From NCBI GenBank assembly GCA_000004985.1, contig GG738907.1: DNA of 64,000 nucleotides; one strand, given 5' to 3'. Positions 1 through 64,000 of the stretch are shown piece by piece. Under the pieces are notes generated by a model. The model saw nothing but the letters and a program-made list of their open reading frames with translations. It did no database searches and was not told where the DNA came from. Numbering within the stretch: position 1 is the first letter of the stretch; each line of letters starts with the position of its first letter. Source of the stretch: Naegleria gruberi. Taxonomy: Eukaryota. The position numbers and the translations under genes were made by a program.

Positions 1-248
1 TAGATATACAGATGGTCCATTACAAGATAAAGTTCACATGATTGTAAAACACCTGGATTACATATGTGTAGAAAATTGAAACAGTAAGTTTTTTTATTAA
101 TTCATCATCATTTTTAATAGTAATTTGAATAATAATTTATAATAATAGAACTATTAGTTGGAAATGTACACCTCTTGTAATTGATGGAACAATTAATAGC
201 AAATTTACTTGTTATTTAAATATTTATCAACTCTTCTTATTTGTTGCA

Positions 249-614
249 ATGAAATTTCATACCATGATGAGATATAAAATGAAAAGATCAAATTCAAACA
301 AGTTTTACACATCTACCATTTCTGATATAATTGGATATATGTGGATTTGTATTCAGAGTAGAAAGAAAATTATTTTAAAAGAAAAATCAACTTGTGACTT
401 GCAAAAATTACAAATTCAATATTTAGGACTTTGTGCATTTTACAAAATATTTCAAAAGAAACAATCATTCTATTCAAAACTTGGTATTTTAAATCAATTA
501 AGAATATTGAAAAGAAATTTCATTCAAAGATTTTCAGATAAGGAAAGAGATTTAATGACGGATGTTATTGCAAGAAAACATTCAACAGAATTATTGGATT
601 TAATAAAATATTGA
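249..614 (+). CDS. hypothetical small basic protein (121 aa); may be spurious
   Basis: ATG-initiated 121-codon ORF in AT-rich DNA. It is Lys/Ile-rich and has no recognisable motif. Confidence 0.2.
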   Translation: MKFHTMMRYKMKRSNSNKFYTSTISDIIGYMWICIQSRKKIILKEKSTCDLQKLQIQYLGLCAFYKIFQKKQSFYSKLGILNQLRILKRNFIQRFSDKERDLMTDVIARKHSTELLDLIKY

Positions 615-652
615 ATTAGGTATTATTAATTTTTTAAAGTTTTTTATAGTTT

Positions 653-2929
653 TTAATAAGATTCAATAACTTGTGATAAATTCAAATCAGATAAAGCAAC
701 AGTATCAATATAACCATCATATTTGGTATTAATTAAATGTAAGAATATGACCAAAGCATAAAAAACGTTATTTCTTCCAGGTTGACATTCATATAAATTA
801 CCATCATCTTCAACATTGTAATGTGAAATGCTAACTTTTGATTTACATAAATACAATCCCTTCTTTACAGGTACTTGTTTATCTAAACCTCTCTTCTTTT
901 TCATTGCATTTGCAACACCTGGTGCTAACATATTTCTATTTCTAAATAAATTGTGTGGATTTTCCTTCTTTTCAATATTTTGATCACAATAATACTTGTT
1001 TGAAAATTGACTTGAATGTCCATGTGAATCCAAAGTAAAATCCATAAATTTACAAAATAAATTAACAATAATTTCTTCATCTGTTGGATAAATTTCTTGT
1101 TCATATAAAAATTGTTCTGAATTATTTAACATTGGACGTGAATTTGGTTTTTCAAATTGACCTTTTGACATTGAACGTATTCTATCAATAACATATTTTC
1201 TACATGCAATTTTATCTGTTGAATCAAATAAATTTAAATTTGGAATTGATAAATAACGTTCCAATCTTAATCTTCTTCTTAATAAATTTCCAAATTCAAC
1301 ATTTTTTTGTTGATTTGTTTGTGGTTGTGATTGATTAAAACCATTTGAAAATCCAAAACCAGAATTAAAACCACCACCAACACCACCAATACCTCCATTC
1401 AAATTATTTGATTGTTGTTGTTGATCAATTTGTGTTACCAATGTTGCTAAAACATATTTCAATGTAAATTTTGAAGTATCTTCAGTGTGTGGAATTGAAT
1501 TTGGAATTGAATGTTGATATTCAGGTGAAATATCAAGTGGATTAAATGAATCATAACCTTTAAAATCACAATTAAATTGAATTGTCTTGTGCATTTGTAA
1601 ATTAATTGAATCAATTTCTTTAATTGTTGGAATTAAAACTCCATAAATCATCCATTTTCTCATATTTTCAGACCAATTATTAACTGTAAATGTTGTTAAA
1701 TTTAACATTTCTAATGCTTGTGATGCTTGTTCACCTAATAATAATGCATTACCAGAATATTGTTGATTTAATTGTTGATTTAATTGTTCATGATTTAAAA
1801 TAAAATCTTCATTAATTTGATTAGAAGGTGCTCTTCTATATTCTAATTTACCTGAATTTGAATCAAAAACAGATAATCCAATACTTGGATTTATATTAAA
1901 TTGAAGTGCAACTTGTGTTGGTTGTAATTGAAGTGATTGTTGTTCTTGTTGTTGTTCTTGTAATGATGAATTATATAAATAGGAAGATGTAGATATAGAT
2001 GATGGATCATACATCATATTATTCATCATCATCATGTTATTATTATAAACACCACCCATCATATTAGTATTCATATTCATATTATTAATATTCATATTAT
2101 TAATATTCATATTAGTATTCATATTCATATTATTAGATTCATCCATACTAAATATTAAATCATAATTAACAGTATTATTTTTATCCTTTTTTAATAATTG
2201 TTCTTGTTTTGAACGTTCTTGTTCTTGTTTTAAATATTCTTGATATAAAAAGTAATCATAATCATTAATTTCTTCCTTATTTTTTAATCCTAATAAAGCA
2301 TGTCTATTAGATAAATAATCAAATTGATTCATTTCATTAATTAAATCAACATTGTGTTGTTCATGATTAATTTGTCTATTTCCTAATAAAACATTTTTAA
2401 AATGTTTAAAAATTCTTTTACATTGTTTTAAAGGTGATTTTAAAAATTCAAATAAAAATTTGTAAAATTTAGATGAAAAATAAGTTTTAAAAAAAGGTTT
2501 TACCTTCTTTGGATTATTTAATAAATAATTAATTCTTTTAATAATATATATTAATAATAATAAACAAATAGTATATGTTATTAAATAATATAATATTAAT
2601 GATGATAATATATACTTTCTAATAAAAATTTTAAATATATTTGTATGTATCATTACAAAGAATAATAATAAAAATAAAGATAATTGTATTAATGAATTCC
2701 ATGATTGTTGAATATATTGTTCATGTTGATAGGCTAAATTTCTAACCTTGTATAAACTATCTAAATGATCAACTGGTTGTATTCCGTAAGAAGTTTGATT
2801 TGTTGTTGTTGTTGTTGTTGTTGTTGTTGATGAATTTTTATTGTTGCGTTGTTCATCAGTGTCATCTTGTTGTTGTTGTTTTGATGAAGGTGAATGACCT
2901 TTTAAAAGTGTGGAAAGAAATTGCAACAT
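653..2929 (-). CDS. membrane protein with two predicted TM helices and a long low-complexity region (Asn/Met/Gln repeats); possibly TMEM209-like, which is uncertain
   Basis: Long minus-strand ORF. The real ATG is at 2929-2927 in aaaaaaaaATG context; the ORF-track start at 2965 is a TTG. Two hydrophobic segments follow the N-terminal region (LSLFLLLFFVMIH and LLLLIYIIK). The C-terminal 250 aa are complex, non-repetitive sequence. Confidence 0.55.
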   Translation of the reverse strand: MLQFLSTLLKGHSPSSKQQQQDDTDEQRNNKNSSTTTTTTTTTNQTSYGIQPVDHLDSLYKVRNLAYQHEQYIQQSWNSLIQLSLFLLLFFVMIHTNIFKIFIRKYILSSLILYYLITYTICLLLLIYIIKRINYLLNNPKKVKPFFKTYFSSKFYKFLFEFLKSPLKQCKRIFKHFKNVLLGNRQINHEQHNVDLINEMNQFDYLSNRHALLGLKNKEEINDYDYFLYQEYLKQEQERSKQEQLLKKDKNNTVNYDLIFSMDESNNMNMNTNMNINNMNINNMNMNTNMMGGVYNNNMMMMNNMMYDPSSISTSSYLYNSSLQEQQQEQQSLQLQPTQVALQFNINPSIGLSVFDSNSGKLEYRRAPSNQINEDFILNHEQLNQQLNQQYSGNALLLGEQASQALEMLNLTTFTVNNWSENMRKWMIYGVLIPTIKEIDSINLQMHKTIQFNCDFKGYDSFNPLDISPEYQHSIPNSIPHTEDTSKFTLKYVLATLVTQIDQQQQSNNLNGGIGGVGGGFNSGFGFSNGFNQSQPQTNQQKNVEFGNLLRRRLRLERYLSIPNLNLFDSTDKIACRKYVIDRIRSMSKGQFEKPNSRPMLNNSEQFLYEQEIYPTDEEIIVNLFCKFMDFTLDSHGHSSQFSNKYYCDQNIEKKENPHNLFRNRNMLAPGVANAMKKKRGLDKQVPVKKGLYLCKSKVSISHYNVEDDGNLYECQPGRNNVFYALVIFLHLINTKYDGYIDTVALSDLNLSQVIESY

Positions 2930-3112
2930 TTTTTTTTTCAATTTTTTAAAAATGTCTTTGAACAATTCCCTTCAACTTTAATAAAACATTTTCAATAGAA
3001 TGGAAAAAAAAAGACCAATGGAAAACACCATAAATTTCGAGCAAGGTTCTATATTAATGAATCAGAGTCACAGTTTAAATGTTTGCAATGAAATGTAGCT
3101 ATGACAAATTTA

Positions 3113-6100
3113 TTAATTTAAAAATCTTTTTAAATAATGATCTAATAATTGTCTCAATTCAATTGCTTCTTCACCATGGAAATAAGAAAGGAAGTATGAT
3201 AATTGTCCTAACCATTTCTTAATCATGTCATTATTTGATCTATTATTAAAAAGTTGTCTCTTATCACTTGTATTATTATTATTATTACTATTATTACTAT
3301 TACTATTATTATTATTATTATTAATATTATTACTATTATTATTAAAAGAAGGAAATAAAAAAATAGAACCAAATTTAAATAAAGAAATGTAAAGTAAATT
3401 TGCCAAATCAAAAATTAATTTACCAACAACATTTCCTTTTAAACCCCAAAATACTAATTCATCTGTTAAAAATCTAATATCATAATATAAAAATGTAAAT
3501 TCTTTTTGTTTTAAAATATCATTAATAATATCAATGGTAATATTTTTTGATTGTTGTTCATCTAAATTTTTTAATGATAAATAATATTCACCATATTTTC
3601 TAAATTTAGTAAGTGTAAAAACAATTGAATCTTCTAATGCATTATAAACAGGTGATGATTTTGAACCAGGTGTTGAATAAAATTGTGTAATTGATAATCC
3701 TTTTGAAAATTTAATTGTTAATAATTTCTTTTCACGTATATTATCATAATTATAAATAAATAAATGTTCTTCAATATATTTAGTTTCTATTTTTAGTAAT
3801 TCTGATAAAATTGGTTTAATTACAATTGTATGACTTGATTCAGGTGGTATTGTATATATTTTAAATTCATCTGTTGTAATATAATTATTTGTATCTACTT
3901 GTATTTTAAATAATTTACAAAAATCATCTCTAATAATATATAATAATGGTTGTTTAAATAAATTCTTTAATGTAATTGGATATTTATCTATTGTATTTCC
4001 ATTTATATCCATCATTATATTATTATCATTTCCAATAAATGTTACTTCTTGTTTTGTTAAATACATTTGTGGTTTAACACATGTTGATGTTACTTTTATC
4101 ATTCTTTGATAATCTTTAAGTAATTTACATTTAATAAATATTTCAAATTCATCTAGAAATATTTCATTATCTCCATTATTATTATTATTATTATTATTAT
4201 ATTCATTATTATTGTTATATTCATTATTGTTATTATTATTGTTATCATTATATGATGATGATGATGATGATACTTTATATAATAAATAGACACGTGTTTT
4301 AGATTTAGGTTCAACACGTAAACTATAAAATGGTTTTAATGATGTTAATGAAAGTGAAAAATGTAATTCTGTTGTTTCAATATTATGATTAGATGTAAAA
4401 AAGAATTCCAATGGTGTATCATTTGTTAAATTTACAATATCAATAAAACGATGTCTAATTAATGTATCAATAAATGCTGTTCCTAAATTCATTTTCAAAT
4501 AATTTTCATTATTATTACTATTATTACTATTAGATGAATTATTATTATTAATAGATGTATTATTATTATTATTAGATGAATTATCATTAATTAATAAAGA
4601 TTCATCATTACCATCAACTCTAATATCAAATAATTTTTCAGGATCTTCAATTTCACTTAAAATTTCCAAACTTGTTCTCAAAGTTTTAAAATCCAATGGA
4701 TTATTTAAATTTTCAATAACAATATAATCAGTAAAACTTTCAATACTATCAGTTTTAAATGTAAATGTTATTTGATGTGAATCAAATTGATCAATTAAAC
4801 CACTTGTATGACTAATTTTAAATGGTGATGATTGTGTATTAATTTTACCTGATATAGAAAATATTCTATATTTAACATCTTGTGGTGTTGGATTTTCTAA
4901 TGTTATTTTACTTTCAACTATTTTACTTGATAATGTTCTACGATGTCTCAATTCAATTTCATATCTATTCTTTTTATCTATTTGTCTACATCCTTTTAAT
5001 ATTAATATACTTGAATTATTTGTTGTATTATTTGTATTATTTGTATTTGTATTAGTAGTAGTAGTAGATGTATTGGTATTGGTTATATTAGCAGCACTAC
5101 CTCCAGGACTATTACTACTATTTAGAGGAGTTGGTGTACTTGATTCCAAATTTGATAATGTTGGTGTTGGTGTTGTCAATATATCAACACTTGTACTTCC
5201 ACTATTCAAAGTATTATTACTAATATTATTATTATTAATATTAATATTACTATCAATAGTTAAAGATTTAAAATAATCAACTGCTTTAACATTTAAATGT
5301 ATAGATTGAGTAGTTAATGGAGCATTATCATCAATAACAGATAATTGACAATATTTTCTCAATAATGAAAGTTTTTCCAATACTTGTTCTCTATCTTGTA
5401 TAGATGAATAATCAATAAAAACGCTAATAACAGTTGATAAAGCAGGTTCTAATAAACCCTTTTCAGGAAATATAGTAATATTAATACCATCTAAATTAAT
5501 AGTTGAATCATTTACATCTTGAAAATTATTAGTTGAAAATGTAAAGAATTGTTTCTTAATTTTAAAATATAAAGCTTCATATTTCTTTACATTTTTAATT
5601 GTAAATGATTCTGATAATGTTCTTGTTGATTCAAAATAATTATTTGGTAATTTAAAATCTAATTTTTCTAATGAAAGTGAAAATGAAGGATATTGTACAA
5701 TACTTCCAAATATATCAAATACTTCTTTTGGTTGATTTGAAGATTCAAATATAAATTTACCAAAATGAATTAATTTTAAATCATTTAAATCTTGATTTGG
5801 TGAATTAATTTGTGAATATAATTCTTGTGGTATTGTTGAATTTTGTTTAGCTCTACATCTAATTCTAATATATAATGTTGATTTCTTTTCAAATTTATAT
5901 TCTTTAATTGGCATACTTGTTGAAAAATCTAATAAATCTATTTTTAAAAATTGACAAATTCTTGGATTATCAAAAATTACTTTAAATTTTGAATCAATTT
6001 TAAAAGAACTATTATTACCAATAGAAAGTGTTAAATCACTTATAGATGAAAATAATGTTGGTGATTTCATAATTTCTGGATATTGAAGTGGTGGCATTCT

Positions 6101-6160
6101 AATTGTTGTTGTATTTGTTAATCCTGTAAAATCCCAAACACATTGTGTTATATTTGCCAT
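3113..6160 (-). CDS. giant multi-ASH/PapD-like repeat protein, C-terminal segment (segment 4 of 4)
   Basis: 1015-codon ORF ending at stop 3113. It contains I/L-x-F-G beta-sandwich repeat motifs (IHFGKFIF...) and Asn/Thr low-complexity linkers. Its reading frame is open upstream of the ORF-track M and overlaps the end of the 6238..8586 ORF in a different frame. Confidence 0.6.
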   Translation of the reverse strand: MANITQCVWDFTGLTNTTTIRMPPLQYPEIMKSPTLFSSISDLTLSIGNNSSFKIDSKFKVIFDNPRICQFLKIDLLDFSTSMPIKEYKFEKKSTLYIRIRCRAKQNSTIPQELYSQINSPNQDLNDLKLIHFGKFIFESSNQPKEVFDIFGSIVQYPSFSLSLEKLDFKLPNNYFESTRTLSESFTIKNVKKYEALYFKIKKQFFTFSTNNFQDVNDSTINLDGINITIFPEKGLLEPALSTVISVFIDYSSIQDREQVLEKLSLLRKYCQLSVIDDNAPLTTQSIHLNVKAVDYFKSLTIDSNININNNNISNNTLNSGSTSVDILTTPTPTLSNLESSTPTPLNSSNSPGGSAANITNTNTSTTTTNTNTNNTNNTTNNSSILILKGCRQIDKKNRYEIELRHRRTLSSKIVESKITLENPTPQDVKYRIFSISGKINTQSSPFKISHTSGLIDQFDSHQITFTFKTDSIESFTDYIVIENLNNPLDFKTLRTSLEILSEIEDPEKLFDIRVDGNDESLLINDNSSNNNNNTSINNNNSSNSNNSNNNENYLKMNLGTAFIDTLIRHRFIDIVNLTNDTPLEFFFTSNHNIETTELHFSLSLTSLKPFYSLRVEPKSKTRVYLLYKVSSSSSSYNDNNNNNNNEYNNNNEYNNNNNNNNGDNEIFLDEFEIFIKCKLLKDYQRMIKVTSTCVKPQMYLTKQEVTFIGNDNNIMMDINGNTIDKYPITLKNLFKQPLLYIIRDDFCKLFKIQVDTNNYITTDEFKIYTIPPESSHTIVIKPILSELLKIETKYIEEHLFIYNYDNIREKKLLTIKFSKGLSITQFYSTPGSKSSPVYNALEDSIVFTLTKFRKYGEYYLSLKNLDEQQSKNITIDIINDILKQKEFTFLYYDIRFLTDELVFWGLKGNVVGKLIFDLANLLYISLFKFGSIFLFPSFNNNSNNINNNNNNSNSNNSNNNNNTSDKRQLFNNRSNNDMIKKWLGQLSYFLSYFHGEEAIELRQLLDHYLKRFLN

Positions 6161-6237
6161 TATTGTTACATTTAATATATTATTAGGATTATTAATATTT
6201 TCAAATTGAAGTGAAAGTGAAAGTAAATTATCATTTT

Positions 6238-8586
6238 CTAATAAATTATTAGAATATTATTATTAGAAAAATTATTAAAATCTTTAAATTCACTTGTTTT
6301 TAAAATACAAATAATAGTTTTTTGTCCTTTAGGTGGAATGGTCCATTTTGTTCTACTACTCATTTCATTACTATTATTACTACTATTACTACTATTACCA
6401 GGACTATTAGTAGATAATGTTGGTGATGATTGATCAAAGTGTTGTAATAAATTCATAGTTGTTGTTGAAGTAGTAGAACCACCACCACCAGATGATGTTG
6501 GTGTGATTGGACTCATTGAAGAATAATTTGAAACAAATTCAATTCCTTTTGGTTTTGAAATTAATTTAACTTTTGATAAAACATCTGAATGATCATTATT
6601 TAAAACTATTTGAAATTTTCTATCAGACCATTTATCAATATAACCAATTTTACCTAAATTAATTGTATTTGATCTTAATGAAACTTCAGAAATACCCATT
6701 TGAATATGAACATTAATTAATTTTAATGCTCGTTGTTCATCATCTGATAAAATTAAAGATCTTTGAAGTTCAACATAATTCTTTTTCAATAAATTTTCAG
6801 TTTCATTATCATTCATTGTTAAAGGTAGACCTGATAACATTGTTACAAGTGTTAATTGTTCACCTGCAGGTAAAATGAATGGTTTACCCTTATTTGGATA
6901 TTGTGTAAATGAATTAAATTGTTTAATTCTTTCTAATTTTTCAATTGAATTTAAAGATGATAATTGTTTAGATTTTTGTTTTTTAACAAATACAATCATA
7001 TCAATATCACTATTAGGTATTAAAATCATATCATTTTTAGAAATGTTTGATAATTGAAATTCTTGTACACCTAATATTGTTGAATTTCTAATTTCATTTC
7101 TTAATTCTTCATCTGAATCTTGTAAATAATCATATTCTTCAACAAGTTGATTTGCTAATTTTTGTAAATGTTGATGTGGAATTCCTGTTATTTTTACAAT
7201 TTGATCATTTTCATCTTGTTCTTTAATAACATAAACATTTGAAAATACCAAAGCATCAACTCCTGAACTATCAGCTTGTAAATTATTACGTAATGATTTA
7301 CGATCATCAACAAATGCACGTATCGCTATTTTACTCACTTCACTATTATTATATGAAGATGATTTGTTTATAATTGTAAAATAATGATCATGAAGTCCAC
7401 TTGTTAATGGATTGAATGTAAATTTTAATACCTTCTTGTTATTTTCATCATCTTCATTAGATGATGTATTATTTGTAGTAGTAGTAGATAATGTATTAGT
7501 AGATGATATGTTATTAGTATTATTACTTGTTGGAATAGGACTATTAATAGGAGTATTATTATTACTATTATTATTATTATTGGAAGAATTAATTTTACAT
7601 CCAATTAAATTACCAACTCTCTCTGAATCATTATTTAAATATAATTCATTTGGTGAAGATGAAATAATTTCATATTCTAAAGGTAAGAATTGATTTCCAT
7701 TTGATAAAGTAAATTGTGAATTAAATGTTTTTAAATTACTTGACCAACCAAAATCAATAAATTGATTATCAATATTTAAAATACTTTTACCAACAAATGC
7801 TCTAATTTGAATGACTTGAGAAAATATTTGTTTTTCTTCATTTAAAACATTTAAAACAATACTACTTGAAAATGAAATACATTTACCCTTCTTTGCTAAA
7901 TTAGAATTTAAATGTGGTTTTAATCCAACATGAATAGTAATAGTTTGTTGAGGTTCTATTTTAATGATTGATTTTTCTGTTAATAAATTTTGTAAATTTT
8001 CATCTGAATAAATTAAAATTTGTTTTTTAGAATTGGAAATTAATTTCAAATTCAATGAATAATCTTTTGTATTTGTAATTTTAAAATTTGAAACTTTTGA
8101 TAAATTATCCAATATTGTTGTTGATGTTGTTGTTGTTGATGTTGGTGATAATTCTGATAAATTAGATGTTGTAGTTGTTGTTGATAAAGATGATAAAGGA
8201 TGAATATAACAAAATCCAAAATTTAAAATTCGATCTTGATTAATATTTTCAATATGAATAGGTGAATCAACTATAACTCTACATTTGATTAAACATTTGT
8301 GAATTATTTTAGTTTTTAAATCTTGAATTTGAACTGAAAATGTTTGAATTCCAGGTAAGAAATATTCGCATGTTAATTCAATAATTTCATGTTTACATGG
8401 TGCAATAGTACCATTCTTAATATTAAATTGAACTTGATAAGATTCTTGTTTTGTTGAATCTAAAATTACAAATCCTGCTTCTTCACTTTTAGATTCATTA
8501 TTAATTGTTAATTTACATTTAATCTTTTCACCAATAGAATTAACACCTAAATCAATTTCATTTGGAACAATTTGAATTGATTTCAT
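6238..8586 (-). CDS. giant multi-ASH/PapD-like repeat protein, segment 3
   Basis: 782-codon ORF with repeated ASH-like motifs (LNFGFCYIHPL, IDFGWSSNLKTFNSQFTLSNG, INLGKIGYIDKW). Its frame is open upstream into the 8789..12214 ORF region. Confidence 0.6.
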   Translation of the reverse strand: MKSIQIVPNEIDLGVNSIGEKIKCKLTINNESKSEEAGFVILDSTKQESYQVQFNIKNGTIAPCKHEIIELTCEYFLPGIQTFSVQIQDLKTKIIHKCLIKCRVIVDSPIHIENINQDRILNFGFCYIHPLSSLSTTTTTSNLSELSPTSTTTTSTTILDNLSKVSNFKITNTKDYSLNLKLISNSKKQILIYSDENLQNLLTEKSIIKIEPQQTITIHVGLKPHLNSNLAKKGKCISFSSSIVLNVLNEEKQIFSQVIQIRAFVGKSILNIDNQFIDFGWSSNLKTFNSQFTLSNGNQFLPLEYEIISSSPNELYLNNDSERVGNLIGCKINSSNNNNNSNNNTPINSPIPTSNNTNNISSTNTLSTTTTNNTSSNEDDENNKKVLKFTFNPLTSGLHDHYFTIINKSSSYNNSEVSKIAIRAFVDDRKSLRNNLQADSSGVDALVFSNVYVIKEQDENDQIVKITGIPHQHLQKLANQLVEEYDYLQDSDEELRNEIRNSTILGVQEFQLSNISKNDMILIPNSDIDMIVFVKKQKSKQLSSLNSIEKLERIKQFNSFTQYPNKGKPFILPAGEQLTLVTMLSGLPLTMNDNETENLLKKNYVELQRSLILSDDEQRALKLINVHIQMGISEVSLRSNTINLGKIGYIDKWSDRKFQIVLNNDHSDVLSKVKLISKPKGIEFVSNYSSMSPITPTSSGGGGSTTSTTTMNLLQHFDQSSPTLSTNSPGNSSNSSNNSNEMSSRTKWTIPPKGQKTIICILKTSEFKDFNNFSNNNILIIY

Positions 8587-8788
8587 TGTTGTTGTTGTTA
8601 ATGATGATGATTGATTACTATTAATTAATTTTGTTACTGATTTGTTATTGTTTGGTATTAATAATTTTGATATGGTTGATTTGTGTAATGATGATATATT
8701 ATTATTATTAGTATTATTAGTATTAAATGTAGTACCAGTTGTTATTGTTGCAGTATTGTTATTAGAATTATTTGTAAGGGTAGTATTA

Positions 8789-11700
8789 TTAGTAGTACCA
8801 ATGGTAGTAGTAGCTACTACTATATAAAGGTGTTAATGGAGTACTAACATTTGAACCTGTTGAACTACTACTACCACTGTTTTGAGTAAAATTCTGGAAT
8901 GATTTGATATCGAAATGTACAATAGAACTCAGAGTGACCATCTTTTGTTCATCTGTATTTCTATTTTCATAAACTAACATTCTACATATACCATTCTCAA
9001 ATGCAATATTTGGTGTTTCTATTAATAGTGGTTTAATCTTTAAATTAATAACTTGAGACATTCTAGGTGGAATTGAAAATCTAATTCCATTCTCTTCAAT
9101 CTTTTTGAATTTTCTTTGTTTTTTACCTTCATCATCTGATTCAGAAACAAATAATGAATCTTCAATATTATTAGTAGTAGAATTACCTGTTATTGTTGTT
9201 GCAATAGTTGGAGTATAATCATCAAAATTTAATTCCTTTTTAATTTCATTAATTCTTTCAGTTAATTTTTTAATTTTTGATGACTTGTTCTTTCTAACAC
9301 AAATTCTATATTTGTGTTCTAATTTTTCTAATTCTGCTTCTAATTTTTCAATTTCAGTACTTTGACTAACTTGTTCCAATTCATATTCAAATTCAAATTT
9401 ACAAAAACTAAAACTACAATAATCAATTTGTGTTTCAAATATTCTTCTATTCTTACTCATATTTGTAACAACAATTTTTTTAGAAAGTGAAAATTGATTC
9501 AATAAAATATTTCCAAAATTAATATCATTAGATTTCAATGTAAATTTTTCATAATTTCTAATATCTGCCTTTACAATAATATTAATACTATCAGATTCAT
9601 CAAGTACATTTTCAAATGTTAAAGTTTCATTAAATACACCTGGTAATGATGGTTTAAAATAGAGTTGAATATCACGTGAACCATATGGTCTTACTAAACC
9701 ACACCATGATAAATTTAATGAATCATCTAACATGTCTAATATTTTAATATCATTAGATGCAATTGAACCTGATCTTTTTATACGAAATAATAATGGTACT
9801 TCAGATCCATTTGAAATGGTTATTGTCTTTTTACGATCTTCTACATTGGTAATGGATCCAAAATTTATATTCTTTTGTGCAATTTCCATCATGGATTGAC
9901 AAATTTTAGATTGAATTGTTAATTCTCTAGGTGGTAATGTAAAATCTGTTTGTTCATTATTTGTATCATAATCTATTAATTCAATAAATAATTTTTCAAA
10001 ATTCTTTTTAATTGCATTCATTGAATTTGTATTATTATTATTGGTATTATTAGTATTGATATTACTACTACCAGTAGTAGTTGTAGATGAAATAGATGTA
10101 GTAGTGTTTGTTGAAATATTATTGAATGAAAAATCACTGTATAAAGATAGAGGTGAAGAATTATTTAAATTAATTGAAGTAAATTTGCTATTTGTACTTT
10201 TTGGTCGATAGGTAATGTAAATTTCAGTTGAACTTGTTGGTCCAATTGAAATTGTGTCACATGGAATGAGAAATTTCAAATCATCAATTGAATTTGAAAG
10301 TTTCTTTTTAAATTCCAATTCATCTCTAATAATCATTTCTTCATCAACATTTTGTGTAGTATCAAATAAAGATTCTTGAATTTTTTCATAAGTTGAAACT
10401 AATTGATCACAATATTCTTGTGGATTAACTTGTTCAGTAAATAATTCATCTGTTACTGATGAATATTCACTATCATCAATCATTAAATTATCATCACTTC
10501 CATCACTGGTTTCATCACTATCATAAATACTCAGTGGTGTTTTTAATTCATCAATACCTTCAAAATGATGAATATTTAACTTTGAAACGTTGGGTTGAGT
10601 CATTATTGATTGTAAATATTCTAAATTTGTTGGATCATTTAATTGTGAAATAAATTTATCATCCATTGATGTTGATCTCTTCAAGGTATTTGATGATTCA
10701 TCCTTCAACTTTTTAAGATAGGGTGATTTTGGTGTGAGTACTGATGAAACACCTGTATTATTAGTACTTGCACTATTATTTGATGTTGTTGTTATGGTAC
10801 TCAATGAAGAAAGTGGTGTTAAATTAGATTGACTTGAAACTCTTTGTAAATTTGAAGTTACAATTTGTTTAACCTTCTTTTTTCTTCTTTTATGAAGAGG
10901 TGGTGGTGTTGATTTAAATTGTTGTTCACTTTCATTCATACTACTATCATCTGTAAATTGTCGATTATTTGTTGTTGTTGTACTACTGTGTGGACTTATT
11001 GTATCATCTTCATCAAAATGATGATGCTGATGAACATTGGATGAAATTAAATTGTAATGATCAGATTGTGAACCACCACCACCACCACCAGATGAATAAT
11101 CCTGATTTGTTATTGTTGTCGTTCTTTTAACTTTAAAAGTTGAAATTTCATTTGGAGATGAAGATTTAAATTTCAATGTAATTGGTTCATCTGAAATGTT
11201 TGAAATTTGAAATTTAGAAAGTGAAATGCCATTCAAAGCAACAACACCAAAATTAATTGATTTTGCAAAATTATGTTGTGAAGTAGTATGTACATCATAA
11301 TATTTACAATGAAAATTTAACATATTTCTATCAATATTATTAGATTCAACTTCAATAATTTGTTCATTCAATTTGTTACTTTCATTTACAATTGTAATTT
11401 GTTTTCTATAATTTGGATTAACTCTTCTAGGTGATAATCTAAATGTAATTCTAATAAATTTATGAGGTGAAATAATTGCTGATTTTGTTTTACATGTTAT
11501 TACTTTAGATGTAAATTGAACTGAAATTCTTGTTGCCAAATCAGATCTATTATAAATTGTTACTGATGCAAATTTAATATCTCCAATGGTTGAATCTCCA
11601 AATTTAATATTAGAAGGTGATACTTCAATAATAGATGTACATGTATGTGCAATAGCTTTAATACTTGCAACTACATTCATTGTATTAGAACTATTATTAT

Positions 11701-12214
11701 TATTATTGGAGGTAGTATTTGTTGATAATAATTGATCATTCATCATTATGGATGATGTATTTGATGATGCTGATGATGTATCAATAGCACTTGTTGTATT
11801 AGCAGAAGTATTTGAAGCACTATTAGTAGTATTACCACTGCTACTACTACTATTACTACTACTTGTACCACCACTCTTCTTACATGTGATTAGAATGGTA
11901 TTCTTTGATTTGGTGACTGAAGTATCTGTAGTGAGTGAATTTTCATCCAATTTAACATGAGCACAAACCATTATCTTTCTTTCAGCTTTAGGTTTAAGTG
12001 AAATTTCTTGAATTCTTTCTCTATAAATTTGTTGAGTATTTGGTAGACAAGTTGAATTGAAATGTGGATTTGAATGATCCATTGAAAGTAAAAAATCATG
12101 TAAATTTGGATCATACAATTCAAAATGAATAAAATCAACATTTTCATGATTATTATGAGAATGTTGATGATGGTGATGATGATGAAAACCATGTTGTTCA
12201 TTATTTCCAATCAC
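8789..12214 (-). CDS. giant multi-ASH/PapD-like repeat protein, segment 2
   Basis: 1141-codon ORF. The ORF-track start is a GTG, not a real start, and the frame stays open upstream. It has many repeats of the pattern I-x-F-G-x(10-14)-I/V-x-I/V-x-N-x-S (IKFGDSTIGDIKFASVTIYNRS, INFGVVALNGISLSKFQISNIS, INFGSITNVEDRKKTITISNGS, INFGNILLNQFSLSKKIVVTNMS), separated by Ser/Thr/Asn linkers and poly-His. Confidence 0.6.
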   Translation of the reverse strand: MIGNNEQHGFHHHHHHQHSHNNHENVDFIHFELYDPNLHDFLLSMDHSNPHFNSTCLPNTQQIYRERIQEISLKPKAERKIMVCAHVKLDENSLTTDTSVTKSKNTILITCKKSGGTSSSNSSSSSGNTTNSASNTSANTTSAIDTSSASSNTSSIMMNDQLLSTNTTSNNNNNSSNTMNVVASIKAIAHTCTSIIEVSPSNIKFGDSTIGDIKFASVTIYNRSDLATRISVQFTSKVITCKTKSAIISPHKFIRITFRLSPRRVNPNYRKQITIVNESNKLNEQIIEVESNNIDRNMLNFHCKYYDVHTTSQHNFAKSINFGVVALNGISLSKFQISNISDEPITLKFKSSSPNEISTFKVKRTTTITNQDYSSGGGGGGSQSDHYNLISSNVHQHHHFDEDDTISPHSSTTTTNNRQFTDDSSMNESEQQFKSTPPPLHKRRKKKVKQIVTSNLQRVSSQSNLTPLSSLSTITTTSNNSASTNNTGVSSVLTPKSPYLKKLKDESSNTLKRSTSMDDKFISQLNDPTNLEYLQSIMTQPNVSKLNIHHFEGIDELKTPLSIYDSDETSDGSDDNLMIDDSEYSSVTDELFTEQVNPQEYCDQLVSTYEKIQESLFDTTQNVDEEMIIRDELEFKKKLSNSIDDLKFLIPCDTISIGPTSSTEIYITYRPKSTNSKFTSINLNNSSPLSLYSDFSFNNISTNTTTSISSTTTTGSSNINTNNTNNNNTNSMNAIKKNFEKLFIELIDYDTNNEQTDFTLPPRELTIQSKICQSMMEIAQKNINFGSITNVEDRKKTITISNGSEVPLLFRIKRSGSIASNDIKILDMLDDSLNLSWCGLVRPYGSRDIQLYFKPSLPGVFNETLTFENVLDESDSINIIVKADIRNYEKFTLKSNDINFGNILLNQFSLSKKIVVTNMSKNRRIFETQIDYCSFSFCKFEFEYELEQVSQSTEIEKLEAELEKLEHKYRICVRKNKSSKIKKLTERINEIKKELNFDDYTPTIATTITGNSTTNNIEDSLFVSESDDEGKKQRKFKKIEENGIRFSIPPRMSQVINLKIKPLLIETPNIAFENGICRMLVYENRNTDEQKMVTLSSIVHFDIKSFQNFTQNSGSSSSTGSNVSTPLTPLYSSSYYYHWYY

Positions 12215-12236
12215 TGTACTTGTATTACTACTACCA

Positions 12237-13496
12237 CTACCAATTGTTATTGTTATTACTACTATTACTACTATTATTATTATTACTATTATTATTATTA
12301 GAATTATTAGAATTACTAGTCAATCCAAAAAAAACATCAAAAGTATCAGTACTACTTTGATTTCTTAAAGTAATTAATTTAAAAGAAGTTTGACCTTTAA
12401 AAAATTCACCAAAATCTAATTTTGAAATTGTTTGTTTACCAAATTCATCTAAAATTAAAATATTTCTAATTGTATTTAAACCAATTAATTGATTATTTTC
12501 AAATTCAGTTGAAAAAACAATTGATTTAATAATTAAATTTGATAAAATTTCATTATTAAATTGTAAATTAACATTTAAATTAATTTCACCAATAATTTTA
12601 GGTATAAAAATAACGTTAACTCTCATTGAAGAATGTGCCATAATTAAATTATCCATTTTTAATATTTTACCTGTTTCATATTCTGTAAATGTTAAATCTG
12701 CAATAAAATTTTCATTTTCTTGTAAAATTTCTTTAATTGGATTTGAACTTGATCTATTTCTATTTATATTTGAAATTGAATTTTTAATATTTACATTTGA
12801 ATTTGAAATTAAATTAAAATAAACATTTTCTTCTGAAGTATTATAAATTGTAAATTCTTTAACATATTTACGATTAATTATTGAACTTCCAATTTCAATT
12901 TCATTTTCATCAATTTTAATTTTAGATTCATTTAATTGTATTATAAATGGTAATTTAATTTTATCAAAATTTTGTAATGTTATTAAATCTAATATAATAT
13001 TTCCATTTAAAGAATGTAATAAATTATTTTCATTTTTAGTTGATTTTAAATTAATTTTAAATATATTATTTTTATATTTTTTAATTGTTAATTGTTGTAA
13101 ATTATATAATGTATTAAATAATTGATTAGAAAATTCATCATTTTCAAATGTTTGAAATGAAATTAAAGTTTGTTGACTTGATAATCTAATTACTAAATCA
13201 TTTGATGTATGATTTTCAATTTTTATAATTTTAGATGAATTTTCTCTTGAATTTTTAAATATGATCGGATCATTAATAATTGTTGTATTTAAATTTAAAT
13301 TTAATTTTACAATTATTCTTTCTTCTATTGTTGTGTTATTATTATTATTAACAGATTGAATGACTTCCTTGATGAGAATATATTCTTCAGTGTCGTCATC
13401 TAATTGTTGTTGTTGCTCCGTATTGTCCATTGTCGTCATCACAGTCATAATATTATTATTACTAGTGGACAAGGACGAAGGAGATGTGGAGGACAT
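12237..13496 (-). CDS. giant multi-ASH/PapD-like repeat protein, N-terminal segment carrying the start codon
   Basis: ATG at 13496-13494 in aaaaaaaaATG context. 419 codons with an ASH-like repeat (LDFGEFFKGQTSFKLITLRNQSS). It ends in a poly-Asn tract whose stop overlaps the next ORF in another frame. Confidence 0.6.
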   Translation of the reverse strand: MSSTSPSSLSTSNNNIMTVMTTMDNTEQQQQLDDDTEEYILIKEVIQSVNNNNNTTIEERIIVKLNLNLNTTIINDPIIFKNSRENSSKIIKIENHTSNDLVIRLSSQQTLISFQTFENDEFSNQLFNTLYNLQQLTIKKYKNNIFKINLKSTKNENNLLHSLNGNIILDLITLQNFDKIKLPFIIQLNESKIKIDENEIEIGSSIINRKYVKEFTIYNTSEENVYFNLISNSNVNIKNSISNINRNRSSSNPIKEILQENENFIADLTFTEYETGKILKMDNLIMAHSSMRVNVIFIPKIIGEINLNVNLQFNNEILSNLIIKSIVFSTEFENNQLIGLNTIRNILILDEFGKQTISKLDFGEFFKGQTSFKLITLRNQSSTDTFDVFFGLTSNSNNSNNNNSNNNNSSNSSNNNNNW

Positions 13497-13830
13497 TTTT
13501 TTTTAATTTTAGGCTAGATGATAATATTATCATGTCATTCTGCAGTTTTGAACAAGTAAGGCACTAAACAGCAATCCAAACCTATTCAATTACTTTTCAA
13601 CAACAAAAAGATGCCGTCAGAAGCTAGTTTATACATCAATTGAACATCAGCCGAAAGGTGATGAATATTAAATAGGTTTTCATCATTGGCAAAGCAACAC
13701 TCTTTTATTAATGAGAAGGAGACAATTGTCGAGCATAAAAATGAACATCCAAGTAGAAAATTCAAGTAAAAATATTTCAAAGGCTTGAATTATGGTTTTA
13801 ATAAAAATAAAAGAAAATCCAATTCAGGAT

Positions 13831-14109
13831 TTATTCAACGCTTCTTACAGGTCTCTTATTATAATAGTCTAATAAAGTTTCATCATTTGATAATCTTTCT
13901 TCTAAATATTCTTTGAGTGTTTTAGCCTTTTCAGCTTGTCCACCAAACTTTTTCAAAATAGTGCTATCATCAAAGTTCTTTCTCAATTCACTTAACATAT
14001 CACTTTCATAAACAAATGAAATCTTTTCAGTTGTCTTTTCATCAAGGAACAATTTAGCTACTGCCCAAGCAGTTGAGAATAACCATGGTGCACGCATTAA
14101 TGTTGCCAA
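13831..14109 (-). CDS. Sec14-like (CRAL-TRIO) protein, exon 4 (C-terminal)
   Basis: Encodes LATLMRAPWLFSTAWAVAKLFLDEKTTEKISFV, the typical CRAL-TRIO C-terminal helix, up to the stop. The acceptor is ..attatag after a 42-nt intron. The ORF-track M here is really a TTG Leu codon. Confidence 0.75.
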   Translation of the reverse strand: MATLMRAPWLFSTAWAVAKLFLDEKTTEKISFVYESDMLSELRKNFDDSTILKKFGGQAEKAKTLKEYLEERLSNDETLLDYYNKRPVRSVE

Positions 14110-14151
14110 CTATAATTATTATTAATATTTAAATTTTGTAAATAAATTTAC

Positions 14152-14336
14152 CTTCAATCTTTCAGGGAAATAATTTTGACAAGTTCCAAGAATTGATTTA
14201 TCCAATTTAGTATCTACACATGATAATGACCATCCTTTATAATCAATAACAACAACAAATTTTTCTAACTTTCCACCAGTTTGTAATCTTAATTCATGGA
14301 ATGCAACTTCTAATACAAATCCAACAAGTTCTTCAA
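14152..14336 (-). CDS. Sec14-like (CRAL-TRIO) protein, exon 3
   Basis: Encodes EELVGFVLEVAFHELRLQTGGKLEKFVVVIDYKGWSLSCVDTKLDKSILGTCQNYFPERLK, the CRAL-TRIO lipid-binding core (ID-KG-S, NYPERL motifs). It is bounded by a 47-nt intron upstream and a GTAAAT donor downstream. Confidence 0.7.
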
Positions 14337-14383
14337 CTATTTTATAATATATTCAAATGATAATAGTATAATATAATACATAC

Positions 14384-14449
14384 TCAATTCATATGGCTGT
14401 AAAGTTCCTGGTACAAAGTTTGAAATTGCTAAACATAAACATGGACATC
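14384..14449 (-). CDS. Sec14-like (CRAL-TRIO) protein, exon 2
   Basis: 66-nt exon after the acceptor ..aataatag. It encodes GCPCLCLAISNFVPGTLQPYEL (compare SEC14L DRDGCPVWYDIIG) and is in phase with exon 1. Its donor is GTATGT. Confidence 0.55.
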
Positions 14450-14662
14450 CTATTATTCATAATAACAACAACAAGTATTATTAAAAACCATGATCATAGC
14501 GTCATAATGATCATCATTTTAAAATTCAATGATACCATTCGGAATAGTACAACACCAACACCAATAGTAGTAGTAATATTAGTAATAGTAGAATGATATT
14601 ATATAGTTAATATATTGAATAATAGGAATTATCAACAAACCTTCTTTATCAGAACCCATAAA

Positions 14663-14892
14663 NNNNNNNNNNNNNNNNNNNNNNNNNNNNNNNNNNNNNN
14701 NNNNNNNNNNNNNNNNNNNNNNNNNNNNNNNNNNNNNNNNNNNNNNNNNNNNNNNNNNNNNNNNNNNNNNNNNNNNNNNNNNNNNNNNNNNNNNNNNNNN
14801 NNNNNNNNNNNNNNNNNNNNNNNNNNNNNNNNNNNNNNNNNNNNNNNNNNNNNNNNNNNNNNNNNNNNNNNNNNNNNNNNNNNNNNNNNNNN
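14663..14892. other. assembly gap (N-run) inside intron 1 of the Sec14-like gene
   Basis: 230 N characters. The sequence on the two sides is near-identical (see findings). Confidence 0.95.
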
Positions 14893-14976
14893 GGAATAGT
14901 AGTACAACCAACACCAATATTAGTAGTAGAATGAATGATATTATTATATAGTTAATATATGNAATAATAGGAATTA

Positions 14977-15322
14977 TCAACAAACCTTCTTTATCAGAAC
15001 CCATAAAACATAAAAATTCTTCAAGTTTAGGAAATAATTCAACAAATCTAGTTAATTTTGATTGATCTAAATTCATTCTTTGTCTCCATCTAATTAATTC
15101 AATAATACCACTGATAGTCTTATCAACATTTCCACTGTAGGCTCTCAACCATCTAACATAAAAAACATCATCATTAACTTCAGATCTTTGCATAAAATCA
15201 TTTAATTTTGGTAAAAGATCAGCAATATCTGGATATTTAGAAGAAAGATTAGCAATGGTAAGCTTATTCTTTACTTCAACAATCAATTTTTGTTCTTCCG
15301 ATGTAAAGACGAGAGCATTCAT
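14977..15322 (-). CDS. Sec14-like (CRAL-TRIO) lipid-transfer protein, exon 1
   Basis: ATG at 15322. Encodes the CRAL-TRIO N-terminal helical region (FYVRWLRAYSGNVDKT...IRWRQ) through FMGSDKEG. A GTTTGT donor at 14976 follows a split codon. Confidence 0.7.
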
Positions 15323-15544
15323 TTTTTGATCTTTTTTTGTGTGCTTCTAAAGAGATACAATAAGATTCCGAGTACTGCGATTTAGAAGGCTTCATTAAAC
15401 TGTTGGTGTCGTCATTGGAGGACAAGAAACTTTGTAATGGTAAGGAATAATTCAAAGTAGAATCAGAATTCATAGAACTCTAGAATAATCTTAATTCCTA
15501 TTAGAAAGTGTGTTGATTATTAAGGAGTCTCATTTTTTAATATT

Positions 15545-18382
15545 ATGTATTTCAACCCTCATATTAAATACGCCTATACTAATAGATATTTAAAATTAAA
15601 TAAAAAAATTCAAATGATTTCGGAGCAAACAACATCTCAAACAGAGGAACAATCATTGGGTTCTTCTTCATCATCAATAACAAGTACTACCACTACTACT
15701 GCTACTACTAGAACATATGATGTAGAAATGGAAAGGATGAGAAGAGATTATTTTAATCATGATGAAAGTATTGTACATTTAGATCATGCAGGTAGTACAT
15801 TAACAAGTAGTAAATGTTTAAAGAAAGCCTTTGAACAATTATTTTTCCCTAATAATAATGATAATAATAATGAGGATGAAACGAATGAAACAAATGATAA
15901 TGATGATACATTAATTAATAATAATAATAATAATAATAATACAATGAAGTATGATCATAGTAATATGATGATATTATCAAATCCACATAGTGATGGATCA
16001 TATTCATCTAGACAAACAAATTTAATAATAACAAAAGCAAGAGAATTAATTTTAAATATATTTAATACAAGTTTAAAAGATTATGATTTAGTATTTACAT
16101 TTAATGCATCTCATTCTATGAAAATTATAAGTGATTGTTTTCCATCAAATGAAAATCATTCAATTGTTGGTTATTTAAATAATTCTCATAATTCTTTAAT
16201 TGGAAGTTTAAGATCAATTCCATCAAAACAATGTCTAGTTTGGAATAATTTAAATGATTACCAATTTTATTTAAAAAATAATTATTTAAATGATAATAAT
16301 ATAAATGATAATAATTTAAATGATAATTCAAATAATACAAATAATTTAAGTTATAAACATTTAATTGGAATATCAGGTGAATGTAATAGTACAGGTAGTA
16401 AAATTGAAGATTTTTCAATATTTAATGAAATTTATAAAAATTATCCAAATATATATACAATATTAGATACATCAAAATATTCAAGTACAAATGTATCAAT
16501 TGATTTATCTAAATATAAACCTGATTTTATAGTAGCAAGTTTATATAAATGGTTTGGATATCCAACTGGATTAGGAATTTTATTAATTCGTAAAATTAGA
16601 ATTTCAAAAATTAATTTTCAACCAAGAAATAATTATTTTGCAGGTGGAAATGTTCAAGTTAATACTTCAACTGAACCTTTTTTTATGAAATATAGAAATG
16701 ATTCATTTCATTCTTTTTTAGAATTTGGTACTATTCCTTTTATAACTATATGTGAAATGTTTTATTATTTTAAACAAGTACAATTAATGTATTCTTTAAT
16801 TTTTAATAATAATAATAATAATTTAAATAATAATTTAAATAATAATAATAATATAAATAATAATAATAATAATTTAAATAATAATATAAATAATAATTTA
16901 AATAAAATAGAAAATAATTTATTAAATTTTAGAGAAATATTTAAAATAATAGAAGAACATACAAAAATATTACAAGAATATTGTATAAATGAATTATTAA
17001 AATTAAAACATTATAATAATAAATTATTATGTAAAATTTATAATTTAAAAAATAAATCAAGTATAATTAATTTAAATTTTTATACAAGTAAAGAATTAAT
17101 GATTGGATATTCACAAATACAAGAATTATGTTCATTAAATAAATTTAATATTAGAAGTGGATGTTTTTGTGTACCTGGTTCATGTCAAGAACTTTTTAAT
17201 TTAAAATTCATTGATTTAATTAATAATTTTGAAAATGGTAAAATATGTTGGAATAATTCAATGGATATTATACCTGGTTCTAAAAATATACCAACTGGTA
17301 GTGTTAGAATATCTTTTGGTTATTCTTCTATTAAAAATGATATTGATAAATTTATTCATTTTATTAAATTAAATTTAATTGATAATAATTTTAAAAAAAT
17401 TAATTATAATTTAAAATCTGATAATATTAAATTATCTCATTTTTATATTTATCCTTTTAAAAGTTGTGCTCCTTTTAAAATTTTTAATAATAATAATTTA
17501 AATAATTTAAATGATTTAAATAATAATAATATAATTAAAACATGGGAATTAATTTCTAATAGTGGAGCATATTTAGATAGAGAATGGGCTATTTTAGATG
17601 AAAATGATTCAATTTTAAATTTAAAAAAATGTACAAAACTAGCTAAAATATTTCCAATTATAGATATGAATAATAGAATTGTAATTTTAAAATTAAATGA
17701 TAATGATAATAATAATTATGAAACTATTGAATTTAAAATAGATGAATATCCAATACAATCACTTGAAAATAAAATATGTGGAAGAGAACATGATTCACTT
17801 GTTTATGGAAATGATGTTAATGAAAAACTTTCTAATTTTTTAGGAATTTCAGTTAAAGTTATAAGAAGAAAACCTTTTAATAATAATAATATTAATATTA
17901 ATAATAATTTAAATAATTCAAATAATTCTAAAAATATTGAATTAAATAATTTAAATAATTGTAAAAATCAATCATCATATTCAAATGAAGGTAATAAGGG
18001 ATTATTTTTAGTATTAAATAAATCATCATTAATAGATTTAAATAAAAGATTAGGATTGAATGATATAACAAATATAGAATGGTTAATAGATAGAATGAGA
18101 CCAAATATAGTAATTGAAGGATTAGAAGAATATGAAGAAGATGAAATTAAATCTATTTATATTAATAATATTCCCTTTCAAATTAATTCACAATGTTCAC
18201 GTTGTACAATGATTTGTATAAATCCAAATACTTTAATACAAGAAGAAGAACCTTTAAGAACTTTATATTCTTATAGAAGATTTGGAAATGGTGTTTTATT
18301 TGGTGTTTATGCTAGTCCATTCACCACCACAAATCAATATTCAATTCAATTAAATTTTAATAATACTAATAATAATGAATAA
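15545..18382 (+). CDS. mocos: molybdenum cofactor sulfurase (MOCOS/ABA3/HxB family)
   Basis: Continuous 945-codon ORF. The N-terminus has a NifS-like class-V aminotransferase signature (VHLDHAGSTL, LYKWFGYPTGLGILLIRK). The C-terminus has a MOSC domain with an SQCSRCTMICINPNT cysteine motif. An alternative start, ATG 15614 (MISEQ...), is possible. There are Asn-rich Dictyostelium-type insertions. Confidence 0.85.
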   Translation: MYFNPHIKYAYTNRYLKLNKKIQMISEQTTSQTEEQSLGSSSSSITSTTTTTATTRTYDVEMERMRRDYFNHDESIVHLDHAGSTLTSSKCLKKAFEQLFFPNNNDNNNEDETNETNDNDDTLINNNNNNNNTMKYDHSNMMILSNPHSDGSYSSRQTNLIITKARELILNIFNTSLKDYDLVFTFNASHSMKIISDCFPSNENHSIVGYLNNSHNSLIGSLRSIPSKQCLVWNNLNDYQFYLKNNYLNDNNINDNNLNDNSNNTNNLSYKHLIGISGECNSTGSKIEDFSIFNEIYKNYPNIYTILDTSKYSSTNVSIDLSKYKPDFIVASLYKWFGYPTGLGILLIRKIRISKINFQPRNNYFAGGNVQVNTSTEPFFMKYRNDSFHSFLEFGTIPFITICEMFYYFKQVQLMYSLIFNNNNNNLNNNLNNNNNINNNNNNLNNNINNNLNKIENNLLNFREIFKIIEEHTKILQEYCINELLKLKHYNNKLLCKIYNLKNKSSIINLNFYTSKELMIGYSQIQELCSLNKFNIRSGCFCVPGSCQELFNLKFIDLINNFENGKICWNNSMDIIPGSKNIPTGSVRISFGYSSIKNDIDKFIHFIKLNLIDNNFKKINYNLKSDNIKLSHFYIYPFKSCAPFKIFNNNNLNNLNDLNNNNIIKTWELISNSGAYLDREWAILDENDSILNLKKCTKLAKIFPIIDMNNRIVILKLNDNDNNNYETIEFKIDEYPIQSLENKICGREHDSLVYGNDVNEKLSNFLGISVKVIRRKPFNNNNININNNLNNSNNSKNIELNNLNNCKNQSSYSNEGNKGLFLVLNKSSLIDLNKRLGLNDITNIEWLIDRMRPNIVIEGLEEYEEDEIKSIYINNIPFQINSQCSRCTMICINPNTLIQEEEPLRTLYSYRRFGNGVLFGVYASPFTTTNQYSIQLNFNNTNNNE

Positions 18383-18564
18383 ATACTTTCTATTAACTAG
18401 TTTTTTCAAAAAGAAAACACTTTTCTGAAACACTTGAAACAACACCCTTATTCCATATCGTAAATTTTCAAAGCCTTTCTTTAAAAAAATACCCTCAACA
18501 ACTTTGTAACAATAATTTAGCCAACAACAACAACTTACCTTCTTGAACAACAATTCATAGAAGA

Positions 18565-19284
18565 ATGGATGTTGATAATTTCATTGATAATAGTCCTCTA
18601 ATGTCAATTGCATCTAGTCCTACATTAAAACTTATATCAGAAAATGATGATAATGAAAGAGAGGAGGAAGAATTTAATAATCTAGACCGCAATGACAATA
18701 CTTATTTAAATGTTGATGAAAATAGTATCATTGAAAGTTGTAATGCAAGTACATGTGGGGATGAATATAAGGAAGAAGAAGAAGAAACCATAGTTGAGGA
18801 AGAAGAAATACAATCGGATGATGATGATGGCGCTGGTTCACCTACTACAAGTACTAAAGGAGATATTCTTAATCAATTATTATCCGCACCAATTTCAAAT
18901 TCTTCTTTTAAGCATATAAGATTAAATCCTCAAGATTTACATTTTAATAGTAGATTATCACCCAATCATTTATATCCTCAATCATCTTCTTCATCATCAA
19001 ATACAACAAGTCCAAATAACAAATTAATTGTACTTGCTAATAATAATAAGCATAATTCTCAATCATCAACACCAATGTCATTTATGAAATCAAGTTCAAT
19101 ATATTCAAAACCAACATCAAATGCAACTTCAAGAGCAAAAAGATCTTCATCACTCTCAACTCCAACTCAATTAAATAATCATCAATTATTAGATAAACAT
19201 TCACCTCCACCTCATCATCCTCATTCTATGAATATGAATAATACAATGAATAATTCAAATAATTCATATAATAATAATAATTAA
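18565..19284 (+). CDS. acidic and Ser/Asn-rich disordered protein, or the 5' part of the next gene
   Basis: ATG-initiated 239-codon ORF. It ends TAA TAA only 8 nt before the next ATG, which is in a different frame. Confidence 0.4.
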   Translation: MDVDNFIDNSPLMSIASSPTLKLISENDDNEREEEEFNNLDRNDNTYLNVDENSIIESCNASTCGDEYKEEEEETIVEEEEIQSDDDDGAGSPTTSTKGDILNQLLSAPISNSSFKHIRLNPQDLHFNSRLSPNHLYPQSSSSSSNTTSPNNKLIVLANNNKHNSQSSTPMSFMKSSSIYSKPTSNATSRAKRSSSLSTPTQLNNHQLLDKHSPPPHHPHSMNMNNTMNNSNNSYNNNN

Positions 19285-19292
19285 TAAATAAC

Positions 19293-21050
19293 ATGAGTAA
19301 TAATGTAAATTCAAATACTTCTGGAACATCAACACCTACTATATTAATATCCAAATCTAAAAAAGTAAATAATACAATGACAACAATGATGACAGAGAAT
19401 ACAATATTTTCATCAAAATATTTTGTTAGAAATTGGGATACAACACCACAACATGTAACAAGAATGAAACAATTATTTGAATTATATGATCATTTTATTA
19501 ATTTACCATATAAAGATTTGGAATTAAAATTAAAAAGTGATTTATTATTAATATATAATAGAATACTTGGATATTTTCAATTAAATTATTTACATATGAA
19601 AGATTTAGCAATACAAATTAAATGTATTGGATTATTTATTCAAGGTTATAAACCATTACTTGAATTTATTGAAATTGGTGGAACTCAAATTTTATTAGAA
19701 GTTCTTGGATTTCATTATTATAAGAATGAAAATGAAGATAAAAAAGAAGCTTTATTACTTTTAACAAATATTGCTAATAATGGTAGAAAATATAAAGAAG
19801 TTATTTGTTTTGATAATGGTTTAGATTTATTAAGAAATTCAATCATTTATATTCCATCTATAGATATTAATTTAATTGCAAAGAATTTTATTGTTTCAAT
19901 TTATCAAGGAAATCCAAAACATTCAAATGATATTTTAGAATTATTATTTGATATATTTAGAAATCATTCATCTCCAAATAATTGGAAAACCATAAGTGCA
20001 CATTTAAGTTCAAATAATACTCCAAGAAGAAATTCAACTATTAATTTATTAGATAATAATTCACAACAGCAACAACAAACTCAACAACAAGAAATGAATG
20101 CATTTTCATCACCACGTTCAATATTTAATTCACCTAGAGTATTTGGTAATTTTTTAATGTCTCCAAGAACACCAAATGTTGCACACATTACTAATACCAC
20201 TACTAATTCAACTACTGCAACTTCTAAAAATGTAATTCAATCACCCTCCTCTTCAATTTCATTTCAACCAGGTTTAACAACACCTAAAAATGAAGCCACT
20301 CCAAAACAACAATCACTTCCATTCACAAAATTTACATTCCTTAATGTTGTTGAAACTGCTAGAAATCAATTAGCATCAGCTGAAGAATTTAGAAAATCAT
20401 TCGATCCTTCAAATACAAATAATAATATGAACAATAGTAATAATACAAATACAAATAATACAAATAATACAAATACAAATGACAATGCAAATTCAATTGA
20501 ATTATCAACACAATCAATATTATTAATATATTCAATGATAAAAGAAATATCCAAATCTATTAAAATTGAACAAATGAGAGAAACAAGAGTATTAGATATA
20601 ATATTTATGAATTTATCAGATGAAGATATTAGAGTAGTAAGAGAAAGTGTTGAAATGGTTAAAATAGCAATGCAATATCCAGATGAAAATGAAATATTTT
20701 CAGAAATGTTAATACATAGATCAATACAAGGATTATCAATGATTGTAATTGTTTTAGGAAAGAGAAGATTTAAAACTATTTTAAAACAATTTTTTAAAAA
20801 TTCAAATTATTTAAATAATTCAAAAGAAGAAATTAATTATTCAAAGAATTTTTTAAATTTAATATTTGGAGCATGTTCAATTATGAATTTAATTTTAGAA
20901 AATGCAATTGAACATGTTAATATTTGTAAAATAATGTTTGAAAGTAATATTATATTAACTTTAATAGAAAGTATTTTAATTATTAAAGAAAAATATGGTG
21001 ATACACATTATTGTGTTGATACATCAAAAGAAATGACACAATTGTTAAGG
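19293..21050 (+). CDS. ARM/HEAT-like helical-repeat protein, exon 1
   Basis: ORF with an alpha-helical repeat-like core (LLEVLGFHYYKNENEDKKEALLLLTNIANNG). It ends at AGG|GTAATT, a canonical donor at 21051. Confidence 0.6.
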
Positions 21051-21129
21051 GTAATTTATTAATTTTTATAATTTTTATATTTAATAATTTTAATTTAATT
21101 TTTATATTTTTAATTAATTTTTAAAAAAG

Positions 21130-21372
21130 AGACTATTGTGGACATTTGAAGATTTTAAAAGACATAATATATTTAATAATACAACTGTAATAACAAATCC
21201 ATTTGATTTACTTGTACAAATATTTGGAGAGGAAACAACATTAAAATTAAATTCCAAATATGAAAGTTTTAATACAGATCAAAGTTTCTTCCTTCAAGAT
21301 TCAATTCAAAGATCAAATGTTGAACAAGCAAGACAATTAATTGTATCAAAAAAGTCATCCTTTATTAAATAA
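21130..21372 (+). CDS. same gene, exon 2 (C-terminal)
   Basis: A 79-nt AT-rich intron (21051-21129) ends ..aaaaaag. Exon 2 continues in phase 0 (RLLWTFEDFKRHN...) to TAA at 21370-21372. The ORF-track M at 21136 is a TTG. Confidence 0.6.
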   Translation, partial: RLLWTFEDFKRHNIFNNTTVITNPFDLLVQIFGEETTLKLNSKYESFNTDQSFFLQDSIQRSNVEQARQLIVSKKSSFIK

Positions 21373-21607
21373 ATTATTACAATATTTCTTCTGATCACAT
21401 TATTCCGTGTATGATTTGTGATGATGAATAAATCAATTTAAACGGACTCTTAAATAGTTTGGTGTTGAATCATAATCTGATTTAAATGTTCAACAATATT
21501 ACATTTAATAAACGGAGAGTATTAATTAATAGATATTTTATGATGACTTGATGTATTGACAATGTAAATGTCAATCTGTCATTACATTAAAAAAAACAAT
21601 ACGTTGA

Positions 21608-24600
21608 ATGTCAAAGCTTTTTGGATTAAATTCAACAGCATCAGGTCATTCAAGAGACGAAGAAGAGGATGATCAAAATATTGAAGATTATCAATCATCA
21701 TCATTTAACGTAGATAGAGCAACAACAAGTTATTCAAAACCTATTCAAATTAATAATCAAATGGATAATAATTCATCATCACCTAATTCCTATAATAATA
21801 ATAGTGGTGGTAAACAATTGGGTAATAAACCACCTCCACCACTTCCACCACCTGGTACTTTTACTGATAACATACAAATCAATACCATTAACACCAACAA
21901 CACCAACAACATTAACACCAATCAAAATAATTTATCAAGTTCTCCACAATTTACTTTAGGTAAAAGTTTTGCTAGTCTTCAAAATTCTGAAGCAAGATCA
22001 AGGGCTAGTTTTCAACCATCCATGATGACAAATGTTAAACCAGCAAGAAAAGATACAAATGCTCATAGACTTGTTCATCAAGTATCATCTTCATCATCTG
22101 ATAATAATTTAACAAATAATTTAACAACCAATGATAATGATATAACAAGTAATTTAAAATGGGCTAAAATTGATAGTGGATTATATTTAAATGAAAAGAT
22201 TGAATTAATTTGGAATGATGAAATATTTAATAATAATAATAATAATGAAAATGAATTATTTAATATTTATTTATTTTCATTTACACGTATTATTGGTACT
22301 TATTTTGATCAATTTGGATTACAAAATTTACAATTATTACAACAAGAAGAATCAACTATTAGATTATTAGATAAAATATATGATCAATTATATTCAAGAG
22401 TATATACTATTGTATTTAAAATACCAAATTTAAATATTTTATTACAATATATTAATAATAGAAAAAGTAGAATTTTATATATTTTAAAAACATTTTCAAT
22501 TAATTTAATTTTAAATTCTTTATTATTAGATTTTATTAATTATTATAATGATGGTAATAATTTAAATAATAATATTTTAAATTTATGGTCTTTATTAGAA
22601 CAATCTACTATTATAAATAATAATACAAATAATATTGATACTATTACAAATGATAATACCACTTTAAATCCTCTTTATAATGATATTCAACAACAATCAG
22701 AACAACAATTAGAATCTATTACAAATAATAATATCAATAATAATATCAATAATAATAATAATACTATTAATACAATTAATAATAATGAAAGAAGAAGAAC
22801 ACTTGAATCAGAAGAGAGTGAATCAGATTTAGTATTAGATAAAGAAGATTTTGGAATGGCAGTATTTACAGCAGGTAGAGATGATTTTAGATTATCAACT
22901 GTTTCATCCGATTCATATGATCCAACATCAACTGATTTAACTATTAAATCATCAGTTAATAATAATTATGTATTACCACCACTTCCACCTTCAAACAAAC
23001 CAAAAAGAACCAATGAAATTGACATTACTAATAATACATCATTATCATCATCACCACCACCACCTATTATTCCACAAAACAAACCTCAAAAACCTCAACC
23101 ACCTCAATTCATTCAACCACAACAACAACAACCAATTATTCAACCAATTGTTCAACCATCAACAACTGAATCTGAAAATATACCAAGTGGTATTGGTGGT
23201 AATGGAATGGTTAGACCTCCTAAACCTCAAACTAAACCAAAAATTAATGATAGTACTTCATCCAATAATAATACTACATTATCTTCCAATAATAATAGTA
23301 GTAATAATAATTTATTATCTGTTAATAATACAAGTACAAATACAAGTACAAGTAATACAAGTAGAAATAATAGACATTTAACAGATGATCAAAATAGAAT
23401 GCAAAAAGCCAAATCAGTTTCATTAGATTTTGATAGATTTGGTGGACTTGGTACAACACCACCACATGCAGTTGATAATTTAATTGTAAAGAAAACTAAA
23501 AGAGTTCAAAATAGATCAAAACCAACTGCAACAAGTAAAAATGAAGTTAAAAAAGAATTGGCAAGAGTTGAACAAGATGCTCAAGAAACTTCACTTAATA
23601 ATATTCCAATTATTATTACAAATAATACTACTACAAATAATAATAATACTACTACAAGTAATACAAATAATAATACAAGTACAACAACAGGTAAATCATC
23701 ACCTAGAGATAATAAGAATAGTAGTAAACCAACATCTACTTATATTCCAATTATTACTGGACCAATTCCAATTATGGGAGGTGTACCAATGATGGGAATA
23801 GCAGGTGGTATATTAAAAAAGAAGAATAGTGAAAATCAATTGAAAAAGGATGAAAATATTGATCAATATACTTCAACAAGTAATGTTAGTAGTGGAGTAG
23901 TGGATACAAGTCCACGTACAGGAGGTAATAATACTAGTAAATTTACACCACCTGTTGCACCACCAATTCCAGGTAAGAAACCACCAACCACAACAACATC
24001 CAATTCTAATAGTAGTAGTAGTACTACTAGTTCACCAATTGTTAGTAGTAGGATTGAAAATTCACCACAAGTTAATACTGAACCACCACCACCACAACAA
24101 CCAAAGAGAGCTGTAGCACCACCAATTCCAAGTAATAATAATAATAATAATAACAAACCTCAAACTAAACCACCTCCACCACCAATCAATGAAGAACAAT
24201 CAACTATAGGTAAACAACCACCTCCACCACCACCAGAAGATGAAGAAGAAAATGTTACTACTACTACAAATAATACAAATAATACAAATAATAGACCACC
24301 TATTCCATCAGGATTGAAAAAGACAACAGCTCCTCCACCTCCACCACCAGAAGAAGATGATAATTCACTTCCATCTAAACCATCCAATCCACCACCACCT
24401 ATTAATCCATCTATATTAGAATCAAAACCTAAAAAGACACCACCTCCACCTCCATCATCATCATCTACTGCTGCTACTACTACTGATATGAATGATAGTA
24501 ATAATAGAGGATTGAAAAAGACAACACCACCTCCACCTCCACCACCAGAAGATGATGATGAACAAGATAATCAAACAGCAATAACATCACCATCATCAGT

Positions 24601-25498
24601 GTCAGTAACAAATGATGCTAATAGAAGATTAAGTGTTGCAATTTCACAATCAGTATTATCTGAAATGAGATTAAAGAAAACTCAACAAGATGATACTCAA
24701 TCAAATGATAATACATCATCATCATCAGTTGGAGGAGGAAGTGTTCAACAAGTTGATTTTAGATCTGCATTGAAAAAGAAGGAATCTACAAGTAATTTAA
24801 ATACTTCTGCTACTTCACCAAATACTATTAATACTATTAATACTAATACAAGTAATACAAGTAATAGTGTTAATACTCCTTCAAGTGGTCAAATTGATTT
24901 TAGATCTAATTTAAAAAAGAAAGATCAACCATCTTCTTCTTCTACCACTCAACCATCTTCAATTGATACTACTAAGAGTAATAATAATAATACTATTACT
25001 CCACCACCATCAACAACAACTAGAACTACTACTTCACCTAATACTAATAATAATACAGGAAGTGGTACACAAGTTGATTTTAGATCAAATTTAAAGAAAA
25101 AGACAGAAGATCAATCAAATACTTCACCACCATCTGTTCAAGTTGTACAAGATAAAAAGAATGAAATTCCACCATCAAAACCATCCAATCCACCTCCATC
25201 TACTACTACTGCTACTACTGGTGGTGGAGGAGTTCAACAAGTTGATTTTAGATCTCAACTCAAAAACAAAACATCAAATACTACTACTCCAACTTCTACT
25301 ACTACACCAGTAACAACAACAACACCACCACCTGTTAAATCAACCACAACTACAACACCAGTAACAACAACAACACCACCATCATCTGTATCATCAACAC
25401 CTTCTACTCCAACAAGTGGTGCTGCTGTTACTGCTAATAGTGCTGGTGAAGCTCAACAAGTAGATTTTAGATCAATTTTAAAGAAGAGAAAAGAATAA
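21608..25498 (+). CDS. proline-rich, low-complexity protein with GLKKTT-polyPro motifs and five C-terminal QQVDFRSxLKKK repeats; a putative cytoskeletal/adaptor protein
   Basis: Continuous 1296-codon ATG ORF. It has PPPPLPPPG and polyPro-acidic stretches (GLKKTTPPPPPPPEDDDE three times) and five spaced repeats of (Q)QVDFRS-x-LKKK. The N-terminal 300 aa are non-repetitive. Confidence 0.65.
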   Translation: MSKLFGLNSTASGHSRDEEEDDQNIEDYQSSSFNVDRATTSYSKPIQINNQMDNNSSSPNSYNNNSGGKQLGNKPPPPLPPPGTFTDNIQINTINTNNTNNINTNQNNLSSSPQFTLGKSFASLQNSEARSRASFQPSMMTNVKPARKDTNAHRLVHQVSSSSSDNNLTNNLTTNDNDITSNLKWAKIDSGLYLNEKIELIWNDEIFNNNNNNENELFNIYLFSFTRIIGTYFDQFGLQNLQLLQQEESTIRLLDKIYDQLYSRVYTIVFKIPNLNILLQYINNRKSRILYILKTFSINLILNSLLLDFINYYNDGNNLNNNILNLWSLLEQSTIINNNTNNIDTITNDNTTLNPLYNDIQQQSEQQLESITNNNINNNINNNNNTINTINNNERRRTLESEESESDLVLDKEDFGMAVFTAGRDDFRLSTVSSDSYDPTSTDLTIKSSVNNNYVLPPLPPSNKPKRTNEIDITNNTSLSSSPPPPIIPQNKPQKPQPPQFIQPQQQQPIIQPIVQPSTTESENIPSGIGGNGMVRPPKPQTKPKINDSTSSNNNTTLSSNNNSSNNNLLSVNNTSTNTSTSNTSRNNRHLTDDQNRMQKAKSVSLDFDRFGGLGTTPPHAVDNLIVKKTKRVQNRSKPTATSKNEVKKELARVEQDAQETSLNNIPIIITNNTTTNNNNTTTSNTNNNTSTTTGKSSPRDNKNSSKPTSTYIPIITGPIPIMGGVPMMGIAGGILKKKNSENQLKKDENIDQYTSTSNVSSGVVDTSPRTGGNNTSKFTPPVAPPIPGKKPPTTTTSNSNSSSSTTSSPIVSSRIENSPQVNTEPPPPQQPKRAVAPPIPSNNNNNNNKPQTKPPPPPINEEQSTIGKQPPPPPPEDEEENVTTTTNNTNNTNNRPPIPSGLKKTTAPPPPPPEEDDNSLPSKPSNPPPPINPSILESKPKKTPPPPPSSSSTAATTTDMNDSNNRGLKKTTPPPPPPPEDDDEQDNQTAITSPSSVSVTNDANRRLSVAISQSVLSEMRLKKTQQDDTQSNDNTSSSSVGGGSVQQVDFRSALKKKESTSNLNTSATSPNTINTINTNTSNTSNSVNTPSSGQIDFRSNLKKKDQPSSSSTTQPSSIDTTKSNNNNTITPPPSTTTRTTTSPNTNNNTGSGTQVDFRSNLKKKTEDQSNTSPPSVQVVQDKKNEIPPSKPSNPPPSTTTATTGGGGVQQVDFRSQLKNKTSNTTTPTSTTTPVTTTTPPPVKSTTTTTPVTTTTPPSSVSSTPSTPTSGAAVTANSAGEAQQVDFRSILKKRKE

Positions 25499-25756
25499 TG
25501 TAAAATAAATTGAATTTTATGAAAAGAAAGACCATTGGTACAATAAAACAAACACTTTATTGAATGAATATTTACCTTAATCTCAATTGGTTCTTAACGA
25601 ACATTAAGGTGCTGATGCGTATTTTTTTACCTTAAGAATTCTGGTTTAATAGTATAATATCTGGGTTCTATTCCTATTACCGTTATTAGTTTTTTGAACT
25701 CCTTAACTCAGGTATTAAATGAGAACAATTACCACTTATCTAACTCAAATCGTTTC

Positions 25757-25991
25757 NNNNNNNNNNNNNNNNNNNNNNNNNNNNNNNNNNNNNNNNNNNN
25801 NNNNNNNNNNNNNNNNNNNNNNNNNNNNNNNNNNNNNNNNNNNNNNNNNNNNNNNNNNNNNNNNNNNNNNNNNNNNNNNNNNNNNNNNNNNNNNNNNNNN
25901 NNNNNNNNNNNNNNNNNNNNNNNNNNNNNNNNNNNNNNNNNNNNNNNNNNNNNNNNNNNNNNNNNNNNNNNNNNNNNNNNNNNNNNNNNNN
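25757..25991. other. assembly gap (N-run)
   Basis: 235 N characters. No flank duplication is evident. Confidence 0.95.
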
Positions 25992-27235
25992 TGATTAAAA
26001 TGTTATGTGCATAACTGTGTTCTGGAGATTCAATTTGTTTTAGTTTACAATAAATACCAAAGCTGTCAGGTTGAAAAATCCGCCAACAGTCTTTCTTAGA
26101 CTAAATGAAAAGCATTATGAGAAATATTGATAACTATTAATTGAAAAGATGGATTTGGTTCCACAACATACCATTATTTTTGCAACTCTTAATCTTTGGA
26201 TTATGTTGTATTACTGTCTCATACTCTATTGGGAAGTAATCGCAATTAATTATTGCGCGTTGTGAGTTATCTCTTCTTTGGAGAGTTTATTTCTTCAGTT
26301 TGTTAGGTGAGATATTTCACAACTTGATAAACTTGCGGACGTATAAATTTGAAATTAGTATGCCATACTTAAGTGGGCTCTTTATCAATTTTCTTGCAAG
26401 TAAACTCAATTTGCATTTACGATAATATGAAATCTTTGTGCAAAGTATGATGGCTGTATCGAGTGAGATCTCAGCCAAGACCTAAAACAGAAACTCCACC
26501 AACTTGAAGAAAAGCCATAGAACCCAACAACATACCACCAAGCACAGAAGAATATTACTCATTTAATAATGCAGATGTGGTGTATCAGGTAACAAAAGAA
26601 GAAGAAATGCTACTAAGCATATTGGCATGACAAGTATTGGCTTTGTTTTGTTGCCCGGGCAACTAGGAGTAGTTCGTACGTTTTTAATTTGCTATTTATA
26701 ATAAATATTTTCACACATACATGCTTTATTACAATAATGGGAAAGTATGAGTGAGTGTAGAGTTCAAAAACCATTTATCAAACTAATTAGGGAAGATTCG
26801 TCTGTATCTCAGCAGAAGTTCTGATATTGATTGAGGATTTGATTTTGGTTTGGTAAAAGTACAATTCTTAAAGAGAGTTGTGAATCCAAATAATGGACCA
26901 AGTATTTGTCGTGTTATTTCTTGTTTTGTTTCAATTATGGAGTTTCTGTATGTAGGAACCATTGAATGCAATACTTAATTATAGAATCAAAAAACAAGTC
27001 TATTTGTACAGTACAATAAGAATCATATCCATAAATGAATCTTCTTATCATTGAAAATTAACCATTTTCCAATCCATTTCTCCAACAAAACAAAATTTGC
27101 GCTTCCAGGCTATTGTCTTGTTCAAAAATCAATTTCTCTTAAATTATTACACCTCACTCTTCTTCACGTCATAATTAATTCTAAAACCATGAATAAAGAG
27201 GTTCATTGATCTTAATAATAATAAATTTATTTTTT

Positions 27236-27678
27236 TTAATGATTCCTCTTCCATTGAGCAACTTGATGTTTAATTTGTTCAAAAACTTTTCTAACATCAT
27301 CAGTTGAAGTGGCACAACATTCGTGTATCCAAATTCTTTGTTCATCAAATTTGTTTAAAGATAAAAATTTGTTTCTAATAAATTGAACACTTTCATCATA
27401 ATCTTGTGAACCATTGTAATCTTTAAAACATTGTTCAATACCATGAACTTCAAGTTTCTTTTTAAATATATCAGTCTTATTTAAAACAATAATAATTGGT
27501 GTTTCTTTAAAAAATCCATTACATAAACCTTCAAATACAGTTAATGAATCATCCATTCTATTCAATGAATCATCTTCATACATTTTTAAATCATAATCTG
27601 CTAATGATGATACATATACAACTGCACTAACTCCTTCAAAACAATTTACCCATTTCTTACGTTCACTTCTTTGACCAC
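27236..27678 (-). CDS. heterotrimeric G-protein alpha subunit, exon 2 (switch II to C-terminus)
   Basis: Encodes (G)GQRSERKKWVNCFEGVSAVVYVSSLADYD...VLNKTDIF...CATSTDDVRKVF, the canonical G-alpha G3/G4/G5 boxes. The acceptor is ..tttatag at 27679-27680 after a 100-nt AT-rich intron whose donor is G|GTATGT at 27778. Confidence 0.85.
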
Positions 27679-27778
27679 CTATAAAATTAAAATAAAAATT
27701 AAATAATAATAAAATAATTAAATTAAAATAATAAAATATTAAAATATTAAAATATTAAAATATTTAAAAAAAACATAC

Positions 27779-28429
27779 CAACATCAAATAAACTAAATTT
27801 TAAAGATTCATGATCGAATGAAACTTCAACAATACCAATAGTTTTTTGACGACAATATAATAAATCTTCCTCAGATGGAATGTAATCATTTTTTCTAATT
27901 ATATCTAAACGTTCAAAGAAATATTCAGCACCATCAAAAACATGAACATCATTTCTATTATTTTGAAATACTTTTTGAATAGTTGAATCTTTCCATAATT
28001 GATAAATATCATTAGCAATTTCATCAGTATAAAAATTACGATCACCTCCTTTAACACTTGTTGTTGATGTCATGAATGCTCTATTCTTACTTAATTGTAA
28101 TACACGTTCTGCACATTTACTTAATTCTTCACTTGAGAATTCCAAGTTTAATTCTTTTAATTTTTGACACATTACTGCCATACTTGAAACTACATTGAAA
28201 TGAACTGTATTTTTAACACGACGACGTTCATTCTCTAAAAATGGTCTTGTGATATAATACGAACTTGTTTGAAAAATGTTGATTTACCTGATTCACCTGA
28301 TCCTAATAATAATAATTTTACATCATAATTTCCTGAATTTGGATCAGCATTTTCATTCATTTCATCACCTTCATTATTATTATTTGGATCATTATCATTG
28401 ATACGTTGATTATTCTTACTTTTTACCAT
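27779..28429 (-). CDS. heterotrimeric G-protein alpha subunit, exon 1 (N-terminus, P-loop, helical domain, switch I); contains an apparent 1-nt frameshift near 28236-28240
   Basis: ATG at 28429. P-loop [14 protein letters not shown]; helical domain; [37 protein letters not shown] (RxxTxGI switch I, DVGG). The two ORF-track pieces (28235..28429 and 27747..28181) overlap in different frames, with a T5 homopolymer at the junction. Confidence 0.8.
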
Positions 28430-29596
28430 CTTGATTGGAAGATTGATTATTTGATGATGATGATATGTGAACCATCAGTTTTACCAAAACATAAACCCAT
28501 TATTATTATTTGTTTGTTATTTGTTTGTTATGTGTTTGTTATTGTTATTGTGTTATATTACTTTTTAATAGTACTAATTGTAGTAGTAGTAGTATATTAG
28601 AATAGTGAAATGTAAATAATAGATAATATTATTATTATTCTTGTTGTATACAGAAGATGACACTATTAAAAAAATATTTTTTGACAAGAGATAATTGGAA
28701 AATAGTAAATTTGTTATTGTTGTATCAAAACAAATCACGTTGTTGTAGATAAGGAGGTGGGTACTGCGAGTTTTTGTAGTTTAGTTCACTCTCACAGCAG
28801 GGAGTCGTTCAAAATTTTTTTTTGATGGGAAAGTGATTAATGACAGTTGGAAAATCCACAACAGGCTTGAAAATAGTCTTGTTTGTTTGCGATGGCTAGT
28901 TAATGGAAGAACAACTTCACAAGACACTGAAATTTAGTTTCCCGCTCAAAATTACAAAACATACCAAGGAAAAGACAACGAATCAATTTTATTCAAGAAG
29001 GATTCACCAAAATATATTTACCCACCACATCAAAGACTACTGCAAAGAGGCTATTAGACTTGTTATCCAATCAATAAAAGAATTCTAATTGTGTTGAATA
29101 CATTTGAATATCTCAATCAGATTCCATTTATCAAATGCATTGAATATTATACATTGACATATTCCCAAATGTTTGAAACAAGTAGTGATATCTAATTTAT
29201 TATTTTATAATGATATATCAGTAAATCATCTTTTGATGGTCCATAACATATTCGGTTGAGATATTTCATATTCTTTCCAATTTAGAATAAAAATTAATAG
29301 ATTCAATTTATTTATATGAATTTTAAAAAGTTAGAAAGTTCATTTGACATTAATATGAAAATTCATTAATATATTTTCAATTATTAATTAAATAATATTT
29401 TCCACCAAAATAATTTCAAAAATGAAATAATACACTATTATTAATGTAGTTTTCCTTCTCTTTCCACAATTTCCGAATATGTGATGTGAATGCAACTAGT
29501 GTATTAATGGAATGACATTTTTTTTGAACTAATTACCTTTTCAAAAAAAACAAACAGAATTTAAAAAGCATTTGAATTAAAAAATTTAATAAAAAT

Positions 29597-30331
29597 TTAA
29601 AGAGAATCAATTAAAGAATCCTTCAAATCAGTCACAACACCTTCTGGTTTAGAATCTCTCAAGTTGAAAATGGATTCAACAACAGAAATTTCAGTACTTG
29701 TTGTATTAAGACCACAGAAAGCAGCCCAATCGTTAACGACTAAACCAGCTCCTATCGATTCTGAACCTCTATTTATAGTACCTGCAACGATTGGAACTTG
29801 AAGAAGTTGAGATAATTTGTCTTGTTCTTTAACAGAAGTCTTTGGATGGACAATACCACCTTGATTACTAAAAACGCAATAACTTCCAACAAGTGGATTA
29901 CCATTAATTGTAGTACGGAATGTTTCAACTCCCAATGTATCTTGTATAATTTCTTCTGTATTCTTATCCATATCTTTGTGTATAAGAGCAACATAATCAT
30001 TACAAGCAATACAATTACCAAGAGCAGATAATCTATCTTCAACACGTGTAAGTTTAACAGATTCAGGTAAACAATTTCTCAAGTGCATCAATTCTTGATC
30101 AGTTGTTGTTGATGGAACAACAAGACCCTTCTTATTACCAGCACACAATGTACCAATAATTCTACAGCCTGCAATTGTTGCATAATTGACTGGAATATGA
30201 TCAATAAGTTCAGTTTCAAAGGAAGAATAAAAGTTAGCACTAGTACCTTGAGCAACAAGTGCATAACCATTAGTTAATACGGAAAAGACACCAATATCAC
30301 TGGAGCTTTGGAATTGTGTTCTAGTAGCCAT
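29597..30331 (-). CDS. eif6: eukaryotic translation initiation factor 6 (eIF6)
   Basis: Single-exon 244-aa ORF. By eye it is nearly colinear and more than 60% identical to eIF6 (MATRTQFxxSxxIGVFSxLTN...LSALGN..CNDYVAL.H.D.D..TEE...D.LGVE.FR.TI.GN.LVGSY...NQGG.VHP.TSV...LS.LLQVP.VAGT.NRGS). Its C-ending codon bias is typical of a highly expressed gene. Confidence 0.95.
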
Positions 30332-30739
30332 TTTATATTATTTGTTATATGTTATTATTATTTATAAAGATTTTGTGTCAGAGAGGCTTTCTTCGGAAAA
30401 GTTAAAAGGAAGGAGGGTTGTTGATGATTGGTGTGATGAATATTTTTTTGAAACGCAAAAATAATTATTTTTAATTGCAATTCATCCTCACACTGATAGG
30501 CTTGTTCAAAATCATGCTTGAAGTTTATTCTGGGATTGTGTGATAGGGAGTTGTCAATATGCTGATGGTGCCTAGCTTGAATTTTAACAAGGGTGTTGGA
30601 TGATATTGTTTTTATGACACTATGAAAAGATCTCTCCGAGTTGATGATGAGTAACAATTTCAATCTCATAATGAACAAATAAACAGTTACATTAACAATA
30701 TATATTTAATATTAAATATTATTATTTATTGTTACAAAA

Positions 30740-32743
30740 TTATTCAATATAGTCATCAATAAAATCAGAGGCAACATATTCAATTGGTTGTTTTGATGAT
30801 GATTGAGGCATTGATAAAGTATTAGGACTAGTAATATTATTATTATTAGATGATGTACTTGTTGTTAAAGGTTGTAATGAATTAAATGAATCATTCATAA
30901 TAGAATTATTAGTAGGAGTAGTAGAGAATGGAGTGGATGGAGTACTATTTGAATTATTTGATGATAATTGTTGTTTCAATTTTGATATTTCATTTCTCAT
31001 ATCTTCCTTTTCAAATTGTAATTTAATAATCATTGTTCTTAATTCATCTACATTTGAAGGTAAATCAAAATAATTTGAATAATTTCTATTAAATGATTTA
31101 AATTCATCATCATCATCATTATATTGATTTTGAAACATTTCCTCTTCTTCTTCATTATAAAAACCATCTCGATGTGATATTTTATCATAATACAAATCTG
31201 GATCATTATATTCATCTGGATATGGATATATTTTAGGTATAATATCTTGTGGTGTATTTTCACCATGTAATAATCTATCGATACTATATTTGTTAGGTAA
31301 TTTTTTAATTGGTTCCATCATGTACCATTTTCTATTGGGTCTAATTCTATATAGAGTATTAAATACTTCAACTTCTTCATCATTATCATTACTTTCTAAT
31401 ATAGCAGCATTTGTAGTATTATTATTATTATTAGAAGTATTAGTAGAAGTAGTAGTAGCAGAAGTAAATGTCTTTCTTCTTAATTCTTTATAGGCTTGTT
31501 GAATGTATGGATTACATGTATCTTTTAATTGTTTGAGTGGAAGTGATGAATCTCTATTAGATGATCCATCTAATATACCTAAATTAAGTGCAGCAGCACT
31601 ATTAAACATTCTTCTAGTTGGTAGTATGGTTTGTTTTCTTGAATATTCAGGTTCAACATTTTCATTAGATAATGAAATGGTATTTCTTGTATTTTGTTGA
31701 CTACTATTACTACTACTACCACTACTATTACTACTATTATTATTATTACTATTATTAATAGATTGACTTGTTAATGGACCAATATTACCAGTAATATCAT
31801 ATAATTGAGCAGTATTTGATAAATTATTACCAATAGAACCAACAGTAGTAACACTATTTAATAGAGATGGTGAATTGAAATCTAAATGATGATCTAATTG
31901 TTGATCGAGTAAATTTCTTGGATCATCCATAAATAATTCTCTAAAAGCATCAATATCATGATTTAACATTTTACAAATGGTATCATCAATTTGTATAATT
32001 TTTTGTACTTGTTCTTCATATTCAATTAGAGATTCAGATTCTTTCTGATAAATTTGTTCTAATTTTTCTGATTGTTTTGAATATTCATCTTTATAATTTT
32101 TATAATATTGTAATTTAACTTCTAATTCTAATTCACATGTAATTAAACGATCAGATATTTCTTTTAATTTTTCAGAATTAACATGTTTTTGTAATAAATT
32201 TTTAGATAATATCATATCATTAGATTTAATTAATTTAACATGTTCAATTCTCTTATTTTCAATTTTTAATTTTGATTTACCAAATAATTTTTCATTTTTT
32301 AATTCTAATTGTTCAATATTTAATGTTGTTTCTGCTTCCATTTCATCTCTTTGTAATTGTGAATTAAAACTAAATGTTAATTTAACTTGTTGTGTTTTAA
32401 TAAATGTATTCATTATAAATGTATATTTACCAATACTATTAGATGTAATTGAACTTAATTTTAATAATTGATTAGAAGGTGAACTTGATTCAACATTTGA
32501 ATCATTTTTATCTTTAATTTGACTAAATGCTAAATATATAGCAAATGATTCTCTAGCAATTCTATTACGTTCTTCTTCTTCTATAGAAGAATTAGATGAA
32601 TCTAATTGAGAGGATGATGAATCATTTAATGATGATGATGATGAATTATTATTATTACCAAATATATTACTACTACTACTATTATTGGATGAATTATTTG
32701 AATTATTTGAATTAGATAGATGAATTATTAATAGATGGTACAA
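30740..32743 (-). CDS. RhoGEF (Dbl-homology) protein, C-terminal segment (coiled-coil and low complexity)
   Basis: 667-codon ORF. The ORF-track start is a TTG. It overlaps the end of the DH-domain ORF by 32 nt in another frame. It contains a coiled-coil region and Ser/Asn tracts. Confidence 0.7.
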   Translation of the reverse strand: MYHLLIIHLSNSNNSNNSSNNSSSSNIFGNNNNSSSSSLNDSSSSQLDSSNSSIEEEERNRIARESFAIYLAFSQIKDKNDSNVESSSPSNQLLKLSSITSNSIGKYTFIMNTFIKTQQVKLTFSFNSQLQRDEMEAETTLNIEQLELKNEKLFGKSKLKIENKRIEHVKLIKSNDMILSKNLLQKHVNSEKLKEISDRLITCELELEVKLQYYKNYKDEYSKQSEKLEQIYQKESESLIEYEEQVQKIIQIDDTICKMLNHDIDAFRELFMDDPRNLLDQQLDHHLDFNSPSLLNSVTTVGSIGNNLSNTAQLYDITGNIGPLTSQSINNSNNNNSSNSSGSSSNSSQQNTRNTISLSNENVEPEYSRKQTILPTRRMFNSAAALNLGILDGSSNRDSSLPLKQLKDTCNPYIQQAYKELRRKTFTSATTTSTNTSNNNNNTTNAAILESNDNDEEVEVFNTLYRIRPNRKWYMMEPIKKLPNKYSIDRLLHGENTPQDIIPKIYPYPDEYNDPDLYYDKISHRDGFYNEEEEEMFQNQYNDDDDEFKSFNRNYSNYFDLPSNVDELRTMIIKLQFEKEDMRNEISKLKQQLSSNNSNSTPSTPFSTTPTNNSIMNDSFNSLQPLTTSTSSNNNNITSPNTLSMPQSSSKQPIEYVASDFIDDYIE

Positions 32744-33971
32744 TTAATAACATGTCATTAAATAAATAAATATTATAAAAACCAAATAATCTCTTCTTTT
32801 CAATTTCTCTTGAAGATTCAACATGAATAGAATTGAAACAAGTTGTAAATTTTCTATGTGCTTGAAGTAAATTATTAAATCTTCCTTTCATTTTCTCTTG
32901 TAAATCAAAAACAATTTTATCATTTTCAGCAATTCTTTTAGATTCATTTAAATTTTCAGCAACTTGATTAACAATTAATAAAGCTTGTTCTAATAATTGA
33001 TAATCTATATGTGTTTCATCTGTTCTTCTTATTACTTCTTGTAATAACATTCTAATACGTGGTACTCTTTGAACTGGACATACTAAATAAGATAAAAAAG
33101 TTAAACCACAACATTCTGACATTTCATGTGTTTTTGTTAGAAATTGTGAAAATGATTTTGATGTTTTTTCTAATTTTTCAACCTTTTCAGCAACACTATC
33201 AAAATTATTAATATATTTAGAATACATTCTAAAAAAAGGAGCAAATGATTTAAATATATTACCAATTAAAATTGGATTTGTTGGCCATTTATCAATTTCT
33301 TTTTTTAAATCATTCATTAATAATTGACTTGCTTGCATTATATTAGGTAATTCACCAAATATATCATTTATATCTGAAAGTGATAAAGTTGGTTTCTTTT
33401 TAGTTTGTGCTTCATTTAGTAATGGATCCATAAATAATTGTTTACATGTTAATAATGAATTAAAATAAGTTTGTTCTGTTGTTAATATTTCTAATAAGGC
33501 TGCTTTTCTTAATCTTGCTTGTCTTACTTGTGGTGATTTACTTATATATTCTTTAAATTGCTTTTTATAGTAATATTTTAATAATTTTAATGATATTAAT
33601 TCTTTAATTTCATTATTTATATTTATATTATTATTATTATTAGAAATATTATTATTTATAATATTATTATTTGTAATATTATTATTTATAGATGAATTAA
33701 TTGATAATTTAGGTGATATTATAGTAGTACTTGTATTATTAAAAGAAGGAGGAGGTAAATCAAGTGAAGGTAAATCCATAGAAGGAAGTGCAGTTAATGA
33801 ATTTAAACGATTAGATGATGATGAGGATGATGTTGTTGTTGCTTTTATAAATGAATTAGTACGATCATGTAAAATAATATCATCCTCATCTGAATCTATA
33901 TCTTCATCATCTTCATATTGACTTGTATCTCCACCATTATAATTATAACTATTACTATCATCAAATGTTGT
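32712..33971 (-). CDS. RhoGEF (Dbl-homology) protein, DH-domain segment
   Basis: DH domain: RQARLRKAALLEILTTEQTYFNSLL...IFGELPNIMQASQLLMNDL...FAPFFRMYSKYINNFD...GLTFLSYLVCPVQRVPRIRMLLQEVIRRT. It is followed by PH-like KRLFGFYNIYLFNDMLLIV. The frame is open upstream to the gap edge at 33971. Confidence 0.75.
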   Translation of the reverse strand, partial: TTFDDSNSYNYNGGDTSQYEDDEDIDSDEDDIILHDRTNSFIKATTTSSSSSSNRLNSLTALPSMDLPSLDLPPPSFNNTSTTIISPKLSINSSINNNITNNNIINNNISNNNNNININNEIKELISLKLLKYYYKKQFKEYISKSPQVRQARLRKAALLEILTTEQTYFNSLLTCKQLFMDPLLNEAQTKKKPTLSLSDINDIFGELPNIMQASQLLMNDLKKEIDKWPTNPILIGNIFKSFAPFFRMYSKYINNFDSVAEKVEKLEKTSKSFSQFLTKTHEMSECCGLTFLSYLVCPVQRVPRIRMLLQEVIRRTDETHIDYQLLEQALLIVNQVAENLNESKRIAENDKIVFDLQEKMKGRFNNLLQAHRKFTTCFNSIHVESSREIEKKRLFGFYNIYLFNDMLLIVPSINNSSI

Positions 33972-34097
33972 NNNNNNNNNNNNNNNNNNNNNNNNNNNNN
34001 NNNNNNNNNNNNNNNNNNNNNNNNNNNNNNNNNNNNNNNNNNNNNNNNNNNNNNNNNNNNNNNNNNNNNNNNNNNNNNNNNNNNNNNNNNNNNNNNN
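33972..34097. other. assembly gap (N-run) inside RhoGEF coding sequence
   Basis: 126 N characters. Both flanks are coding, in frame-compatible low-complexity sequence. Confidence 0.95.
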
Positions 34098-34316
34098 GTT
34101 CGGAATTTAGAAAATAAAGTAGTAACAGATCGAGTCTTCTTTTTATGAAGTGAAGAAGAAGATGAAGGTGAAATTAATTGTTGTACATCATTGGGTAAAT
34201 CTGAATATTCTACTTTTTTAAAATAGGTAGATGGTATTTCAAATAATTGATTATTTGATATCTCATTCACTTGATATCCATTATTATTATTATTATTGAT
34301 ATTGATATTGATATTT
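34098..34316 (-). CDS. RhoGEF protein, N-terminal low-complexity segment (start of exon 2)
   Basis: After the acceptor ..tatatatag (34317-34318) the frame reads KNININ...GYQVNEISNNQLFEIPSTYFKKVEYSDLPNDVQQL... into the gap. The phase fits the proposed exon 1. Confidence 0.4.
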
Positions 34317-34496
34317 CTATATATAATGATGATGATGATTATTATGGAGATGACAATAATAATAATATTATTATTTAATAATGATGATGATGGTAATAAC
34401 ATTCATTACATTCATGAAAGATAATAATAATTATTATAATTTAAAGATAACACAAATTCATCTATTAAATAATAAATATAAATTTTAATAACATAC

Positions 34497-34603
34497 TTGA
34501 TTAAATGTATAAAAGTACCCTTTGTTTTATAAATATTATTCTTATTATCAATAAAATCACTTGTTAATTGACCAAATTGATCATTTTCATCAAGTGATGA
34601 CAT
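34497..34603 (-). CDS. RhoGEF protein, putative exon 1
   Basis: ATG at 34603 (MSSLDENDQFGQLTSDFIDNKNNIYKTKGTFIHLIK). A canonical GTATGT donor at 34496 gives a 180-nt AT-rich intron. Confidence 0.4.
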
Positions 34604-35250
34604 TTGTCAGTTGTTTTTTTATTAAATGTCAAAATGATATCAATGGTCATGTCTTCCTTCTCTCGATTTCATGGTCGCTTCGAATGACTTGAAAATTGAT
34701 CGAACGTCACTCTTTCATTTTAGAAAGTTTATTACTATTTTATATGGTCATTGATTTGGTCAACTATATTCTTAATTATCCCAATTAGAATCATGATTGT
34801 ACACTTTATAATTGAATATTTATCATTTAATATTATAATTAATTGAATATAATATTGAGAAAACATTTAATATTTATATATTTCAAAATTAAATTCAAAG
34901 TCATTTCAATTAAAGAAATTTGAGAATCTAATAAATACGATATCTCTCTCCATACATACAATTCGAGATACATTCCATTTATATATTTCAAAAGATCAAC
35001 AATAACAACACATAAAACAATAACAATACAACTAATTATAACTGAAAATAAGAAATTTAAACTACTACTATTATCACTTGAATACCAATTTAAAAAATCA
35101 AAGAAAAATACACTCAGTAATGAATTAATTACTACAACAACAATATCATCATCATCATTAAATAATTCATCATCATCAACTACTACTTTATCATCTAATA
35201 AATCACAATCAATTAATATAAATAATAGTGATAATAATAATGATAATAAT

Positions 35251-37065
35251 ATGATGATAATGGATTGGATAAATAAGAATGAAAATATTAATGATATTTA
35301 TTCACCCATTTCATCTCCTCTTTCTCCTCCTAAAATATTATTTTTATTAAATAATCAAAATAATCAAAATAATCAATTTAATAATAAATCATCTACATCA
35401 ACTTGTATTAATTTATTTAATAATATAAATAATAGTGATAATAATAATAATAATAATAATTCAAATAATAATAATATAATTGAATATTATAAAAAAATAA
35501 TTGATAAAATTGATCAATTTGATTTTGGAATATTAAATACTATATTATCATATTATTTATTAATAATTGATGATTGGTTTATTTGTAATTATTTATTTAA
35601 TAATAATAATAATTATATTAATTTATTTTATGGAAAGAAATTTAATTTTATTTTTCAATTATTTCCTTCTATTTATATTAATATTGAAAATAAATATTTT
35701 ATTAATTATTTAATTGATTTAAAACCAATTATAAATAATTGTGAATTTATTATTTTTAATAATTTAGATCAATTAAATAATTTTAATTTTAAAAAATTAA
35801 AAAGTTTTTCATATTTAAATAATTATAATATTAATAATTTAAATATTCAACATGTATTTGGTAATTCATTAAATACTTTACAAAATTTAACATTTACTTG
35901 TAATTTTAATAATATTAAAAAATTAAAATTAAATTGTAAAATGTTAGAAGATTTAGATTTTAATTCAATTAAAAATATAGAAATATTAACAATACATTTA
36001 AAATATCCAGTTATAGAAGAAAATAATTTAAATTTAATAAATTATTTAAAAAATCAAAAATGTAAAGAATTAAATTTAAATTTTAACATGACAAAATATT
36101 TAAAATATTTTAATGAATTTAATTTAATTCAAACATTATCAATACCATATTGTTTATTTAATGAAAAATTTAATTGGAAAATATTTAAATATTTAAATAA
36201 TTTAACTGTAAATTTTAATGAAAAAATTCAATTTGAAAATTTAATTTCTCAAATTGGAAATCAATTAAAAAAATTATATTTAATTTTAGATATAGATGAA
36301 TTTACAAATGATTCATTTATTAATTTTAATAAATTTTGTATTAATTTAGAAGAATTACAATTAAGTGAAATTAATTTGCATATTTCAAATGAAATTAAAA
36401 ATTCAAATTCAATTACTATATTTGGATGTGATACAATTATAGCAGATTTAATAATTTTAACAAATATTTTATCAATTAAAAATATTTATAGATTAGATTT
36501 AAAAATTAATTCAATTTATTCATTTTTAGAATTAAATTTAAATAATTTATATTTAGAAATTCAATATTTTTATAATTTAAATTCTAATTATCAATTAAAA
36601 AAATATAATAATATAAATAAAATACAAAAATTAGAATTAATTTATAAATATAATGAAAATATTAATGATTTAACATTTTTAACATTTACAAATATAGAAG
36701 AATTAATAATTAAATATGGAATATTAAATACATCTTTATTTAGTCAATTATTATCATGTAATAATATTAAAAAAATAACATTTTATAAAACTGATTTAAA
36801 TAATATTATTTTTAATAAGTTAATTAAATTTAAATTTATTAATTTTATTCAATGTAATTTAAATTTAAATTTTTTAAAAACATTTAAAGAATATTATGAT
36901 AATATTAAATTAAATAATGATATAATATTAGATGGATATTCATTATATTTAACAAATACATTAAATATAAATATTAAACAAAATAATTTAATTGATTTAT
37001 TTAATGAAATTAATTATAAACATGAATATTTAAATAATAATAATAATAATTGTATATTACAATAA
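35251..37065 (+). CDS. Asn/Ile/Leu/Lys-rich leucine-rich-repeat-like protein (hypothetical)
   Basis: Continuous 604-codon ORF with LxxLxLxxN-type periodicity (LNLNFNMTKYLKYFNEFNLIQTLSIPYC..., LEELQLSEINLHISNEIKNSNSITIFGC). It has no other domain signature. Confidence 0.5.
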   Translation: MMIMDWINKNENINDIYSPISSPLSPPKILFLLNNQNNQNNQFNNKSSTSTCINLFNNINNSDNNNNNNNSNNNNIIEYYKKIIDKIDQFDFGILNTILSYYLLIIDDWFICNYLFNNNNNYINLFYGKKFNFIFQLFPSIYINIENKYFINYLIDLKPIINNCEFIIFNNLDQLNNFNFKKLKSFSYLNNYNINNLNIQHVFGNSLNTLQNLTFTCNFNNIKKLKLNCKMLEDLDFNSIKNIEILTIHLKYPVIEENNLNLINYLKNQKCKELNLNFNMTKYLKYFNEFNLIQTLSIPYCLFNEKFNWKIFKYLNNLTVNFNEKIQFENLISQIGNQLKKLYLILDIDEFTNDSFINFNKFCINLEELQLSEINLHISNEIKNSNSITIFGCDTIIADLIILTNILSIKNIYRLDLKINSIYSFLELNLNNLYLEIQYFYNLNSNYQLKKYNNINKIQKLELIYKYNENINDLTFLTFTNIEELIIKYGILNTSLFSQLLSCNNIKKITFYKTDLNNIIFNKLIKFKFINFIQCNLNLNFLKTFKEYYDNIKLNNDIILDGYSLYLTNTLNINIKQNNLIDLFNEINYKHEYLNNNNNNCILQ

Positions 37066-37523
37066 AATTATGTTTTATTGCATTTTTTTTGGAATTATTC
37101 AATTAGAAGTGTTTTACAATAAAAATATTAGATGTGATAATGTTTCGATCGTGTGACCAGACTCTCTCTTCATAATCTTGGATAAGTTGACAATCACTGA
37201 TTTCCCAATTCTTCTTTGATTCTACTGGTAGGCACATTTCTAATCATATATTCACAAAGAAAATGGGATGTAATATTGAACTTGTTGCAATTGAACAAAA
37301 TCCACCTTCTCTTTTCACTTGAGACTCAAATTAAATTTGGAGAAATTGTCGTAAAAGATTTGAATTTCTTACCAAAGAGCCTTTTTTTTGGAAAGGGTGA
37401 TGGTGTTGTGGGTGTCTTGTGTTGCCTTAGCAGTTAAAAAAGTGCAAACTAGCTTTTTTGTTAACTATTTTTATTACAAATATGTGAAAATTGTTTGTTA
37501 GTGAGAGGTGATCAGGATTAAAT

Positions 37524-38036
37524 TTAGAGAGCGAAAACACCCAAAACAACAGCCAAAGCAAACATAGCCAAAGCACTGACTTGATTGATAACACCAGAAT
37601 TGTAACAGTTAGTTGTTGGATAAGTGGAACAATCAGGTTGTTTGGTACCAAGTTTAGCATAATCGGAAGCACATTCAGTATTCAACTTTTCACAGAAGGA
37701 CTTGCAGACATTGATTCCATAGTTTGAAGTACTGATGAATTGTTGATTGCTTGGTGAACATTCAGCACATATTTGTTGCTTGTAATATTGACGACATGAA
37801 GATGAAACACCAAGATTAGAATAAACAGTGTCAGAATTTTTCTTACTTGTAACTTGACCAGCAGAACAACATGAGGAAGTCTTGAGAGAAGTTCCACAGA
37901 AATCATCACAATCAGTACAAGCAGTTGCATTGTATGAAATGTTTCTATTCAAACATGTTTGAGCAGAAACAACAGTGTTGAAGAATGTGACCAAGAGGAG
38001 AGTGCAAGCAATGACACATAAGAATTTGACGGACAT
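37524..38036 (-). CDS. small secreted Cys-rich protein with an N-terminal signal peptide and a C-terminal hydrophobic (GPI-anchor-like) tail; a weak resemblance to ponticulin-like proteins is uncertain
   Basis: ATG at 38036 in aaaaaaaaacaaatcaaaATG context; the upstream M of the ORF track is a TTG. Signal peptide MSVKFLCVIACTLLLVTFFNTVVSA. About 20 Cys in 170 aa. C-terminal ALAMFALAVVLGVFAL. Confidence 0.55.
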   Translation of the reverse strand: MSVKFLCVIACTLLLVTFFNTVVSAQTCLNRNISYNATACTDCDDFCGTSLKTSSCCSAGQVTSKKNSDTVYSNLGVSSSCRQYYKQQICAECSPSNQQFISTSNYGINVCKSFCEKLNTECASDYAKLGTKQPDCSTYPTTNCYNSGVINQVSALAMFALAVVLGVFAL

Positions 38037-38486
38037 TTTGATTTGTTTTTTTTTCAATTCCTCAACAAGATGTTTTACCCTTAATAAATTTAAGGCAAAT
38101 CATCCAACCCAACCAGTTGATTATTACAATTTGTTTTGTTGTGGGATTTCTTGTGCGAACATTTCTGCTCCGATTTCTAACAAATTTAATCAAAGCCTTT
38201 ATTATTGTGTGATGTGATGATGGATACAAACAATATTCAACAAGTATACCAAATATCACAATATTCATATCGATTTGACTAAAATTGAACGAGTATTTAC
38301 TCTGTAAATATGATGACATTCTGTTTTCCACTTTTTTAAACTACCACTACGACCACATCCTTTACGACTATTCTTTGAACGTGTCATCAAAGATCTCTTT
38401 TTTTTGTATTATTAATAATTGACATGAAGTATGAAGGCTTCATGTTGAAATGGAATGTTATCAAATAAATATTTATTATTATAATT

Positions 38487-38651
38487 TTATTGTCTTAATT
38501 GAACACCAATTTTCAGATTTGTTGGTTTACTTGTGAGTGAAGTTTCAATTCCGATCGGATCCTTAATTTCATCATTCAATAATATAAAATTACATTTTTG
38601 TAATAATCTAATAATAACTGATGTAATTTCCATTTGTGCAAATTTATATCC
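38487..38651 (-). CDS. cytochrome P450, exon 3 (C-terminal)
   Basis: After a 66-nt intron it encodes GYKFAQMEITSVIIRLLQKCNFILLNDEIKDPIGIETSLTSKPTNLKIGVQLRQ*, completing the FxxGxRxCxG-A-E-L motif. The summed exon length is an exact multiple of 3. Confidence 0.75.
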   Translation of the reverse strand, partial: GYKFAQMEITSVIIRLLQKCNFILLNDEIKDPIGIETSLTSKPTNLKIGVQLRQ

Positions 38652-38717
38652 CTTTTTTTAATAATTTGAATTTTGATATAAATACATTACAATAATATTT
38701 AAAAATATTAAACTTAC

Positions 38718-39123
38718 AATACATCTTCTATTTCCAGAACTAAATGGAATCCATTGATGATTATTTTGTACAAATTCCTTTTCTTGTTGTGTTTTAAATC
38801 TGTTAGGATTAAATTCTTGTGGATTTTCCCACAATTTTTCATCTCTATTAACATCAATTAAATTAATATTAATTTGAGTTCCTTTTGGAATTTCATATTC
38901 ACCAATGATGGTATTTTTTTTAGCAACTATTTTATCAACTTCAAACACAGGTGGATGAATACGTAAACATTCCATGACAACACTTGTAATATATTCAAAT
39001 TTATCAAAATCATTATATGTAAATTCATTATTTCCTAATAGGGTATCAATTTCATGTTGACATTCTTTTTGAATATTTACATGTTTAGAAAGTTCATACA
39101 TTAACCATTGAAGTGATGTTGAA
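38718..39123 (-). CDS. cytochrome P450, exon 2
   Basis: Acceptor ..tatcaag after a 106-nt intron. The exon continues the I-helix (AGYDT)SSTSLQWLMYEL, the ExxR region (ECLRIHPP) and the heme-binding loop PFSSGNRRCI. Donor ATT|GTAAGT. Confidence 0.8.
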
Positions 39124-39229
39124 CTTGATAAAAATAATTTAAAAATATATTAAATAAATTAAATATAGTATTAAATATATTATTGTAAAGTATTAATAAA
39201 TATATTAAATTTGTAAATATAAAACATAC

Positions 39230-40365
39230 CTTGTATCATAACCAGCCAATGAAAACACAAGTGCATTACTCTTCAATTCACCTCTAGTTAAAACTGAATC
39301 TTGTAAATTAGCTCTAACAAGTAAACTTAATAAATCTTTTCTTTCATCCCAATCAATTTCATTACTATTAAATGTACTAACACTATTAGAATCATTATTA
39401 GAATTAATATTATTAGAATTATTATTAGATGATTGTTTAATTTCATTAATTCTTTCATCAATCATATTATCAATTGATTGACCAATATAATCCAATGCTT
39501 TACCAACACTTGTTAAATTAAGTAATAATTTATAGAGAAGAGGATATTCATCTTGTTGAACAAATCTTCTTAATACTAATGCTCTTCTCCAAACAATTTC
39601 CATATTTGAAACAAATTCATTTCCCTTATTCATTTCATTGGTATAAAGTTGATTCTTTTTTGAATCAGAATCTAAAAATGTTGGTACTGTTTTCATACCA
39701 AATCCACCTGCTAATAATACTGTCATGGTTAATTCAGAGAAATCTTCAATATTAATTTGAACTAGCTGTTGATTATTACCATTTTTAGAAATATTACTAT
39801 TAATAGAAATAGTATTATTATTTAACAATTTAATCCATCTTTCAATTAACATATCACTTGCTTGATTTGAAATTTGACAAACCAATTCTAAATTTTTAGC
39901 AGAAAAAGCAGGTGAAACAATTCGATGATGTTTCTTCCAAATTTCATGATTTGGAGCTGATAATAAATTTTCACCATAAATTCTAAAAGCCTGATAAACA
40001 TAATTAGGTTTATCAAAAGTATTAGCTTTTGTAATATTAACTTGTTTAATTAAATCTCTATCCAATAACCAAATCATATTTTGATTACACATTGATAATC
40101 TAAAGATTTTACCTTCACCTCCAAATTGGAAAGATAATTCTCTAACTTTATCAGCTGTTGTAAAATTACAATAATTTGCAATGAGTGGAATGTGAAATGG
40201 TGTATAAATTATTTGCCAATAACCTGGTATATGTTTTACTAATTTTACATTTTTATAAACTCTATATAATATATTAAATATATAAAATATTAAAATGACA
40301 AGTATGGCAATTAAAAGTGTATTGATAATACTGTATGGCAGTGTTGTTGTTGTTGTAGCTGACAT
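39230..40365 (-). CDS. cytochrome P450, exon 1
   Basis: ATG at 40365 in aaaaaaaATG context. N-terminal membrane anchor, then the P450 fold through the I-helix AGYDT. Donor AG|GTATGT at 39229. Confidence 0.85.
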
Positions 40366-41514
40366 TTTTTTTTAATGGATGATGAACCTGCTTGCTAATG
40401 ATTGATGCACTTCATTGTGATCACAATAATAATGAGAATTGTTTTTCATTTTGTAATGAGATGAGTTGTTTGTGAATTGGTCTCTTCATTAAATTGCACA
40501 AATGGAGAATTTACCACTATTGATTGTATGACTATTTGGGAGTAAAAATCATTTTACAAATATTTCAATTATTTTACTGTAAATTGTAGTCAATACAATG
40601 GAATGAACAAATAAATTTGTTTTATTAAGGTGTTTTGGAAAATCCCTTCAATTTTTTCTCAAGAATCGAATGAGTTTCTATCCGAAAGTGTGTTAATTTT
40701 TAATGTCTACCGATTGGAATCTATCAAACACAACTATTAATATTCTATCATACCATTCAACTAATTCAAAGAATAAATGAATTGATTACTTACAGTAGAA
40801 TTGAATGAAGAAACTCTATTAGAATGTTGATCATCATGTTTTTTTGAATCTTTATAATCCAATGGCTATGGACTTTCAATAATTGAGAATCTCAAGCAGT
40901 GGAGAATCATAAGAGTAGTAGAAGTGGAGAGTGAAACAACTCGGCAAACAACTTAATATATCCAAAAATGGAAATTAAGATGGCTACCTATGATTGTGGT
41001 TAGAGGACAAATAGGGATAATGGAATAGGTTTGGAGAATCCTTAAACTTGTTATCCTGATCATAATTTGAGTTATGTACCAAAAGAGAAGATACCTAGGT
41101 ATTAACACAATATAGAACCTAACTCCTTGAGACAAAAAAGGAATTTAAATTGATTCGTGCGAGTGAAAACAGTTCATTGATTCTGAAATAAGCTCAAATG
41201 TGCTGTTCGCATGTTTAAAGTGGGGTTCCTTCAATAATTCCATCCAGTTATTAGGAGTAGCACTCGGGCTTAACTCTATTCGAAATTAATAAGAACATCA
41301 ACCAGAAGGTAAAGAAGAATTTTGTTTTATTATCAAGTTGAGTTCAACCTCATAAAGAATAATAGTAAAGTTTTTAAAGAGTGAAATGACCTTCAAAATA
41401 GCAGGTTCTCTTTGTTTCTCTCTTTCATAATTTTAAATCAGATGCAAATTAGCATGAAGTTTGACTTTGCAATGTAATAAAGGTAATAAATTGCTAGTGC
41501 GCAGTTTCATTGGC

Positions 41515-41636
41515 CATGTGAATAAGAACTCTATCTTGCAATTCAAATTCCTCCAATTCAAAGAATGAAAATGTATTAAATATACTCAATAGAAATGAAA
41601 GAAGAAACTCAATAATGGTGTCTATCATTTTTTTTA
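41515..41636. repeat. direct repeat copy 1 (about 120 bp)
   Basis: About 85% identical to 42228..42345 (catgtgaataagaactctatcttgcaattcaaattcctccaattcaaagaatgaaaatgtattaaatatactcaatagaaatgaaagaagaaactcaataatggtg...). Confidence 0.7.
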
Positions 41637-42227
41637 CTAATCTGTGAAAATTTTAGTTTATCCTCGATGTTGTTTAGTTGGTAATTGGAACAATTCCAAA
41701 TGGCAACAATAATTTTGTGGAGTGCTGCAAGCACATGCAATTTACCATTTGCTTCGCTCTTTACTTCCAAATTGTTGTGCTACTTCGATTTATGAGCATA
41801 TTCGAATCATATCACATTAGAAAGAATCATGTATAAATGAATTTGGACATTGGCTCCAAATAGTTGAATGGGTAAGGTGGTTTGGTTGAATGATCATTGT
41901 TAAAATCGGTTGTTGGTTGCAGTTATTGTATTGTGAATGAAACTAACCGAAACATTCTCTGTGTTTCTCCAACATGCGCATTTGAGATTATTTCAACATT
42001 ATAATGATTCATGAGAATAAGAGTATTTATTTTCGACAGTACTTGATTTTCTTTTGAAATCTTAATGGTGAATAGTGTTCATTGTTTTTGGAAGAGAAAA
42101 AGACCTACAACGCTGGAGGTTCTCAAAGAAACTTTGCTTTCTCTTCTTCAATTATACAACTATTCGAAATCAGTTTTAACATGGTTTTAATAACTCATCA
42201 GTTCAAGAGAATCTATTCGTCTAATCA

Positions 42228-42345
42228 TATGAATGAGAATCCTATCTTGCATTTCAAATTCCTCCAATTCAAAGAATGAGAATGTGCTAAATATACTCAA
42301 TAGAATTGTCAGAAGAAACTGTTTAATGGTGTTTAACATTTTTGT
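42228..42345. repeat. direct repeat copy 2 (about 120 bp)
   Basis: catatgaatgagaatcctatcttgcatttcaaattcctccaattcaaagaatgagaatgtgctaaatatactcaatagaattgtcagaagaaactgtttaatggtg... It has the same orientation as copy 1 and lies 713 bp downstream. Confidence 0.7.
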
Positions 42346-43105
42346 TTTGTTTGGAAATTGAAGTATTTTGTTGGTGTTGGTGTTTTTTTCATTGAGGAAA
42401 TGTTGATAAACTTTATTGGATTTTGGCCAAAAACTTGCCGGCCTCGAATTGAAAAGATACGCCACAAAAATGTCTTATTCTTGAATCCACCCCAAAGAAG
42501 CATATATGGATAGAGAATGCATTCTGTTCGGTTACTGAGTGTAAAACATGAAGTGACTTGTATTATTTCCATATAAGGATCATCCTTATAATTTCTAATC
42601 GAATAACATTTGTTTCTGTATGATAGATTATGTGTTATCTTGTATAAGTTAGGAAAGTGACGCAAATGACCATTAGATATGGACACATTAATGGATACGT
42701 GAGTTTCAATTAAGTTGAAAGAGTAATTGTTTCTGTGCAATAAAGCCATTGAAATAAAGTGGCCACCATATGCTATTATCTTTCGAATAATTACAGAATT
42801 GTGAGATTCACACCTGAAAGCATGAGATTCGAAGCCAGAAAAACTGAGTTTATCTTCAAGTTAATGTTATGGATTGGCTAGGTTATTGGATAAATATGGA
42901 TAAGGAACAAAAAGAGAACTTGTTTATACTTGAACATGAAATTATTCATTTCAGAATTATCATCACTATTATTAAACATTGAACTAAATCAATGTTTTGT
43001 CTTATTAATTTATTAAGGAATATACTAAAATAATTTTTGTGAATGATTGTAAATAGTGAAATGGAATCAATGCTTCATAACAAGGGAGAAGAATCATTAT
43101 TTCTT

Positions 43106-43786
43106 TTAATTGTTATCTTCATCATCATCCTTGAACTTGAAAAGACCATATTTTAGAACACTTCTAAACCACATTCTGATATATTCGGAAGAATATTTAT
43201 CCTCATCATCCAATTCTTCATTTTCTTTTATCATTCTCTCCTTTTCTGAGTGGGCCAATTTGTTTCTTTCAATAGCCTCTTCTGGTCCTGCTTCGAATTC
43301 TGCTTCACTCATCGATTTATAATCCATATCCTTGACATGACCATGTTTAATCAAATAATTGTAGAGCTGTGGATTAACTTTAGAAATGAGTTCAATTATT
43401 ATGCTTCTGCAAGGTTGTATCATGGCAATTTCTTTGAACAAGTGGTTGTAATTGGCACTTTCAATATCTGCAATCATTGAGAATACCACAAACGAAGAGT
43501 CATCTTCGAATGTTGCCTTGTCTAATGTTAATATCACATTTTCATCATTCTTATGAATAAATGTTGTTCTTTGTACTTCGATTGCATACTTCTCTTCTTT
43601 TAAAAAAGTAATTAAGCAAGGAATATTGTTAAGAGCATCAAAGTCCATAACTTTTTCCTGATATTCAATCACTCCACTGTCCATTTGCTTTGTTCTCTTA
43701 ATATAAATAAGGCATCTTTCTATGACCATGTTGAAAAATCTTAAACAAAATATTATTTTGCATGAGAGTACCTTCTTTGGAATCAT
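43106..43786 (-). CDS. conserved-looking hypothetical protein with an acidic C-terminus, main segment
   Basis: 226-codon ORF of complex, non-repetitive sequence (…EKYAIEVQRTTFIHKNDENVILTLDKATFEDDSSFVVFSMIADIESANYNHLFKEIAMIQPCRSIIIELI...). It overlaps the upstream ORF (43698..43976) in a different frame. Confidence 0.5.
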   Translation of the reverse strand: MIPKKVLSCKIIFCLRFFNMVIERCLIYIKRTKQMDSGVIEYQEKVMDFDALNNIPCLITFLKEEKYAIEVQRTTFIHKNDENVILTLDKATFEDDSSFVVFSMIADIESANYNHLFKEIAMIQPCRSIIIELISKVNPQLYNYLIKHGHVKDMDYKSMSEAEFEAGPEEAIERNKLAHSEKERMIKENEELDDEDKYSSEYIRMWFRSVLKYGLFKFKDDDEDNN

Positions 43787-43958
43787 AGAAATATTCAGTG
43801 TGGTATGTAATTTCCTTTTGATCGAACATTTCTTTCCATGAGCTCTGGCTGAACTCTTCTAATGGCATGATAAAATTTAATGTGGCTTGAGACGCAGAGC
43901 TAGAAACAGTTTCGCGCAAGCAACCAAGTAAGCTAGCAGGTAATCCTGATTGTATCAT
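43698..43958 (-). CDS. same hypothetical gene, N-terminal segment
   Basis: Real ATG at 43958 in aaaaaaATG context; the ORF-track start at 43976 is a TTG. It reads MIQSGLPASLLGCLRETVSSSASQATLNFIMPLEEFSQSSWKEMFDQKEITYHTEYFYDSKEGTLMQNNILFKIF.. and then the frame breaks. Confidence 0.45.
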   Translation of the reverse strand: MIQSGLPASLLGCLRETVSSSASQATLNFIMPLEEFSQSSWKEMFDQKEITYHTEYFYDSKEGTLMQNNILFKIFQHGHRKMPYLY

Positions 43959-44174
43959 TTTTTTGGTTTCGTACAATCAAAAGGGGTTTTCTCTTATCAG
44001 CCCGTTCGGAAGCATCCAATTGGATTAGGCCTTAGTAATAATACCAAAGATCAAATGTTGTGTTTGTGGATGGATCAATGACAAATTCAGTATCAATAAT
44101 TTATTAATAAGTATAAATGTTTGTGTAACTAATAAATGTATATATTTGTGTGTATTTATTAAATAAAAGAATAA

Positions 44175-44288
44175 TTATATCATTTGAATTGGTTTAGGAG
44201 GACCTCTACATCTAATTTCTCTCAAAACTTGTGCAGAACTACAACATGAACAAAATGTTCCAACACAACAATCAGTACAAGCATTTCC
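44175..44288 (-). CDS. PLAC8 domain protein, exon 2
   Basis: After a 135-nt intron (acceptor ..aataatag) it encodes GNACTDCCVGTFCSCCSSAQVLREIRCRGPPKPIQMI*, the C-terminal Cys cluster of PLAC8. Both exons are in phase. Confidence 0.7.
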   Translation of the reverse strand, partial: GNACTDCCVGTFCSCCSSAQVLREIRCRGPPKPIQMI

Positions 44289-44423
44289 CTATTATTATTT
44301 TACATATTCACACATTCCATATATTTATATAAAATTATCAATATATTCCAATAATTATATCAATTCACAAATATATCCATTCACAAATACATATATCAAA
44401 TCAATTAAAATTTGAAAACCTAC

Positions 44424-44984
44424 TTGTTGAATTCCATATAATTTTCTTGTAATATTTCTAACAATGGTTGACATTATGGTTGGAAAACAACAACTGATAC
44501 AACAAGTACACCACCAAGATGATTGATTATTTTTCACATATTTCAAAGCATCAGCATTAGCACATGGTAAACAACAACAAGTGTAACATGTTTCATTAAA
44601 ATCTCTAGCAGGATATATTTTACAATTCAATTCTTTCTGAGATTGTAATTTAGGTGTAAAAAATTTATCAGTTTCTGTAAAATTATCCGAATCTGAATCT
44701 TGTGAATCATCGTAATCAACATTTTGATGTTGTGATTCTTCATCATCTTCATCATCATATTCAACATTATTTTGAATGACAAAATATTTAGTTTCTGATT
44801 TGGAATTTGTTTTCACACTTAATTCTCCGGAGGAAAATAATCCTGAAGACCATTCCTTCTTTTTGTATTTTAATTTATTTGGTGAAAGAATTGGTTCCAC
44901 TACTTGTTGTTGTTTACTTTTAAATGATGATGATGATGATAGTGTGGAATTATCTTCGTCATCGTGGTAAATGACTGCTGACAT
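44424..44984 (-). CDS. PLAC8 (cell-number-regulator / FW2.2-like, DUF614) domain protein, exon 1
   Basis: ATG at 44984 in aaaaaaaaATG context. An acidic/Ser-rich N-terminus is followed by the PLAC8 core CYTCCCLPCANADALKYV...WWCTCCISCCFP...RKLYGIQQ. Donor CAA|GTAGGT. Confidence 0.75.
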
Positions 44985-45390
44985 TTTTTTTTGAGATATT
45001 TGAAATGTGATTATAATCATAGAGATGTTGATGAATATTGGTGTTGATAGATATGCCTCATTAGTTTGTTGTTTTGGTGTTGGGTAAAACGATGATTGAT
45101 AATTATTGTAATGAGAGAAATTGAAATTTCATTTGAAAAATTGTAATGAATTTACGCACATACGTTGATGAATGATTAAGGAATTATCGAACATTGAGGG
45201 AATGAAGAACAATGTTTTAAATATCTTTAAATTTTTGATGTTGTTTTAAAGAGGGGATTCTCGGAAGTTTCAACTCCGAATCAAATTCAAAAAAAAATAG
45301 GCTTCATCTTGTTGTTTTCAGAGAGAGAGAAAACATTAGCCTTTGGAAGAATTTTAGTATTTTATTAAATAGTATTAATAGTAAATTATA

Positions 45391-45456
45391 ATGGTATTGG
45401 GAATATTTGGATCATCGGTACGAATTGAAGATGGACGTTGTTCATTAGCACATCAG
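45391..45456 (+). CDS. LRRC51-like leucine-rich-repeat protein, exon 1
   Basis: ATG 45391, MVLGIFGSSVRIEDGRCSLAHQ, then a CAG|GTAGGA donor. The 150-nt AT-rich intron ends ..atatag. Confidence 0.5.
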
Positions 45457-45606
45457 GTAGGAAGATTTTATTAAACAAATTAAATATTTATTTCATCATC
45501 ATCATTATATTAATAATTCTATCATGATTATTATTATCGGAAATATTAAAATAATATTGTTAATATATATTTGTTAATATATATTTAAAATATATATTTA
45601 ATATAG

Positions 45607-46128
45607 AATTTAACTCAAGTACCATATGAATTATTTTCTAAAAAACAATTAAAGAAAGTTATTGATTTGGATTTATCACATAATGAAATTGAATTTCAAG
45701 GATTACAACATTTAAATCAATTTGAAAATTTAAAAACACTTGTTTTGGATCATAATTTAATTAAGAGTGATGTAAATTTAAATATGGGAAAACCATTACC
45801 TAATCTTGAATTATTATGGGTAAATTCGAATAATATTACTAATTTATCGGCGTTTATTGAAAGAGTTAAAGTTGTTTGTCCAAATTTACAATATTTCAGT
45901 ATGATGGCTAATAAGGCTTGCCCAAACTTTTTTGTTGGAGGAACTCCAGAATTATATCAAGATTATAGACATTTTGTAATTAGTAGATTACCAAAATTAA
46001 AAGTTTTAGATCAAAATAATGTTACAGATGAAGAACGTCAACAGGCTCTTCAACATTATGCAAATTTGAAAATTCAACCAACAACTAATACAGTGACAAG
46101 TAATCATTTAAATAGACCAAGTATTTAA
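45607..46128 (+). CDS. LRRC51-like leucine-rich-repeat protein, exon 2
   Basis: NLTQVPYELFSKKQLKKVIDLDLSHNEIEFQGLQ...LVLDHNLI...LWVNSNNITNL..., an LRR array followed by an LRRcap-like CPNLQYF..YRHFVISRLPKLKVLDQNNVTDEER. It is in phase with exon 1. The ORF-track M is a TTG. Confidence 0.7.
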   Translation, partial: NLTQVPYELFSKKQLKKVIDLDLSHNEIEFQGLQHLNQFENLKTLVLDHNLIKSDVNLNMGKPLPNLELLWVNSNNITNLSAFIERVKVVCPNLQYFSMMANKACPNFFVGGTPELYQDYRHFVISRLPKLKVLDQNNVTDEERQQALQHYANLKIQPTTNTVTSNHLNRPSI

Positions 46129-46187
46129 TAATTATATTTAATAATTGAATAAAATGTAAATAAAAAAATATTAAAAAATAGATATAT

Positions 46188-48875
46188 TTATGGAGTAATT
46201 TCATACAATCGAACACTATAATCCAAACTACATGAAAGTAATTCCAATCTAATTCCATTTGGATTTGAGGCATCAACTCTCCATTTAACACGACGAACAG
46301 TTAAACAATGTGAATCATTAGATGGAACTTCAAACTTCTTTTCCATTTTGATAACATTTTCATCAGTACTAACATTATCATATATTTGTATAGAACCATC
46401 TTCCATACCAATAGCTAATAAATATGGACTCAAATTCTTACTAGCAAAATATTCCTTAAATTCTTGATAAACTACTGTTGGAATGAATTGAATGGTTGTA
46501 ACTGGATGATCCATCTTAATAGCTTGAGCAACTTCCAAAGATTGATTCTTTTCATTACTTTCTCTGATAGCATTAGCTGCTTCTTCTGATGGTAATTTGA
46601 AAATCTTGATCACTTCATCACGTGAACCAGTTGCAACATACTTGTCATCATAAGTGAATGAAGCATCCCAAATAATACGTTCGTGACATTGTTGATAGAG
46701 TAAAGGAGAGTAGGTTGTGTTTTCTTCAACAGTCTTCTTTTGATATAAAATTAAACATCTATCTCTACTGACAGAACACATCCATTCATCATTATTACTG
46801 AATGCAATTCTACTGACAGTCAAATTGTGACCAGGAATAACATCAATTGGTCTAAAATCATTCTTAATATCCCATAAACGAATTTGAGCAGCGTTAGCTT
46901 GTTTGGCAGAACATGCTGTAGCCAAAATAGTCTTGGAATTATTGGAACTGACACAAATAATTTCATTAGCATGACCATAGAGTTTTTGTTGTTCTGGCCA
47001 TAAAGTCAATTGTAAAAGTTGAGTTTCAAAAGGTGGATGGGTAAGAGCACTATTATTACCACTAGAAAAGACAGAGAATGGATTCTTTTGTGAGGAAGCA
47101 TCAAGAACATCCAAATCTTCTTCCTCCTCTTCCTTTTCATATTCAAATTCATTGACAGTAATCATATCCTTTTCTTCTCCTTCTCTAATTGACTTGTTAG
47201 TCAAACCTAATGGTTGAACAGTAGCAGCCATAACTCTTTCTCTAGTCTTACCATATGCTTCATAGTGCTTTCCAGCCATCGAGTTCAAATTAGAAAGTGT
47301 ATTGATGAATGATTGAGGAGCATCCAAATAACGAATAACCTTTTCGTCACCACCACTGGCAAATGAGTAATAATCAGTAAATGCGAGACAATTCATATCG
47401 TAACCGTGAATTTGAGATCTAGCAATTTCTCTAACTGATCTATTCTCTAATGATTGATAATTCAAAGAATCAACATCCTCAACTTTAGTAGTATCTACAG
47501 TATCAATCCAAGTGAAACATCTAGTAGTTTGATCTGATGAAGTTGTCATAAAATAAAGACCATCCTTGGATGGTTCAACATCGAGATCCATAACACTATT
47601 AAAGTGGCCAGAAATACTGACCATTGGTTTCCATTCATTTTCCTTTTCTCTCAATTTCCACAAGTGGAAGCTTCCATGGAAAGCAGTACCCATACAGTAA
47701 TCAGCAAACATTGAGAAACAACCACTGAAATAACCCATTTGACCAAATAAACCACTCAAACCACCAAATTCACCCATTCTGAATTGATTCAACCAAACTC
47801 CTCCCTTTGATGTTGGAGACCAAATAGTCATTGTACGATCCATAGATGTACTAACTAATTGTAACATGTTTGGAATTGGATGCCAGTTAAGAGAGTGGAC
47901 CCAATCTTCATGACCAGTCAAAAGTGCATCCAATGTTAATTGATAATAGCTTGATTCAAATGAAAAATGATAAGTATTATACAAGTTAACAAGTAATTCT
48001 TCTTCTAACAAACTATCAGATGTCTTGGAATGATTGGCATCTTGTTCTGTAACTTTAGTAATTTTCCACAATCTAATTCTATTATCTTGACTGGCACTGG
48101 CCAAATAAACACAATTATCGATTGGAATAAATTTAAATGACAAGGCACGAATCCAATCTTCATGTCCCTTTAAAACTAGCACAGATTTGTTCGATTCCAA
48201 AAAGTATAAATGAATATTAAAATCAACACCACCACAAGCAACCATATAATGATCAAAAAGCTTAATCATAGAAACAGCTTCAATAGCCTTATGATGTTTA
48301 AATGTTTGAATCAGTTCATATACCTGATTTTTCTTTTCATAAACAAAAACGTGACCATCAGAATCAGCAACAACAATGTATCTCTGTTCAAGTGATGTCA
48401 CTTTTGTTAAATGTGTCTTTGATTTAATAGTTTGAACAATTTCATATGTAATCTCACTTTGATTAATATTTAATTTCCAAATAATAACTTCCTTTCCTCC
48501 GACACTTGTAATATAAATAGTATTATTATCAAATTCTTGACTATTAGAATAAATCATAAAAGAAACAGCATTCACTCTTTCAGTATGTCCTTTCAATGTA
48601 CATAAAATTCTATTATAATATGGTGAATAAATAGCAACAAATTGATTAGCGGAATATGCAAATAAATCTAAATGTCTATACTTTTCCTTGATAGCTGCAT
48701 CAACACGGATACAATTAGTATTGTCATAATCAATCTTTTGATTAGTATAAACTTGATTTTCATAAATATCAGAAGGTAATCTATACCAATCACTGCAGCC
48801 AGAAATTCTATTGGCTCCAATAGAAATAAATCTTTGATGAACGTTGTTGCCCGATGATGTTGTTGTTGTAGACAT
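46188..48875 (-). CDS. elp2: Elongator complex protein 2 (ELP2), WD40 repeat protein
   Basis: Single 895-codon ORF; ATG at 48875 in aaaaaaaATG context. It carries multiple ELP2-diagnostic blocks recalled from human ELP2: LTGHEDWVHSL (LAGHENWVNAV), STSMDRTMTIWSP..GVWL...GE.GG (SASMDKTMILWAP..GVWLEQVRVGEVGG), HGSFHLWK, ISGHFNSV, SDQTTRCF, IARSQIHGYDMNCLA, SGGDEKVIRYLDAPQSF, LWPEQQKLYGHANEIICV, SVSRDRCLILY. Confidence 0.9.
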   Translation of the reverse strand: MSTTTTSSGNNVHQRFISIGANRISGCSDWYRLPSDIYENQVYTNQKIDYDNTNCIRVDAAIKEKYRHLDLFAYSANQFVAIYSPYYNRILCTLKGHTERVNAVSFMIYSNSQEFDNNTIYITSVGGKEVIIWKLNINQSEITYEIVQTIKSKTHLTKVTSLEQRYIVVADSDGHVFVYEKKNQVYELIQTFKHHKAIEAVSMIKLFDHYMVACGGVDFNIHLYFLESNKSVLVLKGHEDWIRALSFKFIPIDNCVYLASASQDNRIRLWKITKVTEQDANHSKTSDSLLEEELLVNLYNTYHFSFESSYYQLTLDALLTGHEDWVHSLNWHPIPNMLQLVSTSMDRTMTIWSPTSKGGVWLNQFRMGEFGGLSGLFGQMGYFSGCFSMFADYCMGTAFHGSFHLWKLREKENEWKPMVSISGHFNSVMDLDVEPSKDGLYFMTTSSDQTTRCFTWIDTVDTTKVEDVDSLNYQSLENRSVREIARSQIHGYDMNCLAFTDYYSFASGGDEKVIRYLDAPQSFINTLSNLNSMAGKHYEAYGKTRERVMAATVQPLGLTNKSIREGEEKDMITVNEFEYEKEEEEEDLDVLDASSQKNPFSVFSSGNNSALTHPPFETQLLQLTLWPEQQKLYGHANEIICVSSNNSKTILATACSAKQANAAQIRLWDIKNDFRPIDVIPGHNLTVSRIAFSNNDEWMCSVSRDRCLILYQKKTVEENTTYSPLLYQQCHERIIWDASFTYDDKYVATGSRDEVIKIFKLPSEEAANAIRESNEKNQSLEVAQAIKMDHPVTTIQFIPTVVYQEFKEYFASKNLSPYLLAIGMEDGSIQIYDNVSTDENVIKMEKKFEVPSNDSHCLTVRRVKWRVDASNPNGIRLELLSCSLDYSVRLYEITP

Positions 48876-49224
48876 TTTTTTTGAAGGCTAGAAAAATTAA
48901 ATGATGAAAAACACGGAGTGCAATTTCAAATATTGATATTCATATATTATTATTAGTAATAAAAGAATCATCATCTGATGCAATTTGCTCTTGTCAATAT
49001 TTGTAGTATGAATAATGGTAGTACTATTCAATTTTTTGTTTTTAATTGACTTGTTGATGACAATTTTCAAAACCTTTTGTGCGTTAATGAGAATCTAGCT
49101 TTCAGAATGAGATTTTCCATTGAGGTTGGCTTTATTGTTAATAGTCAACTTATAAAGGACAATGGTACTAAGAATAATCAGTAGTTTCCCGCCTTTTCTT
49201 TGTACAAAAAACAAACTTGAAAAA

Positions 49225-50913
49225 ATGAATCACAGTTATCACGACGATGATGAGGATGAAATGATGATTAAATCATCAATGGAAAGAGAGGATACATACG
49301 ATCCAAACGAATACAACTATGGAGGCAATGATAACGAACATAATGAAGATTATGATGAGGCTGCATTAGAGGAAGATGATGATGATCAATACAGTGATGA
49401 GGAAATTCCTTCGGGAGGCCACAATTTTAATTTCTTCATACAAGGAGGTAAAATTCCAATAAGACAAACACCAATTGCACCAACCCTATCTGAAGATAAG
49501 AGTAGTGATAGGAAAATTAAGGAAGATGATGACTTTGAATACAATATGGATGAAAGTGAAGATGATGAAATCTATCCAATCAGCTCAGATGAGGATGATG
49601 ACCCTCCAGCAGCACTTCAACAGCTCAAACCTAGTATTCAAACGGTGATTAGGAGGAAATCTCCAATGAAGAATACTGAAGAAAAAGTTACACATTCTCC
49701 TCAATCGAATAGTAGACCTTCATCTAATTCATCGAATAAGATAAGAGCAACACCAACAAAAACAACAGCACCAGTTTTGCATGATAGTCCTGAACAAAAT
49801 AATGTTGTTCCTAGACCAAAACTTTCTCTTGGAGCTGTCAGTAGATATACAGATGATGACGATGTGAGGTCATTAACATCTAGTAGAACAAACAGTGATA
49901 ATCTTTCGATAGGAGAAGATAAAATGAAAAATCAACTCGATTATTTGAAACAAAAACAAGAACAACTGTACAAACTCAACCAACAGCTCAATGTGGAAAC
50001 AAAACAAGTTCTCAAAGAAACAGATGATATTGTAAAACAACAATCTAAAAAGGTGGAAAGTATCTCATCAAGAATTCCTTCTAGGCCGACAAGTAGTGCA
50101 TCAACAGTGAGGTCCAATACACCATCGAGTACTCATAGATCCAATGTCTCAACTGCAACAACTACAAGACCTTCTAGTGCACAACCTTCAGCAAAAAAGA
50201 AAGTAATGGAAAAAATTGAAGAAGCCAATCAATATGAAGATGATGACCTGGATAAGGCAGCAAACGAAATGAGTGTCGAAGCAGCCATGAAATTCTATAA
50301 GGCAAGAGTAAAATCACTCCAAAAAGATATTCAAGATTATTCCAATCAAATGAAACTCAAAGATGATAAAATCAAGGAACTGGATATTAAATATAATGCT
50401 GCCATGATAGAAAACAAAAAGGTTACAAAAGCTCAAACCCAATTCCATTCTAGATTGGATAGACAGAGAAAGGAGTTTGATGCTCTTCAACTAAAGTTCA
50501 AAAAACAAACAACACTCATGAATGAGATGCAAAAAGAAAATGAAAAGCTGAAACAAAATCTGAGGATGGATGGACCTGTATCAAACAAGGAAGTTGAACC
50601 AACCTCTGGAAACAATAACGACAGAATCAAAGATCTTAAATATACAAGAGCTTTGGAAGAAGTTGAAAAGCTAAAGAGTCAATTGTCAGAAGCTCAAAAA
50701 CAACAGAGAGAAGATAATGATAAACAAAGGAAGGATACCGAAAATTTGAGAAAGGACAATAAGCGATTAGAAAGACAGAAACAAGATATTGTTTTGGCCT
50801 TCAAAAAACAAATGAAATTAATAGATGTTCTAAAGAGGCAGATAATTCATTTAGAAGCATCAAAGCAACTATCGTTTACAGAAGAAGAATTTACATCACT
50901 TATGAATCAATAA
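49225..50913 (+). CDS. acidic N-terminus plus long coiled-coil protein (hypothetical)
   Basis: ATG at 49225 in aaaaaaATG context; the ORF-track start at 49162 is less likely. Asp/Glu-rich N-terminus, a Ser/Thr-rich middle, and a C-terminal 250 aa with heptad-like K/E/Q/L-rich sequence. Confidence 0.6.
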   Translation: MNHSYHDDDEDEMMIKSSMEREDTYDPNEYNYGGNDNEHNEDYDEAALEEDDDDQYSDEEIPSGGHNFNFFIQGGKIPIRQTPIAPTLSEDKSSDRKIKEDDDFEYNMDESEDDEIYPISSDEDDDPPAALQQLKPSIQTVIRRKSPMKNTEEKVTHSPQSNSRPSSNSSNKIRATPTKTTAPVLHDSPEQNNVVPRPKLSLGAVSRYTDDDDVRSLTSSRTNSDNLSIGEDKMKNQLDYLKQKQEQLYKLNQQLNVETKQVLKETDDIVKQQSKKVESISSRIPSRPTSSASTVRSNTPSSTHRSNVSTATTTRPSSAQPSAKKKVMEKIEEANQYEDDDLDKAANEMSVEAAMKFYKARVKSLQKDIQDYSNQMKLKDDKIKELDIKYNAAMIENKKVTKAQTQFHSRLDRQRKEFDALQLKFKKQTTLMNEMQKENEKLKQNLRMDGPVSNKEVEPTSGNNNDRIKDLKYTRALEEVEKLKSQLSEAQKQQREDNDKQRKDTENLRKDNKRLERQKQDIVLAFKKQMKLIDVLKRQIIHLEASKQLSFTEEEFTSLMNQ

Positions 50914-50914
50914 A

Positions 50915-51811
50915 TTATATGTATTCATCATCTAATAAGACTCGAGCATTATTTTGAGTATGTAAATAGTCAACTGTACTATTGACCAATTCGTAAACTT
51001 TCTTATTTTCACAAACATTGACATGTTTTATGAAAATTTTGTAAAAATCGTCCTTAAATAAAATGTTTGTTGTTGAATCCTCATTAAATGCAATAGTATT
51101 AAATTCTGTGAGTGCTGTATATTTATACCTTTCAATGATTTTTGTCATTTCCTTTTCATCAGAAACCTGTACACTGTCATTACATGTTACTACACTGTTA
51201 ATACACAAAAATATTGGAATATCTTTGAAAAGTTCCTTATATTCATTTAGAATATCCTTGAGTAATAAAATAGATTTTTTAAAGTCGTGATATATGGATA
51301 TTTGTAATTTTGTTATTCCATTGGAAAGGGTTATTTCATCGTTAAAACTCAACACTGATTCATATTCTTTTTTTTCCTCTTTTTCCTCCACTATCTCTTT
51401 AAGAATGTCTATTTCAATTAAATACTTGGCAACAAAGAATATACCATGTGTTGATTTGTAATAATCACTCCACATTGACTTTAAATTTCCACCAATATCC
51501 CATATCTTTAAAAAACAGTAATTTGCATAATTAAAATTAAATGTATTCTGTCCAATAGTTGGATTATAGAATTTCCGACTTGATTTAGAGTATAAATTAT
51601 TAAAATTAAATTGAAATATAGTTGATAGAGGCGATTTAGAGTCAAGTGTCATTATTTTAGAAGGTGAGTGAGAAAATATTTCCTGTTTGTTCATGTTTTT
51701 AATTGTTTGTAATAATTCTGTTTTCCCACTATTCTCCATCCCGATCAATAACAAATTGTAGGTTGGTGTAAAGCTGAGTTTTTCATAAACCAACTCGAAT
51801 AGTGATAACAT
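50915..51811 (-). CDS. divergent Arf/Rag-like small GTPase fold protein lacking a canonical NKxD box
   Basis: ATG at 51811. G1-like LLLIGMENSGKTELL; G3-like KIWDIGGN. No NKxD or HKxD. 298 aa with Lys/Glu-rich insertions. Confidence 0.6.
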   Translation of the reverse strand: MLSLFELVYEKLSFTPTYNLLLIGMENSGKTELLQTIKNMNKQEIFSHSPSKIMTLDSKSPLSTIFQFNFNNLYSKSSRKFYNPTIGQNTFNFNYANYCFLKIWDIGGNLKSMWSDYYKSTHGIFFVAKYLIEIDILKEIVEEKEEKKEYESVLSFNDEITLSNGITKLQISIYHDFKKSILLLKDILNEYKELFKDIPIFLCINSVVTCNDSVQVSDEKEMTKIIERYKYTALTEFNTIAFNEDSTTNILFKDDFYKIFIKHVNVCENKKVYELVNSTVDYLHTQNNARVLLDDEYI

Positions 51812-51955
51812 TTTTAGGCTTTTTTTATTATTATTTGATGATCAAACAATAATGAAATAGAAAAACTTCCGATTCGTGTTCTTCTTCAGCACCTGTAACA
51901 TCATGCATTGTACAATCAAAATATTGGACCATCGAGTCACCTCTCTAATTCAAAA

Positions 51956-52525
51956 TTATTCTTTTGGTTCTGGAATTTTGAAAGGACTTGTTCCATTATT
52001 AATTTGTAAAAGTACAACTCTAGGATCTTCTCCATTCACTTTACATCCTATACTAACACAAGTTCCTAATACTTCCTTTACTTTTGCTGTTAATGTTCTT
52101 GCTGTTTTACTAGATTTCTTAGTTTGTGCTATATGAATTAATTGATCAAAAGTCAAATTTCCATCATGAACAACATGATATTGTTTGTCACTTGGAGCCT
52201 CTCCTAAATTTGATATAACAAATAGAGGCGAATGTTCTGCCAATTCCAAATCAATCATATCCCTAGATTTTACAATAAATCTAACAGTAATATGTTTAGC
52301 AGACCAATTCAAAGCCTGAACCAATTCAGTAATTCTCTGAGAGATTACTTTAGGCGAAATTCCGAGTGGACCAAACACTGGTGCAAGTTTACCAGGATTT
52401 GGTTGTTGAGATCTCACTTTCACTACTAAAATAAGTGGATTATCTATTGAGTAATTTTTAGAAGTGGGCACGAGTTTTGTAGTAGTGCCAAAGCCTAAGG
52501 ATGGCGAGTAGGTTAGTGTTGACAT
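51956..52525 (-). CDS. uL11-family ribosomal protein (L11/L12 fold), divergent with an N-terminal extension; probably the mitochondrial paralog (MRPL11-like)
   Basis: ATG at 52525 in aaaaaaaATG context. PNPGKLAPVFGPLGISPKV matches the uL11 N-domain (PPVGPALG / APKIGPLG). ...GNLTFDQLIHIAQTK matches bacterial/organellar ...QLQEIAQTK. ...AKVKEVLGTCVSIGCKVNG matches the eukaryotic IKEILGTAQSVGC. Identity to cytosolic RPL12 is only about 35%. A 30-aa Ser/Thr/Lys-rich N-terminal presequence is present. Confidence 0.7.
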   Translation of the reverse strand: MSTLTYSPSLGFGTTTKLVPTSKNYSIDNPLILVVKVRSQQPNPGKLAPVFGPLGISPKVISQRITELVQALNWSAKHITVRFIVKSRDMIDLELAEHSPLFVISNLGEAPSDKQYHVVHDGNLTFDQLIHIAQTKKSSKTARTLTAKVKEVLGTCVSIGCKVNGEDPRVVLLQINNGTSPFKIPEPKE

Positions 52526-53042
52526 TTTTTTTGGATTTATTGTTAAGAATGAACTTTGAATCTCCACTTGGAAATGTACTTTGTAAATTGTTTAATGTAG
52601 TTGTATTACAAAATTGTAATCAACCTTAAAGAATATTAATGCATTCTTGTAAACTATTACAGATCCAGGAAAATCAGTGATTGGATCACTTCAACGTTAA
52701 CAACCCTTCACTCATCACTGTTTGTTATCTCCTTTCCATTTTGTTCGTCTTTTTCTTGACTGAAGACAAGTCCAACGTTATTTTCAGAGTTGATGAGTTT
52801 CAACCTTATCATCCTCTTATTGATCATAATCGTCATCTTCTTTGCAACAGTAAATAATTTAAACTTTCAATGCTTTTCTCACAACAACAACACTCTCCAA
52901 TATATTTTCAATGAACAAGTGGCGCCAATTCCAAGCTAACTAAAATTCCCTTCTTCTTCTTCATGCTAACGAAAACGATAACAATTCGCTCACCACCATC
53001 TAGGTTCAGTTATTTGGCAGCTTGAAAAAATAATACAAAAAA

Positions 53043-53289
53043 ATGGGCAATCAACCTGGCAAAAATAAGCAATATAGAAAGAATGAGTTGAAGAAACTCG
53101 TAGAGATCACCCACTTTGATATGGATGAAATCATGAAGCTTTATGAACAATTTATTTCTATTTCATCCTCTCGTGAAGATGATGGTGTGATAGATAAAAA
53201 TGAATTTAAGGAAGCTCTTGGCTTGAAGGATTCTCTTTTCGTTGATAGAATGTTCTCCTTGTTTGATGGTGATAATGATGGTACTATTG
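53043..53289 (+). CDS. calcineurin-B / CHP-like EF-hand protein, exon 1
   Basis: MGNQPGK (Gly2, an N-myristoylation-type start), then ...FKEALGLKDSLFVDRMFSLFDGDNDGTIG (EF-hand loop DGDNDGTI). Donor G|GTATGT at 53290. Confidence 0.8.
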
Positions 53290-53396
53290 GTATGTAAATT
53301 ATTGTATAGTAACGAATTAATCATAGGCTAATTAATACAATAATAATAATATTATTTTATTCGTGATGATGAACTTGCAATAACCGAAAATTGTAG

Positions 53397-53641
53397 ATGT
53401 AAGAGAATTCATTTGTGGATTGTCTGTATTTTGCGAAAAGGGAACCATTGATGAAAAACTCAAGTTCTCTTTCAGAATTTATGATTTTGATAAAGATGGT
53501 TGTATTAGCAAGGAAGAATTGTACAAACTTTTAGAAGCTTCACTCGTTGAAAACTCACTAGGTATTCCACAAGAACAATTATCATCATTGGTTGATGCTA
53601 CTTTTGCTGAAGCTGATACAGACGGAGATGGCAAAATATCT
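53397..53641 (+). CDS. calcineurin-B / CHP-like EF-hand protein, exon 2
   Basis: Acceptor ..ttgtag. Encodes DVREFICGLSVF...LKFSFRIYDFDKDGCISKEEL...ADTDGDGKIS, two more EF-hand loops. Donor TCT|GTAAGT at 53642. Confidence 0.8.
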
Positions 53642-53716
53642 GTAAGTTGTTTTAATTAGAGATTTCATGTATCTAATCTACTTGTTTAAACAATTCAACA
53701 ACAACAACAATAATAG

Positions 53717-53797
53717 TTTGAGGAATATCGTGTACTTGTTACTAAACATCCAACTATGATCGGAAATATGACTATCAATACCTCAATTAAGAAGTAA
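53717..53797 (+). CDS. calcineurin-B / CHP-like EF-hand protein, exon 3
   Basis: Acceptor ..taatag. Encodes FEEYRVLVTKHPTMIGNMTINTSIKK*. The three exons sum to 573 nt (190 aa), matching the CHP/CNB size. Confidence 0.75.
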   Translation, partial: FEEYRVLVTKHPTMIGNMTINTSIKK

Positions 53798-53817
53798 ACC
53801 AAATTGTAATTTTTAAT

Positions 53818-55515
53818 TCATTCTTCAAGCTTGGGGAATTTCATTTCCCTTATCATTTGAAACATCAAATCTCTATAAACTTCTCCTTTTCTAATAGTAG
53901 ATTTGTAAGAAAACATCCAGACGTGGTGTTTTTTCTCACTTCTCTGATCATCAACTCTATGAATTATAACAACTAATTCATACATTACACTCTCCAAAGA
54001 GACGGAATGTGCAACCTGTAGCCAATTTACGTGAATGGTTTTTGTATCCTTCTTGATTGCAACAACTTCTGGAATTGTTTCGTCAGTATCTTCTTGATTA
54101 CTGTTGCTAGTACTTGTTGATAGTGTATTATTTTGTAAATCGAATGATCTCAAATCGCTAATAATCTCAACATTCTGATCCATAATCAGACTTTTAACAT
54201 ACTGGGCAACATCGTGTTCAGACATTTCGCTCGGGGTATTTTCAGGTGACAATAATTGAGATATCTCAAATCGGTCAATGTGAACATCATTTGGGTCGGT
54301 CGATGTACTTGATTTGAATTCTAATGGACTTGTAAAAACAATGGAATCACTTGTCTTATTTTCTTGCCATCCAAATGGAACTCTTAACCACAAATATTCA
54401 AATAGATCACTGTAGAGAACATTTAACATTTCAAATCCTTGCACAAACTCTGAATTGGTTACAATTTGATGAGCTATGGATTGATTCTTCAATGCACAAT
54501 TTGAAATATATCTTACAACAATTGCACTCGAACTACCAATATCCACAACACAAACATATTGAAATAGAGTATTTCCAGATTCAACATATTGAAATAGGAA
54601 TGTATAATAGTAATATCCCAATTTTGTAGAACTTTCTAATGGAATATCAGTGAAATTCTTATACTTGCTCATACTATTCACATAAACTTCTCTCTGATCA
54701 GCCAACCCAACTTCCAACTCAATCTTTAAACAATCTAATCGATGTTCTGGATCATAAATTTCAGTTGGTGATCGACACAACACTCTCATCTCATCTATTT
54801 TTTCTAATCTCCATCCAATTGGATAAAACAAATTTCCAATATATTTAATTCTTTCACTTTTTTGAAAATTAGTTTTAGAAATTACAGTTGAATGAACACT
54901 TTCTAATCCATCAATGTTTTGAAATGTAGTATTGTTATTATTATTCATATGAATGTTATTAATTTTAGAATTCTTTTCATCTTGTGAATGAAAAGCTTCA
55001 ACTAATTCTTCATTTGGATAATCACAAAGTGTTGAAAATTTCATTTGAACCACTAAATTTAATTCTCCATGTTGTACATTTTCCAATTTTAGATTAAATT
55101 TTCCATTATCAGAATTTAAAACATCAATAATTGAAAGTTTACAATTTCCACAAAAATCATCTTTGAAAAAATCTTTATCCCAAACTTGAATTTCAATAAA
55201 ATCCAATTTATCCTTATTAATACAATGAATATTTTCATTATTTGGTGTTGAAATTGTAATATTTTGTAATTTTGCTAAATTATTTGGCATTTTGTAATGT
55301 GATTTTTTCACTTGTAAATTAAATTCATCTCCCAAATGACCAATATTATACGCACAAGGTAATAATTGTTTTTGTAAAGTATTAATAGTATTATTGTAAT
55401 GATTATTTAATTGTGCATCAAGTATCCACATGAAAGTTTCATCATATTTCGGATTTAGATTTTTAAATTTAATGCTCGACATTAAAGATATTCCTCCATA
55501 ACTAATAATTACATA
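53818..55515 (-). CDS. C2-domain protein, exon 2 (rest of C2 plus a long C-terminal region)
   Basis: After a 47-nt intron (acceptor ..aaatgtag) the reading continues YVIISYGGISLMSSIKFKNLNPKYDETFMW (C2 consensus DPYV..K..T.....NP.W.E.F.F). The exon is exactly 1698 nt, in frame to the stop. Confidence 0.75.
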   Translation of the reverse strand, partial: YVIISYGGISLMSSIKFKNLNPKYDETFMWILDAQLNNHYNNTINTLQKQLLPCAYNIGHLGDEFNLQVKKSHYKMPNNLAKLQNITISTPNNENIHCINKDKLDFIEIQVWDKDFFKDDFCGNCKLSIIDVLNSDNGKFNLKLENVQHGELNLVVQMKFSTLCDYPNEELVEAFHSQDEKNSKINNIHMNNNNNTTFQNIDGLESVHSTVISKTNFQKSERIKYIGNLFYPIGWRLEKIDEMRVLCRSPTEIYDPEHRLDCLKIELEVGLADQREVYVNSMSKYKNFTDIPLESSTKLGYYYYTFLFQYVESGNTLFQYVCVVDIGSSSAIVVRYISNCALKNQSIAHQIVTNSEFVQGFEMLNVLYSDLFEYLWLRVPFGWQENKTSDSIVFTSPLEFKSSTSTDPNDVHIDRFEISQLLSPENTPSEMSEHDVAQYVKSLIMDQNVEIISDLRSFDLQNNTLSTSTSNSNQEDTDETIPEVVAIKKDTKTIHVNWLQVAHSVSLESVMYELVVIIHRVDDQRSEKKHHVWMFSYKSTIRKGEVYRDLMFQMIREMKFPKLEE

Positions 55516-55562
55516 CTACATTTAAATAGTTAAATAATTTAAATATTTTGTAAAAAACTTAC

Positions 55563-55748
55563 AGGATCACTGAGTCCATTTTCATCCATCGGAATAATAT
55601 TTGAACCATGTTTTAATTTAACAACTAATCTATCATAATGTTCAACATTTAATTGTACTTTTTGATGTTTTGACATTTTTTTGATTTTTTTAGACAGTTG
55701 ACTTTCAAATCCAACATTATTGATTGTTACTCTCCCAAAAAGATCCAT
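55563..55748 (-). CDS. C2-domain protein, exon 1
   Basis: ATG at 55748. Encodes MDLFGRVTINNVGFESQLS...LVVKLKHGSNIIPMDENGLSDP, the C2 beta1-beta2 region with a GLSDP|YV core. Donor CCT|GTAAGT. Confidence 0.75.
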
Positions 55749-55770
55749 TTTCAAGAATTATTTATAAAGT

Positions 55771-56901
55771 TTACAATAAAACAATCAAACAAATAATCAT
55801 TACAATAACCATCAATGATTGCATAATATTACAATTTGCCAAACTTGCAATTCTCCACTTTTCATCTAAAACCCATTGATTCATTCCATTCATTGAACTT
55901 CTCATTGCAACTGTCAAATTTCCAAATGCCCAAGTTTTCCAACTGTCATCTTGAGGATAGAAATATTCACCAACTTTTGAATTAACAAATGGACAAAATT
56001 GTGCACTTCTATCTGGTAAATTTTGATAAAATCTACAATTCAATTGCATTAAAAAGTAATTTTGATAGGCATCTTGTGGAAATGTTCCAATTTCCCATGC
56101 AGTTGGAACGATGGTTAAATTGGCCTCACTTCCACTCATTAAGGCATGATCCTTAATGAAATGACCAAAGTATTTACCACTTGGGAATGGAAATAAATTG
56201 TCGTGAATGTATTCATTCTTGAGGAGGTATTGCTTAGCGAAGGGGATCCATTCAGGATCGAACATGGCATACACATTTCCATACTCGCCAACAGCACTGT
56301 GCAAGTCAATATATAAAACCTTTCTACTCTTGGTATATTCGGAGGAGTAACCCTTCAAGAGTTGATTCAAAATGATTTTGACTTGCTTGGCAGTCCATTC
56401 TTCAGTGGTTCCTGCGTAGGCAATTCCAATTTGTCTGTGAATTTGTCCAATGACTGATGATTGTGTGAATGCTGGAAGACCGACCTTTGCCAATAGAGTG
56501 TAAAAGTAGTTGACTGCTTGTGCTTGAACTGTGTCCAAGTGAAGATGTGAAATATTCATACCATCAATGAATTGTTCCAATAAAACGTTCTTTGAAATTT
56601 CCCAACCAGGTGCATCAATGTAATGTTCATTCAGATTCTTCAACATGTCGACATTGTTTTCATTTTCCTTTGTTGCATAACTGGCTCCGTATGGATTTAA
56701 CATGTGAATGTGAACAGGATAGGTGTTATCAGGAAGATTGAATTGATACTTGGTGTCGTTCTTAATCATGGCAATTTGAATTGGACTACCAACAAATCCC
56801 TCTTGTCCATGGACACCAGAGAATGTTAGGAAAACATTGGATTCAGCCTTATTCTTCAACATGTTGGCACGTTCTTCATGGAAGCATGCAGACATGTACA
56901 A
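55771..56901 (-). CDS. M14-like zinc-carboxypeptidase-fold (AstE/AspA / DUF2817-like) secreted or GPI-anchored protein, main segment
   Basis: Contains an HxxE motif (FSGVHGQEGFVGS) and a later IDLHS His. The C-terminus is hydrophobic (LMVIVMIICLIVLL). C-ending codon bias. The ORF-track M is a TTG; the frame is open upstream to about 57020. Confidence 0.6.
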   Translation of the reverse strand: MYMSACFHEERANMLKNKAESNVFLTFSGVHGQEGFVGSPIQIAMIKNDTKYQFNLPDNTYPVHIHMLNPYGASYATKENENNVDMLKNLNEHYIDAPGWEISKNVLLEQFIDGMNISHLHLDTVQAQAVNYFYTLLAKVGLPAFTQSSVIGQIHRQIGIAYAGTTEEWTAKQVKIILNQLLKGYSSEYTKSRKVLYIDLHSAVGEYGNVYAMFDPEWIPFAKQYLLKNEYIHDNLFPFPSGKYFGHFIKDHALMSGSEANLTIVPTAWEIGTFPQDAYQNYFLMQLNCRFYQNLPDRSAQFCPFVNSKVGEYFYPQDDSWKTWAFGNLTVAMRSSMNGMNQWVLDEKWRIASLANCNIMQSLMVIVMIICLIVLL

Positions 56902-57152
56902 TTTTTCATTATTAAGACCAAGAATGGAAGGAAGCTCATACTCTGAATACTTGTAACCACTTGTTGCTTGACAAACTTGTTTAAACTTTTGATCGGCTTC
57001 AACATAGTTCGATGAAAAGTAGTCGAGTTAATAAGTTTGGCTGTTGTTACTAATGACAACATGATGGTCATAGCCATGAGAAAGGCCATGCATGCAGTAA
57101 AAGTTGTAGCTGAAACTAACTTGTTAGTGATGATACCTCTTGAGAAGGACAT
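56856..57152 (-). CDS. same gene, N-terminal signal-peptide segment
   Basis: ATG at 57152 in aaaaaaacATG context. Encodes MSFSRGIITNKLVSATTFTACMAFLMAMTIMLSL..., a signal-peptide-like segment. It joins the main segment either by a candidate 65-nt intron (GTAACA..AAAAG) or by a frameshift. Confidence 0.45.
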   Translation of the reverse strand: MSFSRGIITNKLVSATTFTACMAFLMAMTIMLSLVTTAKLINSTTFHRTMLKPIKSLNKFVKQQVVTSIQSMSFLPFLVLIMKNCTCLHASMKNVPTC

Positions 57153-57735
57153 GTTTTTTTCTTCAATGAAAAATATCATTGCAGGCCCAGTTGAGCTTTT
57201 TAAATGTTTATCATGGCTGTTTTAAGACTGTACTAACTCTTTGCTGTAGTGTTGATGTATTACAGTTCCCTTTGTAAAAAAGGATGAATGGTCATTGAAG
57301 ATAACATGCTTAATTGGAAGGTGTTACTTTTCATCTAATTGAACTTGGAACTCTATATCTTACTACACACTTATTGAGGCAAATGATGAATTTGGTAGAA
57401 ATTACAAATTGCCAGTAAAGGAACATAATTCCCTTTCGTTGGTATGTCTCTAATTTCACCACCTCCATCTTTCTCCTCAAGAGAAAGAGAGCAAACTTAA
57501 TTAGCTTTCATCAATTCCGATTTTTATCATCATAGGAACAATGTTCAAACTGTTCAGGTATCATAATGGCTTTTTCTTTTTGTGGTTAAAGATTTCAAAA
57601 TGTCCATTCCTCAAAGAATTGACTCAACGAAGTTTTTATTCAAATACATATTTAATCCATTATTATTATGATTGATTCATTGATTGGTTGTTGATTCATA
57701 CATATTGAATCATTTTCAGCATCTAATTGAATCAA

Positions 57736-58260
57736 TTAGAAACAATTAGTCAATACTTTAATATCTTGAGCAGCATCTGGTTGAGAACCATCATTGGCCT
57801 CTCTCATCAACTCTGGTAAATTACCAACAATTGTAACATGTAATTCATCACCTTTAACAGCATATTCATTCAAATTACAACCATTGCTTTGAGTAGATGA
57901 TGGATCATGTTTAATGTGGAGAATCATCTTTTTCAATTCCATAAAAGCTTCCTTACAATCTGGATCTTTACAGAATTGAACTGGTAAATCTTCACACAAA
58001 TAGGTAATTCTTCTAGAGAATTTCAAATAGAGAATGACATTCTCTTTGGCACTCAATTCTTCTCTTCTGGCTTTCCATTTGAGATCTTCTGGAAGAGATA
58101 GAATTGATTCCCAATCAATAAGAAGGATCATGTTTGGATTGACCTTTTGCAATTCTTTAATCTTGTCAGTAATCTTGTAACTGAACAAATCACGAGCTAA
58201 TTTCTTGAAAGCCAAACCACCATTCTTTGGCAAGAATTCTTCTTCATAATTTACCAACAT
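57736..58260 (-). CDS. hypothetical 174-aa protein
   Basis: ATG at 58260 in aaaaaaATG context. Complex sequence (…ILLIDWESILSLPEDLKWKARREEL...CEDLPVQFCKDPDCKEAFMELKKMILHIKHDP...). I recognise no family. Confidence 0.5.
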   Translation of the reverse strand: MLVNYEEEFLPKNGGLAFKKLARDLFSYKITDKIKELQKVNPNMILLIDWESILSLPEDLKWKARREELSAKENVILYLKFSRRITYLCEDLPVQFCKDPDCKEAFMELKKMILHIKHDPSSTQSNGCNLNEYAVKGDELHVTIVGNLPELMREANDGSQPDAAQDIKVLTNCF

Positions 58261-58590
58261 TTTTTAAACTTGTTTTTTAATTGTTGTAAAGTGAGCAGAC
58301 TGAATGCTGTCAATATTTAAACTGTTTTAACCTCCGCATGTTTAACATTTATCCATGTGTGTTGATTGAATGGTTGTTGGTTTTTCCATTGGATTTTGGA
58401 AAGGGATAATTATTGGAATCGGCTAAAGTTGGAGTCCACCCTTGACTTGATTACTAATGGGAAAATCATGGATTTGTCCATTCTGGGAAGTTGATATGCT
58501 AAGGTTGACTAGAATTTAAACAATTCATTTCGAAATGCATACTTACATTTCATTACAATTGAATTACAAATACATGGAAATTATACAATG

Positions 58591-59046
58591 CTATAATAAA
58601 CAATTTTTGGATTGTTTCATTCTTTTCTTCATTTGCTTTTTAGAAATTTCAATAAATTTAGAGTCATATTTTACAATCTCTTTTAAGAGAGTTAGATTAT
58701 CATTAGATCCATATCTATTTCGTCTTACACATTCTTCAAATAGCAATTTAGTATTTTCTCCTGTTTTGGCACTGGATGTAAAAATTGCAGTATTTTTCAA
58801 TTGATTTCTTTCAATAATCGAATTAATCAAATTTGTATATTTCTCAATCACTTGCTCTCTATTCGAATCGTTCAATAAATCAACCTTATTTAATGCAAAT
58901 ATAACTGGAAAATAATTAATTTCCCTACACTTCAATTTAATTACTTGTTCCACCACCCTTTCTGATTGTTCCACTGTCTTTTCATCCACAACATCACAAA
59001 CATTAATAAACGTATCTCCTGATCTCATGTAATAATCTGTCATTGC
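58591..59046 (-). CDS. Ras-family small GTPase, exon 3
   Basis: After a 47-nt intron it encodes AMTDYYMRSGDTFINV...ALNKVDL...TSAKTG... (G4 NKxD, G5 SAK). Exon lengths sum to 1005 nt (334 aa). Confidence 0.8.
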   Translation of the reverse strand, partial: AMTDYYMRSGDTFINVCDVVDEKTVEQSERVVEQVIKLKCREINYFPVIFALNKVDLLNDSNREQVIEKYTNLINSIIERNQLKNTAIFTSSAKTGENTKLLFEECVRRNRYGSNDNLTLLKEIVKYDSKFIEISKKQMKKRMKQSKNCLL

Positions 59047-59093
59047 CTTAATAAGTAATATTAATAAACACATTTAGAATTTAAAACACGTAC

Positions 59094-59245
59094 AGAATAA
59101 TCTTCAATGCCAGCAGGATCTATCACATCTATCATGACAGGTAAATTATCAACTTGTAATAGTTTTCTATATGGTTCATCTGTAGTTGGATCGTAGAATT
59201 CTATAAAATGTCCATGGAAGCAATTGATTGTAATGGAAGATTTAC
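59094..59245 (-). CDS. Ras-family small GTPase, exon 2
   Basis: After a 51-nt intron it encodes (G)KSSITINCFHGHFIEFYDPTTDEPYRKLLQVDNLPVMIDVIDPAGIEDYS (P-loop completion, switch I YDPTxxxxYRK, G3 DxxG). Donor TCT|GTACGT. Confidence 0.8.
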
Positions 59246-59296
59246 CTGTTCCCAATGTAGAGATGAGTATTAATTTCAAATATTATTAATACTAAC

Positions 59297-59693
59297 CTAC
59301 TCCTCCTGCTCCAATCATTACTATCTTTGTTTCTTCAACTTTATTCCAAGGTTGTTTGCAAATATTGAATTTGATGAAAATAGCAATCAATACTTTTCTC
59401 TTCAATTCTCCCTTTACAATTTCATCTTTCAATAAGCTAAATTCATTTTCCAATAGTGGATTATATCCAATACAAGTTTCCCATACTTTCCACCAAAATT
59501 TGTCGAAATAAATAGTCATCTCTGGCATGGAAGAAATTTTCCTATTTAATGATTGAAAATTGAGAATAAATTTAATATGTATTTTAATTTCTTGTGATCG
59601 TTGCTGAATGGACAAAAGATTCGTTCCGAATTCTAAAATATGTTGAAGAATTTCAGAGGGAAGTGATAAAAATTGAGTTGAGCAGTTTTGCAT
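59297..59693 (-). CDS. Ras-family small GTPase with about 125-aa N-terminal extension, exon 1
   Basis: ATG at 59693 in aaaaaaaATG context. Ends ...KIVMIGAGGVG. Donor G|GTTAGT. Confidence 0.8.
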
Positions 59694-59819
59694 TTTTTTT
59701 CAAATTTTCAAAAAAAATAGTTTTTTGAGTTGGTTGGGGAAGTGAGGTGTATTGGAATAATGTTTGAAAATTGAAAATAATGATTTGGGTAGATAATTAT
59801 TAATAAAATTAAAATAACA

Positions 59820-59890
59820 GGGGGCGAGGGGGAATCGAACCCCCGGCCACAGCTTTGGAGGCTGCGATGTTACCATTACACCACCGCCCC
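59820..59890 (-). tRNA. tRNA-Trp (anticodon CCA)
   Basis: Minus strand GGGGCGGTGGTGTAATGGTAACATCGCAGCCTCCAAAGCTGTGGCCGGGGGTTCGATTCCCCCTCGCCCCC. The acceptor stem is 7 bp with one G-U pair. A-box TGGTGTAATGG, B-box GGTTCGATTCC. Anticodon stem GCAGC/GCTGT with loop CTCCAAA, giving anticodon CCA. It is followed by TGTT. Confidence 0.85.
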
Positions 59891-60259
59891 TGTTGAAATA
59901 ATTTATTATTTTCCATCATTCACAATATCTTAAAATAACGTCTATTTTACATTTCACTTGCTTTTTGAGATTTGTTTCAAACTCTTGCACTACAATATTT
60001 TTCTGCCACTTTCTTATTAAACGACTTGAGGGGGCGCTGTGCTTATTTTCCAGCCAAAATTTTTGTAATGATGAGCCATACTGTTGTTGTCGTTTGGTGG
60101 GATGAAATATTGTGGTGGATCTATTATATCCAAGTTTACTTAAAAAAAATGGAAGAACCAGCAACAACACTCACTATGATTGATCTTCATCCAATCTCTC
60201 CGAATTTATTTACAAAATTGAAAGAAAAATTTAAATCACCTTCTCTTGTGGAATTTTCC

Positions 60260-60330
60260 CATACAAATTGATGCAATTTCTAATAGTTCCCATATGTTCT
60301 CATACAAATTGATGCAATTTCTAATAGTTC
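60260..60330. repeat. 30-bp perfect direct repeat (catacaaattgatgcaatttctaatagttc) in two copies 11 bp apart, immediately upstream of the 60338 ATG
   Basis: The copies are at 60260..60289 and 60301..60330. The spacer is ccatatgttct. Confidence 0.9.
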
Positions 60331-60337
60331 TTTTAAT

Positions 60338-61072
60338 ATGGCAATTTGTAGGGAATTTAATTATTTAGTTACTGGTTCTCATGACTCTTTAGAAATCTAT
60401 GATTTGATCACTCATCAACCAATTCAAGAAACAATTCATTTTAGTGAAGGAATTTATGGAATTGATTTTGAAAGGGAAAATTCAGGACAGTGGAACTTGA
60501 TACTCTCCACCTGGAATAATTATTTTGTAAAATATGATTTCAATAGAATATTGAGTGAAAAGAGTTTTGGTGAACCAATTTTTAAAGTTCCAATTAAATT
60601 TGCTTGGGCTGTCAGATGTTTTAAAACTGAACTTTATGTCATTGATTATGATTCAAAAATATTTGTATTCGATTTGAAATCAGGCTTAGAAAAAACAGAG
60701 ATTACTGTTGGATTGGAAGATGAAATGGTGGATATGGTTTTCACACCAGAAGAGGAAATGATTGTTTGTGGAAGTAATCAGTGGCACATTCTCAAATTTA
60801 ATGAAAATTCTTCTTGTTGGGAAAAGATTAAAAGCTATTCGAATGAAAATGGACCAGTGAGAATTAATAGATGTTTTGGTGTTTGGTATGAAAGAAAGAC
60901 GAAACTAATTTATTTGACCGATAATGGGGGCAAAATATTCATATTCGATAGAGAACTCAATCTTGTGAAGGAAATCAAAGTATCTGGACTCTATGAGATT
61001 GTAATTAATGAACAGAATGGAGAAATGTTCGTTTGTGATAAAGATAAAAATCAACTAATCATTTACAAATAA
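60338..61072 (+). CDS. WD40-like beta-propeller repeat protein (hypothetical)
   Basis: ATG at 60338. 244-codon ORF beginning EFNYLVTGSHDSLEIYDL (a WD-type GSHD..I..YD). A 40-codon ATG ORF upstream at 60150..60271 (MEEPATTLTMIDLHPISPNLFTKLKEKF...) could be a 5' exon. Confidence 0.6.
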   Translation: MAICREFNYLVTGSHDSLEIYDLITHQPIQETIHFSEGIYGIDFERENSGQWNLILSTWNNYFVKYDFNRILSEKSFGEPIFKVPIKFAWAVRCFKTELYVIDYDSKIFVFDLKSGLEKTEITVGLEDEMVDMVFTPEEEMIVCGSNQWHILKFNENSSCWEKIKSYSNENGPVRINRCFGVWYERKTKLIYLTDNGGKIFIFDRELNLVKEIKVSGLYEIVINEQNGEMFVCDKDKNQLIIYK

Positions 61073-61264
61073 CACTTAACAATCCTCTGATAGAAGCTTA
61101 GATAATGCTAGGAGTTGTTTCTCAACAAGATAGTTCAGAGTAACCAGAAGAAAATCAAACCAGAGAATGATCTTAACAGACCTTAATACTTGATATTATT
61201 TAACTGCTTCTAAAAAATGTCCACTTGTGCACTGCATTAAATATGATATTGTGAATAAATGAAT

Positions 61265-61327
61265 AAGTTCAACAGGGGCGGTGGTGTAATGGTAACATCC
61301 AAAGCTGTGGCCGGGGGTTCGATTCCC
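61265..61327 (+). pseudogene. tRNA-Trp(CCA)-derived locus with an 8-nt internal deletion (probable tRNA pseudogene), inverted relative to the 59.8-kb copy
   Basis: Identical to the minus-strand tRNA-Trp except that GCAGCCTC is missing. That sequence is the 5' half of the anticodon stem plus two loop nt. The result is a 63-nt sequence that cannot form a cloverleaf. The 3' flank CTGTTATTTTAATTTTA and the 5' flank TTCAACA are shared with the other copy. Confidence 0.6.
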
Positions 61328-61429
61328 CCTCGCCCCCTGTTATTTTAATTTTACTCACTTAACTTTTAATGGAACAACTCGGCTTTTCAGTCTTGCAAAT
61401 AGGAACTTTCGGAATTAAAATTAAAAAAA

Positions 61430-61533
61430 ATGATCAGAAAGTGGGAATTGAATGATGGCAGGATTATGCAAATTGAACAAGATTTGGACATTGTAAATAA
61501 AGAATTCGGAGCCATTGTATGGGATTGTGCATT
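61430..61533 (+). CDS. METTL21/FAM86-type protein-lysine methyltransferase, exon 1
   Basis: ATG at 61430 in aaaaaaaaATG context. Encodes MIRKWELNDGRIMQIEQDLDIVNKEFGAIVWDCA(L). Donor TT|GTATGT at 61534 after a split codon. Confidence 0.8.
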
Positions 61534-61613
61534 GTATGTAAATGATGATCAATGTAAAATTGACCTTTTCCAATATAACTATATTTTGATCAATTATTTG
61601 AAAATACAAAAAG

Positions 61614-61684
61614 GGTATTGTCTAAATATTTGGAAAATGAAAAAGTATTTCCGAAAGGCTTTTTTAAAGGAAAAACAATTTTAG
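61614..61684 (+). CDS. METTL21-type methyltransferase, exon 2
   Basis: After an 80-nt intron (acceptor ..caaaaag) it encodes (L)VLSKYLENEKVFPKGFFKGKTIL, the canonical VWDxAxVLxxYLE...F.GK.VLELG block. Donor G|GTAAAT. Confidence 0.8.
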
Positions 61685-61728
61685 GTAAATAATATCTGAT
61701 TTGTTTAAGAATAATTAAAAATCAAAAG

Positions 61729-62228
61729 ACTTGGGATCGGGAACTGGATTTATTGGAATTTTATTAATGATCAAAGGAGCAACTGTTCACTTTACTGATC
61801 GTCAAGTATTAATTCCACTCATTGAAAAGAATATCGATTTAAATTGTAAGATTGTTGAACAGGAACAAGAAGATAATGATATTGATGAAAAAGCTCCAAT
61901 TTTAGCAAATCAATTTAAATGTTTTGAGTATTTATGGGGTGAACCAAATGAAATTGTGGAAAATACTGAATATGATTTTGTAATTGGATGTGATTGTATT
62001 TATGAATCAAAAGATATGTGGATGCCACTCTCAAAAGCATTACATGAACAGTTGGCAAGATCAAAGAATATTATTCTAGCTCATGAATTGAGAAGTCAAA
62101 AAGATTTCTCCTTCTGGCCTCATATTCAAGAAACATTTGAAGTTGAAAGAGTACCTACAGAATTATTGGACGAATTTTGGAGATGTGAAGCAATAAGAAT
62201 ATTCTATTTGACATTTAAATCAAATTGA
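61729..62228 (+). CDS. METTL21-type methyltransferase, exon 3
   Basis: After a 44-nt intron (acceptor ..atcaaaag) it encodes (D)LGSGTGFIGILLMIKGATVHFTD (SAM-binding motif I), ...DFVIGCDCIYE (motif DxxY) to the stop. The total CDS is 675 nt (224 aa). The ORF-track M is a TTG. Confidence 0.8.
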
Positions 62229-62576
62229 AGTGATTTTTAATCTTCTCCCTATAAATGAAATCTTTCCACAAATATTTAGTCTTTTTGATTTCGAAATTTG
62301 AATTTTTAACATGGAGAGTTTTGTAACTTTCCTAAGTAACTAGCCCAAATTTGTGTGTTTGAATTTAACAATGAGTTGAGACTAGTACTGAATAAAAATT
62401 TCCAATCCACACAAACCACTTCATGGAACTTATTTCATCGGTGATAAATGGGATAATTGTCTAATTGTCAATAAAATTTTAAATTCTGGATATTTCAAAT
62501 AAATTAGACATAAAATATCCAATGTTTTTAAAGAATTTGAAAGTTAGTGCCAAGATTGAATACTTTTATTAAGGGG

Positions 62577-63407
62577 TTAACATCTTTGACTACACTTATT
62601 GAGTGGTGATTTTGAATCATGGAATAGGAAATGCATGGTTGAGAAGATGGAAAGTGCACTTTCGTTTTTCATGCATTCCTCTGAACAAAAGTTTTTACAA
62701 AAGAGAGCTGGGACGAAAGGTCCTTCCCATTGACCAAGTGGCCAACACTTTTGGAAATGATGAGTAAAGAATAAAATAGCAGAGACAAAACCATCATTAC
62801 CATACATTGGAACAACTGGCAAGAGAGTCAAACTACTCTTTGTCATTGTCGGATGATTCAGTAAATTGAGCCCATAATGCCTTCCCATCCCCGTTAGACA
62901 AGATCCTTTCGTATAGGATTTTTGTTGAGCTTGTGTTTCTGTGAGTGGAATCTCAACAGGTCTTTGACTATTTGGTGCTAAAATCAAACGATCACCAATT
63001 AAACCTCCAGAATGATCAAAAGCTCCAGAACATGCAAAGGAGGGATCACGAGTTGCAATTTCAATTTGATATTCTTGGTGTCCAACTTTGTGCCAGTACA
63101 ATTCTTGAGTGTTTTCATGAATTCTTGCTCCAAAACCAGATAATTGACCTGCTTTGGTGTAATAGACAACAACTCGATCATTGATAAAGCCATAGCCGAG
63201 ACCAGGGACGCATGCACCGTTATCAGTTTCGATTGGTTTAGACCACTTGGATGTGTACATGGCAGTTGTCAAATTCAATGGAATAGGACTCTTACTGAAG
63301 AAGGTGTGTTGCAAACGATCACCCAATCCAATAAATGAACCAGATGATTGTTCTGAAAGTACAACAGAAACAATCAAGACGAATATCAGAAGAATCACCT
63401 TGCACAT
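62577..63407 (-). CDS. secreted cysteine-containing hypothetical protein
   Basis: ATG at 63407 in aaaaaaaATG context. Signal peptide MCKVILLIFVLIVSVVLS. 276 aa with about 14 Cys. No family recognised. Confidence 0.55.
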   Translation of the reverse strand: MCKVILLIFVLIVSVVLSEQSSGSFIGLGDRLQHTFFSKSPIPLNLTTAMYTSKWSKPIETDNGACVPGLGYGFINDRVVVYYTKAGQLSGFGARIHENTQELYWHKVGHQEYQIEIATRDPSFACSGAFDHSGGLIGDRLILAPNSQRPVEIPLTETQAQQKSYTKGSCLTGMGRHYGLNLLNHPTMTKSSLTLLPVVPMYGNDGFVSAILFFTHHFQKCWPLGQWEGPFVPALFCKNFCSEECMKNESALSIFSTMHFLFHDSKSPLNKCSQRC

Positions 63408-64000
63408 TTTTTTCAATAAGATAACGATTCTCAAAATGAGTAGGTCCAAAATAGAACCAGGAGTTGAAGTGACAGTCCTTCCTCTGGATGTTTCACATTC
63501 GATTATTACAAAAAATTTGTAAACTAACTTGGTTGTCTATTACAAAGAGTTTAAACATTTACTTTACAATTTATTTAATTATCTAACCCACAACCATCCC
63601 ATCAAAACACCATTTATAGGCATTGGGTTGTAACAACGGTAGTAATAAACACCAGTTCCTTACCATGAGGTTTTCCATCATAGGAACCACATTGAGAATG
63701 TGTTGGTGGGATAGAAATATTTAAATGCTAATGTAATTAAACATTTATTGTAAATATAAAACAAATAAATAATTAACAACATAAAGTTGTGTTCAATTGT
63801 TGATCCAAATGACAAAAATCTATAAGTGCTAGTATATTGTACAGTTGAGCTTCACCCTTTTTGTCGTATAAAAGTAACTCTCATAAAATTCAACACCTTT
63901 GGTACTGACACATGGACACAGAATGAACAATCAACGAACGATTTATCTTTACATACTGTTGCCACTTCCGTAGTAAAATTACGAGAAATTGGTTCTATAC

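What the first reader, a model, noticed from the sequence alone, without database searches (positions are those of the whole stretch)
59094..59245. Ras-family GTPase with Gln61 replaced (DPAGIEDY) and a 125-aa N-terminal extension
The P-loop (GAGGVGKSS), switch I (YDPTTDEPYRK), NKVD and SAK boxes are canonical Ras. However G3 reads DVIDPAGIEDYS instead of DTAGQEEYS. The catalytic Gln (Ras Q61) is an Ile and the conserved Thr is a Pro. This predicts very low intrinsic and GAP-stimulated GTP hydrolysis, similar to the constitutively GTP-bound Rnd/RhoE-type behaviour but in a Ras-like protein. The protein also carries a non-repetitive 125-aa N-terminal domain (MQNCSTQFLSLPSEILQHILEF...), whose opening LPSEILQHIL resembles an F-box-like LPxEIL motif.
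Basis: partly seen in the sequence, partly recalled or inferred. Interest (0 to 1): 0.5.

Follow-up and report, generated by a model that had tools for sequence, protein, structure and literature searches.

The report
Naegleria Ras GTPase with F-box-like head
This is an already annotated Naegleria gruberi gene for a Ras-type molecular switch that lacks the glutamine needed for fast GTP hydrolysis. It carries an N-terminal head that begins like an F-box, so it may link Ras-type signalling to protein ubiquitination, but that link is inferred, not shown.

Summary
A three-exon gene on the minus strand (58591..59693) encodes a 334-aa protein. It has intact Ras G1, T35, DxxG, NKxD and SAK motifs, Ile at the Ras-Gln61 position, Pro at Thr58, and a 122-aa N-terminal extension.

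The organism is Naegleria gruberi, not Dictyostelium. The protein is 100% identical to XP_002671236.1, annotated "ras family small GTPase". Herman et al. 2021 list it as plain "Ras" with no extra domain.

It belongs to a Naegleria-restricted multigene family: F-box-like start, helical linker, Ras domain, conserved C-terminal extension, then usually CaaX. Every complete member I tabulated has a non-canonical residue at Ras 12/13 and/or at 60/61. Six read DTAGP. One keeps Gln61 but has G12A/G13R.

The window copy is a derived member. It has Ile61, an altered effector loop (TDEP instead of IEDx) and a shortened C-terminus (CLL instead of CaaX).

Slow hydrolysis and SCF binding are inferences. Verdict: a new variant of the published Naegleria F-box–GTPase theme, of moderate interest.

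The parts
58591..59693 (-). Whole gene (ATG to stop), three exons, 334 aa. It equals Naegleria gruberi XP_002671236.1, 'ras family small GTPase'.
   Evidence: Splicing and translation. 100% identity and coverage to P0001. Accessions.
59297..59693 (-). Exon 1: the N-terminal extension plus the first strand and the first six residues of the P-loop (..IVMIGAGGVG).
   Evidence: The phase-1 intron after GVG is conserved in the first exons of many family members (P0037, P0038, P0040, P0044, P0045).
59246..59296 (-). Intron 1, 51 nt, GT..AG, splitting the P-loop Gly133 codon.
59094..59245 (-). Exon 2 (the finding's coordinates): KSS of the P-loop, switch I and the G3 motif.
59047..59093 (-). Intron 2, 47 nt, GT..AG, between ..EDYS and AMTDYYMR..
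   Evidence: The same position is seen as a retained in-frame 42-nt intron in P0004/L001.
58591..59046 (-). Exon 3: the rest of the GTPase domain, the C-terminal extension and the stop codon.
59622..59672 (-). F-box-like helix-1 motif, residues 8-24 (FLSLPSEILQHILEFGT).
   Evidence: Pfam F-box-like residues 8-22, E 0.052. It is the most conserved block of the N-terminal alignment (L11, P12, E14, I19, L20, F22). hhalign gives probability 92.7. The column-shuffle null gives 0 of 200 at or above the observed score.
59328..59693 (-). N-terminal all-helical domain, residues 1-122: F-box-like start, a variable insert, FQSLNRKI, FDKFWWKVWE, and a linker with the conserved LKRKVL motif.
   Evidence: Alignments A1, A4, A6. 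AlphaFold2 with 21 sequences gives pLDDT 83.4 and pTM 0.76, with helices at 13-24, 33-49, 51-55, 57-74, 79-93 and 98-111.
59238..59312 (-). G1 / P-loop GAGGVGKS (residues 128-135, interrupted by intron 1). The Gly12 and Gly13 equivalents are retained.
59163..59195 (-). Switch I YDPTTDEPYRK (residues 150-160). The Thr35 equivalent is kept. The effector loop reads TDEP where the paralogues and Ras read IED(S/V/T).
   Evidence: Motif table and alignment to M-Ras.
59094..59120 (-). G3 / switch II start DPAGIEDYS (residues 175-183). Asp57 and Gly60 equivalents are kept, Thr58 is Pro, and Gln61 is Ile (codon 59108..59106).
58879..58890 (-). G4 NKVD (residues 236-239).
58765..58773 (-). G5 SAK (residues 275-277).
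58594..58719 (-). Family-specific C-terminal extension (residues 293-334: ..RYGSNDNLTLLKEIVKYDSKFIE.., then a basic stretch). It ends ..KNCLL instead of the family's CaaX (CSVM, CSIM, CSLM, CNVM).
   Evidence: Family C-termini and sequences.

Best explanation
Shown:
- The locus is an intact, already annotated Naegleria gruberi gene. It belongs to a multigene family that I found only in N. gruberi, N. lovaniensis and unassigned environmental contigs.
- The family derives from Ras and has four parts: an N-terminal helical domain of about 120 aa whose first helix is an F-box helix-1 motif (LPxEI..HIL.F); a Ras GTPase domain with all nucleotide-binding motifs; a conserved C-terminal extension of about 40 aa; and, in most paralogues, a polybasic CaaX tail.
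- Every complete member I tabulated has a non-canonical residue at the positions Ras needs for GAP-assisted hydrolysis, namely 12/13 and/or 60/61.
- The window copy keeps Gly12 and Gly13 but has Ile61 and Pro58.

Inferred:
- These proteins bind GTP normally but hydrolyse it slowly, and they do not respond to arginine-finger RasGAPs. They would therefore be controlled by abundance or partner binding rather than by a fast GTPase cycle.
- The N-terminal domain docks onto Skp1, making the protein part of an SCF ubiquitin ligase. It could act as a nucleotide-state-dependent substrate receptor, or it could couple the GTPase to its own turnover. This would be the Ras/Cul1 counterpart of RhoBTB/Cul3.
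- The window paralogue is a derived copy. Its changed effector loop and the loss of the four-residue CaaX suggest a different partner and no classical prenyl membrane anchor.
For: - Gene model and identity.
- Ras membership and the Gln61 equivalence.
- Family architecture and motif table. Six members read DTAGP. The window gene reads DPAGI. P0034 reads DSAEHE. P0057 keeps DTAGQ but has the P-loop GEARVGKT. Other members read GSERVGKS, GYKKVGKS or GCRKSGKT.
- Restriction to Naegleria-like sources: an HMM scan of 1.84 billion representatives gave 20 hits at E<=1e-3. Eighteen are family members, mostly first exons, including N. gruberi and N. lovaniensis proteins.
- F-box evidence from Pfam: 13 of 21 members hit Pfam F-box-like. 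PRANC, F-box, F-box_4 and F-box-like_2 are the only other families hit more than once or belonging to the same clan.
- F-box evidence from profiles: hhalign gives probability 92.7 and E 4.2e-7 against Pfam-validated F-boxes. The helix-1 block scores 32.9 against a shuffle maximum of 18.3.
- The short member XP_002668120 matches F-box-like profile positions 2-36 of 47 without the insert.
- The family profile picks up a plant-type multi-F-box protein through the motif SSLPDELLHHILSF.
- Literature: Herman et al. 2021 report F-box fused to Rab, Rho, Ran and Galpha GTPase domains in Naegleria and propose GTPase-dependent ubiquitination (PMC8296547 supplement).
- Literature: all 17 tested H-Ras codon-61 substitutions lower GTP hydrolysis about 8-fold (Der et al. 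1986, as summarised in PMC6813200).
Against: - No member reaches the Pfam gathering score for any F-box family. The window protein scores 13.8 bits against 24.3.
- Similarity beyond helix 1 is marginal. The second half scores 10.9 against a null of 7.8 +/- 1.7, and 10 of 200 shuffles reach it.
- A 12-20 residue insert separates helix 1 from the putative helices 2 and 3.
- Foldseek against the PDB found nothing (best E 4.4).
- The family profile found no F-box in PDB sequences.
- Herman et al. ran SMART, Pfam and CDD and list this gene as 'Ras' with no extra domain.
- No biochemical data exist for GTP hydrolysis or Skp1 binding.
- Rap (Thr61) and Rheb show that a GTPase without a catalytic Gln can still cycle with a GAP that supplies the residue in trans (established knowledge).
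- The loss of CaaX and the changed switch regions could instead mean relaxed constraint.
Confidence: 0.55

Rival explanations
1. The N-terminal domain is a lineage-specific helical domain that no longer works as an F-box, or never did. It would act within the molecule or in oligomerisation, for example by packing on the GTPase or on the C-terminal extension as an autoinhibitory or scaffolding module. The LPxEIL motif would be a relic or a convergent helix cap.
For: - AlphaFold2 predicts a compact self-contained helical bundle (pTM 0.76) without Skp1.
- Only helix 1 shows significant F-box similarity.
- Foldseek and the HMM search of the PDB find no F-box.
- The blocks FWW and LKRK(V/I)L, which are not F-box features, are as conserved as the LP motif.
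Against: - The helix-1 motif is the Skp1-contacting part of F-boxes (established knowledge). It is the most conserved N-terminal block across members that share only about 30% column identity.
- F-box clan families are the only recurrent Pfam signal.
- The short member aligns to 35 of 47 F-box-like positions.
- Naegleria demonstrably fuses bona fide F-boxes to other GTPase classes.
Confidence: 0.25
2. The window copy is a decaying or functionless paralogue in a family that evolves by birth and death. On this view the unusual residues (Ile61, Pro58, the TDEP effector loop, CLL instead of CaaX) reflect relaxed selection rather than a new function.
For: - It is the only complete member I tabulated without a four-residue CaaX, and it has the most altered switch I among the close paralogues.
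- No orthologue closer than 57% identity was found in any database searched.
- A related gene on L002 carries an in-frame stop in the GTPase domain.
Against: - The ORF is intact across three exons with canonical GT..AG introns.
- G1, Thr35, DxxG, NKxD, SAK and the conserved N- and C-terminal blocks are all intact.
- The changes cluster in the partner-binding switches rather than being spread evenly. That pattern fits a change of partner.
Confidence: 0.12
3. The protein is a normally cycling switch. A dedicated GAP of the RapGAP or TSC2 type would supply the catalytic residue in trans (an Asn thumb), so the missing Gln would not mean a GTP-locked state.
For: - Gly12, Gly13, Thr35, Asp57 and Gly60 equivalents are all retained in the window protein, so the active site is otherwise canonical.
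- Rap1b is among the best solved relatives, and its match covers the full GTPase domain (E 2e-26, residues 120-297).
- Naegleria has three Rap1 paralogues (Herman et al. supplement), which implies RapGAP-type regulators (inference).
Against: - Other family members have bulky or charged residues at positions 12/13 (GSERVGKS, GYKKVGKS, GCRKSGKT) or have lost Gly60 (DSAEHE). This argues that hydrolysis is dispensable across the family.
- No candidate GAP was identified here.
Confidence: 0.25

Closest known systems
Canonical Ras-family GTPases (M-Ras, H/K/N-Ras, Rap1, R-Ras, Ral)
   Same: The GTPase domain is 35-42% identical. It has GxxxxGKS, the YDPT switch I threonine, DxxG, NKxD and SAK, and a Pfam Ras score of 87 bits.
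   Different: Gln61 is Ile and Thr58 is Pro. The effector loop reads TDEP instead of IEDS. It has a 122-aa N-terminal domain and a C-terminal extension of about 40 aa. It ends in CLL rather than CaaX.
Naegleria F-box–GTPase fusions (Rab-like, Rho, Ran, Galpha) described by Herman et al. 2021 (PMC8296547, Supplementary Material 4 and Table S8)
   Same: [quoted passage not shown] One Rab-like clade also has a CaaX. The family shows the same lineage-specific expansion.
   Different: That paper lists F-box fusions with Rab, Rho, Ran and Galpha, not Ras. This gene and its paralogues appear there as plain 'Ras' with no extra domain. Here the F-box signal stays below the Pfam threshold and is interrupted by an insert.
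RhoBTB (atypical Rho GTPase fused to BTB domains; Cul3 adaptor)
   Same: The proposed logic is the same: an atypical GTPase domain without normal catalytic residues fused to a cullin-ligase adaptor domain (established knowledge). RhoBTB is present in Naegleria.
   Different: The adaptor domain differs (BTB/Cul3 against F-box-like/Skp1-Cul1), as do the GTPase subfamily (Rho against Ras) and the domain order (GTPase at the N-terminus in RhoBTB). This is functional analogy only, not homology of the adaptor part.
TbFRP (FYVE–F-box–GTPase of Euglenozoa, PMC3593210)
   Same: It is a Ras-like GTPase preceded by an F-box in another member of the Discoba.
   Different: [quoted passage not shown] Its authors found no Naegleria orthologue. 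The window protein has no FYVE domain and is Ras-like.
H-Ras codon-61 mutants and naturally Gln-less GTPases (Rap Thr61, Rnd, RhoH)
   Same: The catalytic Gln is replaced. In H-Ras every tested substitution, including Ile and Pro, lowers hydrolysis about 8-fold.
   Different: Here the replacement is a natural trait shared by a family, not a somatic mutation. Its biochemical consequence has not been tested.

Membership tests
Ras family small GTPase (Pfam PF00071) | Profile score above the curated threshold | tested here: met
   87.2 bits against a cutoff of 21.6, E 1.2e-24, residues 123-292. Best PDB relatives are M-Ras and H-Ras, E about 1e-28.
Ras family small GTPase (Pfam PF00071) | G1 P-loop GxxxxGK[ST], switch I Thr35, G3 DxxG, G4 NKxD, G5 SAK | tested here: met
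   GAGGVGKS, YDPT, DPAG, NKVD and SAK are all present.
Ras family small GTPase (Pfam PF00071) | Catalytic Gln61 following DxxG | tested here: not met
   Ile179 aligns without gaps to M-Ras Gln71, the H-Ras Gln61 equivalent. Most paralogues also lack Gln. P0057 keeps it.
Ras family small GTPase (Pfam PF00071) | C-terminal CaaX prenylation box | tested here: not met
   The protein ends ..SKNCLL, with Cys at -3. Paralogues end CSVM, CSIM, CSLM or CNVM.
Ras family small GTPase (Pfam PF00071) | GTP binding and hydrolysis | not testable with these tools
   This needs a biochemical assay.
F-box domain (Pfam clan: PF00646 F-box, PF12937 F-box-like) | Profile score above the curated threshold | tested here: not met
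   The window protein scores 13.8 bits against 24.3 (E 0.052), matching profile positions 1-15 only. The best family member reaches E 2.2e-4.
F-box domain (Pfam clan: PF00646 F-box, PF12937 F-box-like) | Helix-1 motif LPxE[IL]L..I...L | tested here: met
   The motif LSLPSEILQHILEF is present. L, P, E, I, L and F are conserved in at least 90% of the 11 members of alignment A1. hhalign gives probability 92.7 and E 4.2e-7 over 20 columns. 0 of 200 column shuffles reach the score.
F-box domain (Pfam clan: PF00646 F-box, PF12937 F-box-like) | Helices 2 and 3 (L..l..VcKrW..l..d..lW) at canonical spacing | tested here: inconclusive
   A relaxed hhalign run pairs I..fQSLnkKI and FWW with the F-box second half, but 10 of 200 shuffles reach that score. 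Most members have a 12-20 residue insert. The short member XP_002668120 matches profile positions 2-36 of 47.
F-box domain (Pfam clan: PF00646 F-box, PF12937 F-box-like) | F-box three-helix fold | tested here: inconclusive
F-box domain (Pfam clan: PF00646 F-box, PF12937 F-box-like) | Binding to Skp1 | not testable with these tools
   No complex prediction or experiment was available.
TbFRP-type FYVE–F-box–GTPase (Euglenozoa) | N-terminal FYVE domain and a Rab18-like GTPase | tested here: not met
   There is no FYVE hit in Pfam. The GTPase is closest to Ras and M-Ras. The TbFRP authors found no Naegleria orthologue.
Naegleria F-box-like–Ras family (this report; listed as 'Ras' in Herman et al. 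Table S8) | Shared N-terminal blocks (LPxEI..HIL.F, FQSLN.K, FWW, LKRK.L), a phase-1 intron after P-loop GVG, and a C-terminal block (DNL.LLK..I..D) | tested here: met
   Alignments A1, A4 and A6. First exons end at GVG. 57% and 44% identity to P0002/P0034 and P0003/P0035.

The most novel reading that the evidence does not exclude
Naegleria has evolved a family of Ras-derived, hydrolysis-impaired GTPases that are themselves F-box proteins. They would be built-in, nucleotide-state-dependent substrate receptors of SCF (Skp1-Cul1) ubiquitin ligases, membrane-anchored by CaaX in most paralogues. This would be an independent Ras/Cul1 counterpart of RhoBTB/Cul3. The window copy would be a soluble variant with a changed effector specificity.
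Probability: 0.3. Interest if true: 0.6.

Novelty: new variant of a known kind. Interest (0 to 1): 0.38.

Why it matters
If the F-box-like head really binds Skp1, Ras-type switches in Naegleria would feed directly into ubiquitin ligases. That would extend to the Ras family the 'GTPase-dependent ubiquitination' idea that Herman et al. raised for Rab, Rho, Ran and Galpha fusions, and it would be a convergent parallel to RhoBTB–Cul3.

The family also offers a natural series of substitutions at the oncogenic Ras positions 12, 13 and 61: Pro, Ile, and Ala/Arg. These could inform how Ras-like domains work without fast hydrolysis.

If the head does not bind Skp1, this is simply one more divergent, lineage-specific Ras paralogue in a genome that has about 80 of them.

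Tried and rejected
- The Dictyostelium origin is rejected. The protein is 100% identical to a Naegleria gruberi protein.
- The idea that Gln61 loss is unique to this gene is rejected. It is a family trait.
- My interim claim that no family member has Gln61 was wrong. P0057 (XP_002674622.1) keeps DTAGQ.
- A family N-terminal profile searched against PDB sequences gave only a chance hit, CapV at E 0.27.
- The first AlphaFold2 run with 8 sequences was too poor to use (pLDDT 56). The second run with 21 sequences was usable.
- Foldseek against the PDB gave no match. The afdb50 library was not available.
- The library-wide HMM hit to a plant-type F-box protein (E 4.9e-5) rests on four repeats of the helix-1 motif, each only 3-13 bits. 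It adds nothing beyond helix 1. The hit to P0055 is a repetitive coiled-coil and I treat it as spurious.
- The look-up of encoding contigs had no record for P0002.
- There is no other copy of the gene in the window (tblastn).
All 12 hit F-box and F-box-like.
- dN/dS was not attempted. The nearest paralogue is 57% identical, so synonymous sites would be saturated, and no orthologue was found.

Full report
**1. What is at the coordinates**

The finding's span 59094..59245 is exon 2 of a three-exon gene on the minus strand. Exon 1 is 59693..59297. Intron 1 is 59296..59246 (51 nt, GT..AG). Exon 2 is 59245..59094. Intron 2 is 59093..59047 (47 nt, GT..AG). Exon 3 is 59046..58591, including the stop.

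The spliced CDS is 1005 nt and encodes 334 aa. The P-loop GAGGVG|KSS is split by intron 1.

A search of 5.8 billion proteins returned a 100% identical, full-length protein. It is Naegleria gruberi strain NEG-M XP_002671236.1 / EFC38492.1 / D2VXE0, named 'ras family small GTPase'. So the organism is the heterolobosean Naegleria gruberi, not a dictyostelid. The window's 19-33% G+C and its roughly 50-nt introns fit this. The public gene model uses the same splice sites.

**2. The GTPase domain**

Pfam Ras matches residues 123-292 at E 1.2e-24 (87 bits against a cutoff of 21.6). The closest solved structures are M-Ras, H-Ras, K-Ras, Rap1b, R-Ras and RalA, with E from 1e-28 to 1e-26.

The ungapped alignment 'dvidpagiedysam' / 'DVLDTAGQEEFSAM' puts Ile179 (codon 59108..59106) at the position of M-Ras Gln71, which is H-Ras Gln61. 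It puts Pro176 at Thr58.

The following are intact:
- G1 (GAGGVGKS, with the Gly12 and Gly13 equivalents present)
- Thr35
- Asp57 and Gly60
- NKVD
- SAK

The effector loop reads YDPTTDEPYRK where Ras and the close paralogues read YDPTIED(S/V/T)YRK.

The protein ends ..SKNCLL. The cysteine is three residues from the end, not four, so this is not a canonical CaaX box.

**3. It is one member of a family**

The close relatives are N. gruberi proteins:
- P0002 and P0034: 57% identity
- P0003 and P0035: 44% identity

Metagenome contigs L001 and L002 carry further members.

Herman et al. 2021 (PMC8296547) re-annotated more than 350 Ras-superfamily genes of N. gruberi. Their Table S8 lists XP_002671236.1 and these paralogues as 'Ras' with no additional domain. 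It also gives corrected sequences for at least eight more members with the same N-terminal blocks.

An HMM of the N-terminal domain scanned over 1.84 billion representative proteins found 20 hits at E<=1e-3. Eighteen of them are family members, mostly first exons that end at the P-loop 'GVG', which is the conserved phase-1 intron position. They include N. gruberi XP_002674622.1 and N. lovaniensis XP_044546668.1.

The family architecture is:
- an F-box-like start (LPxEI..HIL.F)
- a variable insert
- FQSLN.K
- FWW
- a helical linker with LKRK(V/I)L
- the Ras domain
- a conserved C-terminal block (..DNL.LLK..I..D..)
- a basic stretch and CaaX

**4. The catalytic positions across the family**

In the motif table six members read DTAGP (five DTAGPEE(Y/F), one DTAGPQDF). 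The window gene reads DPAGIEDY. P0034 and P0002 read DSAEHEY, so Gly60 is lost too. Several others are degenerate.

One member, P0057, keeps DTAGQEEF, but its P-loop is GEARVGKT, which corresponds to G12A and G13R. Other P-loops are GSERVGKS, GYKKVGKS, GCRKSGKT and GDSTVGKS.

Every complete member I tabulated therefore has a non-canonical residue at 12/13 and/or 60/61. A conventional N. gruberi Ras in the same table keeps GDGGVGKT and DTAGQ.

From the H-Ras literature, all 17 tested codon-61 substitutions reduce GTP hydrolysis about 8-fold. Q61I is moderately transforming and Q61P is not (Der et al. 1986, as summarised in PMC6813200).

The inference is that the family, including the window gene, has given up fast GAP-assisted hydrolysis. 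This has not been measured. Rap-type GAPs that supply an Asn in trans remain a possible way around it (established knowledge).

**5. Is the N-terminal domain an F-box?**

Taken alone, the window protein gives only E 0.052 on Pfam F-box-like, covering profile positions 1-15.

Across 21 family N-termini:
- 13 hit F-box-like (best E 2.2e-4)
- 3 hit PRANC
- 2 hit F-box
- 2 hit F-box_4
- 1 hits F-box-like_2
- every other Pfam family is hit by a single member

The shortest member, which lacks the insert, matches profile positions 2-36 of 47.

I assembled 12 bona fide F-boxes and verified each against Pfam. hhalign of the family profile against them gives probability 92.7% and E 4.2e-7, but over only 20 columns. 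With a relaxed alignment threshold the match extends as expected: I..FQSLNkKI pairs with L..VcKrW, and FWW pairs with LW.

A column-shuffle control separates the two halves. The helix-1 block is far outside the null (32.9 against a maximum of 18.3, 0 of 200). The second half is marginal (10.9 against 7.8 +/- 1.7, 10 of 200).

AlphaFold2 with 21 sequences gives a confident all-helical domain (pLDDT 83.4, pTM 0.76). Structure and sequence searches with it gave the following:
- Foldseek against the PDB finds nothing.
- The family profile finds no F-box among PDB sequences.
- Its library hit to a plant-type F-box protein rests on four copies of SSLPDELLHHILSF.

My reading is that helix 1, the main Skp1-contacting element, is clearly F-box-like and is the best conserved part of the domain. 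The rest is compatible with a divergent F-box that has an insert and is followed by a helical linker, but this is not demonstrated.

**6. Context in the literature**

Herman et al. report that the F-box is the most frequent extra domain fused to GTPase domains in Naegleria. They list fusions with Rab, Rho, Ran and Galpha. [quoted passage not shown] They suggest GTPase-dependent ubiquitination.

Ras is not on their F-box list, and this family carries no domain note in their table.

TbFRP of Euglenozoa is a FYVE–F-box–Rab18-like GTPase with no Naegleria orthologue.

**7. Most likely mechanism**

*Shown:* an intact Ras-derived GTPase that should bind guanine nucleotide, has Ile at the catalytic Gln position, and is fused to a conserved helical head that begins with an F-box helix-1 motif.

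*Inferred:* hydrolysis is slow and insensitive to arginine-finger GAPs. The head docks to Skp1, so the protein either presents GTP-state-specific partners to an SCF ligase or is itself regulated by turnover. This would be analogous to RhoBTB/Cul3.

The window paralogue differs from its relatives exactly at the partner-binding switches and at the lipid-anchor signal. That suggests a change of partner and of location. Less probably, it reflects relaxed constraint in a family evolving by birth and death; the related gene on L002 has an in-frame stop in its GTPase domain.

**8. Verdict**

The new element is modest: a Ras-family branch of the Naegleria F-box–GTPase theme, with systematic loss of canonical catalytic residues. 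I rate the interest as moderate (0.38).

Noticed in passing
window 59820..59890 (-): A tRNA-Trp (anticodon CCA) gene lies 127 bp upstream of the GTPase gene's ATG, on the same strand, between it and the divergently oriented neighbour.
   Followed up: no
window 60338..61072 (+) and L002 1318..2058 (-): The 244-aa ORF next to the window gene is homologous (29% identity, E 3e-17) to the 246-aa ORF next to a paralogous F-box-like Ras gene on metagenome contig L002. The orientation differs: head-to-head in the window, tail-to-tail on L002. Pfam gives only sub-threshold beta-propeller hits. This may be a conserved gene pair, or chance if the ORF family is large.
   Followed up: partly
window 60260..60288 and 60301..60329: An exact 29-bp direct repeat (catacaaattgatgcaatttctaatagtt), with a 41-bp period, lies just upstream of the neighbour ORF's ATG. 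I read this directly from the sequence.
   Followed up: no
window 50915..51811 (-): A 298-aa ORF encodes an Arf/Arl-like GTPase. It has the P-loop GMENSGKT and reads WDIGGN where Arf proteins have WDxGGQ, so this is a second GTPase in the window without the catalytic Gln. It also has long inserts. Pfam Arf scores E 2e-11 over residues 81-128 only.
   Followed up: partly
L002 about 893..895: The paralogue on L002 has an in-frame stop inside the GTPase domain (..CAVNDKY*LREIRQ..), where relatives read ..CAVNDESSLRDVR... It is either a pseudogene or an assembly error.
   Followed up: no
P0057 = N. gruberi XP_002674622.1: This family member keeps Gln61 (DTAGQEEF) but has the P-loop GEARVGKT, which corresponds to Ras G12A and G13R. 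It shows that the family's ancestor probably had Gln61.
   Followed up: partly
P0002 = N. gruberi XP_002669149.1; L001 1915..2376: The public model XP_002669149.1 (281 aa) starts at MPEMERYF. It lacks the F-box-like start that is present in its near-identical neighbour P0034 and in the L001 relative (P0004), so it is probably truncated at the N-terminus.
   Followed up: partly
window 1..40000 versus 40001..64000: The left part of the window is markedly more AT-rich (19-29% G+C) than the right part (29-33% G+C).
   Followed up: no

What the first reader, a model, noticed from the sequence alone, without database searches (positions are those of the whole stretch)
59820..61327. Inverted pair of tRNA-Trp(CCA) loci 1.4 kb apart; one copy has an 8-nt deletion that destroys the anticodon arm
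The minus-strand copy (59820-59890) folds into a canonical cloverleaf with anticodon CCA and good A and B boxes. The plus-strand copy (61265-61327) is identical, including 7-17 nt of both flanks, except that GCAGCCTC is deleted. That removes the 5' strand of the anticodon stem and the first two loop nt. The pair brackets the WD-like gene and sits about 100 bp upstream of the methyltransferase gene. Dictyostelid tRNA genes commonly occur as nearby identical pairs, and tRNA genes are landing sites for TRE retroelements. Here, however, one member appears inactivated, or the assembly has collapsed 8 nt.
Basis: seen in the sequence. Interest (0 to 1): 0.5.

Follow-up and report, generated by a model that had tools for sequence, protein, structure and literature searches.

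The report
Intact and broken tRNA-Trp gene pair
Two divergently oriented copies of a tryptophan tRNA gene lie 1.4 kb apart in the amoeba Naegleria gruberi (not a slime mould), and one copy has lost 8 bases of its anticodon arm, so it is an ordinary, recently made tRNA pseudogene.

Summary
The second copy lies at 61275-61337, not 61265-61327. The organism is Naegleria gruberi, not a dictyostelid.

- **Intact copy.** 59820-59890 (-) is a 71-nt tRNA-Trp(CCA) gene (ARAGORN; Rfam tRNA 57.5 bits).
- **Truncated copy.** 61275-61337 (+) is identical at all 63 remaining bases, plus 7 nt of leader and 16 nt of trailer. It lacks 8 nt at a TC/TC microhomology. That removes the 5' strand of the anticodon stem.
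- **What survives in the truncated copy.** The A box, B box and T-run terminator are intact. It still scores 41.4 bits, above Rfam's threshold of 29. ARAGORN's standard mode never calls it.
- **Extent of the shared block.** It ends sharply, and the flanks beyond it are no more alike than shuffled sequence.

Best reading: a short, recent copying or gene-conversion event, followed by an 8-bp deletion. The result is a tRNA pseudogene that may still bind Pol III factors. tRNAscan-SE found 41 tRNA pseudogenes among 924 tRNA loci in N. gruberi, so this kind is known.

An assembly error could not be tested, because no independent N. gruberi data were reachable.

Side observations: the tRNA has C73 where eukaryotic tRNA-Trp has A73. 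In two other Naegleria genomes a tRNA-Glu gene lies upstream of the same methyltransferase gene. Interest is low.

The parts
59820..59890 (-). Intact tRNA-Trp(CCA) gene, 71 nt. It has a 7-bp acceptor stem, a 4-bp D stem, a 5-bp anticodon stem with loop CUCCAAA, a 4-nt variable loop, a 5-bp T stem and discriminator C73.
   Evidence: ARAGORN. Rfam RF00005 57.5 bits, full-length match. Cloverleaf energy -28.6 kcal/mol.
59873..59883 (-). A box of the intact copy (TGGTGTAATGG, tRNA nt 8-18).
   Evidence: Position computed. The comparison with the consensus TRGCNNAGTGG rests on my own knowledge.
59831..59841 (-). B box of the intact copy (GGTTCGATTCC), 31 nt after the A box.
   Evidence: Exact match to GGTTCGANTCC. 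Spacing.
59858..59867 (-). The stretch of the intact copy in which the 8 nt missing from the other copy lie (tRNA nt 24-33). It covers the 5' strand of the anticodon stem (GCAGC) and adjoining bases. A TC..TC microhomology makes the register ambiguous.
   Evidence: Three equivalent deletion registers. Alignment.
59804..59819 (-). 16-nt 3' trailer shared with the other copy (TGTTATTTTAATTTTA on the tRNA strand). Its two T4 runs are presumed Pol III terminators.
   Evidence: Exact 16-nt match; no shuffle of the flank scored as well (0 of 300). The terminator role is inferred.
59891..59897 (-). 7-nt 5' leader shared with the other copy (TTCAACA on the tRNA strand).
   Evidence: Similarity further upstream is not significant (231 of 2000 shuffles reach it).
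61275..61337 (+). Truncated tRNA-Trp copy, 63 nt, a pseudogene. The acceptor, D and T arms, the 3' strand of the anticodon stem and the triplet CCA are retained. The 5' strand of the anticodon stem is absent.
   Evidence: Identical at 63 of 63 positions to the intact copy. Rfam 41.4 bits with 13 model positions of the anticodon arm skipped. Not called by standard ARAGORN.
61298..61299 (+). Deletion junction (ACA-TC-CAAAG). This is the single TC left from the TC..TC microhomology.
61282..61292 (+). A box of the truncated copy, intact.
61316..61326 (+). B box of the truncated copy, intact, now only 23 nt after the A box.
61268..61274 (+). Shared 7-nt leader TTCAACA of the truncated copy.
61338..61353 (+). 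Shared 16-nt trailer with T runs of the truncated copy.
60149..61072 (+). Gene bracketed by the pair. It belongs to an N. gruberi-specific family with weak beta-propeller matches. The annotated 244-aa product starts at 60338. The N-terminal part (60149-60337) carries three in-frame stops.
61430..62228 (+). Methyltransf_16 (lysine methyltransferase family) gene, with an intron. Its ATG lies 93 bp downstream of the truncated tRNA copy.
   Evidence: Pfam PF10294, E 1e-16. Start conserved with N. lovaniensis. Orthologues.
58591..59693 (-). Ras-family small GTPase gene with introns. Its start lies 127 bp from the 3' end of the intact tRNA copy.
   Evidence: 99% identity to 'ras family small GTPase [Naegleria gruberi]'.

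Best explanation
This is a locally duplicated RNA polymerase III tRNA gene in the nuclear genome of Naegleria gruberi.

The minus-strand copy is an intact tRNA with anticodon CCA. It has intragenic A and B boxes and T-run terminators 6 nt past its 3' end. It is expected to be transcribed by Pol III, end-processed and used to read UGG.

The plus-strand copy arose from the same roughly 94-bp unit: 7 nt of leader, the gene, and 16 nt of trailer. The route was either a short DNA duplication or a short gene-conversion tract. It then lost 8 bp at a 2-nt TC microhomology, which suggests replication slippage or microhomology-mediated end joining.

The deletion removes the 5' strand of the anticodon stem. 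No canonical anticodon arm can form, so the product cannot decode. It is a tRNA pseudogene. Because its B box, A box and terminator are untouched, it probably still binds TFIIIC and may yield a short tRNA-like transcript. RNA surveillance would be expected to remove that transcript.

Shown: the sequence relationships, the loss of the arm, and the retention of the promoter and terminator motifs. Inferred: the order of events, the deletion mechanism, transcription, and decay.
For: - **Intact copy.** Canonical cloverleaf and anticodon CCA.
- **Truncated copy.** 63 of 63 positions are identical, with an 8-nt gap that has three equivalent registers at TC..TC.
- **Callers.** It is not called by ARAGORN in standard mode even at relaxed thresholds. 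Rfam aligns it only by skipping 13 model positions of the anticodon arm, with the score falling from 57.5 to 41.4 bits.
- **Promoter and terminator.** The A and B boxes are intact in both copies, with the spacing reduced from 31 to 23 nt. The T-run trailer is identical.
- **Sharp block edges.** The flanks beyond -7 and +16 are no more alike than shuffles.
- **Recency.** There are no substitutions in 86 shared positions. I calculate that this bounds divergence below about 3.5% at 95%. Orthologous tRNA-Glu genes in two other Naegleria genomes share only 6 nt of leader and no trailer. Trailer identity therefore reflects recency rather than constraint.
- **Known class.** tRNAscan-SE found 924 tRNA loci in N. 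gruberi, 41 of them pseudogenes, and more pairs within 1 kb than expected (77 against 39) (PMC2888827, supplement 2).
- **Expected fate of the RNA.** Yeast tRNAs with anticodon-stem defects are removed by quality-control decay (PMC6913130).
- **Factor binding.** TFIIIC tolerates varying A-B box spacing (PMC4490372).
Against: - No reads or second assembly of N. gruberi could be reached, so the deletion rests on one consensus sequence.
- No expression data are available, so both 'transcribed' and 'decayed' are inferences.
- A 2-nt microhomology is expected at about 16% of random deletions (my calculation), so it is weak evidence for any mechanism.
- The perfect conservation of everything except the 8 nt would also fit a copy still under selection.
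- The 'intact' copy carries C73 where eukaryotic tRNA-Trp is reported to have A73 (PMC1538984). Its own standing as the working tRNA-Trp is therefore not proven.
Confidence: 0.8

Rival explanations
1. Sequencing or assembly artefact, or a single-haplotype variant. Under this reading the second locus really holds a full 71-nt tRNA-Trp gene in the genome or in other alleles, and the pair is simply two working copies.
For: - The two copies are otherwise identical over 86 positions. An error in one consensus would look exactly like this.
- No independent N. gruberi sequence could be fetched to check.
- The metagenome scan for either form returned nothing.
Against: - The copies lie 1.4 kb apart, and their flanks are unrelated beyond -7 and +16. 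Reads should therefore place uniquely.
- Clean 8-nt losses are not a usual consensus error in a Sanger shotgun assembly (my own knowledge of how this genome was sequenced, not checked here).
- A diverged 41-bp tandem duplication lies 950 bp away, with its two 37-nt core copies 95% identical. This shows that genuine slippage-type events occur at this locus.
Confidence: 0.07
2. The truncated copy is kept because it still works as a Pol III/TFIIIC element. It would serve either as a boundary or promoter-proximal element for the methyltransferase gene 93 bp downstream, or as the source of a 63-nt tRNA-like RNA with a role outside decoding.
For: - The B box, A box and terminator are intact, and there are no substitutions outside the deletion.
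- In N. lovaniensis an intact tRNA-Glu(UUC) gene lies on the same strand 138 bp upstream of the orthologous methyltransferase ATG. A second Naegleria contig also has one upstream, about 1.7 kb away.
- Assembled Pol III complexes influence neighbouring Pol II genes in yeast (PMC4228148, abstract seen).
Against: - Zero substitutions is equally expected from a very recent event.
- Willaertia magna has no tRNA gene upstream of its orthologue.
- In the second Naegleria contig, two unrelated ORFs separate the tRNA from the methyltransferase gene.
- There is no expression or binding data.
- The sub-threshold match to the tRNA-like mascRNA family (24.3 bits against a threshold of 42.5) is shared by the intact copy, so it is uninformative.
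Confidence: 0.1
3. Neither copy is a bona fide tRNA-Trp gene. Both would belong to a dispersed tRNA-derived repeat that spreads as a roughly 94-bp unit corresponding to a Pol III primary transcript, for example by retroposition.
For: - The shared block runs from -7 to the second T run and stops sharply there.
- The discriminator is C73 and pair 5:68 is C:G, unlike the A73 and U5:G68 reported for eukaryotic tRNA-Trp (PMC1538984).
- The same D-arm and T-arm strings occur elsewhere only in tRNA-Gly, tRNA-His and tRNA-Cys genes, never in tRNA-Trp. This comes from a small, unrelated sample.
- N. gruberi has an unusually large number of tRNA loci, 924.
Against: - There are no target-site duplications, no A-rich tail and no encoded CCA end at either copy (read from the sequences).
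- Identity runs past the first T4 run, where Pol III would normally stop.
- The intact copy is a good tRNA by two methods.
- From memory, its D loop and anticodon loop match those of yeast tRNA-Trp.
- Copy number in the genome could not be measured.
Confidence: 0.06

Closest known systems
Eukaryotic tRNA pseudogenes as flagged by tRNAscan-SE (41 of 924 tRNA loci in N. gruberi; PMC2888827)
   Same: A sequence clearly derived from a tRNA gene, with the promoter boxes retained and a lesion that prevents a normal cloverleaf. It lies close to an intact paralogue, as expected from local duplication.
   Different: The lesion here is one clean 8-bp internal deletion in an otherwise perfect copy, not accumulated point decay. 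Whether this locus is among the 41 counted was not checked. The pair lies 1384 nt apart, outside that study's 1000-nt definition of a cluster.
Paired tRNA genes and TRE retrotransposon targets of Dictyostelium
   Same: An AT-rich protist genome with many tRNA genes, some in nearby identical pairs.
   Different: The organism is Naegleria gruberi (Heterolobosea), which is unrelated to dictyostelids. No retroelement features were seen next to either copy.
Short-anticodon-stem tRNA-Trp(CCA) of Blastocrithidia, which reads UGA (PMC12153298)
   Same: A tRNA-Trp(CCA) whose anticodon stem is altered.
   Different: In Blastocrithidia, one mismatch shortens the stem from 5 to 4 bp and the tRNA remains a full cloverleaf. 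Here the whole 5' strand is gone. The only substitute stem that can be drawn has two wobble pairs and a mismatch, and costs 10.6 kcal/mol relative to the minimum-energy fold.
D-armless mitochondrial tRNAs of metazoa
   Same: ARAGORN in mitochondrial mode draws the 63-nt copy as a D-loop-replacement tRNA-Trp(cca).
   Different: This is a nuclear Pol III gene with a canonical T arm. The drawn anticodon stem is very weak. To my knowledge no cytosolic translation system is known to use such tRNAs.
tRNA-like Pol III or TFIIIC sites with non-decoding roles (TFIIIC-only sites, tRNA genes acting as boundaries, mascRNA-type tRNA-like RNAs)
   Same: Intact B and A boxes and a minihelix-forming acceptor/T arm, without decoding capacity, placed just upstream of a Pol II gene.
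   Different: There is no evidence of occupancy, expression or conservation of this element. The match to the mascRNA family is far below threshold.

Membership tests
Canonical tRNA gene (Rfam RF00005; Pol III type 2) | Four-arm cloverleaf with a 5-bp anticodon stem and a 7-nt loop | tested here: met
   Met for the intact copy at 59820-59890. The truncated copy is tested in the next row.
Canonical tRNA gene (Rfam RF00005; Pol III type 2) | Four-arm cloverleaf, tested on the truncated copy at 61275-61337 | tested here: not met
   Thirteen model positions of the anticodon arm are skipped in the Rfam alignment. ARAGORN in standard mode finds no gene at any threshold tried.
Canonical tRNA gene (Rfam RF00005; Pol III type 2) | Score at or above the family's gathering threshold (29 bits) | tested here: met
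   57.5 bits for the intact copy and 41.4 bits for the truncated copy. The truncated copy passes on its acceptor, D and T arms alone.
Canonical tRNA gene (Rfam RF00005; Pol III type 2) | Intragenic A and B boxes and a downstream T-run terminator | tested here: met
   Both copies have TGGTGTAATGG, GGTTCGATTCC and TTTT at +6 to +9. The function of these motifs was not tested.
Eukaryotic cytosolic tRNA-Trp identity set (PMC1538984) | Anticodon CCA | tested here: met
   for the intact copy.
Eukaryotic cytosolic tRNA-Trp identity set (PMC1538984) | Discriminator A73, the major identity element | tested here: not met
   Both copies have C after the 7-bp acceptor stem (ARAGORN drawing; Rfam alignment). 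Whether N. gruberi TrpRS accepts C73 is unknown.
Eukaryotic cytosolic tRNA-Trp identity set (PMC1538984) | G1:C72 and U5:G68 | tested here: inconclusive
   G1:C72 is present. Position 5:68 is C:G rather than U:G. From memory, yeast tRNA-Trp also has C5:G68, so this element is not universal.
tRNA pseudogene | Clear descent from a tRNA gene plus a lesion that prevents function | tested here: met
   63 of 63 positions are identical to the neighbouring intact gene, and the 5' strand of the anticodon stem is deleted.
tRNA pseudogene | No mature, aminoacylated product | not testable with these tools
   Needs tRNA-seq or a Northern blot with a probe across the junction.
Dictyostelid tRNA gene pair / TRE target site | Dictyostelid genome | tested here: not met
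   Three genes of the locus match N. gruberi proteins at 99-100% identity.
tRNA-derived retroposed repeat (SINE-like) | Target-site duplications, an A-rich or CCA 3' end, and many dispersed copies | tested here: inconclusive
   No target-site duplication, A tail or CCA at either copy (sequence). Genome-wide copy number could not be measured.
Blastocrithidia-type short-stem tRNA-Trp | Full cloverleaf with a 4-bp anticodon stem caused by a top-pair mismatch | tested here: not met
   The intact copy has a 5-bp stem. The truncated copy has none.

The most novel reading that the evidence does not exclude
The truncated copy is not dead. It would be a maintained Pol III/TFIIIC unit sitting in a conserved 'tRNA slot' in front of the methyltransferase gene, a slot filled by an intact tRNA-Glu gene in two other Naegleria genomes. 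It would either set that gene's promoter boundary or produce a stable 63-nt RNA lacking an anticodon arm. A further possibility is that the C73 tRNA with anticodon CCA is not charged by the normal route.
Probability: 0.07. Interest if true: 0.5.

Novelty: new member of a known kind. Interest (0 to 1): 0.12.

Why it matters
On the best reading it matters little. It is one more example of the fast birth and death of tRNA genes, in a genome already known to hold about 900 tRNA loci and dozens of pseudogenes.

It is a clean, datable case: one short copying event and one 8-bp deletion, with no other change. That could serve as a marker for strain comparison in N. gruberi. It could also serve as a natural test of whether a tRNA gene without an anticodon arm is still bound and transcribed by the Pol III machinery.

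The practical lesson for the scan is that AT-rich protist sequence was wrongly taken for Dictyostelium.

Tried and rejected
- **Dictyostelid origin and TRE targeting.** Rejected. The proteins of the locus match N. gruberi at 99-100% identity.
- **Transposon with tRNA-derived terminal inverted repeats carrying the beta-propeller-like gene.** Rejected. There is no target-site duplication outside 59804 and 61353. The paralogues' loci could not be fetched to look for the same arrangement.
- **Longer inverted duplication that has since diverged.** Not supported. A colinear 12-nt match (GATATTGTGAAT) lies upstream, but similarity beyond -7 and +16 is within the range of shuffles.
- **Independent sequence of the locus.** Exact-protein look-ups for five N. 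gruberi proteins found nothing. A metagenome scan for both forms of the tRNA found nothing.
- **Conservation of the pair in relatives.**
  - N. lovaniensis and a Naegleria-like ENA contig carry a tRNA-Glu, not a tRNA-Trp, upstream of the methyltransferase gene.
  - Willaertia magna has no tRNA there.
  - A relative's Ras-family homologue has no tRNA beside it.
  - No tRNA-Trp from another heterolobosean was recovered, so the C73 question stays open.
- **Isotype of the tRNA body.** A scan for its D-arm plus T-arm strings hit only tRNA-Gly(UCC), tRNA-His(GUG) and one tRNA-Cys, in unrelated viral, bacterial and archaeal contigs. The sample is too small and too distant to reassign the isotype.
- **D-armless reading of the truncated copy.** ARAGORN's mitochondrial mode draws one, but it lies 10.6 kcal/mol above the minimum-energy fold and has a weak stem. 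Rejected as a functional structure.
- **Analogy to the short-stem tRNA-Trp that decodes UGA** (PMC12153298). Rejected, because here the stem is lost, not shortened.
- **Other tRNA-like fragments.** None in the window.
Full report
**What is in the sequence**

ARAGORN finds one tRNA gene in the 64-kb window: tRNA-Trp(CCA) at 59820-59890 on the minus strand. Rfam's tRNA model finds the same gene at 57.5 bits. It also finds a second, plus-strand match at 61275-61337 at 41.4 bits, above the family's 29-bit threshold.

Reading the DNA shows that the second locus is identical to the first at all 63 of its bases and lacks 8 consecutive bases. The deleted stretch is bounded by TC on both sides. It can therefore be written as TCGCAGCC, CGCAGCCT or GCAGCCTC, covering tRNA nt 24-33.

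The loss removes the 5' strand of the anticodon stem (GCAGC). The 3' strand, U33 and the triplet CCA remain.

Its coordinates for the second copy are 10 nt too low. The shared trailer is 16 nt, not 17.

**Extent of the shared unit**

The copies share 7 nt of 5' leader (TTCAACA) and 16 nt of 3' trailer (TGTTATTTTAATTTTA, with two T4 runs).
- Beyond these points the flanks are no more alike than shuffled sequence. Upstream, 231 of 2000 shuffles reach the observed score. Downstream, 1325 of 2000 do.
- The shared block is thus about 94 bp in the intact copy and ends sharply.
- There are no substitutions in the 86 shared positions. By my calculation this puts divergence since the last copying or conversion event below about 3.5% at 95%.
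- For comparison, the orthologous tRNA-Glu genes of two other Naegleria genomes share only 6 nt of leader and have unrelated trailers. An identical 16-nt trailer therefore points to recency, not functional constraint.
- I saw no target-site duplication, A-rich tail or encoded CCA at either copy.

**Organism and neighbours**

The 244-aa ORF between the two copies (60338-61072) is 100% identical to an NCBI 'predicted protein [Naegleria gruberi]'. Its only homologues are four N. gruberi paralogues.

The genes on either side also match N. gruberi proteins on the same 275,174-bp contig:
- a Methyltransf_16 gene, 100% identical over 93% of the query;
- a Ras-family GTPase gene, 99% identical.

The window is therefore from the heterolobosean amoeboflagellate N. 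gruberi, not from a dictyostelid.

'WD-like' is a weak label. The best Pfam match is a beta-propeller family at E 2e-5, far below its cut-off.

The two tRNA loci are divergent, with their 5' ends facing each other across 1384 bp. The truncated copy ends 93 bp before the methyltransferase ATG, a start that is conserved with N. lovaniensis.

**Can the truncated copy work?**

- ARAGORN's standard mode does not call it, even at relaxed thresholds.
- Rfam aligns it only by skipping 13 positions of the anticodon arm.
- Its minimum-energy fold keeps the acceptor and T arms but rearranges the rest.
- ARAGORN's mitochondrial mode can draw a D-armless tRNA-Trp(cca) that borrows D-arm bases as a new anticodon stem. 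That stem is G.U, U.G, A-U, A x C, C-G, and the fold lies 10.6 kcal/mol above the minimum-energy structure. I do not regard it as functional.
- The A box (TGGTGTAATGG), B box (GGTTCGATTCC) and T-run trailer are all intact. Only the A-B spacing changes, from 31 to 23 nt.
- TFIIIC is described as flexible with respect to this spacing (PMC4490372). Binding, and perhaps transcription, are therefore plausible but untested.
- In yeast, tRNAs with anticodon-stem defects are removed by quality-control decay (PMC6913130).

**How it most likely arose**

A short DNA duplication or gene-conversion tract made two identical units in inverted orientation. An 8-bp deletion at a 2-nt microhomology then disabled one of them.

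The microhomology is weak evidence on its own, since I calculate that about 16% of random deletions would show at least 2 nt. A second slippage-type event lies 950 bp away. It is a 41-bp tandem duplication at 60253-60330, whose two 37-nt core copies are 95% identical.

N. gruberi is reported to have 924 tRNA loci, 41 of them pseudogenes. It also has more tRNA pairs within 1 kb than random placement predicts: 77 observed against 39 expected (PMC2888827). The same survey stresses rapid turnover of tRNA gene positions. The finding fits that background.

**Comparison with relatives**

I fetched the orthologous methyltransferase loci of three relatives:
- N. lovaniensis (L014);
- a Naegleria-like ENA contig (L015);
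- Willaertia magna (L016).

Neither Naegleria relative has a tRNA-Trp there. Both have an intact tRNA-Glu(UUC) on the same strand upstream of the methyltransferase gene, 138 bp from the ATG in N. lovaniensis and about 1.7 kb away in the ENA contig. W. magna has none.

The intergenic DNA does not align apart from the conserved gene start.

The gene block that follows the methyltransferase gene in N. lovaniensis (C2-domain, EF-hand, Arf and further genes) lies in the window at about 46977-55688 in the opposite relative orientation. The segment between that block and the methyltransferase gene includes the Ras-family gene, the tRNA pair and the beta-propeller-like gene. The two protein families have homologues only in N. 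gruberi or its close relatives.

A relative's Ras-family homologue has no tRNA beside it.

The pair therefore sits at a synteny breakpoint in lineage-specific DNA and looks species-specific.

**An unresolved detail**

Both copies have C at the discriminator position and C5:G68. Eukaryotic and archaeal tRNA-Trp are reported to have conserved A73, the major identity element for TrpRS, together with G1:C72 and U5:G68 (PMC1538984).

A scan for this tRNA's D-arm and T-arm strings hit only tRNA-Gly, tRNA-His and tRNA-Cys genes in unrelated contigs, which is too thin to reassign the isotype.

I could not obtain any other heterolobosean tRNA-Trp. It therefore remains open whether C73 is normal for N. 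gruberi or marks this family as unusual.

**Rivals**

- An assembly or haplotype artefact cannot be excluded, because no independent N. gruberi sequence was reachable. I rate it at about 7%, given the unique flanks of each copy.
- Retention as a Pol III/TFIIIC element or as a tRNA-like RNA is possible. Its only support is the intact boxes and the tRNA gene upstream of the same methyltransferase gene in two relatives. I rate it at about 10%.
- A tRNA-derived repeat family rates about 6%.

**Verdict**

This is a real feature, correctly seen but placed 10 nt off and attributed to the wrong organism. It is an ordinary, recently formed tRNA pseudogene next to its intact inverted paralogue. It is a new member of a known kind, and its interest is low.

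Noticed in passing
window 60149-60340 (tandem copies at 60253-60289 and 60294-60330): A 41-bp tandem duplication, with its two 37-nt core copies 95% identical, lies in what paralogues show to be the N-terminal coding part of the gene between the tRNAs. The frame from ATG 60149 to ATG 60338 matches paralogue P0005 (MEEP...LVEFS...IDAISN.SFNM) but holds three in-frame stops. The annotated product therefore starts at the internal Met and has 244 aa against 300 aa in the paralogues. The gene may be N-terminally truncated or decaying.
   Followed up: partly
L014 9791-9863 (N. lovaniensis); L015 7826-7897 (ENA ERZ2098899); compare window 61275-61337: In two other Naegleria genomes an intact tRNA-Glu(UUC) gene lies on the same strand upstream of the orthologous methyltransferase gene. 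It is 138 bp from the ATG in N. lovaniensis and about 1.7 kb away in the ENA contig. In N. gruberi the truncated tRNA-Trp lies 93 bp upstream. A tRNA gene of a different identity thus lies upstream of the same gene. This could reflect an inherited tRNA site with turnover, or a preferred insertion site. Willaertia magna has no tRNA there.
   Followed up: partly
window 59820 and 61337 (discriminator position of both copies): Both copies have C73 and C5:G68, whereas eukaryotic tRNA-Trp is reported to have conserved A73 (the major TrpRS identity element) and U5:G68 (PMC1538984). The variable loop has 4 nt. No other heterolobosean tRNA-Trp could be obtained for comparison.
   Followed up: partly
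window 46977-55688 versus 61418-62234: The gene block that follows the methyltransferase gene in N. lovaniensis (C2-domain, EF-hand, Arf and further genes) lies to its left in N. gruberi, in the opposite relative orientation. The methyltransferase gene with its upstream tRNA is therefore inverted between the species. About 5.7 kb separates the block from the methyltransferase gene, including the tRNA pair and two N. gruberi-restricted gene families.
   Followed up: partly
window 59295-59693 (-): The Ras-family GTPase next to the intact tRNA has a 130-aa N-terminal extension with no Pfam match. Its start (LSLPSEILQHILEF) resembles an F-box by eye. Close homologues occur only in N. gruberi and in one metagenome contig.
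   Followed up: no
window 1-40000, especially 16001-18000 and 34001-36000: The first 40 kb are markedly poorer in G+C (0.16-0.29) than the last 24 kb (0.26-0.35). They carry many AT-rich tandem repeats with periods of 3 to 35 nt, for example at 16801-16954 and 27685-27770.
   Followed up: no
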